Shown here: positions 1 through 64,000 of the stretch, piece by piece
Layout: each line of letters starts with the position of its first letter
How positions within the stretch are numbered: the stretch's first letter is position 1
Source of the DNA: Amphiscolops sp. MND2022
Taxonomy: Eukaryota
NCBI GenBank assembly: GCA_964187785.1
Contig: OZ076409.1
Span: forward strand, 34,474,001-34,538,000
DNA length: 64,000 bases
Direction: 5' to 3'
Notes under the pieces: generated by a model
What the model saw: only the letters and a program-made list of their open reading frames with translations
Databases searched by the model: none
Told to the model about the DNA's origin: nothing
Translations under genes and position numbers: made by a program

Positions 1-511
1 AGAATAGATAAGAATCAAAGACATGGTCTTTATTTTCACATAAGTCAAACAATCCTTTATTGTACAGTGACTGCATAACATCTAAACTGTTTCATTTTTA
101 CAAATTTTCAATTCCTGAAAACGGTTTTGTTCGTAGTGATTACGTTGCATCATTTGTTGTTGTTGTACTAATATGGCTGCATCCGAAATAATATCTTTTT
201 TTTCTAATAATTAATTTTTGTAATCTTGTTTCTAACTTTTCAAAGTTTATTTCGAGTCTTTAAAGCTAGTTATTTAAAAACAACTTTGCATTGACTACTA
301 CCTTTGTTTCACTGTTGTCAAATTTAATTTCTTCTCCGTTATCTAGGTTATTAAGACGTTTTTGAGTAATTATTTGAACATTTTTTGTGTGATTCTAATT
401 CTTTTTCAATTTTTCCAACCTTGTCTTTTTGTAAGCTTATAACCAGTGCCTTTTTTGGCAACACTATAACCAAACTTTTTCATTGACATTATATTTTTGT
501 ATATAATCAAA

Positions 512-842
512 TTATTGGAAAGTTTCCATAGTTTCTAACGTTTTGTTGTAAAATTTAAAGTTGAATACTTTTCCCAAAAAGTCTCGTGCATAATAGTTTC
601 CTTCTATTCGTTGGGTGCTTTCGTCTTCTAAAGTGTAAGTTACTTCGTCCGTTGGGTTAATTTTTTTTGTTTTAAAAAGTTCTCTACTCCAATTTCTTGT
701 ATAACCTTTACTATGCAAGACGTGTTTATCAATAACTCTGTCATACCATCCCACTTGCAATTTGGTATTATAAATATTATTAGAATGATGTACTGGTTCA
801 ATATTTTTTGACATTTTAAAAGGTATCATACGGGTTGTACAG
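512..842 (-). pseudogene. Duplicated C-terminal fragment of Polinton integrase
   Basis: SKGYTRNWSRELFK...VTYTLEDE...GNYY matches the C-terminus of integrase 57145-58047; near-copy of 1618-1948. Confidence 0.85.
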
Positions 843-928
843 ATTATGAAATGTTTCCAGTTTATTGTTTTCTTTCAGATCAATTTTATTATCTTGAAAA
901 CTTTTCCAGTGTTGTTAACAAATGTCAT

Positions 929-1200
929 CTAGTGTTCTACCAGCAAGAGTATAATCTTAGTTTTGTGTTGTTCCTTTCGTTTCAGACTTTCTCCAACATT
1001 TTTACTGATTATACATAAACCTGCACCCACACAATTTGTGACAGGTACAACAACAAGTCCGAATCCTTTGACACTCAGAGTTACACAAATTGATGTTACA
1101 CCCAATACCATAACAGTGTCTTTTGGTTGTATTGAACGATTTACAGGAATTATAAATTTTTTGAAAAGTTTTATGTTATGAAGTGAGTTATTGATACTGT
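929..1200 (-). pseudogene. Remnant of Polinton hydrophobic/TM protein
   Basis: GVTSICVTLSVKGFGLVVVPV..VGAGLC..ESLKRKEQ resembles GTTSASISLSITGVGIIVVPIAAGVGC..SYLKKKEQ of the ORF ending at 63549. Confidence 0.7.
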
Positions 1201-1617
1201 GTATTCGTTTTAATCGTAAATTTTATTGTTGCTTGAGACCATGGTTTCGTATACTAGCAATTAGTTTTTCAGGATTCAATCACTTAGTTAAAAAGTATGA
1301 AACTAAATTCAGTGTTTCTTAAATTCAGTCTATATTTAAGGTCAATTGCTTCTTCGTATTCATCTTTTTTCGAAGATTGTAAGATATCTTCTCCTGTTGA
1401 CTACTACCTTTGTTCCACCGTTGTCAAACTTAATTTCTTCTCGGTTATCTAGTTTATTGAAACGTTTTTGAGTTATTAATTGAATATTTCTTTTGTGATG
1501 CCAGTTCTCTTTTAATTTTTCCAATTTTGTCTTTTTGTAAGCTTATAACCAGTGCCTTTTTTTGCAACACTATACCCAAACTTTTTAAATGAAATTATAT
1601 ATTTGTGTATACTCAAA

Positions 1618-2360
1618 TTAATGGAAAGTTTCCATAGTTTCCAACGTTTTGTTGTAAAATTTAAAGTTGAATACTTTTCCTAAAAAGTCTCGTGCATAAA
1701 AGTTTCCTTCTATTCGTTGGGTGTTTTCGTCTTCTAAAGTGTAAGTTACTTCGTCCGTCGGGTTAATTTTATTTGTTTTAAAAAGTTCTATACTCCAATT
1801 TCTTGTATAACCTTTACTATACAAGACGCGTTTATCAATAACTCTGTCATACCCTCCCACTTGGAATTTGGTATTATAAATATTATTAGATTGATGTACT
1901 GGTTCAATAATATTTGACATTTCAAAAGGTATCATACGGGTTGTACCATAGACACAATTCTTATACTTTTCCACAGCAGCATCAAGATGATTCAACAAAG
2001 AAGATTTTTTCAAAATACATTGGTTCTTTTAAAAGATCTAAAAGTGTTCTATTTGAGCCTACAATTAAAACAGCTTTTATACCTGAATTAGTTGTGAACA
2101 TTTGAGTTTCATTTTGTTTGGGAAATTCTAAAAAAACAATATCTCTTTACCTCTATCGAAACACACTTTATTTGGTTTTCTTTTTTCTCAATGAGAGTTT
2201 TAAAAACATGTGTATTTGTTGTACCACTTTTATAAGTAGAGGAATCGCCCATGCATATGTGGGTTTCCTCTTAAAAAACTTTTGGTTACAGGGAAGACAT
2301 TTTTTTCGAGATTCCTTCTTTCATATCATTCACAAAACTTTTTCCTATTATTATTAACGC
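1618..2360 (-). pseudogene. Polinton rve integrase, frameshifted
   Basis: LNHLDAAVEKY..GTTRMIPFE..KFQVG..KGYTRNW; upstream frames give YAWAIPL and DRGKE remnants. Confidence 0.85.
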
Positions 2361-2549
2361 TGATTAATCGTTCTTCGTTTAGTAATTCCTACTGAGTTTT
2401 TCCCTAGGTTAACATTTTTACTCAGTTAGTAATCTTAGTGATTCATTTTACTATTTTAGAAGTTTAATTACTATGAGCTATTTCTTAGTAAATCGTTTTG
2501 ATCTTTTCACAAAATTACTAACCATAGTGACACAATTTTTACTAAATAA

Positions 2550-3434
2550 ATGAAGTGTTCAATTTGTAGTCACAGAATTATAAACTTGATTTGTTTTGAT
2601 TGTGTTATTAAAAAACAAAGTCAAGAGTGTAATACTTTAAAAGTAGATTGTTTTCAAACAAAAAGGTAAGGATCTGTAAAGTAAGTGTATTGGTATTTTT
2701 AAAGAAAATAAAAAATGAGTCTTGTAACGCAAATTTCAATAAAACATATTTATCAAAACAAAAAACACAAATATAAAACTATAATTGATGTGAACAAAAT
2801 TGATTGCAATAAATTGATACAATTGATGATACGAATTATACTAATGCATTGAATAGAACATCAACAAACGGTCCTTCATTTTGTGGTAAGACATTTTTGC
2901 TATCAAACGAATTGAAATTATTACGCTTGGATAACCACGCACAACACTTAAAAATAATAACTAGATCTCTGGGGCGATACGAAAACATACAACTAGATGA
3001 AGTTTCGGTGGAAGAAGATTTAGAAAATAGAACAATTCAAATTTTTCAAAATAATGGTGTTGTGTTTGATTATATGTTGAATATTAAAAAAATTAAAAGG
3101 CCTTTTTTACCAGAAGAAGACATAATGATTTGAAGGTTTGTTATTTATCACAATCACAATTGGACTTACCTAAAAGAACAATTAGAAACAAGAGTAACAT
3201 TATAATTTTATCTCAACAAACATAGAAAGATGTACAACATGTATACAGAAATATTGCAGGTTTTGAAAGGTCTTACGATGAGTTTCGAAGTTTGTGCAGG
3301 GAGGCATGGAAAGAAAATGATCACTATAAAATAATAAAAAGGCTAGAAGATAAAAAATGAAAGAAAATAAAAAATCTGTAATGTATCTAGTGAATATTAT
3401 AAAATCTTCAATCCGCAAACGGATCCTTTCTGAA
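2550..3434 (+). pseudogene. Polinton packaging ATPase remnant
   Basis: GPSFCGKT Walker A, IITRS, VVFD and FNPQTDP match the 374-aa ORF 54355-55479. The presumed start at 2550 is in an ATAAATG context. Confidence 0.85.
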
Positions 3435-3689
3435 TTGAAAAAATATCTAATATGCTTTTCATTTTTTTGAATATATAACAATTTCCTCTTTTATTTCTTC
3501 TTTGAATTCATCTAAGTCTTTGTACAGTTTCATTCCTAGTTGTTCAAAACAGTTCCAAATAAAGTCTGATACTCTTGTCAGCATTGATTCAGTTTGAAAA
3601 TTTTCTTTTCCCTATTTTGAGTTTATTATTTCAAATCAATTATTTAAAAACTATTTTCAAACATGAACAATCTTTTATTTAAAGCTGGA

Positions 3690-4527
3690 ACAATTTTTGG
3701 TGTTGATTTGTTGTAATACATTCATATTCTATAGGTTTATCAGCAATTGCTATGATTTTTTCTTTGAGCTGAGGATTATCATTCCTCCTACTTTTTTCAG
3801 TAAAACATGATGGATCGATGAGCTCATCGGATCACATGGAGGAAAGACACATCGGACGTCGTCAGTTTTGTGGGGTAAATCACTTCCAAGTTGGAGTTGA
3901 CATATTTTTATATTTAAACTATATCTATTTGATATCTTATCTCCGAAAGGCAGATTGTCTTCAGATCATTTGAAAAATTGAAAATTGAAGGAAAGTATTG
4001 TTTTTCTCTCTCATTTTATCAATTGGTAAATTAGGTAATAATACGAACGATCCGGATTGTTCAAATCGTATGTGTTACCATTGCTTAGGTATGTTAGTTT
4101 TGATCCTTTGATTAGTACTTCTTGAGGATTTGTAGGGTTAATTGTGAATAAATTTGAACTTCCTTCAAAACTTTCTGAACTGAATTGTTTTTTGTTTTTG
4201 TCATTTAGAAGGTTGGAAACTGTCACAACGATAGAAGAATCTACTTGGGTGGAATAAAGAAGGTTGGTAAGATGTTGATTATTGCGGGTGGTTATTTCAT
4301 CATATTCTTGTACTCCTTTTTTCTTTAATTTTTGTAAATTTTTGTTCAAAACCTTACTAGTTTGTTTCGACTCTGATTTTCAGTAACTTCTTCAAAAACT
4401 TCTTCCATATCATAATGGAAATCTTGCTTCCCAAATTTTTCTTTTTATCGTTCCGTTTTCAAAAAAGGTTTTGTTTCTTGCATTATTACAATTCTTCCGA
4501 ATCATCACGATTATGAATAGAAAACAT
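3690..4527 (-). pseudogene. Remnant of the conserved 353-aa Polinton protein
   Basis: GVQEYDEITTRNNQ..QVDSSIV.TVSNLLNDKNK is nearly identical to ORF 53305-54366. Confidence 0.85.
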
Positions 4528-4659
4528 TTAATAGTCTTTAGTTTTGAATTGAGATATTAATTTAATTTGAATTTCATGAAAAGGTCTGATGATTTGTTTC
4601 AAATGAAAAATTATTTTATTCTATTCAAAGTTCATCAACATGTCTATGGTTTTTTTTCC

Positions 4660-5200
4660 AATTATGTACCCTTCCCTTGATTAACAAATGTTTTAATTTC
4701 AGCAGCAGTTGCAGCAGTAAGTTTTGGACTTTTACTCGCTGCTGCAGTCCTAAAAATTGCAGCTAAATATAAAGCTCTTCCGGGATTCCATATCCTGGAG
4801 GAGCAATTAAGTTGAAAGAAAATAGTCTTTGTTCTCTATTTCCATTAGCAATTGAGCCATCAACACAGTCACATTTCAGATGACCTTTGTCTATTGACGT
4901 TTTCATAACTGGTGATTCTGATTTATGAGTTTTTTCTGAGTAGTGTGTGTTTGTAAATCCTAGGACTTTGTTAAGTTTTGAATTTAAACGATTGGGGTTT
5001 GAGGTTGTTAGAGCTAATATCATTGATACAGTATCTCCGTGTAATTCAAATTGAAAACAAGAATCAGTAAATTTATGTTTCATAGTTCTAAACATATCAA
5101 CTAGTACGTATTCTCCTGGTGTTAACTCTATTTCAAAGAAATCACTTCAATTACAAAGGCAGGAATGTTTAGAAAACTTTGTTGTTGGTTTTTGTTACTG
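4660..5200 (-). pseudogene. Penton remnant joined by deletion to a remnant of the 173-aa pVI-like gene
   Basis: HLKCDCVDGSIANG.REQ.LFSFNL.APPGY runs directly into sequence matching RALEIAANIGTAAASKNP..AATA..QGKG. Confidence 0.75.
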
Positions 5201-5499
5201 GGTTGTCGATTAAAAGCTTCAATTATTTTCTTTTTGTTGGTCAAAAGCTTTTCTATTAAGATTCTTTTTTAATACCTATCAGTCATAAAAGTATTGGGTT
5301 TCTCTACAAATTTGTTATCTTCAAACCCACTAGGCGCAATTTTATCTATAAAATCGTTTGTATATTTTGTTAATTCATTTTTTGTTTTTTGTTTGATTTT
5401 GATTAGAATGTGGTTGTTGTTGTTGTTGTTCCGGGGATAAGATTCCAAATTGAGCGGAAATTTTTTTGTTCTAATTCATAAATAAAAAACCTTCATGAT

Positions 5500-5947
5500 A
5501 ATGTCTGATGGTATAAATTTAGACCTGCATTTTTGAAGTCTGTCATTGGTGTAAAAGATAAAACATAGTTGTAGCATCAAACAAAAGGAGGTGCAATAAG
5601 TGTCGTTATTCCACTTTCATATTCTGAGTAACTACAGCTATTAATTTGATTCATTGGATTTATTGAAGCTGGACAGCTATATGAATCAAATGAAAGCAAT
5701 GAAGCAAAATGAAGCTATATGAAAACTCATCAACAAACATAACTCAGTGTGTTCCTGTAGTTGGATGGTGTTAACTATGCCACTATTAGTGTTGAAAGGA
5801 TCATCTCTCATGTATATTCCAGCTGAAATACCTAATTCATTGGGGATTTCTTTTGTTTTTACATTGGAAGTTGCATCTTCTTTTAATTCTTTCAGTTCTT
5901 CTTTGAATGATAAATATTTCACTTCTCAGTTGTTTTTTTCATGAACA
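5500..5947 (-). pseudogene. Adenain-like protease remnant
   Basis: YLSFK..ATSNVK.KEI.NELGI..GIYMRDD.FNT.SGIVN matches ORF 51049-51468. Confidence 0.85.
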
Positions 5948-8149
5948 TGTCTTAGTTAAAGACTTTTTCATTGAAAAAATTGTTCATCGTTTTTCATGTT
6001 GTTATTTTTGGTACTGAAAACTGGCTAGTTCTGATGATTTACCCTCGAGAAAAGTCTATTCTACCTGTCTGACTGTTCGGAATTGAGATTTCTGATACTA
6101 CCGTTGAACAAAGTGGAGTTTGAACAGTGCAAACCTAAAAGAAAATATGTGAACAAAGGTTTTTCCACCGTGTTGGGAGTTTGATCAATCGCTTCCAAAG
6201 TGATCTAGAAAGTGGAAACTTTGACACACTGACTTGGTACATAAACAACTGTTGCTGTGCGGACTGAAACACATTTATCATGATGGGACAAATACGAACG
6301 GTGGCCATTTTGAAAGGAACGCGAGTCGAAGAGGGCGTGTCCAAAAGTGTCGCAGTTGATATTGCTGAAGGCTCTCGCGTACTGGGTTTTGCAATAGGAT
6401 ATGGAAAATGCATGTCAAAATTACAAGCACCACATAACGACCTAACTTACACAAACAGTGCAAGAACTGTCCACCCAAGCAAAAAGATCCCCACAAAAAG
6501 TCTACAAATCTTTATCCAACTCAATCTAACGCAAGGTGGATTTCACCGCGAGAACAACACTGGGCAGACACAATCGTGAGGCGAAAATTGAAAAATTCAT
6601 TTCGAAGCCGTTCATTCCGAATGTTCTTGGTAAGTTGTCATATGAAAGAGAGATGTTTGTCTTGCCTCCAAACATAGCTGTCTAAAAGTACTCCTGAAGA
6701 GAGATAGCATGAATTTGAGAAGTCACGTAAAATTTGTGAGCCTTCGCTCCAACCTGGAATTTCCTCATTAGAAGTTTAACAAAATTTTATTCTAGACGCA
6801 AGAAAGAAAGAAAAGTCGAACTTTCTTGCAGGAAAAATCCTGATTCAGAACAAATCTGATTGGTGATCATTTTTAGTCTCTGGACTTGGCTCAGCAAAAA
6901 AGGTCATGTAGTTATCTGAAGATGCTGATCCATTGAAGACAGACAGCTCCAAATTCACGTGGGTGAAATTCGAGACAGAACTGCGTTTAACTTTAGCTCG
7001 GAGCCCATACGTTTGCCTTCCTCATGTGCTTGTGGAAAAGATTTCAAAGCCTCACGTGCCGTGTTTTAGACAACATGTGGATTCAACCACATTCAACAGA
7101 ATGTGTTTCACGACAATTTTGCCAAACGGGTGGACGAAATTTGTTTTGACGTTGAGATCGATCAATATTTTCAGCCTCTTCAAGAACAAAAATTTCCTCA
7201 TTAAACAACGAACAATGAAGATGATGCCAGATTAGATATCAGGGCGAGTAGACATCAGCAGTGGAGTATCAGTCGCGCTTTTTGCTTTTTTTGACGTAGA
7301 TTTTTTTCAATCCACTTGCTAGAAGCAGCCCGAAAATCACAAAAGAAGTGTACAAGTTTCATTTGAATTCGAAAAACTGAAATATGAGACAAACTTGTGT
7401 GAAATTGAAATTTTCATCTTCAACCCTCTTGTTTTCGCAAGTGCTGGTGAGGCTGGATCATCAGCAACCCATGTGATGATCCATATATGTATACTCTATC
7501 AGCACCAACATCAAATTGCATCACCTTTCTAAATTGCTTGATTCCTCTGAATTCGTGTATCGCGATTTAAAAAATCTAACTTGACCGTCGTCGAATCATG
7601 AATGGGCATTGTTTTTGAACAGGGTAGTTTGTCATTGCTTGTCAATATTTCCACTGTAAAAACCTTGTCTCTTTCGTGAATATCCTTATAATTTTTCATG
7701 GGAGAGGTCACCCTGATTTTTTACTATGCTGCTTACACCACTCGGTGAATTCAATTAAGTCTATGTTTTTCAATCGATTCAGCAGTTCGAAAGTTTGAAG
7801 ATTTACTTGTGTCAGTGGCATAACATCATAGTACTTGTTTTGTCTTTTTGTGTCGTTTCCTCTAGAGTTTTTGAAGGTTGTTTCGACTTACGTAATTCAA
7901 GTAACTAATATACGCCCGACATTCTGACAATTTTTGTTATTTTATATATTTACATGTTAGACGATGTACGACTTTGAATACTGATTTTAATTTTTATGTT
8001 GTGTTTTAGTCGGCGCATTTGAGTACAAAATGAGCAGACTCAGAACTCAGAGTGGGCACTTTTTTAGACGCGTACGGTCCACTTTTTTCTAATTTGTTCA
8101 TGATCATCAACTTGAACTACGGACGTCCAAAAGATACTTTAAGCGCCCA

Positions 8150-8520
8150 AACCTCATCCAAGACAAAAACATCGACGTCCAGAACCTCGAAAACTTAAGA
8201 GCGCCCTTTGGTGTTTTTTACTCGGAATGTTTTCGGCACAATGCGACTTTTTTGATTTGTTAGGATTGCACCAAAGGGTCTCCCTTCGTTTGTTTCGATA
8301 TTTTGCAACATAATGGATGTCAAAAAATCCCAAGGGATCCCCGCAATGGAACAAGTAAGATGCACTGCTGAAAAAAACATCACTTGTATGAAGGACAACT
8401 AACCTCGAGGTGACTGGCCTTTGGGCATCGTGGAAAAGACGCACATCAGGGTTGAATCAGTCATTCAACCATTGTTCCCGAAAACCGTTCTCGGAACAAA
8501 CTAGGCCCGCAGTGAGGTTG
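8150..8520 (+). mobile_element. BEL/Pao LTR retrotransposon fragment (post-integrase C-terminal domain)
   Basis: ~8404-8445 reads PRGDWPLGIVEKTH, the typical PRxxWPLGxV motif; surrounding sequence is decayed. Confidence 0.5.
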
Positions 8521-8559
8521 AGCTTAGAGCACTCAAAAAACTTTCCTCCTCAGAACTGA

Positions 8560-9060
8560 GGCCACACAGAGAATGCTTTTGACTTATTAACAATTCGAAC
8601 TCTGAACTTGTTTGGCTTTGCTGACATAAGACTCAGGCTCTTGCATGAGGGTGGAAACTTTTCACATCCAAAGAAACATTTAAATATCCTTTCCCAAGGA
8701 CTATTTGCTTTGCTATACAAACTGGGTTCTTTTCAGTGGTCGTTGTTGTTGTTATCGGAGGACTCGCTTGGTAACAGCTGAAGCATTGGTTCAAGTTTTT
8801 AAACTTGAAACAAACATCTTTCATAAGATTTGCAAAAGTGTCGCGGATTTCGTTAAGTCTCACTTGTCTGCACATAGAGATGGAACATAATTCGGTTCCC
8901 ATCCAATTCATTTTGCATAACCATCGGAATACACGTCGTTATGTCTCTCCGGTTTGGTAATGAGAACCCTTATCTCTTGAATGGTAAGGCGTTGAGCCAA
9001 CTAGATGCCCTTTACTCCAATGCCAGTTGCAGGGCGAGAATTGGATCTTCTGTGGCGTGT
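8560..9060 (-). mobile_element. CRE-clade non-LTR retrotransposon relic (zinc knuckle / restriction-like endonuclease region)
   Basis: RLNEIRDTFANLMKDVC...LDVKSFHPHA resembles the RHNEIRD...DVRVFxPxA motifs of animal CRE elements. Confidence 0.55.
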
Positions 9061-10199
9061 TGTTTTAATCAAACATTCAGAGAAACTGAAACAGGAAAAT
9101 CCAAGAACAAAACGAAAGTAGGTTCTAGTCTTTCTTCCTTTTTGACAACTGCGGTCTATCACTTTCTTCAAATCCAAAAAAGAACTAGAAAAACGACCAT
9201 AAGTGAATCAGAGAACCATTTTAGGCACTGTTTTTTTTAAATTGTACGCAAGATTTTTTGAATTGTCTAGACAAACGTTGAAATCTAGCCAGGTGCTATT
9301 GGTGTTACTGCTGACATGGCCATCAATGCTTTTTCCCCGTGATGGTTTTCTGCTGGTTGATCAGGATCGCTCGTCGTTCACGTTTTTCAGAAAGCCATAA
9401 ATATTCGACTTTTTGCATTATATAGATGACTAATACGGTGATTTAGCTAACACCTGTATCAGTCAATTTGAAATACAAGCTAGATAGGGATTAGGAGTTC
9501 TCGAACCGTCAGTTCCATGTATAGAAAAGCATTAGAAGTCACAAAATTAACCCCATCTAGGGGAAATTTTGGACGCAATATTTAAGTAAATCCAATGAAA
9601 TTTTCCTGCAACTATTGACAATATCCCTAGTAAGGCAACCAATTGTCGGATGTTGTTGATGTGATGCTTCAGACTAAATGCTTTATGTAAGCTGATCCTG
9701 CTTATTGTAAAAACTTCGGATACCTTCCTGTCCACTTTTACCTTTGAGTTTTTTAGCATCCACTGGCATCTTTCAAGGATGTGTATCGACCTCTAACTAG
9801 GTTATAGCATCTCCTTATTACAAATTCATCCCCAATTCAGACTTTTTCAAAACATTTTTGAAGCATAATTCAAACACCTACTTTGATTTTTTTGCAATTT
9901 CAGTTAAAATTCAGTCTCAGCCCGTTTTTTTTGCAGCCTAGATGCTTCAGAGCAAAAAAGACACAGATTCTACAAGAAGCTTACGCTGGGATCTCGCGGA
10001 CCAACCCATCTAATTGTAAAATCAAGTGTTCAAATTAATAAAGTGGTAATCCATACCCAATTTCAAAAGAAGTTAACAGTTAAAGTCAAAATCAGTCATT
10101 GTCATTGCAGGTTCTCAATGATCATACGCTTCTTCCCTCCGAACAGTTCCTCAACAGACGTCAGTAAATCGATCACTAAAACGGCCGAATGGACACAAA

Positions 10200-10590
10200 A
10201 TACAACGCATGCAGCTCCTCCAGACCAAAATCCTGACGTCCTCCTCATTGGCATCGGAGAAATTCCGAGGCGCATAGTCGGACGAAGTTTACCAAAAACC
10301 GTCTCTCAAGACCTGATCGAGCTCGGCTCCAACCAGTATTCATGTCTCGGACAGAATTTAGGCGAAGACGCTATTCACACAGTTTAGAAAAAGTGAACTA
10401 AATCCATGCTACTAATTGACGCTGACAGCGCCTTTAACTCACTAAATCTAACTAAGCTCTCCTAAAACATCGGAATACTCTGTCTCTCGCGTTACAAGGC
10501 AATCAGAAACTCGTACAAGGAACCATCATCGCTTTTCGTCAATACAAAAAGTCCAGAGATTGTACCACCCAAGGAGACACCCTATCTGTG
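10200..10590 (+). mobile_element. CRE-clade reverse transcriptase relic
   Basis: IGIGEIPRRIVGR...Q..CLG...GEDAIH, then LLIDADSAFNSLN and a QGD remnant; interrupted by stops. Confidence 0.7.
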
Positions 10591-11785
10591 ACCATTGAAT
10601 GCGAGATTTTTTGGAGACTTTAAAAAGTTTTCGGAAAGAAGTCTCAGAAAGCCGACAAACAAAGAAGTCTCATAGTGCCAAAAAAACTGGAGAGGTGGAA
10701 CCTTTCTGCTTTGGAGGGGGTTTGTATTTCATATTACAGACTTTGGATGCGTTCAAAATCAAGTACTAAATACTTAGGGTGAAAGCGCACGTAGTGGGCC
10801 ATTCAGAGTGAGGCTGACAAAAAACTAGTAACAGAAAACAGCCAAAACAGTTAAAAGAAAAGCGCCGATTAAAAACAGCCAAAGAAGCGATGAGTCAGTC
10901 GCAGCCATTATTGACTTTGCTCTCCTCAGAAGCTGGAGGTTTCGTGGGAGAGGATGTAGGTCTTCTGAAAAATTTCTACCCAGTTGAAAACTCGAGACAA
11001 TGCAGTGAACGATTCCAATGCGTACTTTCTCATTTTCAACATGCGGTATAAATTTTGTACAATGATGTAATTATCTTTCCTCTAAATAAATTTGATTTAG
11101 ACGGTGTCGCTACTTTGTGATTGTCATGTGGAAATTGAGATTTCAGTGACTTATTCTGCTGAAATCAGTTTACGGTACATAAACCGCTTTTTGATTATTA
11201 TCATTTTTACAGGCTACGCTTTTTGTCGGAATATTGTTCGTCGCTACCAGTAATGAAAGTCTGCAGAATAGGAAGCGGCAGATGATCAAAGGCAGCTCTC
11301 AAAAAGAAACGCTATTGATTAAAATGTGTTTTCTGAGTATATAACTCTCATCCTGAGCGCTAACATCTCTTATTCGAAACGTTTCCTCCGCATGCATCAA
11401 TTAGGCTGGAGTGAAGCAACCTTCGTTCTCGCAAAATTTTTCCTCTCATAGAAACTCAAAGTGGACTTCTTCAGCTACAAATGCTTATTTCAACAATACT
11501 CAATGCCTATATGTAATTCTTTTTCCTCGGAAAGTAAACTGTTTTTCATTTCGTAAGCGTTCCTGAAAATTTTCATTGCCTCATCAACTTTAGATGCAGG
11601 TGTTTACTCTGAGAAGAACTGCTTTCGAGTTGATTACTCAGGTGGATCAAAGTCTAATGATAAGGAAGAAACTTTTCACGTGCCAGTTTAATTTTAAATG
11701 AGGACTCTATCACTCTGATTGCTATTTTACTCAAAATAAAATAGCAATAACCATTATTTCCAACAATTGCGCAAGTTCGTGAAAT

Positions 11786-11977
11786 ATGAAGAGTCTTTTC
11801 ATGACAACACTTCTTTTCGCGGGTTTGACTTGGGCTAAAAAATTTGATACTTTGCAATTCAACTACGACAAAAATGTCAGCTTGGTGTTGGAGAAGTTTT
11901 TTCCAGTGACTCACAAGCCACTATTGGAAGGAAACGATGTTTACGTCTTCATGGATCTATACAACATTATCACTGTG
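11786..11977 (+). CDS. LGIC exon 1 (signal peptide, N-terminal ligand-binding domain)
   Basis: MKSLFMTTLLFAGLTWA...VYVFMDLYNIITV|gtcagt. Confidence 0.75.
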
Positions 11978-14900
11978 GTCAGTTGTTTTTCTTTGGAGAA
12001 AACAGAAAAATGATTTAACACTTCGGAAGCATACAAAAATGGCTGGTTTGCAAAATTAAATTATCAAAACACATCCAAAAATAAAACTAATTGTGTAAAT
12101 TTTTGTGAAATAATATTCAAAGTATTATAAAAAAACTCATCTAATCAAATTTTTCGTCTAAAATGAAAACTTTTAACGGGGTGAAAAAATCTAATAATTT
12201 AATAAAGTTTTTAAAGGGCTGCTTCTGTATGCCATTGGCTGGAAATTAGAAAAGTGGGAATAAAAAAGAAGAAAGTTAATTTCCCTATGGACTGCCGAGT
12301 TCTGCTATTTTGAGTCGGAGTCGGGGCCCTTTTGGATACTACATCCCCATAGGCGGCTATGGTATCATCTTTGCAGCCAAGAAATGGCTGACTTGAAGCT
12401 GTGACTTCGAGTTTCAAAGTGACGTGCTTAGGTTCACAAAGATCTGACTGCCCGGGTCGACCCTCCATAGATATCTTAGATCTTGGAAAAATCTTAGCTA
12501 AGGTCTGGCCAAGATATTAGCAAAAATTGCAAGATGTCATGGTTAGATCTTATCAAGAGAGCCATGTTCCCAAGAAAACTTTTCTTGTAAAATCATATTT
12601 GAAAGGTACAAAATCTGAAAGGAAGTCAACAGAAATCAACATTTCTGCAGATTTATATTGTTAGACATTAAAACTTCTGTTAGCAATGTATAAAATTTGG
12701 TTGAAGAGATATATATTTAGGAAGATGCTGGTTAAATTGTTCTTTCAATTGCAAAACTGCCGCCAACAACGGCGTCAAAAAACCTTGAGCTGAATCATTA
12801 CCCAAATTAGTGCAATGACCGCCGCTTCTAGCAGTAATGAGGCTGCTGAAACAGTTTCAAAGAAAGCTGGAAATATGAATTTGAAAGAATTTCCAGATTT
12901 CTAATAATTCTCTGTGTAACTGTCACAGCCCCAGCTGTGCTGTGAGAACTGCCACCAAGTAAGAGCAGTCTATGGAGAAGGAAGACGGGAGTGAGTAAAA
13001 CAATCGACATATAACTGGTATGTGCTAATAACGGAGCTAACACATTTATATTAGTATTTAATAACATTGAGAACACGAACGGAGATAATTTATACTAAAT
13101 AATATCTAGAAAGGAGCTAAAACAATACACCTAACCACTACACCATGCTCACCAATCAATCCTTAAAATTCTTTTGTCTAGTTTGCTCAACATAAGTTCG
13201 TTAACATCGCTTCGAAAGGAGCTTATGCACTTAAAGTTGTCAGAAACCTTCTAATTCGAAATCAGGAAAAATGTGTAACAGACAATGTTTATATTCATGT
13301 TTCTAAAATTTTAGGACGAAGTGTCTGAAACCATCACAACGAAGCTTTGGACTTTCGTGGGATATCTGATATTGGTAGACCCGATAGTTTGGGAAGAATA
13401 TCTGCCCGGTTTGAGCCAATTCAGACCCCAAAGATCCAAACTATGGAGACCGGATGTGATCATTTTGAACAAGTAATTTTTTCAGTTTTGTTTTCGTTTT
13501 TTTGTTTGATGGCACGTGAAGGGAGTAAAAGAAACAACAAGACGGCCGCCGAGCAGCGAGATATTTTCCGCCCCAAACTGTTCTACAACTAAGTAAACTT
13601 GAGGCTCAAGAATAGCCAATGCACTATAAAATCGCAAAAAAGTTCGAAGCAAGGTAAGCTTTGATTCACTTGGTCAAGGAGTACCCCCTTGCTTTGATAG
13701 CTGATTTCGGCTTGAGAAAAGTAGTTTTGCGAGCTGAAACTCGTTTAGTCATTATAGAACTTTAACGGAAAATAAATTGGAGTTTTTTATTCCTGTTGGG
13801 CAAAAAGTGGCTTTCTACTCTCAGGCGAATGTCTCGAGGTAATTTTTGGCACTGAGATAACGGTAAAAGCTTGAAACTAGGTCCTTTGCAAATTTAGGAA
13901 ACTTGAGCGTTTCCGGTTTGTTATATTATTACACATACTTTCAGCAGAAGTGTCAAAAATTGGAAATCGTTTTGAAAAGCTTGGGGTCAATTTGAGGAAC
14001 TTTTCTAACATGAATCGACAGTTGTCTCTTCCAAATTACGCCTACTGGACACCGAGTATAGCTGTTGTTGAATGTTTACACCATTTTACCTCACGAAGTT
14101 GCTCGAAACATCTTCCTTTGGAAGGTGTACTCTATGTCTAGTGATTTTGCTGGGAGGTTTTTGGAATATATCAAATATTGGGTAGGTGAGGTCGAAAACT
14201 ACGTTTTCAAGTAAAGTTTTTGAAAGTTGGGCAAAAGAACTTGTCTGATTTCTTTCCGAAAACTACCCGTAGCTACACGTTTCAATCGTGAACCTATGGT
14301 ACTTCTGAATGAAGTAAATTTTCAGAAAGGTCGAAAATTGTTACTATGTTGTTGAAACTAAAGAAAGTTCGGAAACTTTGACACCTCTGTTGTAAACTAG
14401 AAGAACTTCATCCCACTTTTTTTTATTGCGTTTTGGAAACCCTATTATTTTAACGCTCAGGTCAATGGAAATTCCATTCTTCAAAAACGTTTGCGGTTTG
14501 AACTAAAATTGTGATTCGTTTGTCAAACAATGAGCTTGTTTGTTGTTTCATGAATACTCGGGTGTTTTTGAAAAATTTCCAACAAAACCATGCAGTTATC
14601 TCTTCAAAATGGCCTACTGGAGATACCCAGATTAGTCAATTAGTCATGTTTGAGTTTTTTGAACCAATTTATGCAAGGAAGTAGCTCAAAACTTGTACAA
14701 AAACTGCCTTAAAAAACTTCGAAATTCTGTTTTTCCAATATTTAGAACATTCTGAGGAAACTTGAAAAACGTGTTTCGGACATAGTTTTAGTATCTGGAG
14801 CTTTTGAAAACTTTTTTAAACCGAAACGTTCCAATCTCAAATAAAAATTCACTGAAAATATTGGTAATCGACAAAAATTTCGACAATTTCAACTTTTTGC

Positions 14901-17900
14901 GGGCAATTTTGAGCCATTCTCCAACCGAAGTCTGCAATACTTCTTTGAAAGCCTACTCGATTATCAGCCCAGTCTTTGTTGAACGTTTGCCATCCTTCTG
15001 ACTCCAAAACGATTCAAAAAGTATACAAGTTGCACAAAACAAAGATGTTGAAATTTTTCGACTCCTTCGGAGTGTTTCTGAAGTGTTTTTGAAGCAAAAC
15101 GCTGCAACTTTCTTTTCAAAGAATGGAATGCAAAGCTCGTTCGTTCGTTGAGGAGTTGATTGTGTTGGAACTTTGAACGGAAAACTACATAAATTGCATC
15201 AAAATTGACAAGAACTTTATATTTTTTGACAGTTCAGGGTGAATTTGAAGCTTTTCTCTCGGTCAAATTGAACTTATCTCGTGTCGAAAACTCACTGATA
15301 CAATACGTTTAGCATGGTTTAGGCGTTTCAACATTCTAGTCTGCGAAGTCTATCGATATTTGGACAAAACTTGACCAAAATTAGAGAAAACTGGAAAATT
15401 TTCTAAGCTTTGTCTCCTTCCATGTCAATTCTGGACAATTTTCGCTTGAAAATCCGCATTTATCTCTTTTCTAAGCATACTGGATAACACATTATTTCCT
15501 TGTTGACCTTTTTCAACGTTCCAGTTGACGAAGTTTGTCAAAAATCTGGAAAAAATGCATGAAATCTTTGCAAACTGGAAATTTTGGGATTTTTATCGTT
15601 TTCTGTTTCAATTTAAACATTTTCATTCAAATCAATGCAATTATCTCTTCATAAAAGACTGCTGGACAACCAGTTTTTTTGGTGACCCTTTAAAGCATTC
15701 CAATCTACAAATTCTGTCAAAACTTCGCCAAAAATTGCATAAATTTTTTGACAAGTTGAAAATTTTGTGTTTTTTGTCATTTTCGGTCTCAATTTGAGAA
15801 ATTTTCAGTCAGAACATTGAATCTATCTCTTCATAAAAGACTACTGCACAACCAGTTTTTTTCACTGTTGGTTCTTTAAAACGTTTCAATCCACGAATTC
15901 TGTCAAAACTTTTACAAAATTTATAAAACCTTTAAAGATTGGAAAATTTTGGGTTTTTGGTAATTTTCGGTGTCACTTAAGATATTTTCACTCAAAAAAC
16001 TGCAATGAACTCTTCAGAAAAGCCTATTGGACAACACACTCTTTCTTTGTTGACCCTTTTCAATTTTCCAATCTACAAAGTCTGTCGAAAATTCTGAAAA
16101 AAATCAAAAAATCTTTGAAAATTGAAAAATTGTGTTTTTTTGTCATTTTCTTTGTCAATTTGAAACATTTTCATTTTAAAAAATGCAATTAACTCATCGG
16201 AAAATCTTGGAAAAGCGGAAAACGTTGATTTTTTTGTCGTTTTCGGTTTCAATTTGAATGATTTTCAATTTTAAAAATGCAATTAACTCTTCGGAAAAGT
16301 CTACTGGACAACACAATCTTTCTTTGTTGTGTTGACCCTTTTTATTGTTCCATACTACAAAGTCCGTCAAAAATTTGAAAAAATGCATAAAATCTTGGAA
16401 AATCGGAAAACGTTGATTTTTTTTGTCATTTTCGGTTTAGATTTGTGACATTTTCAGTCAGAACATTGCAATTATCTCTTCCCAAAAGACTACTGGACAA
16501 CCAATTGTTTCACTGTTGATTCTTTAAAACTTTCCAATTCACGAATTCTGTGTAAACTTTAACAAAACAAATTCATAGAGCCTTCGAAAATTGGACAATT
16601 TTGGGTTTTTTGTATTTTCGGTGTCAATTTGAAACATTTTCATTATTTAAAATGCAACTAACTCTTCGGAAAAGTTTACTGGACAACACATTTTTTCCTT
16701 GTTGACCCTTTTTAATGTTCCAATCTACAAAGTCCGTCAAAAATTTGAAAAAATGCATAAAATCTTGGAAAATCGGAAAACGTTGATTTTTTTGTCATTT
16801 TCGGTTTCAATTTGTGACATTTTCAGTCAGAACATTGCAATTATCTCTTCCTAGAAGACTACTGGACAACGAATGTTTTCACTCTTGATTCTTTAAAATT
16901 TTCCAATGCACGAATTTTGTCAAAACTTTAACAAAAAGCTTCATAAAACCTTTAAAAATTTGATAATTTTGGGTTTTTTGTCATTTTCGGTGTCAATTTG
17001 AGACATTTTCACTCAAAAAACTACAATGAACACTTCAAAAAAACTACTGGACAACACATATTTTCTTTGTTGACCCTTTGCAACGTTTCAATATACAAAG
17101 TCTGTCGAAAAGTTCGAAAAATAGCATAAAATCTTTGAAAAATGAATTTTTTTTTTGTTATTTTCGGTGTCAATTTGAACCATTTTTTTTGCAAAATGCA
17201 ATAAACTCAACGGCAAAGGCTTTTGGGCAACACATTTTTTGTTGTTGACCCTTTTCAACGTTCCAGTTCACAAAGGCCGTCAAAAATTTGAAAAAATGCA
17301 CAAAATCTTGGAAAATCGGAAAACGTTGAATTTTTGTCATTTTCGGTGTTAATTTGTGACATTTTCAGTCGGAACATTGCAATTATCTCTTCCTAAAAGA
17401 CTTCTGAACAACGAATTTTTTCACACTTGATTCCTTAAAGCTTTCCAATGCACGAATTCTGTCAAAACTTTGACAAAAGAAATCATAAAACCTATAAAAG
17501 TTTGAAATATTTGGAATTTTTGTCATTTTCGGTGTCAATTTGAGACATTTTCACTCAAAAAACTACAACGAACTCTTCAAAAAATTTACTGGACAACACA
17601 TTTATTCTTTTATGACCCTTTTCAACGTTCCAAGTCGGTCGAAACGTTCGGAGAGTAGCAGAAAATCTTTGAAAAATGAAATTTTTTTGTTGTTTTCGGT
17701 GTCAATTTGAACCACTTTCTTTCTAGAAAATGCAAAAAACTCTTCCGCAAAGCCTACTGGACAACAAATTCTTTCGTTGTTGACCCTTTTCAACGTTCCA
17801 ATCCACAAAGTCTGTCAATAATTCGAAAAAAATGCGTAAAATCTTTGAAAACTGGAAAATTTTGATGTTTTTGTCATATACTGTGTCAATTTGAGACATT

Positions 17901-20900
17901 TTCAGTCAGAACATTGCTATATCTCTTCATAAAAGACTACTGGACAACCAATGTTTTCACTGTTGGCCCTTTAAAACAATCCAAGCCACGAATTCTGTCA
18001 AAACGTTACTAAAAATAATCCAAAAAACCTTTGAAAACTAAAAAAATTTTGTTTTTGGTCATATTCGGTGTCAATTTTAGACACTTTTACTACGAAAACT
18101 ACAATAAACTCTTCCTTCGTAAAAGCCTACTGGACAGCACATTCCTTCTTTGTTGACCCTTTCCAACGTTCCAATCTACAAAGTCCGTCAAAATTTTGAA
18201 AAATATGCATGAAATCTTTGAAAAACGGTAAATTCTGAAATTTTCCTCATTTTCGGTGTTAATTTGAGGTATTTTCACTTGAAATCTGGAATAAACTCTT
18301 CGGAGAAGCCTACAGGACAACACATGCTTTCTGTGTTGACCCTTTTTAACGTTCCAATCCACAATGTCAGTCAAAAATTTGGCGAAAATGCATAAACACT
18401 TTGAAAATTGGAAAATTTTGGGACTTTTGTCATTTTCAGTGTCAATTTGAGACACTTTCACTAAGAGAACTGCAATAAACTCTTCGTAAAAACCTACTGG
18501 ACAGCACATTCTTTCTTTGTTGACCCTTTCAACATTCCAATCTTTAATGCATGCAATCTTTGAAAAATGGATAATTCTGTTATTTTTGTCATTTTCGGTG
18601 TTAATTTGAGATTTATTCAGATGGAAAACAGCAATCATCTCTTCTGAAAAGCCTATTGGACAACGAATTAGTGCCATGTTGAGCATTTCCAATTTTGTAA
18701 TCCACGAAGTTTAACGAAAATTTGACAAAAATTTCATAAAACTTTAAAATTTGTAATTTTTTCGTTTTTTGTCAATTTTGGGTCTTTTTCTTTCGGAAAA
18801 AACCTCGTTTATCTCTTCATAAACGACTACTGCACAACATATTCTTGCCTTGTTGGACCTGTTGAACATTCTAATCCAGGACATCTTTCGAGAAATTGAC
18901 AATGAAACCTAAAACTTTTTGCAGTTTTTACTATTTTTGGGGTCATTTTTGGGTCATTTTGGGTCCTTGGGGTCAACTAAAAAGGTCCAGAAACCTCCAC
19001 AAATTCAAATCGAACGAAGCTAAATTTATGTGAGTTAAATTCTATGGGTAACACCCTTAAAGTTAAATATGATTTTGGTGCTTGGCAAATTTTGTAAAAA
19101 AAAAACCGTTTGATTTAAATATTTTCCTTTCCCAAATGAAACATGGACGGAAGATAATAATCAAGCGGGGAAAGCCTGAGAAAAAGCAAAGAACAAAAAG
19201 AAGAGAAACAGTTTAATATGCTCGATGGCAATTGTCGAGAAAAATACACTGGGTGATTTTTTGATGAATTTAAAAATTTTAATCCAATTTCAATCTGCCG
19301 CCAAAACTTCGATGAACTTTTCAAGCAGCTTGATAAAAGTTAGATACAACAGGGAAATCTTTTCGCATGAAGGTTTCCGTAAGAGTTTCAGAAAGTCATA
19401 ATGAAAGTTGCTGGTATTATTAAAGTACATGCTAAACGTTCAAGTAGTTTCAACAAGGGCAGTCTTTTCCGCTCGATAAAATTCATTAGTAAGAGCAAAG
19501 GCTCCGTTCATCTCCGTTCGGTATTCATTTCGGGCTAACACTTAGACATATGTTGAAAGCTGGTTTCAGGACACAAAACGAATCGCAATTCAACCATTGG
19601 ACGGCAGGGTTTGAATGTCTGACAAAAAAGATATCAATGCAAATTCCAAGAACAAATGTCTCAAACGGAGAACACAGAGACACCATCCTCGAATCCATTT
19701 GAAGGCGTTTCATCCTAATTATCCTAAAGAACTTCAGAAATCCTTCAATTTTTTTGAGTTGAGATACTGTAAACACAACAGCTGCCAAATACTTTGGCTG
19801 GTTAGCTTGTTGGATACGTTGAGATTTGCGACCATCAAATTTCGCCGAAAACAATTGAAATCTGTCAGCGAAAATTTTGTCAGCGAATTCATTCGTCAAT
19901 TGAATGAAGAGATTGAAATAAACATCAACGAAGAGTTCATGATAAAATAGCAATAGTTTTTTGACAATTTGAAGAAAAGTTTTCACTTTGTTTGGATTTT
20001 TGCGACTGATAACAGTGAAATCGGCACGTCCAGAGTGTCTTTTAATTTACACCGGTATTTAATGAACTTGAGCTGTATGTGGAAACTGTGTACGATAAAA
20101 TGATCCAGTTAATTTTCCGTACACAGCCCAAGTTTATTCAATAGCGTTGAAAATGAAATGAAAACCCTCTGGACATTCCAATTTCTATCATTATGAGTCG
20201 CAAAAATCTCAACAACAAATTAAAAAGAACTCTTCGACTTACATTCGCTGTTCGGGAAAACTTGGGAACAAGTTCCATTTCTAACTGGATAAATTTGTAC
20301 GCTCAAAGAAGCAATGCCTACGATGGGCTTTTTCTTGTTGTGGGCTATTCTTCACATCGTCTTGCACTTGCTGTCAAATAAAACCTAATCGAAAAATCCA
20401 ATATACTGGATAAATAACTGACATAATGCTCAAACTTTAAACAAAAGTAGTTGGAAGTAAACACCTGCGGTATACACATGCTATTCCGACTGCTGAAAAC
20501 TTGGTAGGTGGTCAAGTATCTTCAACATGACTAGGCGATATATGCCAATCAAAGATAATCTGCCTCTCATTATGGCAACAGAACCGCGGCACTTGTTAAT
20601 TTATTTCTTTCATCGCGAGGATCAATGCAGCACTTCATCGGTAGTGGTTTCATGAACGAAATTGCAATTATTTCTCAGTGTCAACCACAAAAGTGTCATC
20701 TCGAAAGTGTCATCGACAAAACCGCAGATAAAAATGTCGGAAAGACACATTTTGTCATTATTGTATTAGAATCATTATATGATTAATCAGTAAAAATTAT
20801 ATGAATGATTTTGAAACTTAGAATGAATAGTATGACTAATTTTTCCCATTTAAAAAGATAAAAATGACGCCACTAAGATTTGATACAACCTGTTTGGACG

Positions 20901-21410
20901 TTTTTGACTGTCGGATTTATTGAATGTTTTGTTGACGTTGTTACCGTCCTTTTGTTGCAGTAGCGTCACTGTCGTCAATGTTATTTCTAGACTGACACCA
21001 GTTATTGAGTGTGGCAGTGTTTTACTCATTGGACATTCGGCAATTCAGGGGACGCAATTTCTAGAAATCTAATTGTGACCTGAAACTTTTATGTACTCTC
21101 TGTGAACGGACACTTACAATGCGAAAAACAGTTAGGAATTCGGCCCATTGGAAATCTATTCTGATTGTGTTGAAATTTCGTTTCAGAAAAAGTTTCAGAA
21201 GTTATGAACAGCTCCAAAATTATTTGTAGCTCTTGACAACAATATCATAATTCTTACATTTCGATTGCACGTATGAAATCGTACGGGAAGCTTTTCCCCC
21301 GTAGCTCCATGTGTTTAGTCCACCCATGCATCTGCATTGTTTATATGGTTTCATGTATGGATTTGCATGAAAGCCTCATAGTTTCGAACCCTTTGGGAAG
21401 TTGTCTAAAC

Positions 21411-21443
<33 letters not shown>

Positions 21444-24400
21444 TGTGGGAGGCTCTATGGTTTAAGCAACGGCCAATTTTCTGGCCATAGAGTGTCCAAG
21501 CCCTGAATTCAGGTTAGCCATAGAGTGGTTTTACAAAAAGTCACATGTAGGAAACTTCCAGCATTACGGAAAGGTATTCACTCAAAAGCATTCCGGAAAT
21601 GATTGCCGCATGCACTTGCGCAGCCTCGTCGCATAGGCGGAACTGGTAAATAACGATGACGTAATTAGACACTCTCTGGCTAGTGACGTAATCACCATTC
21701 CCGCCAATACCAATACCTGTGTGACGTAATCAGACAACTGTAATTTATACAAAGCATCCGGATGACATAACATTCATTTCAACACTGCATTCAATACGAA
21801 TCATTGCGCTTGCTTCCAATTTCTTTTCAAAAATTTTAAATTTCCTATAATCACTCTTTGATCACCTTTTGGTTACATATAGACACGTAATGGCTAGAGT
21901 ACTTAGATCCGGTAGAAGAATTAAAAATGCTTCAGAAAAAGACTTCGAACAATCAGAATTGCCAGCATCTAGTCCAGAAAACTTAAATTTAGACTCGAGT
22001 TTCGGTTTACCAACACCAGGGCCTCTTACACAGGCTATAATAGACGATTTAGCTGGATCACAGTCCATCATGCCAGAGCTCGACGAAATCGTGGAAAATG
22101 ATTTTCTCCTGTTTTCCCCTAAAAAGACAGACAATTCCCCCTTTGAAGCCACCCATAGTCATGACGAAATACCCCCCGAAGTGTCTGAGACCGAACAAGG
22201 GCCGTCAACGATACCGGTCGAGCCAAAAACAGTGAAACGCGGAGTCAAACCAAAACAATCTGGTGAAATTCAGTGTCCTATCTGTCCAAAAAAAGTCAAA
22301 TTCCTTCGTCAGCATTTAGTAAAGAGCCACAAATGGACCGGTGTCCACCTACGTTTCATTTTGAGTGTGTTTTCAACTAAAAATGCCAAAAGTCCCGTGT
22401 ACGAATGCGCAGAATGTGTATACCGATTCACTCATCGTCAGCGACATTTGAGTCAATTCCCTCAACATTCAGTCAAAAACATCACCCGAGACAATTGCAA
22501 TACATTTCCAGCCGAAATCATCAAATACATGAAAGAAAAAGGTGTCCTATCCGAGAGGGGCGGCGAATTGCTAAACAAATATCGCGATTATTGCATTGAA
22601 AAAATGAAACGACCACTTGCAAATTTCCAATTCGACGCAATTGCAAAGTTTTTCAGAGGCACACACAGCATGAAAAGACCTGAACTAGTTGGCAAATGTC
22701 TTGATGATTTGAAAAAAGATCGCCAATATACTTTCAGCTCAGTACGAAAAATTTGTTTTGACATCAAACAGTTCATAAAGTGGATGAATGCCGGCTATCA
22801 AAAATCTTATCGAATAAACAAGGTCAGTTTTGACGACTCGATCAATTTGTGGCTCAGTGAGACTTCTAAGGACTGCCTTAAAGAACAGTCAAAGCGAAAA
22901 CAGGAACGATTTGCACAAATTCCCACCATGGAATCGCTTTGTGAGATCCAAGACAAGGTGGAAAATTTCATTGAAAACAAATTAGAATTAGACTCGCCAT
23001 GGCATACATTGACGGTATTCGAAAAATTGTCGCTGGTATTATTCCAGATTCACTCACGAGCCAATTGCCGTGTTGGTATTTTGTTGTCTTTTACGACCGA
23101 ACAACTTGACGCATATGAACCAGGGACCTTTATTCGCTCTAATGACCATAAAACCGGAAGTTTATTCACCAACTACGCCTATATAACAGCTTTTGAAAAG
23201 AAAGTTTTGCAAGAACTTCACAGCGAATACGAAGAAAAATTTGGTATCAAACCGACAACAATTTTTCCCGGCCACGATGATAATGAATTCACGTCGCAAT
23301 CGGCCACAATCAGCCGTCTAATGAAAAATTTATTTGGCAAAAAAGACGAAAAATTCAACCCGAATTCATGCAGAAAAGTTTGGGAGACTTTTTATGAGAA
23401 AAACAAGCAAAAAATTCCGGCAAATCTCCGCAAAATATTCGAGGCTAATTCGGCACACTCTGAAAAGACGCGTGAGAAACACTATGTAGTGCCCCCAACA
23501 GATATGGAGCTACAAAACCTATTCGATGCCACAAATGATATCCGGGTTCAATTTCGAAAAAAACGCGCCGAAAAACCTTCAGAAATAACTTTGACAGTTC
23601 CCAGTACTGCTTCTGAGGAAGCTGCTGACACTACTGAAGATGAGGATGGGCCTCAAGATGAATTAATTGCTTGTTCGTCAAAAAGTTTGTCCAAAAATGT
23701 TCAAGTGAAAACTGGTCAAAAAAGTGAAAAACGCAAAAAAGTCAAAAAAGTCTCAAAAAAGAATGAAAATAGCGAATCCGAAACAGACGACGACTCTGAA
23801 AGCGACGGTGATGGTAACGACAAAGAATTTCTACCCCCGCGAAATGCAAAAGTGGTCAAAATTGAAGATACAAACATCAAAACAAGAATGAAAAATGAGG
23901 AATTGTATGATGAAATAGCCAGAAAACTTTTGAAATTCAGTAACCGAAAGTCTTTCCCGTTAGAAAAAGAGTATAAAAGAGCTTGTCGAATGGTGGCTTC
24001 AAAGAGAGCAAAGCTGTCGAAAGGCAACGTAAAAGACATTGTAAACGAATTGAAATTAAATGAGGAAGATACTGCGTTTGTTTTCAAAAAAGTTTATTGT
24101 AAGATGGTTAACGTTTACGCTACTGTAAAATTTTAGTCTCTACATAGATAATGAGTGACCCTTTTACTGCTGGTAATTACTGGATAGTTTTGAATTGCCT
24201 CAATCAGAGTTTTCAGTTACTTTGTTGAATTGAAATTTGAGCTGCCGAAATCTCTTAAACCACCACGTGTCTATGTGTAACCAAATTTATAACAAAGAGT
24301 GTCTAATAGTAACTAGATTGACAATGAACGTCTAATAGTTATTTTAGTGCAAGCGGTGTAAAACGCCAGTAACACTGCTACAGTGCGTGTATAGACTGAG

Positions 24401-24771
24401 AACAACTTCTGATCATTCATAAAATGATTGGCCAATGAGAAATGAGACCACACTTGAATTACGTCACACATTACGATTCGCATCTGATACTCTCGCTGGA
24501 TGACCATAGAGAGTCGTATAATCCCGAAATAGAAGCTGAAAATGTTTTGGGACCTGAAAACCATTCTAATCTGAAATGAGACACTTGGAATTATTTGCAA
24601 TTGTAATCTTATCACCACAGAGAATGTTTTCCAACCATTTGATTGTCCTGAAAAAGTTTTGAAGAGTTTTTTGAGAAGTTTGAATTTTTGAGGTTGGCCA
24701 TAGAGAGTCTGGGTATGACATAAAAAGTCCTATTATTAACGGGCTTTTAGCCATAGAGAGTACTATAATAC

Positions 24772-24817
<46 letters not shown>

Positions 24818-27089
24818 TTTTATTAGACTCTCTATGTACAAATTTTTAATATTATTCAGACTCTCTGTGACATGCCAGACTCTCTATGTCCTAGCGGAAA
24901 AAATTAACTCGCAAATATTTAAAAACAGCAAGAGTTTCGTTTCTCAAAAAATACATGCCAACATAGTTGGGTGTGATAAGATTACAATTGCAATATTTTC
25001 CAAATGTCTAACTCTTGATTAACAATTGTTTCAAGGCTGAAAACATTTATCACGTGTTATTTGGTATTATTGGATGCTTTTTGTCCGCCCAGCGAGGATT
25101 ATCGGAGGTCACGTGACCTAATCTTATTCTGACGTCACAGCTTCTCATTCGTTGTTCATTTCATTCCGCATACTAAACAGCAGTTCTAGCAGCATTCTAC
25201 AATGTTTCTAATCAATTCTTATGCTACACTTATGGCCTGGTGACGGTCTCAACCTTTTAACTATTAGACTCTCGATGATTTTGGTTCTTGATTATCAGAC
25301 AATATATGACTCAAAAACTAATATTATAGGACAATTAATGAATAAAATAGCCCCCATTTGTTTGTGATTGCTCTTTTTCTGACTCTGTTCCTTTTTAACG
25401 GTTTAAAATAGAGCAACAAAACGTATACAAATGTTTACATTGGGTGAAACCTAAACGAAATGTATCTTTTGAGTCCAAAATGAGAGTGTCATTTTCAAGT
25501 TTGGGTTTGAAATATTTTGAGCACTAATTTTCAGTCCTTACGTGACAAGGGTATTTCTTGCTATAACTCTTTTTTATTTGCATTTGTAACCCAATGAAGC
25601 TTACTAACATCAATTAAACAACGTTTAGGCATCGTATTATGCAATTAATGTTCTGTTTTTAGTTTTTTAAGCATATTTTTCTCGTATTCAACCAATTTTT
25701 AATTGTGTGTCATGTAGCAAACGCGAATGTAAATGCTTCCTGATTTCTTTTAAAAACTTCCGATGAAGTGTCCAGTTATGTTTTTACTGAACTGACTAAT
25801 TGCGAAATTGATTAGCATGCCAAAACGGCAGTTGGCTCTTGGAAAAATATGAAATGGCATCAAGCCAAACGCCCTTTGAGAAGACAGATTACGTCAAGGC
25901 GAGTCCAATAATTATCACTCGTCGATTAAATGTCGAGTAAGTACCGAGTTTCGCCAAAAAAAGACATAAGGAGAATCAAAGTGAATCTCATCTTATTCCT
26001 CGACCGACTCTCTGTCTGACCAGTCCTGGGGGTTTCCTTCGCATTAACCGTAGTACCGTGTAATTTCTAGTTTCTGTTGAACATGTAAGACGCTATATGA
26101 TTAACATTCACAATAAAAAGAAACAATTTGATGTCATAACATAGCGTTCCCGTCATACTGAAGGTGCAATTCATTACGACACGATTCCCTTTCACAACAT
26201 AATCTGCAATTTCGGGCACCCTGATGTGCTGGCAAAGAAACTCGGCATGTAAAGTCAAAATGGACGCTGTTTAAAAAATTACTGTTTTGGTTTCATTACT
26301 TCTTTTTCTTTTCCTGTCAGCTTGTTCAGCTTTGGGAGTTGGCACAGAAGTTTTGCTTAATGATGGAGTTTGCGTTACATGCCCTTAGCTAATATTATTA
26401 ACCAGTTTTGACGATGGAGTTGCCTCAATTTCCGAGTCGAGTAAATCCAACACCTGCAGTGAACAAGGGTTTGACTCACAAATGTTGTCAATTAGTGCCT
26501 GTGTCGCAGGTCGAAGGCTTGGAAATCCAATCAGTGGAGTGTCCGGGGCAACAACGATGTTTTCTGAACTCACATCTAGTTTAGATTCCTCTTATAACGC
26601 TGGTTTTTCGATCTGAGGCTTATTTGTAATATAAGTGCCATTAATTGTCTAATAATTGCACTTGTTGAATTTTTGAAACATTAGTAGAAATGTGAAAATA
26701 AAAACCGTTGAAGAAAAGATATCAAAAAAACTTAAAATTTAAAAGTGCTCGTTTAAGGTCTCGGAATGAAGACAAACATACCTGATTACGCAATTCGTTG
26801 AGCGGTAGACAGAATGGCAGCGCAAACGCGTTTCCGGCGTGAAAAAACGACGTCATAGAGTGTCTTGAGCGGTGGTTGGTTATCACATTAACCAGCGGAC
26901 GGAAATTTCCAACTCTGTGCATGCAGCCTTGTATTTGGGCACTATTTGATGGTTTATATTTGTTTTTGCTGCAGTGTGAATATAACTTCCCAACTTGAGA
27001 AACTCTCTATGTACACCCGTATTTTGGAGTTCAGACTTCCTATGACACACCAATTTTGCGTTTTCTATGTACATAGATGGTCTAATGGT

Positions 27090-27153
<64 letters not shown>

Positions 27154-30100
27154 GGTTTTTCCCGAAGGAGGGGACAGGGTCCCAGAATTCCACAGGTTCT
27201 CCTTAAAGTTGTCCGGCTTTCGCCTAACTCGTCATTTTCCTAACACGTCGACTTTATATGATAATTGTAGGAATTGGCAAAATATTCTTTGAAAACTTTG
27301 GTAAGATCTTCTTTAATTGTGGGAGATAGTAGGTCAATGTCTTTCTTGGTCGCTTGGTGAATCGCAATAGACCGGTACCAGAAATTTTGTCTACTTGAAG
27401 ATAATCGCAGTTTCGGTAGTACAAATAATTCGGACTCGGCAGCTCTCGTTCTTTTATCTGAAGGGGGAAAACGTACCTTCGGCTCCCAGTCATAGTTGTA
27501 CTTGTCATTGACTATTCGACTCAAGAGAAGGATATCATGTAACTCAATGTATAGCGAGATTGGTAATAAATTCAGGCGGTGTAGTCTCATTTTGTAATCT
27601 GGCTCATGGTCGATCCATTTCGTAACGCGTGCCTGAAACAATTCTAAAGCAGAAAGCGAATTGGTATTTGCATGGCTAACTTGCATGCCATAAGTTAAAA
27701 TTGGGACTAATAAACCACGATATAAGTTCATTTTCGCTCCTATGGATGTTCTCGGGGAAACATTTCTTCTGATCATGTGAAACATGCTATAGGCTTTAGA
27801 AACTCTACTTTTAATATGCTCGCTCCAATTCAGATTGTCACAGATGATAACTCCCAGGTCCTTTTCACATTGTTTTCTCTCAAAAACGGAATTTCCAAAC
27901 AAAAAGGGTCCCTGGTCTTTGCCCTTGAATAGCAGATAACCGCATTTACTAATATTGGCGCTCATTCTGTTGGAATTACACCATTCAAGGATATGTCTCA
28001 AGGATAATTGGAGATTTTGATGGTCGTCAGAATATAGTTTTAGGTCATCAGCGAATAATTTGGAATCCACGCTCAAGTTTTTAACTACATCATTGATGTA
28101 AATGACAAACATTAGTGGTCCCAGCAGCGACCCTTGGGGGACACCACTTGTGGCGTATTTGTAATCCGACAAACTGCTGTTTATTCTAACTCTTTGCCTT
28201 CTGTTACTAAGGTAATCCCTAAGTATGTCATGTAGACCCCCCTGAATCCCAGCTGACCATAGCTTCCGTACAAGGATGTTGTGGCAAATTTTATCAAAGG
28301 CTTTTTCGAAATCGATGTATATTGTCGCAAAGTAAGAAATATCCTGATTTTCTCTAGCTCGGTAGATATCGTCCACATAGTCCAAAAGTTGAAGAACGGC
28401 AGATTTGTTTCTAGAAAAGCCGTACTGAGAAGAATTTATATCATCCTTGACGTGTGCATATATGGCATCGTATAGTATGCGTTCGTAGACCTTCGATATC
28501 GTGCAAAGGAGCGCCACTGGGCGATACATTTCAACGCAGCTCTTGTCACCCTTTTTGAACAGCGGAACTATTGTGGCATCTTTCCATGCTGACGGGAATT
28601 TGTGCTTATTTGCAGCGGTCCTCAGGAGTAGGTAAATTGACGGAGCTAAAGATTCGGCACACTTTTTGAGGAAAACATTCGGAATATTGTCTGGTCCACG
28701 TGATTTGTTCACGTTTAAATTAGACAGTATTTTAACAATATCGCGCACGCTGAAGTGTATACTGCTGGTTATAATCCTTGGTTCAGTATTTACCAACTCA
28801 TCGGATTCCAACAATTGGGTAGCAATGTTATACACACTTGCGAACCACTTGTTAAATAAATTCGCTTTGTCAGTATCAGTTTGGACTTGCTTGTCTCTAT
28901 AGTGCATAACTGAGGGGAGTCTGTCAGGTGATTTGATTTCTTTGATACAGCGGTAAATTTTGTCAAAACGTCTTGACCTAAACACATTTTCCTCGTAATC
29001 TAATTGATCTATACTTGTCATCTCCTTGATAGTTGTAAGCAGGTTTAGAATTTTGCACGATCGGGCATACGAAAAGTTTCGTAACTGTTTTGATTCCATT
29101 GATTTCACTTTCCTTATAACGCATGAAGTTTCTGGTTTAATCCATGCTGGTAAAGATGATCGGTGCTTGGTGCGTTTGGGAATGGTTTGTTTGTGAATTT
29201 CATCTAACCAAGTGTACCATTGCTCAGTAAGAACATCCACATTACTATAACAGTACGGAGTAAAAGGGTTTGATAATATATAATCGTTTACGGATGGAAA
29301 GTCCGCTTTTGAGTGAGAGTAGCAATTGAGTTTGGCGTGGGGTGTTGGGTCATAATAGGCCTCGAACGTCATGGAATAGGGATAATGGTTGCTCAGTGGT
29401 TTATCGTCAATGGCAAACGATTTATGCATAGTAAGATTTATCTTACACAGGGTCACAAATTCTGGGCTGTTCGTGAGAATGACCTGGAGTGAATTTCCAG
29501 ATGAGTTTCATGAATCATTTGGTCGAAATTGTAGTAGACAAGTAAATCCAATATTTCCGATTCAAAGTTATCAGAAGACTCCATCACATACCAATTGGTA
29601 AATTCAAAGTTTTTATCTCCGGTGATAATTACGTGCTCTATGTTATTGCTGTTCTTCAGATTATCTATATTCACAAGGAAGTCCGTGAATTTTTGTAAAG
29701 ACCATTTATAGGTACTATTGGCTGGGGCTGAGTAAATTGATGCAATTAAAATCTTTGTATCATCGAGATCGATTTGCACACAGGCACAATCGTCATTGGC
29801 TACATTTGGAAGTTGTATTTCTTTAGAGATAAGCTGCTTCGACAACACAATTAACGTACCTCCGTGACTTGTTTTATCGCCCGATTTGGATGGTCGGTCG
29901 CCTCTGAATACATTGAACTGGTTTAAGAATAACAAATTGTTTGAGATTGCTGAGGTAAGCCATGTTTCTGATAAACAAACGATATCAATGTCCTGTAGCG
30001 CTAATGAGTTGGCTAATGTCTGTCTTGTAATGTAGCACTTGTAATGTGAAATTTCAAAGTCTCATTCAAAGATTGTTTTGCAGTGTAGAGACAATTGAAG

Positions 30101-33100
30101 TGAACTGGAATGATCCTAGTGTAGAGCGGATTATGTGCAATGGAACAGAAACGGAAGAAGCTACATACTGTGGTACCATGGTCAACTTCCCTGTTTCTCA
30201 AACTGAGAGGACTACGTGCAGTTTTGACGTCACTCACTTCCCCTTCGACGAACAAAGTTGCCCAATTCAGTGAGCTCATCATTCTACATTTGAAAACACA
30301 AGGCTTTTCTACCCATAAATGGGGACCGTAACTAGAGGTCTGGTTATATTGATCTCTCACAGCGTTATATGAAAATACCATGCCGGGAAATAAATTTTTT
30401 CCACAATCGTTTCAAAATGGAACATTAAAAACTTAAAAAGTAATGCACTGCCATGATTTTGACCATAATTATGATCACGATTAAGCGTTGCTCCGGACTC
30501 CATGCGATTCCATACATGAAAGCAAACCGTGCACCTAGTACGAAAACATTTTAAAAATTCAATGTAAAAGTTTCTTTGTTTTTCCACAGCATTGGGCCAT
30601 GGTACACGGAAGCTAACGGATCTTCAGATTTGGTTTTCAACTTGCGGTTCATAAATGAAGGTGAGTTTTAATAAATCACCATCAACCTTAATTTGTTTCT
30701 AACTAGTTTCTTTTCTACATCCAACTCAGCTCCATTTTCGGAGACAACCCATTTCCGTGAGATTGTTCGAACTTAGTTGAAGTCATGTTTGATTTCTTGT
30801 TTCAAAATGACCTTTCTTCACTATAGGTCCAAAATAGTTTTAAAAAGCTAGAATTACAATGAGAGAAATAACCAACGCAGAAACGGTTCAGAATTATAGG
30901 TGTTGTGAATAAAAAAACAAATCCTTTCAAATATAACGGTGCAAGTGCTGCCGTGTTATGTTGTTGACAGATACATCGATGCCTCTGTTATCGTACGAAG
31001 AGAACTCCCAATGGCAGTTGATTGGTGTTCCTTTCAGACTAACAACTCGCAAAGCCAAAAAAGACATAATCCGCGATTATTTAGTTGTGGAATACAGTCT
31101 CCAGCTCAAACGCAAACCTGCTTTCTATATCTATACTCTCATTCTACCCAACTTTTTGCTTACAGGCTGGTATCATTTCTACACTTGATTAAATTCAGAC
31201 ATGCTCAACTCAGGCAAAAATTCTATACACATGAAACGCGTTATACTGAGGTCTAACTAATTATGTAACGATTGTTTCCAAGGATGGTTCAAAGAGTTAA
31301 ATTCACATATTGATCAGGGCACACATCAAGACCTTGAAACTTTAAAGGCGGAGATGATTTGAATAAAAGGAATAGTATTCAAGACAAGAGCCCTGTACTA
31401 CTTTTTTCCACTGAAGTCCCATTATTGGGATCCGCTTTCAACGAGGTGCTCCATCCTCAAACAAAATTACATTACTCACGTGTCTTTGAATACAAATATG
31501 AATATGTGGGTGACACACTAACGGTTGACAAATGAAATTCTGTGGTAACTTTGAACTTGATTGTAGACTCAAAAATGGAAACCACAAAAATGAAACAGCA
31601 TATACTTAGATAAGTGACCAGTTTTCGTTTATTTGATCAACTGTTGTAGTCCTTTTGTTTCAACCTCCCGAAATTTTAAAAGCTGGGTCTCGATAAATAT
31701 TTGTGTTATATTTTTATCCGATATACGCACCCTCAACCCGACACGAAGAAACAAATCTGCGGCAAACTCTGCAATCCAATCTCCTTCAAACACTTTCTGT
31801 TTACCTAAAACCCAACATATTTCCGATAGGCCCGTCTGAGCACTGGCAAGTGGATTGTCTTCTTTGATAAAAGGTTGACTGAAAGTTTGATCGTTCAACC
31901 CTCAATCGAACAAGATCTGGAAAAATGAGAGCTTGCAAGGTAAAACACAGCAAAGAATTCCTTGGGTTTTGAACAAGACGCCCGCTGACAAAACAGCTAT
32001 TTCATCATTTCTGCGATAACTGGCCAGTTTTTGTTTTATCGGGACTGTGCAACTTACTGAGTAAAAAAACTTCCATTTTTTTCGAAAACAAATTTCGAAA
32101 AACCATTTTTTTGTAATTTTTAGTTTTTGAGGTTTTCTGTTAAGGAAATAAGTGTCCCGAGTTCTGAGGGTAACCTCTTTTTTACTTTTGATCAAGTGGA
32201 ATTGACGAGGTTTCTTATTGATTGTGGAAAATATCTCAATTCAGTCTTTTTCGACTCTGTGCGTCTTTCCGAAATTTTCATTTCGTCGAAGGGTGCCCCT
32301 TGATTTCGTAGCTGATTTCGGCACGAGAAAGGTAGTTTATGAGCTGAAATTTGTTTCGCCATTATAGGATTTTACCGAAAAAAAATGAAAAATTGGCTTT
32401 TTGTGATTCCTGTCAGTGAAAAGTGGTTCCCTAGTCTCTGGCATATTTTTTGGGTTATTTTTGGCACTGACAAAATGGTATGAGCTTGAAACTAGACTAT
32501 TTACAAGGTTAGGAGACTTGAGTGGTCTCAGTTTGTTATTTTGTTGCACATAGTTCCACCAGAAATGTCAAAAATTGGAAATTTTTTCGACAACTTTGGG
32601 ATCAGTTTGAGGAACTTTTCTAACGTGAATCTACTGATGTCTCTTCACAAATGAGCCTACTGGACACCGAGTTTATTTGCTGTTGAATGCTTAGACCATT
32701 CTAACCTGCTTTAGTAGCTCGACACATTTTCTTTTGGAAGGGGTACTCCATATCTAGCGATTTTGCTTGGAGTTTATAGATTAATAACGATTTGACAAAC
32801 AAGGTCGAATTTTACGTTTTTAAGTGAAGTTTTTGAAAGTTGTGCGAATCAACCTGTCTGATATCTTTTCGAAACACTGCTGGTAGCTACACGTTTCAAC
32901 CCCGAGTCTATGAGTTTTCTGAGTAAAGTAAACTTCCGAGAAGGGTCCAAAGTTAGGACAATGTTGTCTGAAATTGAGGAATATGGGAACTTTTGACACC
33001 TTTGTTGTAAACTCGACGAACTTCTTCCTACTTTTTTCTCGAATTGCGTTTAGAATACCCTATTGTTTCAACGCTCGGTTCAAACTTGCCTTTTGGATAC

Positions 33101-36100
33101 CAAATTTTGTCCTTGTTGAGCCTTTAAAACATTTTTATGCCAGGAAGTAGTTCAAAAATTCTATAAAAAACTAAAAATTGAGTACTTGGAAAATTCTCGG
33201 TTTTTGCAGTATTTGCGTCATTATGAGGAAATTCTCTGCCATAAAAAATGTACATTTTTCTTCCAAAACGTGCTATGGATCTCTTTTATCATCTCAAGCT
33301 CTAAGAAGCTTTTATCTTACCAAAGTTTTCCAATCTTAAATTGAAACTCACTGAAAATGTCACAAATTGGCAAACATTTTGACATTTTTGACTTTTTGCT
33401 GTCCATTTTGAGCCATTTTCCAATCGAAGTCTGCGAATAATTCTTTAAAAGGCGACAAAAGTGTGAGTTTAAACTTTGTTGAACGTTTTTAGTCATTCGG
33501 ACTCCAAAACGATTCAAAACGTTGACATTGATTGTATAGAAACCAAGATGTTGAGCTTTTTTGACTCTTTTGGAGTCATTCTGAAGTGTTTTTGAAGCAA
33601 AACGCTGGCAAGTTCTCTTCAAAAAAGGTAATTCATTGCTCGTTATTTCTTTGTGGATTGTGTTGGAACTGATGACTGAAACTCTTTAAATTTCAACAGA
33701 AGTTGCATCGAAAACGACAAAAACTTCGAATTTTTTGACAATTTCAGGATCAATTTGCAGCACTTCTTTTATAAATTGAACTTATATTTTGACGAAAGGT
33801 TACGGAAACTACATATATTCGATAGTTTAGAGGTTTTAGCATTCGAGTCCACGAAATCTATGAATAATTTGACAAAAATTGAACAAAAAAGGTGAAAATA
33901 AGAAAAACTTTTGAATTTGGTTTTCCTCGATGTCAATTCCAGAAATTTTTCATTTAAAAACTGCATTTATCTTTCCACTATGCATACTGGACATCCAATT
34001 CAGTCCTTGTTGACCCTATCCAACATTCCAGTTTCCGGAGTTTGTCAAGCATTTGGAAAAAAACTGCATAAAAACTTTGAAAATTGAAAAAATTTGGGAT
34101 TTTTGTCAATTTCGTTGTCAATTTGAGACTTTTTTCATTGCAAAAATTGAAATTATCTCATTTTTAAAGACTACAGGACAAGGAGTTGCTACCTTGCTGA
34201 CGTTTCTTAACATTCCAATCCAAGAAAAATGGAAACATTTGGGTTTTTGTCATTTTCTGTGTCAATTTGAGATCTTTTACCATTCGGAAACAGCAATTAT
34301 CTCTTCGGAAAAACTACTGTACAACGAATTCGTGCCATATTAATTGTTTTCATCATTTTATTCCACGAAGTCTATCGAAAGTTTGACAAAAATTGATTAA
34401 AAACGTCAGAAATCGGATTTTTTTGTTTTTTGTCATTCTTGGTGTCAATTTGAGGTATTTTCATTTAGAAAACAGCAATTATTTCTTAATGGAAGACTAT
34501 TTGACTACGAATTTGTTCCTTGTTGAACGTTTTCAACATTCTAATTCACGATATCTGTCAAAAAATTGTATAAAACCTAAAAAATAAGACATTTTTGCAA
34601 ATTTTCTCATTTTTGGGGTCATTTTTGGGTCTTTCCGGGGTTCTTGGGGCCAACTAAAAAAGTCCAGAATTCTTCACAAAGACATATCGCACGATGCCAA
34701 ATTTATGTGAGTTGGTTTCTATGGGTGACACCCTTAAAGTTAAATATAAATTTGGTGCTTGGCAACTTTTGTTAAAAAAACCGTTTGATTTAAATACTTT
34801 TCTTTCCCATATATAAAATATGGGTGGAAAATCATAATGATTGTCCATGGAATAATAAGGATGTTTTTTAAAAAAATTTCAAGATATAAACCCGAGTTGA
34901 TAACCTGCTTCTCTTTTGCCGGACACACTTTTCGGAGAAATGGTCGTCGAAACCAAGAAATTGAGTATCCTTTTTGATTCCAGTCGGTTTTAACATCCAC
35001 GTTCGTCAGTCAGCTATCATATATATAATACTCGTCGTCACTTGGTACATTTCTCACTGTACAGTGAAAAGTATAATATTCATCGGCAAAGGCTCATTGA
35101 ACGCGATTCATCACATCGAAGACATTTTTTCTTAATGCAACGGCTACGTGGTTTCCTTCTGTAACCAATGGAGCCTTCTGTTTTACAATAATGATACCAA
35201 GTTTTAATTTGTTTCACGATATTTTGTCGCCAAAGACTGTTGCAAATCTTCTGCTTTGTTCTGCGTCAAATCAGTGAGTTTCTTTGAATGAGGCATGATT
35301 TTTGTGTCATTTTTTGACGCAGGTAACCACTCTTTCTGCCAGGACGAAATAGGTGCTGCAGTCTTTCATTCCCACTTTTGGAAATATTTAGCTTCTTCAG
35401 AGATTGTAATTGCCTTGTTTTCATCATAGAACTTCCCATCAACCGCTCGTACTCATTGTTGCTTTTAGCCTACTCACCCTGTTCACTTCAGGAGTAAGAG
35501 ACATTGTACGAAGCAAATTTTTGAAAGAAATGAAGTTGCCGGAACTTGATACCAAAATAAAACGTAAATGACGAGCAACTTCTGCCTAAATGCAAGTCTA
35601 AAGGTACTGCAAAGTTTAAATTGCCACCCGTGTAAATTATAACGTGAGAAAAGTATAAGAGGCTCAAGTTTTTAAGAGCTAGTTCATGAAATTGCAATAA
35701 AAATTCATGGAAATTGCATGAAGAAATATCAAGCCAGCGTTATCAAACTATGTATTTGTTTCAACTCTGTTTCCTAAGGGTTTCATTGAATTATATTAGA
35801 TCAAAAGACTTCAAACGCAGACTTTTGTTTTTTGTCATTCTTGGTGTCAATTTGAGGTATTTTCATTTGGAAAACAGCAATTATTTCTTAATGGAAGACT
35901 ATTGGACTACGAATTTGTGCCTTGTTGAACGTTTTCAACATTCTGATTCACGATATCGATCAAAAATTTGTATGAAACTTAAAAAATAAGACATTTTTGC
36001 AAATTTTCTCATTTTTGGGGTAATTTTTGGGTCTTTCCGGGGTCCTTAGGGCCAACTAAAAAAGTCCAGAATTCTTCACAAATACATATCGCACGATGCC

Positions 36101-39100
36101 AAATTTATGTGAGTTGGTTTCTATGGGTGACACCTTTAAAGTTAAATATAAATTTGGTGCTTGGCAAATTTTGTTAAAAAAACCGTTTGATTTAAATACT
36201 TTTCTTTCCCATATATAAAATATGGGTGGAAAATAATAATGATTGTCCATGGAATAATAAGGATGTTTTTTTAAAAAATTTCAAGATATAAACCCGAGTT
36301 GATAACCTGCTTCTCTTTTGCCGGACACACTTTTCGGAGAAATGGTCGTCGAAACCAAGAAATTGAGTATCCTTTTTGATTCCAGTCGGTTTTAACATCC
36401 ACGTTCGTCAGTCAGCTATCATATATATAATACTCGTCGTCACTTGGTACATTTCTCACTGTACAGTGAAAAGTATAATATTCATCGGCAAAGGCTCATT
36501 GAACGCGATTCATCACATCGAAGACATTTTTTCTTAATGCAACGGCTACGTGGTTTCCTTCTGTAACCAATGGAGCCTTCTGTTTTACAATAATGATACC
36601 AAGTTTTAATTTGTTTCACGATATTTTGTCGCCAAAGACTGTTGCAAATCTTCTGCTTTGTTCTGCGTCAAATCAGTGAGTTTCTTTGAATGAGGCATGA
36701 TTTTTGTGTCATTTTTTGACGCAGGTAACCACTCTTTCTGCCAGGACGAAATAGGTGCTGCAGTCTTTCATTCCCAGTTTTTGGAAATATTTAGCTTCTT
36801 CAGAGATTGTAATTGCCTTGTTTTCATCATAGAACTTCCCATCAACCGCTCGTACTCATTGTTGCTTTTAGCCTACTCACCCTGTTCACTTCAGGAGTAA
36901 GAGACATTGTACGAAGCAAATTTTTGAAAGAAATGAAGTTGCCGCAACTTGATACCAAAATAAAACGTAAATGACGAGCAACTTCTGCCTAAATGCAAGT
37001 CTAAAGGTACTGCAAAGTTTAAATTGCCACCCGTGTAAATTATAACGTGAGAAAAGTATAAGAGGCTCAAGTTTTTAAGAGCTAGTTCATGAAATTGCAA
37101 TAAAAATTCATGGAAATTGCATGAAGAAATATCAAGCCAGCGTTATCAAACTATGTATTTGTTTCAACTCTGTTTCCTAAGGGTTTCATTGAATTATATT
37201 AGATCAAAAGACTTCAAACGCAGACTTTTGTTTTTTGTCATTCTTGGTGTCAATTTGAGGTATTTTCATTTGGAAAACAGCAATTATTTCTTAATGGAAG
37301 ACTATTGGACTACGAATTTGTGCCTTGTTGAACGTTTTCAACATTCTGATTCACGATATCGATCAAAAATTTGTATGAAACTTAAAAAATAAGACATTTT
37401 TGCAAATTTTCTCATTTTTGGGGTCATTTTTGGGTCTTTCCGGGGTTCTTGGGGCCAACTAAAAAAGTCCAGAATTCTTCACAAATACATATCGCACGAT
37501 GCCAAATTTATGTGAGTTGGTTTCTATGGGTGACACCCTTAAAGTTAAATATAAACTTGGTGCTTGGCAACTTTTGTTAAAAAAACCGTTTGATTTAAAT
37601 ACTTTTCTTTCCCATATATAAAATATGGGTGGAAAATCATAATGATTGTCCATGGAATAATAAGGATGTTTTTAAAAAAATTTTCAAGATATAAACCCGA
37701 GTTGATAACCTGCTTCTCTTTTGCCGGACACACTTTTCGGAGAAATGGTCGTCGAAACCAAGAAATTGAGTATCCTTTTTGATTCCAGTCGGTTTTAACA
37801 TCCACGTTCGTCAGTCAGCTATCATATATATAATACTCGTCGTCACTTGGTACATTTCTCACTGTACAGTGAAAAGTATAATATTCATCGGCAAAGGCTC
37901 ATTGAACGCGATTCATCACATCGAAGACATTTTTTCTTAATGCAACGGCTACGTGGTTTCCTTCTGTAACCAATGGAGCCTTCTGTTTTACAATAATGAT
38001 ACCAAGTTTTAATTTGTTTCACGATATTTTGTCGCCAAAGACTGTTGCAAATCTTCTGCTTTGTTCTGCGTCAAATCAGTGAGTTTCTTTGAATGAGGCA
38101 TGATTTTTGTGTCATTTTTTGACGCAGGTAACCACTCTTTCTGCCAGGACGAAATAGGTGCTGCAGTCTTTCATTCCCAGTTTTTGGAAATATTTAGCTT
38201 CTTCAGAGATTGTAATTGCCTTGTTTTCATCATAGAACTTCCCATCAACCGCTCGTACTCATTGTTGCTTTTAGCCTACTCACCCTGTTCACTTCAGGAG
38301 TAAGAGACATTGTACGAAGCAAATTTTTGAAAGAAATGAAGTTGGCGCAACTTGATACCAAAATAAAACGTAAATGACGTGCAACTTCTGCCTAAATGCA
38401 AGTCTAAAGGTACTGCAAAGTTTAAATTGCCACCCGTGTAAATTATAACGTGAGAAAAGTATAAGAGGCTCAAGTTTTTAAGAGATGAAATTGCGATATA
38501 AATTGCATGAAATTGCAATAAAAATTCATGGAAATTGCATGAAGAAATATCAAGCCAGCGTTATCAAACTATGTATTTGTTTCAACTCTGTTTCCTAAGG
38601 GTTTCATTGAATTATATTAGATCAAAAGACTTCAAACGCAGACTTTTGTTTTTTGTCATTCTTGGTGTCAATTTGAGGTATTTTCATTTGGAAAACAGCA
38701 ATTATTTCTTAATGGAAGACTATTGGACTACGAATTTGTGCCTTGTTGAACGTTTTCAACATTCTGATTCACGATATCGATCAAAAATTTGTATGAAACT
38801 TAAAAAATAAGACATTTTTGCAAATTTTCTCATTTTTGGGGTCATTTTTGGGTCTTTCCGGGGTTCTTGGGGCCAACTAAAAAAGTCCAGAATTCTTCAC
38901 AAATACATATCGCACGATGCCAAATTTATGTGAGTTGGTTTCTATGGGTGACACCCTTAAAGTTAAATATAAATTTGGTGCTTGGCAACTTTTGTTAAAA
39001 AAACCGTTTGATTTAAATACTTTTCTTTCCCATATATAAAATATGGGTGGAAAATCATAATGATTGTCCATGGAATAATAAGGATGTTTTTAAAAAAAAT

Positions 39101-42100
39101 TTCAAGATATAAACCCGAGTTGATAACCTGCTTCTCTTTTGCCGGACACACTTTTCGGAGAAATGGTCGTCGAAACCAAGAAATTGAGTATCCTTTTTGA
39201 TTCCAGTCGGTTTTAACATCCACGTTCGTCAGTCAGCTATCATATATATAATACTCGTCGTCACTTGGTACATTTCTCACTGTACAGTGAAAAGTATAAT
39301 ATTCATCGGCAAAGGCTCATTGAACGCGATTCATCACATCGAAGACATTTTTTCTTAATGCAACGGCTACGTGGTTTCCTTCTGTAACCAATGGAGCCTT
39401 CTGTTTTACAATAATGATACCAAGTTTTAATTTGTTTCACGATATTTTGTCGCCAAAGACTGTTGCAAATCTGCTTTGTTCTGCGTCAAATCAGTGAGTT
39501 TCTTTGAATGAGGCATGATTTTTGTGTCATTTTTTGACGCAGGTAACCACTCTTTCTGCCAGGACGAAATAGGTGCTGCAGTCTTTCATTCCCAGTTTTT
39601 GGAAATATTTAGCTTCTTCAGAGATTGTAATTGCCTTGTTTTCATCATAGAACTTCCCATCAACCGCTCGTACTCATTGTTGCTTTTAGCCTACTCACCC
39701 TGTTCACTTCAGGAGTAAGAGACATTGTACGAAGCAAATTTTTGAAAGAAATGAAGTTGGCGCAACTTGATACCAAAATAAAACGTAAATGACGTGCAAC
39801 TTCTGCCTAAATGCAAGTCTAAAGGTACTGCAAAGTTTAAATTGCCACCCGTGTAAATTATAACGTGAGAAAAGTATAAGAGGCTCAAGTTTTTAAGAGA
39901 TGAAATTGCGATATAAATTGCATGAAATTGCAATAAAAATTCATGGAAATTGCATGAAGAAATATCAAGCCAGCGTTATCAAACTATGTATTTGTTTTAA
40001 CTCTGTTTCATAAGGGTTTTATTGAATTATATTAGATCAAAAGACTTCAAACGCAGGTTCAATTGTTACATTTTGCGTTCTAAATGCTTTTAAATTGCAC
40101 GTTTTGGTTGGTTTACTTTCAATAATTTCTGAGGATTACTTGGAAAGCATTAACGACGCTTTTAGACCGCATTTTGTGAAGCCGCCGGAAATTAAGGAGT
40201 TTCAGACACTTTTGGCGTTTTTAGATTTGCGTAGTTGAAAACGAAAATTGCCTCAGGTTTCAAATCAAGATTAAATGGATACCATGCATTATTGAAATCT
40301 AAATTTTATGAGCATCTAATTCATCCAACTTTTGGATCCAAATATCACAAGTTGGAGATAAAACTGCATTTATTCCAGTTCACAGAGGCGCGAATAACCT
40401 CCGATGGTAGTTTTCTAAACATGATCCAAGAACAGGTTTTTGACCTGTAACGCCCAGCAAACGATGACAAAATTTCGATCAAAAAATTCGAAATGTGCGA
40501 TATCAAAAATTGTCACAATATAAATGGCCGACAGGGCAGGTCCCAGAAATCAAAAAAGAGGACGAAAAAGCGAACAAACACACCACCCCGTAGTCCCCGA
40601 CACCCGAAGACACCCAGAAGAGGCTGAAAAGAAAGTAAAACCCAGTGTGGTGCCATTTCACCCACAAAAATGTCGGAAAAGACATCCCAAAATCAAGGTG
40701 CAACCTGTCAGTGGATCTTTGCAAGAACTCCGAAACCATCATGAAGATGCCCGAGGAACTCGTATCAGTTAATTGTATTGGTATTATTGTTTTTAGCAGA
40801 TTAGTGATGGTGCCAGATCTAGCAGATCCTTGTATTTGTAGTTTTAGATACTATTCCGGAAATACAATGTACTTTGGCTGAACCTCTGTTTTTGGACCTC
40901 GGAAGTACGTAGGAATCGCGGGAACACGTTTGGATTCTAGGATTCGTTTTTACAGGCTTGTGGGACGAGTCCGGACTTTGAGAGTGCCGGCATGTCGCCT
41001 TGGAGCTCTAACTGAGGAACCTCCTTTGACGTTAGGAAAGTACTCGTAGGAAACCATTTTGGGTTTAAAACTAGTGTCTAGGTTGTAGTAAGACAACTGT
41101 TTCCTGTTCAAGCAATCTAGGCATCGTCCCACTTCTAGGATGTACGCTGGTAGATGGACGTTATAACCGGTCTTACCAGTGAATCCTGTAATTCCACTCT
41201 GTAAGCTTTACAATCTTGTAAGCTATTATTTTTCTGAACCTGATATTCCTATGTATTAAAAGTTACAACTGTGTTTTCCGAACGAGAAAAAAAAAGAAAA
41301 AGAAGAAGAAAAAGAATAAATAAAAGGAATGAAAGTTCCAGCAAACTCAAAATTTATTCACAGTGAAGATAACTCAGACGCTTGACAGTCAACCGTGACA
41401 CACCCAGGTTCAAACTTTACCCCAAATTCAGACTTTAAGCCAGATTCAGCCTTTAAAGCGCCATTTGGAGTCTTGCAAAGAAATGTTTCACTGTGTAATC
41501 TACCTCAAGCAAGGTATTGGCCGTATATATCACTGCAGCAGGCGCTCGTAGCAAACAAAAAATTAAGTTTTCATGAAATTTGTAGCAAGTTTACGGGAAT
41601 TACACATTCCGAGACAATAATCAGCTGTTTACTAAAATATAACCATGAACATCTTTCCTGTTGCGTGTCTTTCAGTAGTTGCTGCACTCTCTGTCTTAGT
41701 GCCAGTGGAGAGTGGAGAGAAAATAGGTCTGGGTGTCACAATCCTACTGGCCCAAATTGTCAATCTGCTCATCCTCTCGTCTCTGGTCCCAGCCAGCTCT
41801 CAGTTCTTCCCTCGAATCGGTGAGGCCTCAATAGAAAAGAAACACATCACCTTTTTTGAAATGTTTTCAACGAGTTTAAAGGAGAAAGCATCAAAAATTC
41901 TTTCTCTGGAAATAATCATCAAAAATTAATTGTTGAAGATCCAGCTCGGGACTTGGTAAACAGTGACAGAAACATCGAAATAGGATTCAAAACAAAGTTT
42001 AGAAGCCAGAAACGCTTAATGAGAAAGTTTGAAATCAATGCAGGACAGAATGTATCATTAATCTCTTTGCTATCTACTTATATATGTATTGTTTTGCAGG

Positions 42101-43606
42101 TTATTACTATCTAGCGACCATCTCGTTGATTTCTGTGGCACTAATCTACAACGCAGTTGTGATAAACTTCCACTATCACGGATATACAAAGATCTTCTTT
42201 CTGTGCAAAAGTTGGTGGTGAATTTTAGAATTGGTGGTGAATTCATGGTAAAGTGATTAACTTATCATATATTGAATTTTCGAAAACTGCTTTAGTTGAA
42301 ATAATCAATGGTTTTAGGTTTGGGGGAAAAATTACCTCACAAAGTATTACTTTTTCCCGGAAGTGTTAAACGAAAATAGGAATAGTAAAAAACGCAGCTC
42401 TATTTTTTTTGGTTTCTGGGATAGAAAGCACTTGAGTAAAAAAGAGAAATAGTTTCATGAAAATAGAAATACCATTTTAACGTACATAAAACCATAAAAC
42501 TCATAAATTTCAGCTAAATTTTTGGGACAACTTCCTATTTCGAAATGCTACTCAAACAAAAATTCCCTGTGTGTTGTTCCAGAAATTTCTCAAACTATCG
42601 CTCCCATATCTTGTCGCGCATTTTATATGCGACGTATGGCTTCAATTTTGAAATCATTCAAAATCACGAAATCAAACAAGTCGTGAACGGCCCAAGTTTA
42701 AGCATTGTTTAAGGCTCAAAAAAGCAAAATCTTGTAAATATGCTCGAAAACAACCGTTGAAAAACGCTTTGCTTTACTTGAAAACATCTAAAACATTCAA
42801 AAAATGGAAAATGCCAAAATGTCCAAATGGGAATTACTTGAAGACACTCTTTTCTAACCAAGAGGTGACCCTTTGGCAATAAAAATTGAGAAAAGGCGCG
42901 CGTTATAAAAAAAACGAAAAACCCTTTGACGTAGTCTAGCTTTGCAAACAGAGAAAGAGTCTTGTGCAGGATTCGATCCCTTTTACCTCCTGTTTGCGAA
43001 GCAGACACCGTAACCAGTAGGCCATCGAGGAGTCTCACATACAAGTAATTACCACTGAAATTCATAAAACTTAAAAAAGGTGGCCACTTCAGTGACAGTC
43101 GGACAAAAAATTCGTTGCTGATTTTTTAAAGATTTTAGCTCTGAACTTTTCAAAGTTTTACATTATATGCAATAATAATTTCGCCCGCCGGTTGTTTTAA
43201 AGCTGGAAAACAGATAATACTGTTTTTTTGTAATGAAAAACATCGGTAGGAATTGCTGACTGTCTTAAACATGCTAACGAGAAGTCAAGGTACCAGTTTT
43301 ATCATATCATGAAACGAAAAAAATCAAGGACAAAAGGCTGTATCTGAAAGACAAAAATTAATTTGAAAGCTGTACTTACATGGGTTTACTTTCTCATTTT
43401 CCATTTTTGTAGAAAGTTTCTCTGATGTGGTTCCAGTTGACGACGCTGCCAAACACGACATGACTGAGGACAATTCGAGACGAAGAGATGCTTGTATTGT
43501 TTCAGACCATATCACTGCATTCGTATTCCTGTGTGTCGTTTCTGTGATCCATTTGGGGTTCTTCGCTCAATACAAGAGAGCAAGAAAAAGGTCGAAAAAA
43601 CAGTAA
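11786..43606 (+). CDS. Cys-loop ligand-gated ion channel subunit, nicotinic acetylcholine receptor-like, non-alpha (spliced gene)
   Basis: Phase-compatible exons: 11786-11977, 13315-13472, 30084-30269, 30590-30660, 30971-31165, 41676-41819, 42100-42210, 43413-43606. Signal peptide, WRPD, Cys-loop CSFDVTHFPFDEQSC, loop-B GPW, KRKPAFY pre-M1, ESGEK M2 motif, M3, M4, and AATAAA at 43645. An extra small exon near 42.5-42.6 kb cannot be excluded. Confidence 0.88.
13315..13472 (+). CDS. LGIC exon 2
   Basis: ttttag|DEVSETITTKLW...SKLWRPDVIILN|gtaatt; a different frame from the ORF-track call here. Confidence 0.85.
13530..19121. mobile_element. Non-coding dispersed repeat with long central ~180-bp tandem array (possibly a non-autonomous Helentron-like element), copy 1
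   Basis: From ~13685 collinear with ~32296 onward; both copies end in ...CCCTTAAAGTTAAATAT...AAAAAACCGTTTGATTTAAATA and both have an upstream AACAAGACG. Superfamily is inference. Confidence 0.6.
15250..18960. repeat. Diverged tandem satellite, ~180-bp monomer, roughly 20 copies
   Basis: The TACTGGACAAC...GTTGACCC...GTCATTTTCGGTGTCAATTTGA motif recurs at ~170-190 bp spacing (e.g. ~16495, 16681, 16865, 17050, 17226, 17406, 17591, 17760, 17942). Confidence 0.9.
19970..20240. repeat. Fold-back (MITE-like) inverted repeat
   Basis: Nested complementary blocks TTTTTGCGACT/AGTCGCAAAAA and GTCCAGAG/CTCTGGAC, plus imperfect AACTTGAGCTGT/ACAGCCCAAGTT. Confidence 0.7.
21413..21443. repeat. (AAT)n microsatellite at left border of the tyrosine-recombinase element
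   Basis: Read directly from the sequence. Confidence 0.95.
21444..24770 (+). mobile_element. Crypton-like tyrosine-recombinase DNA element, apparently intact
   Basis: Single YR ORF, no RT, no TIR of its own, bounded by (AAT)n on both sides, CCATAGAG repeats near both ends. Confidence 0.75.
21890..24136 (+). CDS. C2H2 zinc finger + tyrosine recombinase protein (748 aa from first ATG)
   Basis: CPIC..HLVKSH and CAEC..H zinc fingers; YR motifs NCRVG (R), HKTG (K), NSCRK (R, first His replaced by Asn), AHSEKTREKHY (H...Y); acidic/basic low-complexity tail. Confidence 0.8.
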   Translation: MARVLRSGRRIKNASEKDFEQSELPASSPENLNLDSSFGLPTPGPLTQAIIDDLAGSQSIMPELDEIVENDFLLFSPKKTDNSPFEATHSHDEIPPEVSETEQGPSTIPVEPKTVKRGVKPKQSGEIQCPICPKKVKFLRQHLVKSHKWTGVHLRFILSVFSTKNAKSPVYECAECVYRFTHRQRHLSQFPQHSVKNITRDNCNTFPAEIIKYMKEKGVLSERGGELLNKYRDYCIEKMKRPLANFQFDAIAKFFRGTHSMKRPELVGKCLDDLKKDRQYTFSSVRKICFDIKQFIKWMNAGYQKSYRINKVSFDDSINLWLSETSKDCLKEQSKRKQERFAQIPTMESLCEIQDKVENFIENKLELDSPWHTLTVFEKLSLVLFQIHSRANCRVGILLSFTTEQLDAYEPGTFIRSNDHKTGSLFTNYAYITAFEKKVLQELHSEYEEKFGIKPTTIFPGHDDNEFTSQSATISRLMKNLFGKKDEKFNPNSCRKVWETFYEKNKQKIPANLRKIFEANSAHSEKTREKHYVVPPTDMELQNLFDATNDIRVQFRKKRAEKPSEITLTVPSTASEEAADTTEDEDGPQDELIACSSKSLSKNVQVKTGQKSEKRKKVKKVSKKNENSESETDDDSESDGDGNDKEFLPPRNAKVVKIEDTNIKTRMKNEELYDEIARKLLKFSNRKSFPLEKEYKRACRMVASKRAKLSKGNVKDIVNELKLNEEDTAFVFKKVYCKMVNVYATVKF
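24772..24816. repeat. (AAT)n microsatellite between the two YR elements
   Basis: Read directly from the sequence. Confidence 0.95.
24817..27089 (-). mobile_element. Decayed, internally deleted sister of the YR element in inverted orientation
   Basis: GFPSLRPATQALIDNI vs GLPTPGPLTQAIIDDL; KPKQ..FLCQH vs KPKQ..FLRQH. Its 3' region is an inverted copy of ~24430-24620, including exact TTGCAATTGTAATCTTATCAC / GTGATAAGATTACAATTGCAA. Confidence 0.75.
27240..29456 (-). CDS. LINE ORF2 reverse transcriptase portion
   Basis: KSRGPDNIP, YRPVALL, IDFEKAFD, SGVPQGSLLGP, FADD, EKDLGV. Confidence 0.92.
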   Translation of the reverse strand: MTLCKINLTMHKSFAIDDKPLSNHYPYSMTFEAYYDPTPHAKLNCYSHSKADFPSVNDYILSNPFTPYCYSNVDVLTEQWYTWLDEIHKQTIPKRTKHRSSLPAWIKPETSCVIRKVKSMESKQLRNFSYARSCKILNLLTTIKEMTSIDQLDYEENVFRSRRFDKIYRCIKEIKSPDRLPSVMHYRDKQVQTDTDKANLFNKWFASVYNIATQLLESDELVNTEPRIITSSIHFSVRDIVKILSNLNVNKSRGPDNIPNVFLKKCAESLAPSIYLLLRTAANKHKFPSAWKDATIVPLFKKGDKSCVEMYRPVALLCTISKVYERILYDAIYAHVKDDINSSQYGFSRNKSAVLQLLDYVDDIYRARENQDISYFATIYIDFEKAFDKICHNILVRKLWSAGIQGGLHDILRDYLSNRRQRVRINSSLSDYKYATSGVPQGSLLGPLMFVIYINDVVKNLSVDSKLFADDLKLYSDDHQNLQLSLRHILEWCNSNRMSANISKCGYLLFKGKDQGPFLFGNSVFERKQCEKDLGVIICDNLNWSEHIKSRVSKAYSMFHMIRRNVSPRTSIGAKMNLYRGLLVPILTYGMQVSHANTNSLSALELFQARVTKWIDHEPDYKMRLHRLNLLPISLYIELHDILLLSRIVNDKYNYDWEPKVRFPPSDKRTRAAESELFVLPKLRLSSSRQNFWYRSIAIHQATKKDIDLLSPTIKEDLTKVFKEYFANSYNYHIKSTC
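29453..30010 (-). pseudogene. LINE ORF2 APE endonuclease portion, separated from RT by a frameshift
   Basis: DIVCLSETWL, FRGDR..HGGTLI, IYSAP, ITGDKN. Confidence 0.85.
30084..30269 (+). CDS. LGIC exon 3 (Cys-loop)
   Basis: ttgcag|...TTCSFDVTHFPFDEQSCPI|gtgagc. Confidence 0.9.
30590..30660 (+). CDS. LGIC exon 4 (loop B)
   Basis: ccacag|(H)IGPWYTEANGSSDLVFNLRFINE|gtgagt. Confidence 0.85.
30971..31165 (+). CDS. LGIC exon 5 (loops F/C, start of M1)
   Basis: tgacag|DTSMPLLSYEENSQWQL...LKRKPAFYIYTLILPNFLLT; donor appears to be GC. Confidence 0.85.
31970..34796. mobile_element. Copy 2 of the dispersed repeat, with a shorter central ~180-bp array
   Basis: Collinear with 13.7-19.1 kb; only a few monomers (~33700-34600). 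Confidence 0.6.
34421..40056. repeat. Near-identical tandem repeat, 4 units of ~1.40-1.42 kb
   Basis: Units start at ~34421, 35822, 37225 and 38643; the same ORF-track peptides recur at this period. Confidence 0.97.
41676..41819 (+). CDS. LGIC exon 6 (M1 end, M2)
   Basis: tttcag|VAALSVLVPVESGEKIGLGVTILLAQIVNLLILSSLVPASSQFFPRI|gtgagg. Confidence 0.9.
42100..42210 (+). CDS. LGIC exon 7 (M3)
   Basis: ttgcag|GYYYLATISLISVALIYNAVVINFHYHG...|gttggt. Confidence 0.85.
42962..43031 (-). pseudogene. tRNA-derived sequence (SINE head or tRNA pseudogene)
   Basis: Minus strand has A-box-like TGGCCTACTGG, an anticodon-like arm CTGC-TTCGCAA-ACAG and B-box-like GGATCGAATCC; acceptor stem is poor. Confidence 0.55.
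43413..43606 (+). CDS. LGIC terminal exon (M4)
   Basis: ttgtag|...DACIVSDHITAFVFLCVVSVIHLGFF...KKQ*. Confidence 0.8.
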
Positions 43607-45227
43607 GAAGACAGACACCCATCCTCTAGTCATGTATTCATCTAAATAAATTGAAACTGAATTGAAACTAAGCTCATACATCTTGATGTTTGGTACTCAT
43701 TGTTGATAAGTTGCTTGGGAAGATGGTTGTTCGAATGTGATGGTGAGAACAGTTAAAGTTTAGACACTGACTCACAGCATCATAATTATTGACAGATCAA
43801 AAACCAGTGTGTTTCACAAAAAAGCAACCAGAGTTGTTTTGAAATACGATTAAGGAGTTGCAAATAGTTTGATTTTCGGAGACGCTTACGATGTGTTGTA
43901 ACTTCGTCAGTTAGCCCATAGGATCTGGCCGAAACTATGTTAATCTAAAGAGAACGATTCCCAAAATCATCAAGGGAAAAGCTCTCCTGCTATTTTCAAT
44001 ATCCATGACCAGCAATAAAAACATCACTGACTCCAAAAAAGGGTAACAGATTGAATTACAACCTGAGAAAATGTTACTACGATTAGCTCTTCAAAAAGAC
44101 AAATTGTGTAAAATACTCATCGTATTAAGCATAATCATGAAATTTTACCGTCAACACGATTAAACTTTAGAATTGATAACTTTTTGAAAATATATTTAGC
44201 TACGTCTATAGAATGTATTATCAAAAACAAACAAAAATAAGCTTACCGGTGTTCAAGAATGTATTTATTTGAAAAAAGTTTTTCTAAAAATCTTTAAAGT
44301 CTTTATTTGCTTCCATTGTATAGACAACCGCTGATTTACATTCCGGTGTGGACGACAAAATAGCTGATCTGATTCTCTGATGTGCGTTCATTTCACCCTT
44401 TCAACTCTGACTCATCATTAGTTTGTTTAGATGCTACATTTTATGAATAGTGTGTGAACAACAATCACTTTTGGTTGCAAATTTCACAGAGAAGAGTTCC
44501 TTGAGATTATGTTTTTACAATAGAAATTACTTGAAATGAATCAATCGTAACTTTGATTTATCCAACCCATGATGGAATAAGAGATTCTTTCAATTAAATC
44601 CCCAGTTTTCCCCGGAGCAGACGCCAGATAACCATGTAAGGTTATGAGCCCAGGGGAAAGAACCCCACCTGCTACCATACAAAACAATTGTCTGAAGTTG
44701 ACTATTGGGAACGAACCCAGCAGAAAAAACATCTTCCAGTTTTCAAATTTTCCAAAACGCTATGGAACATTGAGTTCGCGAAAGGTGTAAAAATTTCCTG
44801 AGCAACATCCTACTTCTAACCAACAAAAACGACTCGTTGTCTCGAATGCAGATAATTTAAAAAACATTAAACTCAAACTTTCTTTCGAATTGTGCTCAAA
44901 AAAGTCAGTAGTTGAAACCTAAACTGTTGGATCCATTTTCATTTTGAAAAATTTTATAACATATAAACTGTAGAATTGGCCCTATGATTACATTTTCAGT
45001 TGTGTAGGCCGATATCAATTATAGAATTGTTCGCTGGTTGTGATAAATTTGAAAAAAACCTATTTCGTGAAATTTGCTAGAATTCCAATGAATGGAAAAA
45101 ATATCCATTAATCAAAAACAATCCACTGACGTAGTAGATTTGTAGGTTTGACAATATTTTGCTCGATTCCATACTTCCTTGATTGTTTGTTGTCTGTTGC
45201 TTGTGTGTTGTTGAGTGCTGCAGCGTA

Positions 45228-48200
45228 TGATGATGGCTGATAGTTTGTTTGAAGACGGTGTTGGGAAGTTCAGTCGTGTCCTTTTCAGTGGTAAAGATAA
45301 GGATTCCGCATACTTCCAAGAACGCTTTGATGCTCGTATGTATTGTTTGAAGCTGTTGGATGTAATGGAACGGTGCGTAACTGCGAATAAGATAGAACAA
45401 AAGTTGAGAGAAGGAACTAATCAGAAGGACGTAACAAAGCAAAGGAGAAGGCTGAAAGTATGATGAAAGATAAGAAAAAAATGATCTGGTGTGAGTTGGT
45501 TCAGGCGTTAGACAAAACTAATGTCTTGCAAAGGCGACGGACCGAACGCTTGGGAGGTACTACAAGCAAAGTACAAAAGTTATGAAGTTATGAGAGACCG
45601 CGACTGCAGCAGTTAATAGAGAAGCTAACAAGTCTGCGGAAGTTGCCGTCGGAGAACATAACTGAGTACATATGTCGCGCGGAGGCATGTCAGAATGAGT
45701 TGAACCAAGTTGGAGAAGCTGTAAAAGAGAAAATGTTAGTCGGAATGGTTTTGAAGGGACTCCCACGAGAGTAGGAGACGTTCGTGACATTGGTCAAGTT
45801 CAGTTGTGAGTCCAAGAACCTCGATGAAATCAAAAGAGACCTGATTAATTTTGAGAGTGACAGGAGAAGGAAGATAACGGGCGATGTCAGCGATTCTATA
45901 TTGTACGTAGGAAAATCAACACGAATCATATGCTATAACTGTAACGAAGAAGGTCACAAAGCAATCGATTGTCGCAACCAAAATAGTGGTTTTGGTCCAA
46001 CTGTCACGAGAAAGGTCATATTACCAAAGGCTGTAGAGCCAAACCACATGGCAGCCACGAAAACAGTAACCAAGGTTGTAGTAGGTTCTGCTCATGCTGA
46101 AGAAGAAACGGCCATACGGTGCAAAACTGTTTCCAGAAAAACAAATCAATGAGAAATGACATCATTTGTGGCAAATGTAAAAGAAAAGGGCATGAAGCGG
46201 AGGATTGTTTTAATCGCAAGGCAGCGGAGAAAGTGAGTTTCATTGATGATGAGAAATTTGAGGATGGAAAACACGAGTTCAGTTTCTTCACAAACCCTGT
46301 TTTTGTCATCGCTTCACGGTGTAGTTGAATTACATGATAAAAGATAAACATTTTTTCGTTGATTTGGACGAGAACGACTATGGTGCTTATGAATGTGCTC
46401 ACGATACCAATACTAAAATAGAAGGCGGAGGAAGAGCTGAGTTCTATGCAACCAAGTGTGATGATGACTTTGCAAAAATTATTACCAAAGACGCGCTGTA
46501 TACATCAAGTAATGGTCAGAACCTGTTATCCGTAGCCAAGTTGAAAGAAGCCGGTGCTTCTTTTCATTTTGCAGTGCGCGATGAGATAGTAACGAAGGAT
46601 GGAACCATTTTTGCGTTGGAACCAAGAAATAACATGTTCATTTGGAGAACAGTAACCAATCCCGCAATTGACATGGATAACATCATTGTAACCAGAAGGA
46701 ACAGTGTTTTGCATCAAGTCTGAAAGTTTGGCATTAGCGCCTGGGAGATACTAACCACAATGAATGAAACGGTTGTTAGACCATGTCGAGGGGATGAAGA
46801 TAAGTAACAAAAATGAAGGCATTTGCGAATGTTGTGAAACAAACAAAACCAAAAGAAGGTCGGTACCAAAAAATACTGTTACTCGTACAACTGAGGTACT
46901 CGAAATTGTTCACACGGATGTTTTAGGTCCTATTGCGAAATAGTCACCTGAGAACTTCAAGTATGCAATTGGTTTTGTGGATAGATTCTCTCGATTCATC
47001 AAAGTGTACTTCATGAGAAGCAGGGATGAAGTTCTTGAAAATTTTCAGCAGTTTTGTTCTGAATTTGGAAATCCACGCATGGTTGTCAGTAATAGTGCAA
47101 AGGAATTGACAGCTTCTGATTTCAGATAATTCAGTCGTAAGCGTGGAATAAGACATGAAAAATCGGCACCTTGTACCCCTGAGAAGAATGGGAAAATTGA
47201 AAGAGTCTGGGGAACAGTGGTTGGAATGACAAGATGTATATTAAACAATGCTCGTTTGGGGAAATTATGGTGGCCGGATGCACTTAATTATGCATTTTAC
47301 GTGAAGAACTACTGTTTACATTCTGCAATTGGCATGACACCATATGAGCGCATGTACGGAGTGAAACCCAATATTGAATTTTTGCGGACATTTGGATGTA
47401 CAACCTACATCTTCAATGAGAAGCAGTTTTGTAAGAATCTGGACAAAACAGCGGAAGTCGGAGTGTTTCCAGGCTTCAGTGATAACTCCAAAACCTAAAT
47501 CGGAATACTAAAAACAGATAGATCACTGAGAATCATACAATGACGAATCGTTAGATTCGAGGAGGAAAAGATGTTTATGAAGCAACATGAAATATATCGT
47601 CCCAGTTCATCAAGTAACCACACTATGGAGAAAACCAAGTTTCATCACATGACATCGAACCAAATCCAATCAGCACTAACGACATTAACCCTAATAGCCA
47701 CGTCAGTCGAATTCAAAGTAAGTCAAAAATTGACGAGCAGTTGGAAGGAACTCTATTTTGAATGAAAAAATACCAAAATGTGTCAACGAAGCTTTGAAGG
47801 AACCAAGTTGGGTGAAAGCAATGGAAAACGAACTCCAATCATTGAAAGACAATAAAGTGTGGGATCTAGTGAAGCTACCAGACGGGAAGAGTTCAATCGG
47901 CAGTCGTTGGCACTTCGCAGTGAAGTTCGGACCGTATGGAAAGCCATGTCGACATAAGCCAAGGTTCGTGGCAAAGGGATTTAGTCAACGTGAAGGAATT
48001 GACTACAATGAGACATACTCTCCCACCGCTCGCTCGTCAACAGTTCGGGTAATCATGAACATTGCTGCACAAAATAGTTGTGAAATAAAGCAGCTCGACA
48101 TCAAGACAGCCTATTTAAACGCCAATGTCGATACCGACATTTTCATGAAACAGCTTGAAGTTTTCGAGGAGAAACGTCCCAATGGAGAAAAACTTGTTTG

Positions 48201-48350
48201 TAAGTAGAACAAGAGCTTGTATGGTCTTAAACTGTCTGGCAGAAACTGGTACTTTACGTTCAAAGCTTTTCTAGAAAAAATTGGTTGTTGGATGTGTGCA
48301 TGACAGTTGTTTGTTTAAGAGGCATGTTAATGATTGTGTAAATTCTGTTG
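45228..48350 (+). mobile_element. Degenerate Ty1/copia LTR retrotransposon internal region
   Basis: Gag CCHC knuckles (CYNCNEEGHKAIDC, CGKCKRKGHEAEDC), integrase (HTDVLGP, VDRFSR, NGKIER) placed before RT (WVKAMENELQSL, RFVAKGFSQREGIDYNETYSP, QLDIKTAYLN); many stops and frameshifts; no LTRs identified. Confidence 0.92.
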
Positions 48351-50518
48351 TGTGTCATTTCACGTCACATTTTGAAAATTTAAAAGCGTCTCACCCTAAT
48401 TACCCAGTGAATAACTTTACTGCTTTACTGCCCTACTAAAAACCAACATTTCTGAAAGTTCTTTTATTTTTAAAAGGATTCTACTTCAATAAGTCGCATA
48501 GTGCCGGAAAAGCTAAAACTGACCATCTATGCTCTCAAGACGCTGTTGTTTTTGCTGAAAGTCAAAGGAGAGGGTTTAGGTTTGGAAGAAAATCCAGAAA
48601 AAGTCGCATAATGTCGAAAATTTTCTAAAGGGGGTCTTTGGTATCCCCTTATTTTTGCAAACATGAAACTTTTCTTCTTCAGTGCGAGAGTCGAACCCAC
48701 GTAATTTTCCTTCTTTCCTTCTTTGGCCGGGAAAAATCCGTGTTAACCACCAGTCAAAGTCCAAGTCCAAATGTCGATGAAAAGTTACTTGAGAAGTTGA
48801 AGCACGTTTGGTAAAACCACTTTGGACAAATTAGGTGTATCGAAAAAATCTGACGGAAAACCATGACTATAGTCGCTCTTTTCTACAAAAAAACACCAAC
48901 TGAAAAACGGAACCTGTAATGAGTTTGCCTAAATTCGCACCATCTTTTACAAATGAACGTGAAGTGAATCTCCTCACAGCAAGCTGAAAATGGTCAAGGA
49001 ACTGTCCGTTTTGGGCTGTGGGTCCCTGTGACTTTGTAAAGGCAAGTAGTGACAGATCGCTTGACGCGGCAACAGAGATGGAGGAACCTGCAACGAACGG
49101 CATTACGCCCGGTGCTGGCACATATCCGCAACAGATCCATTTTACCATATGGGTGTCGCGCCCGGAAGGTCCCAATGTCGCGCCTCAAAAAGGAAGCTCT
49201 CCGACCGGTCCCAATTTGTAACTGTTGTTAGTAACGGGCATCTTCCTTTTGTCTTTTCAGGAACAGTTTACACAGCCTTTAAAAACGTTCCAAGAATAAT
49301 CAGTATAGTTTTCGTCTTTCAGGGTGACATGGGAACAACGTTTAAAATTGCAAAAAGTGGCCCGAGAGCTAGAAAATACAGCTAATAAAAGTACATAGAA
49401 GCACGCATCGAATCTGCAGACCACACAGCTACAAGTTAGCGCGCCAAGAACCGAAAAAGGAACCTTAGGCAAAAAGACTCGTTTTTCCGGTTTTCACCAT
49501 TTAGGATAGTATAATGCCAAAATGAATAAAAAAAGGGTGTTTGCTCATAGAAAAGAGCTTTTCAAAGGCTTTCACAATCTCTACAGGCTCTCAAGTTATC
49601 TCGTTTTCGGTGTTCCTACTCTGTCTGCTCTCGTGCTCGTTCTCTTTTCAAAATGGTGAAAACCGCGAAAAGAGCAATCCCATGCTTGGTGCCACGTCAC
49701 ATATCGGATTAGAATTTTTCACCAAACTTCTTCCTATTTTAATTTCGACTGATTGTGTATCAAAGGGTGCATTTACACTTGCTCAAGGTCTGTTCCTTCT
49801 AGATATTTTTCTAGTTTAATGCAAACATTTTTTTCATCTGATTAGAAATATTAACGTTGAACTTCTTGTAGTCAACTAACGAACTGAAATGTTTTGCAAA
49901 ACAAAAAATACAGGGACCTTCATGGAACATTTGTGCAAAATTTCCATGCAGCTTGGAAAAGTTTGCAAGATTTCCAGCCTTGAAAAAAGTGTTTGAGAGC
50001 CCATAGAGCTTGAAAAATTTTCAAAAAAATTGCTTCATTCCATTAATTAAACGCTGAAAATGCAATAAATGCAACAATGTTCCACCCTCAACCTTGACCA
50101 TTTACAGAAACGAGTGTTTTCTTTATTCTGAATACTAAATCTAGATCAGCTCAATTAAAAAATTGTTTTGCTAAAAAATCCTTGAAAACACACAATCGCA
50201 TATGTCAAGAGATTTACGATCACATCAAATTGATCAACATTGAAATCATTCTTTTCATCACATTTGCAAACAGAATTTAGGAGAAAAACAAGCGAATAAA
50301 GGCGAAACAGGCTAGAAAAGCCAATAGTAGAGAGAAGAGCAGAATACAGAGCAGGTTGCAGGGACGATGACAAAGTAGTATGGGAAATCCCGATACGGGC
50401 CACAAAAACCCCAAAAATTAAAAGTCCTCAAAACCATTGATTTTAAGCACTTTTTAGAAAACAAATCATCAAAAATAGTGTTTTTACCATGAAGCAAAAA
50501 TTCACTAACCTCTATGAT

Positions 50519-50674
50519 GCGCGAAGCTACGCGCGAAGCTACGCAATGTGTAATAATAACACGTTGCTGTACAGCCAGCATTAATGCACAACCAACGTTA
50601 ATGTACAACCAGCATTAATGCACAACCAACGTTAATGTACAGCCAACGTTAACGTGCAACCAACGTTAATGTAC
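50519..50674. repeat. Short tandem repeats in the probable left terminal region
   Basis: GCGCGAAGCTAC x2; ~32-bp unit CAGCATTAATGCACAACCAACGTTAATGTAC(A) x2-3. Confidence 0.8.
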
Positions 50675-50719
50675 CGGCGCATACATTATTCTTATATAAC
50701 TACAACTAACACATTTTTG

Positions 50720-50965
50720 TCTCCCATAGCTTAGTGGTTATAGCATTGACTAAAGTTAAGGCTTCGGCCGGAGTGTTTGGGGTTCACTTCTATCCAACGT
50801 CCCCCAGTCTTTGTTACAACTTACATGCTATGGGAGAATAATCACCAATGGCACAGTTCTTAAAAAGGATAATCCCTGCTGTGGAAACTCTTAGTGGAAC
50901 GGACTCCCGATGGGCTTTGAGTTTACCATAGGCATGTCAATACCAATGGCATGCCTATGGGTTTT
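50720..50965 (+). ncRNA. Predicted tRNA-like / Pol III-type structured RNA cassette
   Basis: TATATAA at 50693; A-box/D-arm TAGCTTAGTGGTTATAGC; cUUCGg hairpin; B-box-like GGTTCACTTC; 11-bp closing stem 50720-50730/50827-50837; 14-bp hairpin 50926-50960 followed by TTTT. Confidence 0.55.
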
Positions 50966-51048
50966 GTATTTTTACCACATGGGAAATAATTTTAACCACG
51001 CACAGCTTCACACAACATTAATACACAACAATGAAAAATAACTAATAA

Positions 51049-51468
51049 ATGGAACAGCTTCACAATTACCTCTCATTCAAAGATTTTGTTGAAAAATATG
51101 GATTAAAAAACGAAGCAACTTCCAATGTAAAAATAAAAGAAATACTTAATGAATTAAATATTCCATGTGGAATATACATGAGAGATGATAAGTTTAACAC
51201 TACCAGTGGTATAGTTAACTTACATCCCTCAGTGGGAACACATTGGGTTATGTTTACAAATCAAAATTATTTTGATTCATATGGCTGCCCACCCCCAACT
51301 AATATACTTAATCATATTAAAAATGGTATTTATTCAGAATATCAAATTCAGACCAACGACAGTTATTGCGCGGCGTATTGTTTATACACACTGTATCTCA
51401 CAAATAAAATTGGGTTCAAAAATGCAGTACTAAATTTATACTACCAAACTTTCAAACTTAATAAATGA
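51049..51468 (+). CDS. Adenain-like cysteine (virion maturation) protease
   Basis: GTHWV (His), YFDSYG (Asp), QIQ...YCAAYC (Gln/Cys) in adenain order. Confidence 0.9.
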   Translation: MEQLHNYLSFKDFVEKYGLKNEATSNVKIKEILNELNIPCGIYMRDDKFNTTSGIVNLHPSVGTHWVMFTNQNYFDSYGCPPPTNILNHIKNGIYSEYQIQTNDSYCAAYCLYTLYLTNKIGFKNAVLNLYYQTFKLNK

Positions 51469-51677
51469 AGAAAATTAATAATTATTCAACTCAATATAAA
51501 ATTATCTCGCGCAGCTTCGCGCCAGCTCTCGCGCACAGCTCCGCAGAACAGCTTCACAATCAAAATCAAAATCATGGAAAAAATTCATCGAAGCCGCATA
51601 AGAAAACATTATCAAAAGATAGGCAAGAATTTATAAATAACATTTCCGCTAGTGGATTCAAACAATTTAATCTATAA
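51465..51677 (+). CDS. Small basic hypothetical Polinton protein
   Basis: Starts in the same ATAAATG context as every other Polinton ORF and fills the gap between protease and penton. Confidence 0.6.
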   Translation: MKKINNYSTQYKIISRSFAPALAHSSAEQLHNQNQNHGKNSSKPHKKTLSKDRQEFINNISASGFKQFNL

Positions 51678-51713
51678 TGCGGAGCTGAGAAAAAAGGATT
51701 TTTTTCCTAATAA

Positions 51714-52727
51714 ATGGATCTATCAAGCTTCGTAACATATGATAAAAAAGAATCTCTTCTTTTAAGTATTGCAAAATCTAATCAAGAAATTGTTGAAAAT
51801 ACTCATTCTAAACCACAAGAAACTCTAGAATTTAAAATGACTAAACAAAAAGAATCTTTCTCATTTGATGTTCCATTACTACTGCCTGAAAAATGGATGA
51901 TGGGAGTAACAAGCCTAGAAGTATACAACACTGTATATAACATTACTGAAAAGAATAACAAACTTGAAATTCTTCTAACAAAACAACAACTCGAAGAGTA
52001 TAGAGTTGACACTGAATTAGTGCCAAAAATAAAGGATTTGTATGAAACATCTGATGATAAATTTATAGAAAAAACTAATACACTTATAACTTATAGTTAT
52101 ACTAAAAAGAAGAAAAAACTTACTAGAAAAGACTTTAACCAACTCAAGAAATTAATTGAAGTTTTTAACTATCCTGATCAACAAATACATATTCCTGACT
52201 TTGAAATTGAACATGATTCCTTTGGAATACAACTAACACCAGGAGCATATGAATTAGTTGATATCAATGCTTCCGTAAAACAAATAATTAATGAAAGTGA
52301 TTATGATTTTAAATTCAACATAATACCCGACACAATATCAATGAAATCAGTTTTAACAACCTCAAATCCTATTCATTTTAACTCCGAACTTAACAAAGTC
52401 CTGTGTTTTACACAACGTGATTACCCATCCGGAACTCACACTTCAGAAAAACCAGTCATGATAACAACCACCGACAAAGTTCATCTGAAGTGCGACTGTG
52501 TAGATGGTTCAATTGTTAATGGTATACGAGAGCAAATTTTATTTTCTTTCAATTTAAGCGCACCTCCCGGATATAAAATTATAAAAGAACCCACAACTGT
52601 TTTGTACAAATCAATTAACAAAACACGACTGGACACCATCCAATTTTTCCTTGAGGACTCTAATCATGATTCAGTTGATTTCAACGGGGAGACACTCACC
52701 TTCACAATTCAAATTATCAAAATATGA
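51714..52727 (+). CDS. Minor capsid protein (penton-like)
   Basis: C-terminal beta-rich motif LKCDCVDGSIVNG...FSF...PGYKII.EP...Y...LED...VDFNGE as in Polinton minor capsid proteins (recognised by eye). Confidence 0.7.
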   Translation: MDLSSFVTYDKKESLLLSIAKSNQEIVENTHSKPQETLEFKMTKQKESFSFDVPLLLPEKWMMGVTSLEVYNTVYNITEKNNKLEILLTKQQLEEYRVDTELVPKIKDLYETSDDKFIEKTNTLITYSYTKKKKKLTRKDFNQLKKLIEVFNYPDQQIHIPDFEIEHDSFGIQLTPGAYELVDINASVKQIINESDYDFKFNIIPDTISMKSVLTTSNPIHFNSELNKVLCFTQRDYPSGTHTSEKPVMITTTDKVHLKCDCVDGSIVNGIREQILFSFNLSAPPGYKIIKEPTTVLYKSINKTRLDTIQFFLEDSNHDSVDFNGETLTFTIQIIKI

Positions 52728-52756
52728 TAGGATTTAATACAATTTTTTTCTAATAA

Positions 52757-53278
52757 ATGAGTTATAATAAATTTATAAATAATTCATATTGTGTTGGCGG
52801 AAAACATTATTCTCCCACCACAAATGTTCATGGAGAAATTACAAACACTGGGATACAGATGGGCAGGCCCGTACACACATTACGTGGCAACTGTGTAGTG
52901 TGTAACAGAAATAAGAGTCTAATTGTATCTGAACGAACAATAGAGGGGGAAGGATTGGGAGACTTCTTTAAACATTTAGGTTCTGCAGCCAAAAATGTTG
53001 GAAAGAAAATACTCAATAACCCAGCAAGAGCTCTAGAAATAGCAGCAAATATTGGAACTGCAGCAGCAAGTAAAAATCCACGATTAATTGCCGCAACTGC
53101 CCCCGATGTTATTAAATTTGTTCATCAAGGGAAGGGCCTATACAAAGCTGAAGCATTGTCGAGTAAAGGCGGAAGCTATCGCAGCAAAGCAGGTAACACA
53201 AGCAGCAGCAAAACAAGCAACACAAACCGAAAAGCAAGAACTAATGGTAAAGGCCTGTATCTGGGGAAAATCCACTAG
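52757..53278 (+). CDS. Basic virion core / pVI-like protein
   Basis: N-terminal Cys motif (YC..H...CVVC), then IEGE|G followed by amphipathic GLGDFFKHLGSAAKNVGKKIL. Confidence 0.6.
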   Translation: MSYNKFINNSYCVGGKHYSPTTNVHGEITNTGIQMGRPVHTLRGNCVVCNRNKSLIVSERTIEGEGLGDFFKHLGSAAKNVGKKILNNPARALEIAANIGTAAASKNPRLIAATAPDVIKFVHQGKGLYKAEALSSKGGSYRSKAGNTSSSKTSNTNRKARTNGKGLYLGKIH

Positions 53279-53304
53279 TTATATGCATTAATTATACTTA
53301 ATAA

Positions 53305-54366
53305 ATGTATTCAATTCACACCCGAGATGACTTGGAAAAATTAAAAAAATTACAAGAAACAAAATCCTTAATTTTTAAAGAAAGATTAAAAGAGAAACTA
53401 GGGAAACAAGACTTTCATTATGACCTTGAAGAAGTTTTTGAACCTGTTACTACAAAGCAGGTAGAATCAAATGAAAAACAAATACAAGCACTACATGATT
53501 CTACCCGCGAAGCTTCGCGCGCAGCTTCACAAACAGTACAAGCAATAAAAAATCAAACACAGGCTATTCGAGAATCGAGTAACGCTTTGAATAAAAATTT
53601 ACAGAAATCAATTAAAGAAGGAATACAAGAATATGATGAAATTACGAATCGTAATAATCAGCTTCTTACGAGTCTTGTTACTTCCAATCAAGTTGATTCT
53701 AGTATTGTAAAAACAGTTTCTAATTTACTTAATGACAAAAACAAAAGCCAATTTAGTTTAGAACCATTTATACAAGACTATCCAAATATATTCATAATTA
53801 ATCCCCATAACCCACAACAAGTACTAATCAAAGGTTCAACAATGACTTTCGAGAATGGGAATTCATACAATTTAAATGATCCAGATCTTCAACATTTTAT
53901 AACTAATACACAATTTGACAAACAAATAAATAACTGGGGTCCAATTTATAACTTCTTAAATGATATGAAATATGATCTAAATTATGGAGATAAAAAATCA
54001 TACAGATATCAATTTATTAAAGAATTGTATAAATATATGCAGGGCTTCACTCAAGGCTATGCGGGGAGCTCTGCGACAGCTAACGCGACAGCTAACGCGA
54101 CAACTCCCACACAGGACTACACACAGGGCTTCACAGGAAGTGGATTGCGCGATAGCTATCGCAAATATTCACAACAGTACATTTTCCTCCCATCTGACCC
54201 AGACGAATTAGTGGATAAATTGAAATTACTTTATTTTGAAAAAGTTGGAGGAAATGATAGTTTTCTGATTAATGAACAAATTATTGCAATTATAGACAAG
54301 TTATTGGAGTATGAATGCATATCACCTTCTCAACACCAAAATATACAAAGCAACTTAATTACTTAA
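53305..54366 (+). CDS. Conserved Polinton hypothetical protein (coiled-coil)
   Basis: Coiled-coil N-half; C-terminal LPSDPDELVDKLKLL...GGND...EQIIAIIDKL motif typical of Polinton proteins; also present in the relic. Confidence 0.8.
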   Translation: MYSIHTRDDLEKLKKLQETKSLIFKERLKEKLGKQDFHYDLEEVFEPVTTKQVESNEKQIQALHDSTREASRAASQTVQAIKNQTQAIRESSNALNKNLQKSIKEGIQEYDEITNRNNQLLTSLVTSNQVDSSIVKTVSNLLNDKNKSQFSLEPFIQDYPNIFIINPHNPQQVLIKGSTMTFENGNSYNLNDPDLQHFITNTQFDKQINNWGPIYNFLNDMKYDLNYGDKKSYRYQFIKELYKYMQGFTQGYAGSSATANATANATTPTQDYTQGFTGSGLRDSYRKYSQQYIFLPSDPDELVDKLKLLYFEKVGGNDSFLINEQIIAIIDKLLEYECISPSQHQNIQSNLIT

Positions 54367-55479
54367 AGGATCAGTTTGTGGATTAAAGATCTTGTAATTT
54401 GGATTAGATTCATTACAAATCCTGTACCTACTCCCATTTTTATCTTCCAATCTGTTTATTAAAAGGTAGTTGAATTTTTCGTTCCATGCTTCTCTACACA
54501 AACTTTTGAATTCCTCATAAGACATATCAAAACCTGATATGTCCCTATGAATATGTTCTACATCTTTCAGTGTTTGTTGAAATAAAATTATGATATTACT
54601 ATTGTTTCTAACTGTCTTTTTTGGTGCATCAAAATAACTCTGACATAAATAATAAACATCACAAGATTTGTGTCTTCCCCTAGTAAAAAATGGATCAATC
54701 AATTTCTGGTTGGAGTCTAACATATCATCAAATACTACACAACATCCCCTATACTCTTCCAAATCCCCCACATTTTCTTCCACACTTACACCACCAATAT
54801 CATTGCGTAGCTCCACATCCTCATATTGTTCCGGACTCCTTGTAATGATACGAATTTGTTTCTCTGGATCTTCCAAACGAATCAATCGTAATTTATTCAA
54901 CAACAAATGAGTCTTACCACAAAATGATGGGCCAACTATTAATGTTCTATTAGTTTCGTTCGCGTTAGCTCCCGCATTATCATCATTAGCGATAGCTTTC
55001 GCGTTAGCTCCCGCAGGGCTATTCACGAAGCTCTGCACACCGTTATTAGCATTAGCTCCCGCGTTAGCACCCACATTATTATTATTATTACTGTGTGAAG
55101 GGGTGCCTCGCGAATAGCCATGCGGGAACTCCCGCTGTAGCTCTCGTGATAGCTGTTGCGAATAGCCATGCGGAAGTAAATCATACAGAGCCCCGCCCCC
55201 AGTATGCTGATTATAATTATATTGTTGATTATACTGTTGATTATAGTGTTGTTTTTTAATGTGTGACCTTAAATAACTTTTATTTAATTCCTTATTACAA
55301 AATTCACACCTCACCTTTTTATTAAAACACACTTTGCATGAAGAGTACGTTCTGCCATTTTTGTATGAATAAAAAGTATTACAATTCTTCAAAGTTTCAC
55401 AGTCTTTACATCTTTTTTTACTAGAGCAATCATCACATAAACTTTTTTCACTACTTTTATTACAAATTAAGCAATTCAT
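54355..55479 (-). CDS. A32/FtsK-like DNA packaging ATPase with N-terminal Cys-rich zinc domain
   Basis: Walker A GPSFCGKT, Walker B VVFDD, RGRH, R.N; multiple CxxC pairs at the N-terminus. Confidence 0.9.
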   Translation of the reverse strand: MNCLICNKSSEKSLCDDCSSKKRCKDCETLKNCNTFYSYKNGRTYSSCKVCFNKKVRCEFCNKELNKSYLRSHIKKQHYNQQYNQQYNYNQHTGGGALYDLLPHGYSQQLSRELQREFPHGYSRGTPSHSNNNNNVGANAGANANNGVQSFVNSPAGANAKAIANDDNAGANANETNRTLIVGPSFCGKTHLLLNKLRLIRLEDPEKQIRIITRSPEQYEDVELRNDIGGVSVEENVGDLEEYRGCCVVFDDMLDSNQKLIDPFFTRGRHKSCDVYYLCQSYFDAPKKTVRNNSNIIILFQQTLKDVEHIHRDISGFDMSYEEFKSLCREAWNEKFNYLLINRLEDKNGSRYRICNESNPNYKIFNPQTDPLSN

Positions 55480-55499
55480 TTATTTAGTATTATTTAGTA

Positions 55500-55896
55500 A
55501 AAAATCACTAAAGTTTCACTAAAGTTTCACTAAATACCTCTCAGTATCACTATGTAATCACTAAGGTTTCACTAAGCAAATTTCACTAAATCACTAAGAA
55601 TCTCTAAGAATCTCTAAGAATCTCTAAGAGTATTTTATTTCTCTAAGATTAGAGAATATAGTGAAATTTAGTGAAAATAATGCTCTTAGTGAAACCTTAG
55701 TGATTTAGTGAGAAATTTAGAGAAATTTAGAGATCACTAAATAATCACTAAGGTTCCACTAAATAATCACTAATCACTAAATAATCACTAAATAATCACT
55801 AAATAATCACTAAATAATCACTAAATAATCACTTAACATTATTTACGAAGTTCCTACGAAGTTCCTACGAAGTTCCTACGAAGTTCCTACGAAGTT
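55500..55896. repeat. CACTAA/TTAGTG-based direct and inverted repeat region plus (GAAGTTCCTAC)n
   Basis: Perfect 20-bp inverted repeat 55557-55576/55685-55704; AAATAATCACT tandem; GAAGTTCCTAC x4-5. Confidence 0.9.
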
Positions 55897-57110
55897 CATA
55901 GCTTATTTTTAGTAAAACTTTTTGCATGCTCATAAATTAAGTTCTTGAAGCTCTCTTTAACTGAGTCACTAATTAGTGGTTTTTGCATACGCTCAACGTA
56001 GTTGTCTATTTTGGATTCATTCACTTTAATGTTATTTTGTTTGCAATAGGCTACATAATAATAAGCTATGTTGTGTGGTGTTATTTCAATTGTTTGGTCG
56101 GACATTGCCTCTAAGAATATCTTCAATTTGTTGTAATCATCACCAGTGAAAAAGTAACTTTCATAAGCAACGAGTTGTTCTGGACCCCACTCACTTCGTT
56201 TGCTCGAATCATAAATTAACTTGTACTTGTTGTTTAGAATCTTGTATTTATGACTCCTTGTGTCCAGTTCAATAATACCAAATTCTAACTGATCGCGGTA
56301 GTATTTCCAATTAAGCCCATTAACTGCGTCAGCTTTCGCGGAAGCTAACCCATAAGTTTGTACTATCGACTCGAAGAAGTTATCTGGGTTATTAATTGTT
56401 AAGTATATTTTGAAACAATTTTCCCTCACGACTGGAAGAACATCCTTTGCATAGTGAGCAAGGTATATCACTTGAATCCCCAAGTGTCTACCATATCTAA
56501 ATAAGTCTTCTACTTTTGTTTTAAGAGTTTTGTATGCACCTGCATCATCCAGTACAACAATTTTATTAGCAAGTAATTCAATACTAACCTTCTCCAACTG
56601 CAGTAGTGGTACAAAATTTTGAGAGGGAAACTCACATTCATCTCGCCCAAAAACTACGTAAGTTCTTTGATTTCGGGCGTGAGCTGTCGCTAAATAATGC
56701 TTTAAAAAACTTGTCTTCCCAGAGCCACTACTACCATAAATTATGAAGTGGGAATTATTGTGTGGGGATGCTTCGCGGGATTCTTCAATTGTATCCTGGG
56801 GGACTTCTCTTTCCTGGTTTGTCAGATGAGAGTATTTGAACCCTTCAAATTGTTGTAGTTTTTTATAAATTTTTTTAAAGGACATGGGGCGAATATAATT
56901 CCAATATATTACAACAATAATACCTATAAATATAATTAAATATGCAATAAACATAGGATTTGTGATTACTTTATAAAGTTGTGTTTTCTGATACCAATAC
57001 AGTTTGTTGGCTCCTGCGGTAGCTCCATCGGCTCCCGCGCCGTCTCCTGCGCCAGCTCCTTCACCTTGATAATTATTTCTATAGCTCTGCAAGCAATAAT
57101 CATTATTCAT
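55896..57110 (-). CDS. Second A32-like ATPase with N-terminal transmembrane helix
   Basis: MFIAYLIIFIGIIVVIYW; GSSGSGKT; VVLDD; RYGRH; VREN. Confidence 0.85.
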   Translation of the reverse strand: MNNDYCLQSYRNNYQGEGAGAGDGAGADGATAGANKLYWYQKTQLYKVITNPMFIAYLIIFIGIIVVIYWNYIRPMSFKKIYKKLQQFEGFKYSHLTNQEREVPQDTIEESREASPHNNSHFIIYGSSGSGKTSFLKHYLATAHARNQRTYVVFGRDECEFPSQNFVPLLQLEKVSIELLANKIVVLDDAGAYKTLKTKVEDLFRYGRHLGIQVIYLAHYAKDVLPVVRENCFKIYLTINNPDNFFESIVQTYGLASAKADAVNGLNWKYYRDQLEFGIIELDTRSHKYKILNNKYKLIYDSSKRSEWGPEQLVAYESYFFTGDDYNKLKIFLEAMSDQTIEITPHNIAYYYVAYCKQNNIKVNESKIDNYVERMQKPLISDSVKESFKNLIYEHAKSFTKNKL

Positions 57111-57144
57111 TTATTTATAAAAAATTGTTATAAAACTATAATAA

Positions 57145-58047
57145 ATGAATCAAAAAAAGAAAGAAATTGTTAAAGAAATCTTCTCTCCTGTAATTAAGAA
57201 GTTTCAAAGAATTCAAATACAAACTCACTATAAAGATGAATGTTGGAGTATTGATCTAATTGATCGCTCAAGTTTAAGCAAATACAACAAAAACTACAAG
57301 TTTATTTTCACAATAATTGACAACCATACTAAATATGCATGGGCGATTCCCCTCAAAGATAAATCAGGAAAAAGTACGACTACTGCATTAAAAAGTCTCA
57401 TTGAAAAAGAGAAGAGAAAACCACACAAAATTTGGAGTGATAGAGGTAAAGAGTTTTACAACACAACATTTTTACACTATTTAAAAGAGCAAAACATTCA
57501 AATTTATTCAACTAATTCAGATTTAAAAGCTGTTTTTGTTGAACGTTTCAATAGAACACTTCTGGACTTAATCAAAGAACCGATGTATATTGAGGGTAAA
57601 GGTAACTGGTTGAATCACCTTGATGCTGCTTTGGATAAGTATAATAATAGGGTGCATGGTACAACAAAAATGACACCATTTGAAGCCAGTAATAACAGTT
57701 TACTTCCTAGCAATAATAATAATAACAATAAAGTTCCGCGCGATAGCTACCGCGATAGCTACCGCAGCTTCGCGCAAAGCTTCGCCAAATTCCAAGTGGG
57801 AGATTTTGTAAGAGTTCCTGACAAAAGGAACATTTATTCAAAAGGTTATACAACAAATTGGAACAGAGAACTTTTTAAAATACACAGCATCAACAAAACA
57901 AACCCAGTAACATACACTTTAAATGATGAAAACGGAGATATTATTCAAGGAAAATATTATGAACAAGAACTTTTAAGAAGCATATTCGACTTTGACTCTA
58001 ACAACAAAACTTTAGAAAGTATGAATATTTTCCACAAATTTGAGTAA
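57145..58047 (+). CDS. Retroviral-like (rve) DDE integrase
   Basis: WSIDLID, IIDNHTKYAWAIPLK, WSDRGKEF, VERFNRT. Confidence 0.95.
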   Translation: MNQKKKEIVKEIFSPVIKKFQRIQIQTHYKDECWSIDLIDRSSLSKYNKNYKFIFTIIDNHTKYAWAIPLKDKSGKSTTTALKSLIEKEKRKPHKIWSDRGKEFYNTTFLHYLKEQNIQIYSTNSDLKAVFVERFNRTLLDLIKEPMYIEGKGNWLNHLDAALDKYNNRVHGTTKMTPFEASNNSLLPSNNNNNNKVPRDSYRDSYRSFAQSFAKFQVGDFVRVPDKRNIYSKGYTTNWNRELFKIHSINKTNPVTYTLNDENGDIIQGKYYEQELLRSIFDFDSNNKTLESMNIFHKFE

Positions 58048-58126
58048 TTTGCGGAGCTTTCGCGGAGCTTTCACAGGGCTTTCGCGGAGCTTCCGCGATA
58101 GCTTTCGCAATAATTTTTTATTATAA

Positions 58127-59389
58127 ATGAGCGCAGCTTTGCACACAGATATGTTTTCTTTAAAAAATAAATACACTCTTGAAAAACCTATTCATAAAAT
58201 TAATTTTATAAAGTATAATCCTAGTAGTTTAGCGACAATTAACAATACAAACTCCAGTATTTCAATTAGTTTGCCAAGAGAAGATGCATACATATGTTTA
58301 CAAAATAGTTTCATAAGTCTAGAATTTGAAGTACTTAAAAACAATAATACAAGATATGCTGATGGTGATGAAATAAGCCTCGTTAACTTTGGACCAATCT
58401 CTCTATTTAGTGAAGCCAAATTAACAACAAGTTCGGGGAAACACCTAGAAAAAGTTGACAATTTGCACTTGATTTCTTTAATGTATAAACTTCTGACAAG
58501 CACTAAATCCACAAGTGAGTTGTTGTATGGGTTTGAAGAAAGTACTAGTGTCAGAAGACAAGAACTAACAAACAACAAAAATGAGAAAGGAACCTTTTTT
58601 GTGAGAATAAAACTAAAAGATTTGTTTGGATTTGCTGATCAAGAAAAAATAACTTATGGGTTGGGCTACACATTAACTCTCAAACGGAACACTAACAATG
58701 ATGCGATTTTAAGAAGTGTTGGAGTGGATGCTGCAAAAGTGGTTATTAAAGACATTGGTTGGTATATTCCACACTATGTTCCATCACTGGAAAACCAACA
58801 ATTTGTCATGGACCAAATTTTAAATAAAGATCCAACCGAAATATTTTTCACAGAACGAATTATTTTTAGAAAAGATGTTAACACAAATTCGAATTGGACA
58901 TTTGAATTAGGCAGCGCGGGCGGAAATAGCAACAATGAGTCCTGTCCAACTTTTGTGATTGTTGGATTTCAAGCTAGAAATAAAATTGATTCTCAGGTTC
59001 ATGACAACTCTGTATTTGACCGGTTGCCAATTAGTAATGCTGTTTGTAAAATAGGATCAGAAAAATATCCCGATGATGGAATAGAATGTGACTACGACCG
59101 CGACAAATATGATCAAGCATACAGTGAAATAGAAAACTTCTATCACTTACATTCTGAAACTCATCTGCTCAATCCCTTCATTGATTTGCACAAATTCAGA
59201 ACAAAATACCCCCTATTTGTATTTGACCTCAGCAAACAAAAAGACCAAATAGCTTCTCAACCAATCCGTTTAGAATTTAAATTTAATGCTGCCATTGATG
59301 TAGCAAATTTTGTGGCTTATGCACTTGTATTAACCCCAAAACTAATAAGTATTAGTAGTGATGGGCAAAGGCATTTTGATTTAATATAA
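58127..59389 (+). CDS. Major capsid protein (double jelly-roll, predicted)
   Basis: 420 aa, beta-rich, P.FVIVGFQ, YP, LFVFDLSKQ pattern and Polinton context; fold not verified. Confidence 0.75.
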   Translation: MSAALHTDMFSLKNKYTLEKPIHKINFIKYNPSSLATINNTNSSISISLPREDAYICLQNSFISLEFEVLKNNNTRYADGDEISLVNFGPISLFSEAKLTTSSGKHLEKVDNLHLISLMYKLLTSTKSTSELLYGFEESTSVRRQELTNNKNEKGTFFVRIKLKDLFGFADQEKITYGLGYTLTLKRNTNNDAILRSVGVDAAKVVIKDIGWYIPHYVPSLENQQFVMDQILNKDPTEIFFTERIIFRKDVNTNSNWTFELGSAGGNSNNESCPTFVIVGFQARNKIDSQVHDNSVFDRLPISNAVCKIGSEKYPDDGIECDYDRDKYDQAYSEIENFYHLHSETHLLNPFIDLHKFRTKYPLFVFDLSKQKDQIASQPIRLEFKFNAAIDVANFVAYALVLTPKLISISSDGQRHFDLI

Positions 59390-59583
59390 TATTATAATAA
59401 TGTGATAACTAACGTGCTAATAATGCTAATAATGCTAATAATGCTAATAATGATGATAATAATGTTATGTTAATGTTATGTTAATGATATTGATAATAGT
59501 GTTATAATAAATGATAAATATAATTAGCTTCGCATAGCTTCGCGTAGCTTCGCGTAGCTTCGCGCAATCATAAGAGATGTGGG

Positions 59584-62500
59584 TCACAATAAATGGGCTC
59601 GATCACTTATCAGATTTAAAAGGTCTTGATGATTCAATTTTTCTTTCAGAGTCCAAATGTTATAGTATATTTCTTCATCTGTTTTATTTGCTGTTAATTC
59701 TTTATAATACAAGCCAACTAATTTTATACAAAGTATACAAGGACAATCACCTTTTTGTGTGTGTTTATCCCATGATAAACTTTGTATTGGATTCAAGTAC
59801 ATACGCTTGTCATCAAAAGGATTCAAAGCTAGCTTATCTTGTTTCTGAACAGTTAAGTTGTGAGCATTACTTCTAATAGAATAATTAGTTGCAGTTGTTG
59901 TTTCAGAGTTAAATAATGAATTTATAAATTGTGAATAAATTGGTGTATGTTGTATTCCTTTTTGTTTTGATTTTTGAATTGTTCTTTGCTTTGCCTCTTG
60001 CGTTAGCTTTTGTGCTGAGCCATAGCTAAAAGAATATGATTTAGATCTCAAAGCTACGAAGTTGTCTAATTCAATAATTGGTGATGTTTCTATTTTCATT
60101 TTACCTATAACTTTCTTGTTGATTGAGTTGTACAACTCATGACTTGGGTCGAGCTCGCTGAAATCAAAATCATCTTTGAAGTACTCCAAATCATTTATAA
60201 GGTCTCCAGTTTTAATACTTAGAATGAATGAGTCTGTATCCATGTAATGCAGTTTAACATTCGAACTGTAGTATGGTTGTAATTTGTGATAATAAAACTC
60301 ATACATTAACAATTTACTCAGTTCTAAAACACTAAACCCCAAGTATATTGGTTTATCAAAAATTACTTTTTCCTTATCAAACTTGTAAGCACTGAATTCG
60401 GAGTAATGATTAGTGATTCCTTTAAAGCTTAACTTCGATTGTCTTTTTATTATTTGATCAATATTGGTGTGGGGGATAAACTCTAAATTAGTCCGTTCTC
60501 TAACATTTTCCATAGTCTTGCCAAAGAAAGCGTTGTTCATTAATTTGTACAAATCCTTCTCAAAGTTTGTTTTTGCTTTGGTGCGTTTTTGTGTGTTATG
60601 ATTAATGTATTTTTCTAACCAAAGTGATTGTTTGAACCGGTAGATTGTGTGAATCTTTGTTACTTTCATTCCAATCTGTGTGTAAAACTTGAACATCCTG
60701 TAGTGCATCATATAATTATATTTGTTTGTTAGGTCACACATAAGTTTCTCGGTTGGTTTGTAGTTGGGTTGCTTTACACTGTTCATGTATTCTGAGAAAA
60801 GATTTGGATCGGCTTTTGTTTGATAAGGACAAAGTGGAAAGTTTTCGGTTTTTTCTTTAATTTCTGCTGGATATTCTAAATCACATTCTATAAAGTATCC
60901 ATATTCATTATTGTCTGGAATAAATCTCAAATCTTCTACTATTTGTTCTATTTGCGTAGCTTCGCGCGTAGCTCCGCCGTACCCTTGTGATAAATCTAGT
61001 TTTTCGAATTCACTTGTAGGAAGGTATTGACTCATTGCCCATCCATACAAGTTATTTGCATCAATGTACAGTAATTTAGTATTTTCATTTGACTCAATGA
61101 ATCTGGGTCCCATTACACTTGAAATTCCTCCGCGAATATTATTTTCAAGTAGTAATAATAACTGTTTGTCTTTTATGAAATCTAATTTAATTTTAGTAAG
61201 TTTTAAACCAGCTTTCCATGTATAACCAGGTAAAGAGTAACTGTACAACGGATTGATGCCGTACATAAGAGTGCTTGTTTCAACAAAGTTTTCGAACACG
61301 TCAGTGAGTTGTAGTACATCCATTTTTAAATATAACATTGTTAATTCTTGTGCTGTTGTAATGTTGTAAGTGTCAATCAATTGTTGGGTTCTTTTTATAT
61401 CATCCTCGCATGGGTAAGATTGATTCAGTGTTGACCAATAGTCCTCTTTTGTTAGATTTAGATTTAGTGGTTCATGCAGGTTGTTAAGATTGAATTTTTC
61501 GTATGGATAAGCTAGTTTTTTCTTAAATAAATCATCAGTTAGGCCCTCGTTTTGCATATAAGGAAAATCATTTAATGATGTTATAAGTTTTTGTAGACTA
61601 CTACTCAAAAATCTGTATGAATCTAAAAACCTTAAACAACCTACTTGCACACTTACATAATTTTCCATTGACTTTGGGATTATTTTTGGTTCACACCCCA
61701 TTTTGTAAGCTTGTGTTAAGAGTTTTTCAAAAATTAAATGACAATCATAACCACTGAAATTATGGAAAAAGATAGGAACAAACGAACTTGACTTTTTTTT
61801 ACAATTTAAATTACATTTGTTGTGGGCTGCTCCTCGGTACTTGCCTGTAAGATGATCATGATCTCGAACTTTATCATTATCGAGTGGATTTTCACAAAGC
61901 CAACACACTTTGGATTGTTGAAATGATTCTTCTTCTTCGGGGGTTATTTCAAGAGGTAAATTTGTTTCAAAATAGTTACTAGCAATGTTTTCTAGAGTCA
62001 ACATTTCATTTACAAACCATGTTACACACGGTTCACCAAAGTATGAGCTGTAATTATTACCAAATGGTGAAATTATATAAAACCCTACTGCAATTGGAAT
62101 TTGTTTAAATAATACTTTGGGCGCAGCTTCGCGGTCACCTGTTGGTTGATTAATACATTCAAAATCTGCATATACTCTTATTGGTACGGGAACTTTCATA
62201 TGATAATCTTCGAACTTTAAGTGATCCTTCCAACTGAATGTGATATTAGTTGGTTGTTGTTTTATACATCTTTCTATATGATCAAGTAGAACTGGTTGTG
62301 AACTAAATGTAGTTAGGCATCTTCTACACACCCATTTCATGTGCGAATCTTTATTTAATAAACAATGCAGTTTTGTTATTAAACAATAGTGATTTTGATA
62401 CAGCATTAAATCTATTTGTGGTTGATCATAGTTTGTGTTAATATGAATTGGTGTTAAAACTGTTTTTGTGAGTTCAAATACATTTACGTTTAAATTATTT

Positions 62501-63426
62501 AAGTTTTCAAACTTGGGAATATCTTTAATTTTCATGGGGAATTCTAAACCATTTGAAATGAGTTTGTTCAGATTCATTGAATAACTTGATGTTCTATTTT
62601 TATGATCCTCAACGGGAAAAAGGTGTGCTAGGATACACCATAAAAAACAATATTGATCATCATTTTTTATATTTATAATTGATTTATTATTCTTATATTT
62701 TTCTGGCAACTCAACCCATGAAGAAGCTTGAATATCATTGACTTTATATACCTCCATTATAACATTGACAATACCGTTTAACACAAAACCTGATCCTTCT
62801 AATTGTTCATCATCTAATTTCTGCATTAATATGTTGTGAATATTTGGGTTTGTGCCGAAGGCAGTCTGTGTGTGATTGTAATTAAAATCTGATTTAACCC
62901 ATTTGTGAAATACGTTTTCTTCTCCATTAACTATTTTTGAAAACTTAGCTAAATAACTCAATTGGAACTTGTATCGGGGAAAGAAGCTAGTTTTTAGTAA
63001 ATCATTAATCTGTTCTTCAAGATGATTTGTTGGATTTACTCTCAGTTTAATGTATGTTTTTTCATTCACAATTATTTCTACACCAGTTCCTACGTTAGTT
63101 CCTACGTTAGTTCCTACTCCATGTAGTGTATTGTTTATAGCATTATTCTGACTTCTTAACGTGTGAATTTCACTTTGAAAATGTCTTGAATTACTTATAT
63201 ATTTACCACAATCTTCACACCAAATTTGTGTAGCTTCGCGTTGTTGTTTGGTTTTGTTTTTATGTTCATCTGAATTCAGATGATTAGACTTGTCAGACAA
63301 TGGCATAAATGTATTACATTTTTTACAATAATATTGATTTAATTTTTGTAAATGTTTTATTGATTTTAGATGATCGGACTTGTAAGCTTTTTTATAATCA
63401 GAATTACAAATACTGCAGTTCTCCAT
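59584..63426 (-). CDS. polB: Protein-primed family B DNA polymerase with N-terminal zinc fingers
   Basis: YADFE, FHNFSGYD, YIDANNLYG, KLMNNAFFGK, YMDTDS; endonuclease-VII-like insert CWLC..RDHDH.TGKYRGAAH..CN. Confidence 0.97.
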   Translation of the reverse strand: MENCSICNSDYKKAYKSDHLKSIKHLQKLNQYYCKKCNTFMPLSDKSNHLNSDEHKNKTKQQREATQIWCEDCGKYISNSRHFQSEIHTLRSQNNAINNTLHGVGTNVGTNVGTGVEIIVNEKTYIKLRVNPTNHLEEQINDLLKTSFFPRYKFQLSYLAKFSKIVNGEENVFHKWVKSDFNYNHTQTAFGTNPNIHNILMQKLDDEQLEGSGFVLNGIVNVIMEVYKVNDIQASSWVELPEKYKNNKSIINIKNDDQYCFLWCILAHLFPVEDHKNRTSSYSMNLNKLISNGLEFPMKIKDIPKFENLNNLNVNVFELTKTVLTPIHINTNYDQPQIDLMLYQNHYCLITKLHCLLNKDSHMKWVCRRCLTTFSSQPVLLDHIERCIKQQPTNITFSWKDHLKFEDYHMKVPVPIRVYADFECINQPTGDREAAPKVLFKQIPIAVGFYIISPFGNNYSSYFGEPCVTWFVNEMLTLENIASNYFETNLPLEITPEEEESFQQSKVCWLCENPLDNDKVRDHDHLTGKYRGAAHNKCNLNCKKKSSSFVPIFFHNFSGYDCHLIFEKLLTQAYKMGCEPKIIPKSMENYVSVQVGCLRFLDSYRFLSSSLQKLITSLNDFPYMQNEGLTDDLFKKKLAYPYEKFNLNNLHEPLNLNLTKEDYWSTLNQSYPCEDDIKRTQQLIDTYNITTAQELTMLYLKMDVLQLTDVFENFVETSTLMYGINPLYSYSLPGYTWKAGLKLTKIKLDFIKDKQLLLLLENNIRGGISSVMGPRFIESNENTKLLYIDANNLYGWAMSQYLPTSEFEKLDLSQGYGGATREATQIEQIVEDLRFIPDNNEYGYFIECDLEYPAEIKEKTENFPLCPYQTKADPNLFSEYMNSVKQPNYKPTEKLMCDLTNKYNYMMHYRMFKFYTQIGMKVTKIHTIYRFKQSLWLEKYINHNTQKRTKAKTNFEKDLYKLMNNAFFGKTMENVRERTNLEFIPHTNIDQIIKRQSKLSFKGITNHYSEFSAYKFDKEKVIFDKPIYLGFSVLELSKLLMYEFYYHKLQPYYSSNVKLHYMDTDSFILSIKTGDLINDLEYFKDDFDFSELDPSHELYNSINKKVIGKMKIETSPIIELDNFVALRSKSYSFSYGSAQKLTQEAKQRTIQKSKQKGIQHTPIYSQFINSLFNSETTTATNYSIRSNAHNLTVQKQDKLALNPFDDKRMYLNPIQSLSWDKHTQKGDCPCILCIKLVGLYYKELTANKTDEEIYYNIWTLKEKLNHQDLLNLISDRAHLL

Positions 63427-63548
63427 TTATTTATAATAAATTTATGAATTTAATGGCAGCATATTTTGTGTAGCTTCGCAATAGTATATTTTTCAATTAT
63501 TAGTGTTAATTTTTATTTTATTTTTTATGTTAAAATTGAATAAATTAA

Positions 63549-64000
63549 TTATAAAAAATTGTGTGGTTTAAGTGGTATTGTTGGTGGTGTGTGTGAAGCT
63601 ACTTGTGATTTTGTATGCGAAGCTGTGATTTTGTGTGATTTTGTGTGAATTTCCTGTGAAGCTGTGTTAGCTGTCGCGTTAGCTGTCGCGTTAGCTGTTG
63701 CGTTAGCTGTTGCGTTAGCTGTCGCCTGATAATATTCAAATTGAGTCACAAATCGATGATATTCTTTTTCATCTATACAGTTGTCTTTTAGGCTAGTGAC
63801 ATAAAGTTGTCTAAAGTCGTCAAGAGTCTTCTGAATAATAGTGTACTTAAGTTTATAATTTTGCTCCTTTTTCTTCAAATAACTAGAACAAATCTTAACA
63901 AGGATACCAGTTGTACAACCAACTCCTGCAGCGATTGGAACAACTATAATACCCACACCAGTAATACTTAGTGAGATTGATGCTGAAGTTGTTCCAATCA
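63549..64000 (-). CDS. Hydrophobic/TM Polinton protein, 5' end outside the window
   Basis: Frame stays open to the window edge (IGTTSASISLSITGVGIIVVPIAAGVG); homologous remnant at 929-1200. Confidence 0.75.
   Translation of the reverse strand, partial: IGTTSASISLSITGVGIIVVPIAAGVGCTTGILVKICSSYLKKKEQNYKLKYTIIQKTLDDFRQLYVTSLKDNCIDEKEYHRFVTQFEYYQATANATANATANATANATANTASQEIHTKSHKITASHTKSQVASHTPPTIPLKPHNFL

Follow-up and report, generated by a model that had tools for sequence, protein, structure and literature searches.

Polintons are annotated by their proteins, and their terminal inverted repeats (TIRs) are seen as replication and integration signals. Among Pol III RNAs, vault RNAs and EBERs have a tRNA-like A box in the terminal stem together with upstream elements. 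Adenovirus VA RNAs are Pol III transcripts that inhibit dsRNA sensors. In the account of VA RNA in PMC7589676, the A box is likewise part of the terminal stem, and a tRNA gene is given as the presumed origin of the RNA. TMERs, as outlined in PMC4838037, are 200–250 nt long and consist of a tRNA-like element with downstream hairpins, which are processed by tRNase Z and Dicer. Ordinary tRNA genes, detected with tRNA and Rfam scanners, are described on the genomes of Polinton-like and MELD viruses in PMC12220804 and PMC8502044. In the literature that we searched, with most subscription papers outside the coverage, we found no Pol III or tRNA-like RNA in Polinton TIRs; Tables S11–S12 of PMC12220804, which list ncRNA matches for Polinton-like viruses, may be relevant to how novel such an RNA is. 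Here we describe a strongly constrained non-coding module in Polinton TIRs, which is likely to be a Pol III RNA gene.

A conserved module in Polinton terminal repeats

The window, a 64-kb stretch of DNA, belongs to a 1.07-Gb eukaryotic assembly, presumably of an animal, judging by the type of element described here. The element that begins at position 50374 of the window is a Polinton, as its TIRs, 6-bp target-site duplication, integrase, double-jelly-roll capsid and packaging ATPase show. The duplication, TGACAA, lies at 50368–50373, and the same 6 bp recur just beyond the right end. The left TIR (50374–50969, plus strand) is 596 bp long and starts with AGTAGT; the right TIR, just past the window, is 99.8% identical to it (L005/L111). 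A 17-bp tandem repeat whose copy number varies occupies 50551–50686 (plus strand), ahead of the module described below. The first ORF (51049–51468, plus strand) had no match in a Pfam search, and from its catalytic motifs we take its product to be an adenain-like protease. Further in are a second, weaker A32-like packaging ATPase (54355–55479), an A32-like packaging ATPase (55896–57110, minus strand, PF04665), an rve integrase (57145–58047, plus strand, PF00665), the major capsid protein (58127–59389, plus strand, PF21738) and a 1280-aa ORF (59584–63426, minus strand) whose only Pfam match is Endonuclease_7 and which, by its motifs, is presumably a protein-primed PolB. Tandem arrays of 10–11-nt units and a 21-bp perfect inverted repeat lie between the two ATPase genes (55493–55900). 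A 10–12-nt palindrome (GCGAAGCTTCGC-like) is dispersed over the Polinton from 50517 to 63726, in ORFs and spacers alike, and sister copies show new insertions of it. The Polinton load of the genome is very large, with about 2,850–2,960 capsid candidates and at least two subfamilies that each hold at least 100 near-intact capsid genes. Gene order is rearranged, many copies having an inverted capsid/polymerase block. The window also contains a 748-aa ORF with no Pfam match (21890–24136, plus strand), a 729-aa RVT_1 ORF (27240–29429, minus strand) and copia-type remnants (46334–48207, plus strand).

The first-pass annotation had placed a tRNA-like structured RNA near the left end of a Polinton. 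The Polinton end is correct; the module in fact lies inside the TIR and recurs unchanged at the right end, so that each element carries two inward-facing copies. A 181-nt module query gave 674 candidates in the genome, many of them as inward-facing pairs about 14.5 kb apart, and an internal 16-mer of the module had 452 exact matches versus 0 in the control. Among the first 100 of these 452 matches, 46 formed inward pairs less than 20 kb apart and 54 were unpaired. We examined 48 of the 54 unpaired matches; all 48 adjoin Polinton genes, and none is a solo copy of the kind expected of a dispersed tRNA-SINE with its own duplications and simple tail. The module is therefore neither a free SINE nor a one-off insertion. 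A host tRNA-SINE inserted in a single copy, the alternative that the first-pass annotation had set against its own reading, does not fit a module found in hundreds of Polinton ends.

All module features described below are on the plus strand. Across 100 distinct copies, a set that leaves out 17 duplicate sequences and L174 with its partial, rearranged module, conservation starts at a TATA-like box at 50693, dips at 50712–50718, is near-complete from G50719 and stops at the first T4 run (50962–50965). The conserved block thus extends from the TATA-like box to this T4 run and takes in an A box and a degenerate B box; the unit is about 245–246 nt long, versus the 118 nt first proposed, since both conservation and the first T4 run reach 50965. 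G50719 is invariant (100/100) and is the predicted start of a Pol III transcript of about 246 nt (50719–50965). The T4 run, followed by a T5 run (50962–50973), is the first T4 after +1 and the predicted Pol III terminator. GGTTTT is present here in 99/100 copies; the T4 has an identical flank in 92 and a flank with a one-letter change in a further 3. There is no internal T4 in the module, which counts as weak evidence because 26% of shuffles are likewise free of one.

The module is oriented as the protease and the last ORF are, and it could in principle be a structured 5' leader or IRES for these two terminal genes, both of which read inward. We consider this highly improbable. The block closes with the T-run, both genes are retained in module-less elements, and in one old copy (L115) the module is inverted relative to the protease. 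Moreover, TAAATG stands at the start of 9/9 Polinton ORFs checked (51049–63426), the protease included, with an A/T-rich stretch ahead, an arrangement that we take to resemble poxvirus late promoters.

Divergence was measured from the window copy, and 97 of the 100 copies had sufficient sites. Compared to 4-fold-degenerate sites in adjacent ORFs, module differences were 0.008 versus 0.042 in 77 copies, 0.022 versus 0.131 in 14, 0.041 versus 0.226 in 5 and 0.038 versus 0.30 in 1, that is, about one-fifth in every bin, in young and old lineages, with conservation inflated by the choice of most copies through module similarity. In an unbiased set of 20 ends chosen by capsid gene, the module was present in 17, with 0–5 substitutions outside the loop of hairpin C. 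We also compared 16 old-lineage copies with the window, excluding L115 from this young/old comparison. Their outer TIR is 73% and the region from −100 to −30 only 56% identical, while module parts differ by 1.5–8%, much of this being private decay; the exceptions are in hairpin C, where the 5' stem differs by 12% and the loop by 32%. The 175 nt past the B box, hairpins included, are conserved like the boxes, and the borders of the block are the TATA-like box and the first T4.

The module might instead be the head of a host tRNA-SINE that Polintons captured and carry as a passenger, its copies staying uniform through recombination between TIRs. The genome is indeed rich in tRNA-derived heads with the same A–B spacing (1038 pattern matches versus 11 in the control), and the rearranged gene order of these Polintons would be in keeping with such a capture. 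However, homogenisation is seen in the module but not in the flanking TIR sequence, divergence is 5-fold slower even between young copies, none of 30 tRNA-derived heads of the genome showed body similarity to the module, and the unpaired matches yielded no solo copy. We regard a passenger of this kind as very unlikely.

Some Polintons lack the module. At 4-fold sites of PolB or capsid, the divergence of module-bearing elements reaches 25–49%, a depth equal to that of the module-less subfamily. A midpoint-rooted tree of 24 protease rows, from which L114 and L010 were dropped for their short matches, places module-less rows among module-bearing ones, with a support of only 0.81 at the key node. 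Judged from these sequences, loss of the module is the likelier history. Module-less short TIRs are found in L039 and L044 and at the opposite ends L112 and L113. In a large subfamily with a capsid about 79% identical, a search of the end regions found the module in 0/20 stretches, and this lineage has spread without it. The junction at module-less ends lies at a GCGAAGCTTCGC-like palindrome, which suggests that the palindrome mediates deletions. Since the module is missing in some lineages, it is not essential in cis, and its probable loss in several lineages is easier to explain for a diffusible product than for a cis signal that the element needs.

Promoter elements and tRNA ancestry

The tRNA-like start with an A box that had been proposed is present at 50720, and this site is the one match to an A-box expression in the whole 64-kb window. 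The A box (50727–50737) is nearly invariant, with TAGC in 93/100 copies and AGTGG in 98/100. TATATAA, noted earlier at about 27 nt upstream, is found at 50693–50699; it is exact in 71/100 copies, with AT-rich variants in most others. The B-box-like GGTTCACTTC is likewise there (50781–50790), and its GGTTC core, also nearly invariant, stands at +62 in 99/100 copies. It is degenerate, however, with C replacing the canonical tRNA A58, and A58 is missing from the B box in essentially all copies, whereas a canonical type 2 Pol III promoter has a B box with A58. By analogy with known examples of such promoters, we infer a TATA-assisted hybrid Pol III promoter.

In searches of viral contigs, all matches to the 18-nt 5' motif (5/5) were real tRNA genes, as were those to the 22-nt D-arm motif (3/3), here giant-virus tRNA-Ile(UAU). 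On sequence grounds, the 5' motif and A box of the module are tRNA-derived. None of 10 isotypes stood out as the parent: Arg, Ser, Lys and Leu all gave z ≤2.1, the best z being 2.06, and the B-box position at +62 matches long-variable-arm tRNAs in geometry alone. The module was also considered as a tRNA proper and rejected. ARAGORN found 0 tRNAs, Rfam gave chance matches only, and a cloverleaf with a 7-nt anticodon loop and T-arm is absent, the corresponding fold being 16 kcal/mol worse than the preferred one. Unlike the tRNAs of Polinton-like and MELD viruses, the module has no anticodon loop, and ARAGORN and Rfam are blind to it. It resembles vault RNAs and EBERs in its upstream element and in a tRNA-like A box predicted to lie in a terminal stem, and differs from them in that Rfam yields no match up to E = 10 and the B box is central, not in the 3' arm.

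Two further sets of tRNA-related sequences were seen in the genome. tRNA-Lys(UUU) genes form a tandem array with about 193-bp spacing and many anticodon variants (G000:C7:5.23–5.34 Mb, L077–L106). An unrelated family of 371-bp LTRs (527 candidates; L199–L213, e.g. L203/L205, G000:C9), is found as direct pairs 7–9 kb apart. Its LTR contains, 49 nt in, a tRNA-derived head whose B box is intact; similarity between this head and the Polinton module is limited to the A box. The sequence ahead of the L205 LTR presumably corresponds to a BEL/Pao integrase end, and the family may represent a Helenus-like head on a full-length LTR element.

Since tRNA genes can have barrier activity, the two tRNA-gene-like promoters for Pol III, one per end, could act at the DNA level, as a chromatin boundary or local activator against silencing, with the RNA as a by-product. 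The symmetric placement at both ends and the near invariance of the A box and GGTTC would suit such a role, as would the tRNA-derived heads in terminal repeats of LTR elements, both in the family just described and in Helenus (PMC10886601). A DNA-level role would nevertheless not account for the conservation of the 175 nt that follow the B box and contain the hairpins, and it would most need a strong B box where the module has a weak one. We think it rather unlikely. The TRIMp3 elements Helenus, Cassandra and Ajax, as presented in PMC10886601, are similar to the module in having a small-RNA-gene-derived Pol III promoter in the terminal repeats of a mobile element, and the Helenus box signature (TRGCY, YGG, GGTTC) is found in the module. 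According to the same source, the proposed role of the TRIMp3 promoter is to produce the template for retrotransposition, which a Polinton, as a DNA element, does not require; the module further differs in its conserved, terminator-bounded structured body.

Predicted fold

The first-pass annotation had proposed a cloverleaf-like fold. When constrained to it, the 5' domain (50720–50837) reaches −27.7 kcal/mol, compared to −43.5 kcal/mol for a rod, and the D-stem and anticodon-like stem have pairing probabilities ≤0.02. The predicted rod begins with 11 bp between 50720–50730 and 50827–50837, the latter being the 11-nt complement of the 5' start that had already been recognised. A 5×5 internal loop follows, then inner helices of 9–10 bp (50736–50745/50812–50821) and 4 bp (50748–50751/50806–50809). 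The rod closes a central domain that includes the GGC-UUCG-GCC hairpin (50760–50769), another feature of the earlier proposal that held up. The A box lies partly within the terminal stem, with pair probabilities of 0.76–1.0. For other proposed pairings the letters are present and the structure is not favoured: the TTGAC/GTTAA (50746–50759) and GGAGTG/CACTTC (50770–50790) stems have pairing probabilities ≤0.02, and TGGGG (50778–50782) with CCCCA (50802–50806), suggested as a pseudoknot, reaches about 0.29 as a nested alternative and shows no covariation. With a rod fold and no match to a tRNA covariance model, a tRNA mimic is not the favoured description.

A conserved single-stranded linker (50838–50850, exact in 90/100 copies) separates the 5' domain from three predicted hairpins, A (50852–50883), B (50885–50924) and C (50926–50960). 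Hairpin C has 14 bp, and its stem is kept while its loop varies in length and sequence. The linker has a 9-mer in common with a tandem array (7 copies) inside the element; this 9-mer is absent or single in other lineages, and we dismissed it as chance. The 5' domain folds with z = −3.7 (0/200 shuffles as stable), the 3' half with z = −3.8 and the whole unit with z = −4.4.

Natural variants were compared with both folds. A50728G and C50828T leave G–U pairs at base pairs unique to the rod, C50817T (18 copies) repairs the sole mismatch of the rod's second helix, and T50731C (15 copies) would disrupt the cloverleaf D-stem. Among paired-site variants common to at least three copies, 5 keep and 2 break pairing, compared to 10 and 42 among private variants (Fisher p = 0.009, for copies that are not independent of one another). 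Random placement of the same 12 shared substitutions broke 3.3 pairs on average, versus 2 observed (P = 0.31), so the signal of structural selection is modest. Pair counting gave 96.0% paired for the rod and 96.8% for the cloverleaf, with covariation no better than in shuffles. Among 15 copies, no two-sided change was found in the 5' domain for either fold. Hairpin C has one, in a single copy (L167), and this could have arisen by palindrome correction; palindrome insertions lie mostly in loops and linkers of the module, the exception being L186/L187, in the 3' arm of hairpin C. Altogether, a VA-like long terminal stem accords better than a cloverleaf with energy and shared variants in these models; the rod is a predicted structure for which comparative support is modest.

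The 5' domain also folds as DNA (−37.5 kcal/mol), and its minus strand folds about as well as its plus strand (z −4.0 versus −3.8). Polinton replication proceeds via displaced single strands, and a fold located in the terminal repeat might be a cis-acting ssDNA structure or protein site for replication, integration or packaging. Wobble-type variants, however, favour one strand: measured against the window's partner base, 6/7 shared variants stay paired on the plus strand and 2/7 on the minus strand. A cis-acting structure is also difficult to reconcile with the short-TIR elements that lack the module at both ends, in close relatives as well as in the large lineage, and it would make the A and B boxes, TATA-like box and T-run coincidental. 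We judge it decidedly unlikely.

In outline and size the module resembles the TMERs of murine gammaherpesvirus 68, which the account in PMC4838037 presents as 200–250-nt Pol III units with a tRNA-like head, downstream hairpins and a T-run. It might thus be a small-RNA precursor from which the tRNA-like head is removed and the hairpins or terminal stem are diced; VA terminal stems are described as Dicer substrates (PMC7589676). Against this, the stems of hairpins A–C have only 6–14 bp, short for pre-miRNAs, and the cloverleaf and T-arm needed by tRNase Z are not favoured. Such a precursor seems unlikely. The virus group of the TMERs is also an unrelated one.

A candidate trans-acting RNA of Polintons

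With adenovirus VA RNA I/II, as described in PMC7589676, the module shares Pol III-type internal boxes, an A box in a long terminal stem (predicted for the module), a complex central domain, a likely tRNA origin and a DNA virus lineage related by PolB and capsid. The differences are equally specific. The module has no match to an Rfam VA model at E up to 10 and is about 245 nt long, compared to about 160 for VA. The VA U4 terminator ends the terminal stem, whereas the first T4 of the module comes 125 nt further on, past three hairpins; the VA box B lies in a long apical stem, whereas the degenerate B box lies in a weakly defined central domain. VA has a GGGU–ACCC pair, and in the module GGGT is present (50780–50783) with no ACCC in the 5' domain. 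Finally, the module sits in a terminal repeat, in two inverted copies. The module is not a VA RNA, a tRNA or a member of another Rfam family.

Searches beyond this genome were made with the capsid and with a module model, R1. No relative turned up when viral contigs were queried with the capsid. Ten metagenome loci with capsids 44–48% identical are 1–3.6 kb long, too short to span element ends, and R1 had no match in them; a 52%-identical capsid used as query returned the same families only. Over 48 sources R1 matched the window copy only, and with filters off over 12 loci its best match, at 21 bits, was to AT-rich palindromes and is taken as chance. An OAS1_C search was blank, as was its control.

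A Polinton-borne, structured Pol III RNA, as originally suggested, is the reading that our models support best, in an amended form: the predicted RNA is longer, has three more hairpins and lacks two features that define VA RNA. We consider it probable that the entity under selection is an RNA. Whether its product works in trans as an intact structured RNA we see as evenly balanced, and we place the same weight on the full statement that the module is a Pol III gene for a folded RNA of about 245 nt that acts in trans for the Polinton.

Under this trans-acting model, host Pol III would start near G50719, steered by the TATA-like box, the A box and the weak B box, and would stop at the T4/T5 run, sparing the terminal genes from read-through. 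The A-box region of the transcript is predicted to fold back into a 26-nt imperfect double-stranded stem, followed by the three hairpins. While the element is active, such an abundant, double-strand-like decoy could occupy host dsRNA-binding or RNA-silencing proteins, and the two copies per element would set the dose. We propose the decoy role tentatively. Slightly more doubtful is the broader idea that animal Polintons, like adenoviruses, derived a VA-type Pol III RNA from a tRNA gene to counter host RNA-based defence, with the TIR doubling the dose and module-less lineages free-riding in trans. If true, this would be evidence that polintoviruses face antiviral defence as true viruses.

The module is a non-coding block under tighter constraint than the Polinton's own proteins. 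Laid out as a Pol III gene yet missed by tRNA and Rfam scanners, it would represent a type of gene new to Polintons. It is relevant to the proposal that tRNA genes give rise to viral Pol III RNAs, VA RNA among them, and to the question of whether Polintons live as viruses.

Follow-up and report, generated by a model that had tools for sequence, protein, structure and literature searches.

Our analysis suggests that a complete Polinton may borrow the transcription machinery of a pox-like virus instead of that of its host. TAAAT overlaps the start codon in 12/12 genes of the element, and we hold with moderate confidence that these words are per-gene initiators read by the late machinery of a pox-like helper. 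The sequence-only reading had proposed this interpretation; the motif was found not to be the host context, to be lineage-specific and to have a vaccinia-like geometry, and the element has no RNAP, whereas searches of the genome found no trace of a helper.

The element extends beyond the end of the window, by which we mean the whole 64-kb stretch of DNA analysed, into the adjoining locus L031 (Table 1). It is a young, complete Polinton of 15,334 bp with the hallmarks of Polintons/Mavericks, namely long TIRs with AG...CT ends, a 6-bp TSD, pPolB, an rve integrase, a DJR major capsid and an A32-like ATPase. The right TIR (L031 2115-2707) was identical to the left TIR. The complete element contains 12 non-nested genes, 10 of them complete within the window and two completed past its end. 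A first look at the genome for the capsid yielded 2,854 candidates, the best 100 showing 93-100% identity; the lineage has a very high copy number and recent activity. For the capsid, only PF21738 was matched, and a virophage-type (Maveriviricetes) MCP was not recognised; the element is not classed as a virophage and only "works like" one. The degraded relic comprises pieces of the protease, penton, 173-, 353-, 236- and 270-aa genes, ATPase and integrase.

Table 1. Features of the window and of the continuation of the element into L031
Feature	Position	Strand	Remarks
Degraded relic of related Polinton	1..5916		keeps TAAATG at 2547-2552(+) and 4530-4525(-)
TSD, 6 bp, left copy	50368..50373		same hexamer at both element ends; right copy after right TIR, in L031
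Left TIR, 593 bp	50374..50966	+	starts AGTAGT; internal 17-bp tandem repeats
TAAATG and 139-aa ORF, probable adenain-like maturation protease	51046..51468	+	T at -10 absent
T-triplet/TAAATG and 70-aa ORF	51451..51677	+	ATG overlaps protease stop (ATGA)
T-run/TAAATG and 337-aa ORF, probable minor capsid (penton)	51699..52727	+	family B and IMG/VR relatives encode homologues
T-run/TAAATG and 173-aa ORF	52743..53278	+	zinc-ribbon-like N-terminal part, then amphipathic stretch
T-rich/TAAATG and 353-aa ORF, conserved Polinton protein	53291..54366	+	
TAAATG and 374-aa A32-like packaging ATPase (ATPase 1)	54355..55493	-	N-terminal zinc fingers
T-run/TAAATG and 404-aa second A32-like ATPase (ATPase 2)	55896..57124	-	Pox_A32 (PF04665), E 1.7e-8
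TAAATG and 300-aa rve integrase	57142..58047	+	rve (PF00665), E 3e-11; T at -10 absent
T-run/TAAATG and 420-aa double jelly-roll major capsid	58113..59389	+	PF21738, E 7.5e-22
1280-aa ORF, pPolB	59584..63440	-	core 51% identical to family B enzyme
236-aa hydrophobic ORF, 3' part	63549..64000	-	TAAATG start beyond window, in L031
270-aa ORF with TAAATG start	in L031, past window end		
Shadow ORF, 61 aa	53106		no motif; nested in/antisense to real genes
Shadow ORF, 75 aa	53984		no motif; nested in/antisense to real genes
Shadow ORF, 99 aa	59577		no motif; nested in/antisense to real genes

The 139-aa product, which had no Pfam, PHROG or PDB match, is presumably a protease, as judged from its His, Asp and Gln-Cys motifs, and the 337-aa product, which had no Pfam or PHROG match, is taken by us to be a minor capsid (penton) protein from its motifs; both ORFs are conserved in relatives. 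A 58-aa counterpart of the 70-aa ORF, again with TAAATG, was present in one diverged copy. The family B homologue of the 173-aa protein showed a weak match to DUF5679 (E 0.05), and the 353-aa protein also occurs in relatives without TAAATG (L183 and L186). The match of the 374-aa ATPase to Pox_A32 was below the Pfam cut-off (E 1.6e-4). The integrase and ATPase 2 genes are divergent, and the 34-bp gap between them holds two opposed TAAATG words. The 1280-aa window protein itself had Endonuclease_7 as its only Pfam match, and the family B polymerase matched DNA_pol_B_2 (E 9.5e-14). No usable match was found in the Atlas for the 353- and 270-aa proteins. Neither an RNAP nor a known transcription factor was found among the 12 proteins, and the earlier statement that no RNAP gene is visible thus extends to the complete element. 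Searches for HNH and capsid homologues revealed unnamed proteins only, with no pointer to a helper.

The ten starts listed in the sequence-only reading all read ATAA-ATG, and the T6-7 runs described there were present at 51699-51705, 52743-52749 and 58114-58119 and before 57110 on the minus strand. Its claim that all ORFs carry the motif covers the non-nested genes only, since the three shadow ORFs lack it. Both genes past the window end (236 and 270 aa), which served as an out-of-sample set, start with TTAATAA-ATG (2/2). Within the element, ATAA stood ahead of 12/12 gene starts versus 6/535 other ATGs (Fisher p 1.4e-20), and in dinucleotide simulations it preceded 1.6% of the first ATGs of ORFs of at least 30 aa, a count on first ATGs that takes the stop-before-ATG bias into account. 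The core conserved across families was TAAATG, not ATAAATG. TAAAT, a short AT-rich word, was not depleted within A/B coding sequence (242 vs 249). The relic keeps the motif as reported, with ATAAATG at 2546 and a minus-strand TAAATG at 4527, the latter being the start homologous to that of the 353-aa gene. The 748-aa YR-like ORF lacks the motif, also as reported, and so does the 729-aa RT ORF.

TAA-ATG was found at only 2/48 host starts, and the possibility that the motif is the common start context of the host, which the sequence-only reading had raised against itself, is therefore rejected. The host starts had a purine at -3 in 39/48 cases (hand count), and the element starts had T at this position in 12/12. 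Sister family B of the same genome, with a capsid ~42% identical and a different gene order, carries TAAATG at 56/75 ORFs, or at 64/75 if TAAAT up to 2 bases before the ATG is counted, and HNH genes and 52-aa ORFs are among its motif-bearing ORFs. The offset ATG in family B is more in keeping with an initiator of transcription than with a context for translation. The motif was found at 0/115 starts in the unrelated Polinton family C of the same genome and at 13/374 in public relatives (IMG/VR 6/133; metagenome loci 7/241); comparison with sister Polintons and the simulated background, as proposed earlier, thus identified it as lineage-specific and not due to chance. In a quick tree, the motif users and metagenome contig L252 formed one pPolB clade (SH-aLRT 99), and 2/2 genes of L252 carry TAAATG together with TTT at -11..-9. 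The window polymerase was the only query that retrieved related loci; viral_contigs gave no match for the capsid, the integrase, alignments A2 and A6, the family B polymerase, P0126 or the L252 polymerase, and metagenome_contigs gave none for alignment A6. Our literature search found no description of a TAAATG start motif in Polintons, and the available portions of three adintovirus/Polinton papers (PMC8502044, PMC11161782, PMC10748475) contain no mention of "promoter".

At 36/44 starts, TAAAT was preceded by a T-rich triplet with its centre exactly 10 bases away, versus 15/45 non-start TAAATG sites; the 44 starts were pooled from the window element, B1 and B2, and orthologous B1/B2 starts are not independent. 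In the window element alone, T at -10 was found in 9/12 starts, and the integrase and protease are among the 3/12 without it. Positions -12 and -8, next to the T peak, were at background level, and besides the triplet no conserved upstream block was found. The T-triplet at the fixed -10 spacing is new here. We detected the peak first and recognised its match to the published vaccinia late consensus afterwards; in that consensus, TAAAT(G) lies over the start codon and the 10th base upstream is a conserved T (PMC11980589), which bears out the proposed likeness to poxvirus late promoters. As in those promoters, the -10 T is flanked by Ts, the upstream region is AT-rich and TAAAT occasionally lies shortly before the ATG (PMC11980589, PMC12722222, PMC4542343). 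Unlike poxviruses, the element uses the motif at all genes, including those for the polymerase and integrase, and no early class is evident. The late initiator of ASFV is TATA, not TAAAT (PMC7163114).

According to the reading that we prefer, every gene in this clade would be transcribed separately, from a promoter in two parts: the T-rich triplet at a distance of 10 bases, and TAAAT as an initiator overlapping the start codon. The reader would be the late (post-replicative) transcription apparatus of a large pox-like DNA virus, or some related cytoplasmic polymerase, and not Pol II. The RNA would start inside AAA and acquire a 5' poly(A) leader by slippage, and this leader would swap the poor U at -3 for A. 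All 12 genes would be on together; integrated copies would be mostly silent until helper infection, like mavirus with CroV, and the rve integrase would put new copies back into the chromosome. Given the very high copy number and recent activity, a helper would have to infect germline or stem cells often, which counts against this reading, as do the three starts without T at -10, the undepleted TAAAT in A/B coding sequence and the searches that found no helper trace. We put forward only tentatively, as a rather doubtful extension, that this is a germline virophage-like clade of very many copies that is activated by the late machinery of a pox-like virus and curbs that virus, i.e., a heritable mavirus-type antiviral system, with the promoter as the footprint of the virus.

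We compared the element with known systems. It resembles Polintons/Mavericks (adintoviruses; PMC8502044, PMC11161782, PMC10748475) in its TIRs, 6-bp TSD, pPolB, rve, many integrated copies, packaging ATPase, probable protease, DJR major capsid and size of 15 kb, and differs from them in that every gene begins with a TTT-N8-TAAATG-type start and in its two A32-like ATPases. A precedent comes from Cafeteria burkhardae, whose type 4 EMALEs bear the late motif of CroV (PMC8547959). The element works like mavirus and these EMALEs in combining an integrating pPolB plus rve set, no RNAP and one motif common to its genes, which in the element matches the late consensus of vaccinia and may be that of its helper. 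In contrast to them, it has an animal host, a Polinton-type PF21738 capsid and TAAAT instead of TCTA, and its helper is putative. The PLVs associated with entomopoxviruses have been proposed as poxvirus hyperparasites in animals (Barth et al., PMC11296320). Like the element, with its probable protease, AHEV_PLV1 has PolB, A32, a protease and a capsid with an HHpred match to PF21738, whereas these PLVs come from occlusion bodies and lack the rve found here; promoter, TAAAT, transcription and motif go unmentioned in the available portions of that report (PMC11296320). The yeast cytoplasmic linear plasmids pGKL1/2 are Polinton-derived pPolB replicons with TAAAN initiators, slippage-made poly(A) leaders and a pox-related RNAP that reads the promoters (PMC6211774). 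These plasmids encode an RNAP and lack capsid and integrase, whereas the element has a capsid and no RNAP; the upstream element of pGKL1/2 resembles a pox early promoter (PMC6211774), and only the T-triplet is conserved upstream here.

At stake are the way in which Polintons of animals are expressed and their status as autonomous viruses or satellites. This one genome has two kinds of Polinton start side by side, with a pox-late-type promoter in A/B and ordinary host-like starts in family C, which provides a built-in control. If the preferred reading is true, mavirus-type helper dependence would extend to integrated animal elements, a pox-like virus of this host would await discovery, and start-codon motifs would quickly sort helper-dependent from autonomous Polintons and hint at their helpers.

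The search for NCLDV RNAP or late-factor genes, which the sequence-only reading had suggested, detected none of viral type in the genome. The RPB2 domain was found at only three loci, all intron-bearing and host-type, and the family-B polymerases numbered four, of host type only (alpha, delta, epsilon and zeta-like). Genome searches for VLTF3 (0 matches from 5 candidates), NCLDV capsid (Capsid_NCLDV; 0 from 2) and Pox_Rif (D13; 0 from 0) had mute controls and thus weigh little. No report of a poxvirus for this kind of host, an animal, was found in the literature.

The strongest alternative, which we consider unlikely, is that Pol II reads the motif as a TATA-less initiator with near-leaderless mRNAs and a host factor, in which case the pox likeness would be convergence and the element autonomous. 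The high copy number, recent activity and identical TIRs are most easily explained without a helper, in line with the absence of helper genes from the genome searches, and animal tissues contain transcripts of some adintoviruses (PMC8502044). However, the motif is rare in host genes and absent in family C, chance would have to account for the exact -10 T match to the vaccinia late logo, and AATAAA occurs at 2.8 per kb in A/B genes. A YY1-type site, with the consensus AAATGG, was rejected, as it fits just 4/12 starts.

It appears improbable that a specificity factor encoded by the element steers a host or packaged polymerase to TTT-N8-TAAAT. The 70-, 270- and 353-aa proteins are without assignment, ATPase 1 has zinc fingers, and the family B 171-aa protein has an N-terminal CxxC pair, with a weak match to the TFIIB zinc ribbon in 1/18 aligned members (E 0.025). 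Nevertheless, all nine A/B-common genes have homologues in motif-free IMG/VR relatives, the 171-aa protein is unmatched in the window or L031-derived set, the 270-aa protein is unmatched in family B, no protein has the size of a multisubunit RNAP, and the predicted folds of the 270- and 171-aa proteins are poor (pLDDT 48.5 and 39.9, both <50).

We regard as very unlikely a translation or RNA-processing signal, in which the motif would serve stop-start reinitiation or AATAAA would be the poly(A) signal or read-through block of the upstream gene. An in-frame TAA lies directly 5' of the ATG, AATAAA is present in 11/12 starts of the window element, the start at 51465 forms an ATGA overlap, and the 236-aa gene has a stop one codon upstream. 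Stop-start coupling was rejected, as an upstream ORF ends at the start in just 1/12, and so was the poly(A)-signal reading, as AATAAA is often missing in family B (TTAAATG, GTAAATG); the motif is also present on the TIR-adjoining first genes and on both members of the divergent pair, and the fixed T-triplet one helical turn upstream would be left unexplained. Trans-splicing was rejected because the AG acceptor is absent. Just as unlikely is a vestige of a helper-dependent ancestor that persists without present use: this would agree with the clade-wide motif and with the genome searches that found no helper, but TAAATG is kept in 30/30 close capsid copies despite variable N-termini, in families A and B at 36-51% protein identity with different spacers, and on HNH genes that are mobile and variable in position, which points to ongoing selection.

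Sequence composition lent weak support in two respects. One set of donor-like 5-mers was avoided by family C (ratio 0.74) and host exons (0.78) and not by A/B genes (1.04), and long genes free of AATAAA were found in 0/20 cases in A/B versus 10/19 in family C and 15/19 in the host. The sets could not be told apart by the strict donor test (GTAAG+GTGAG; 0.90, 0.84, 0.79) or by acceptor words, and the AATAAA excess is compositional, as synonymous shuffles show no departure. Counts of TTTTTNT fell slightly short in the window (4 vs 8.2), in family B (3 vs 7.9) and among IMG/VR genes, but one diverged A copy showed no such shortfall (9 vs 8.7).

We found a complete 15,334-bp Polinton that extends past the window end and whose TIRs, 593 bp long and identical to each other, started with AGTAGT, and which was accompanied by a 6-bp target-site duplication. 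Its genes encode an rve integrase, a PF21738 double jelly-roll capsid, two A32-like ATPases and a 1280-aa pPolB, the core of which was 51% identical to a protein matching DNA_pol_B_2. Two ORFs without a database match are a probable protease and penton, judging from their sequence motifs, and five proteins were unassigned. None of the encoded proteins resembled an RNA polymerase or a known transcription factor. The element is a member of the Polintons; the virophage capsid test was negative, so the element would be virophage-like only in the way it works. The host is an animal, as its Wnt genes indicate. The 1.07-Gb assembly containing the window (G000) yielded 2,854 first-look capsid candidates, and the best 100 of the 2,854 were scored and were 93-100% identical.

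The sequence-only reading had proposed that the Polinton ORFs start in an ATAAATG resembling a poxvirus late promoter. All ten starts that it named were indeed ATAA-ATG (10/10), and its T-runs, relic motif sites and motif-free YR-like ORF were also confirmed. Within the element, ATAA preceded the ATG at 12/12 gene starts versus 6/535 other ATGs (Fisher p 1.4e-20); it preceded 1.6% of first ATGs in dinucleotide-matched simulations and 2/244 elsewhere in the window. Two out-of-sample genes past the window end, encoding 236 and 270 aa in the adjoining stretch (L031), both carried TTAATAA-ATG, and three shadow ORFs, which overlap real genes of the element as nested or antisense frames, lacked the motif. 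The start motif is a real feature.

Host starts were taken from Ras-family, tubulin and histone genes and inferred, independently of annotation, as the nearest in-frame ATG. At 16 of the 14 + 40 Ras and tubulin places the exon lacked an ATG, and one further place was ambiguous; after removal of two duplicates from the tubulin and histone loci, the final host set was 48. By hand count, a purine was present at -3 in 39/48 host starts, TAA-ATG in 2/48 and ATAA-ATG in 1/48, and neither of the two TAA-ATG starts had the T-triplet at -11 to -9. The element starts had T, the disfavoured base, at -3 in 12/12. The objection that TAAATG is simply the common host start context therefore falls, given 2/48 in the host.

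A second component was revealed when 44 starts from the window element and two copies of its sister family in the same genome (B1 and B2) were aligned on TAAAT. T occupied positions -11, -10 and -9 in 34, 36 and 35 of the 44 starts (upstream background 0.33), a peak whose p-values are overstated because the B1 and B2 orthologues are non-independent; at 45 TAAATG sites away from gene starts in these elements, the counts were 21, 15 and 14. At -12 and -8, T was at background level. In the window starts alone, the counts were 8, 9 and 8 of 12. The peak was recognised before it was compared with the published vaccinia late promoter, in which TAAAT(G) lies over the start codon and the 10th base upstream is a conserved T (PMC11980589). 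In vaccinia, as in yeast plasmids derived from Polintons, slippage on TAAAT gives rise to 5' poly(A) leaders (PMC12722222, PMC6211774), TAAATG likewise occurs in salmon gill poxvirus (PMC4542343), and the ASFV late initiator is TATA, unlike TAAAT (PMC7163114).

Twenty further copies picked through capsid and pPolB searches were fetched, and non-nested ORFs of at least 100 aa were counted. The window's family (A) had TAAATG at 27/45 starts, with 11/11 in the window copy and the other three copies fragmented. The sister family (B; capsid ~42% and integrase ~36% identical), which has a single coding strand and additional fibre and HNH genes, had 56/75, or 64/75 when TAAAT up to 2 bases upstream of the ATG was included. 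Close capsid copies kept TAAATG in 30/30. A third family of the same genome (C; pPolB ~30% identical, 41% GC) had 0/115; from outside the genome, IMG/VR relatives had 6/133 (14 loci) and metagenome relatives 7/241 (80 loci). A quickly built pPolB tree of 61 rows (L270 and C_233 excluded for coverage, SH-aLRT only, midpoint root) placed A, B and the fetched loci L251, L252 and L253 together (SH-aLRT 99), separate from C. L251 and L253 had no intact polymerase start for scoring; both long genes of L252, a metagenome contig, carried TAAATG with TTT at -11 to -9, and the promoter type thus extends beyond this genome. A two-part, start-fused motif is present at every gene of an element lacking an RNA polymerase and not in host genes or other Polintons, and it is under selection across diverged families.

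We consider that the promoters are probably monocistronic and of late type: each gene would be transcribed singly from its own promoter, and the reader would be the polymerase of a pox-like helper. Analogues are known from mavirus-like elements bearing the CroV late motif (PMC8547959) and PgVV bearing the PgV early motif (bioRxiv 2022.07.28.501842). An initiator read by host Pol II and confined to this Polinton clade is favoured by the high copy number and is unlikely overall. That the element encodes its own specificity factor is improbable, as the genes common to A and B are also present in motif-free relatives. A translation or poly(A) signal is very improbable, since coupling to an upstream ORF occurred at just 1/12 starts, and a vestige is equally so. 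Antiviral defence by the element would be speculation.

The search of G000 neither supports nor excludes a helper, because a helper need not integrate. RPB2 domains were found at only three loci, all intron-containing and reading as Pol I, II and III, and the four family-B polymerases found were host-type; VLTF3, NCLDV capsid and Pox_Rif were unmatched in G000, with controls incapable of giving a signal. Sequence signals that might bear on nuclear versus cytoplasmic expression of A and B genes were weak. AATAAA occurred in A/B coding sequence at 2.78 per kb (0/20 long genes free), in C at 0.44 (10/19 genes free) and in host exons at 0.53 (15/19 free), differences that follow base composition, since every set was in line with synonymous shuffles. 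One set of donor-like 5-mers stood at 0.74 in C and at 0.78 in the host (antisense control 0.83), a depletion absent from A/B (1.04); a stricter GTAAG+GTGAG test and acceptor words left the three sets indistinguishable.

PLVs have been proposed as entomopoxvirus hyperparasites, with no promoter analysis in the main text (neither 'promoter' nor 'motif' occurs in PMC11296320 or its preprint). The word 'promoter' had 0 occurrences in the available text of PMC8502044, PMC10748475 and PMC11161782. A literature search, with most subscription journals and bioRxiv supplements outside its reach, found no description of the TAAATG motif in Polintons.

Coordinates of the Polinton, its relatives' genes and neighbouring features (window positions unless a fetched locus is named)
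Feature	Location	Observation
748-aa ORF	21890-24136 (+)	intronless, C2H2-like fingers
Tandem unit	35568-39811	~1.4 kb x4; matching sites 35568, 36971, 38374, 39789
Polinton start	50374	
Repeats inside TIR	50551-50686, 50926-50960	17-bp tandem repeats, 14-bp hairpin
173-aa protein	52757-53278 (+); L168 4317-4751	DUF5679-like zinc ribbon, then Gly-Glu-Gly site, amphipathic basic helix
GC-rich short repeats	53500-63500	GCTAACGCGACA-like and GCGCGAAGCT-like, in element genes and spacers
Tandem A32-like ATPases, family A	54355-57110 (-)	one with N-terminal zinc fingers, other with hydrophobic stretch upstream of P-loop
11-bp repeat array	55490-55900	between ATPase genes; several perfect 16-21-bp inverted pairs
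HNH/endonuclease VII-like zinc-finger genes, family B	L167 7005-7565; L168 621-1262; L170 4098-4691	position variable
459-aa fibre-like protein, family B	L168 1664-3040	tail-fibre repeat matches, C-terminal MAM-like domain (E 9e-4)
Metagenome contig genes	L252 361-6465	21% GC; 1336-aa pPolB of A/B clade and 697-aa zinc-finger protein, each TTT-N8-TAAATG

The basic helix of the 173-aa protein may be comparable to the helix with which adenovirus protein VI lyses membranes. The A32-like ATPase was mostly single in the examined B and C copies. The 11-bp array was also found in diverged family A copies and may act as an origin, in packaging or as an RNA structure, and the GC-rich repeats lie in frame in several genes, giving low-complexity ANATA-type peptides. 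Several of the family B HNH genes, which are mobile and possibly shared with a helper virus, had TAAAT-ATG instead of TAAATG, and the fibre-like gene was duplicated in another B copy (L163, two copies). Family C (L231-L250) is a GC-richer, co-resident third Polinton group with host-like start contexts, and one member (L233/L234) has a 1481-aa ORF. Neither Pfam nor PHROG gave a match above noise for the 748-aa ORF; judging from a sequence motif, its C-terminal half is tyrosine-recombinase-like.
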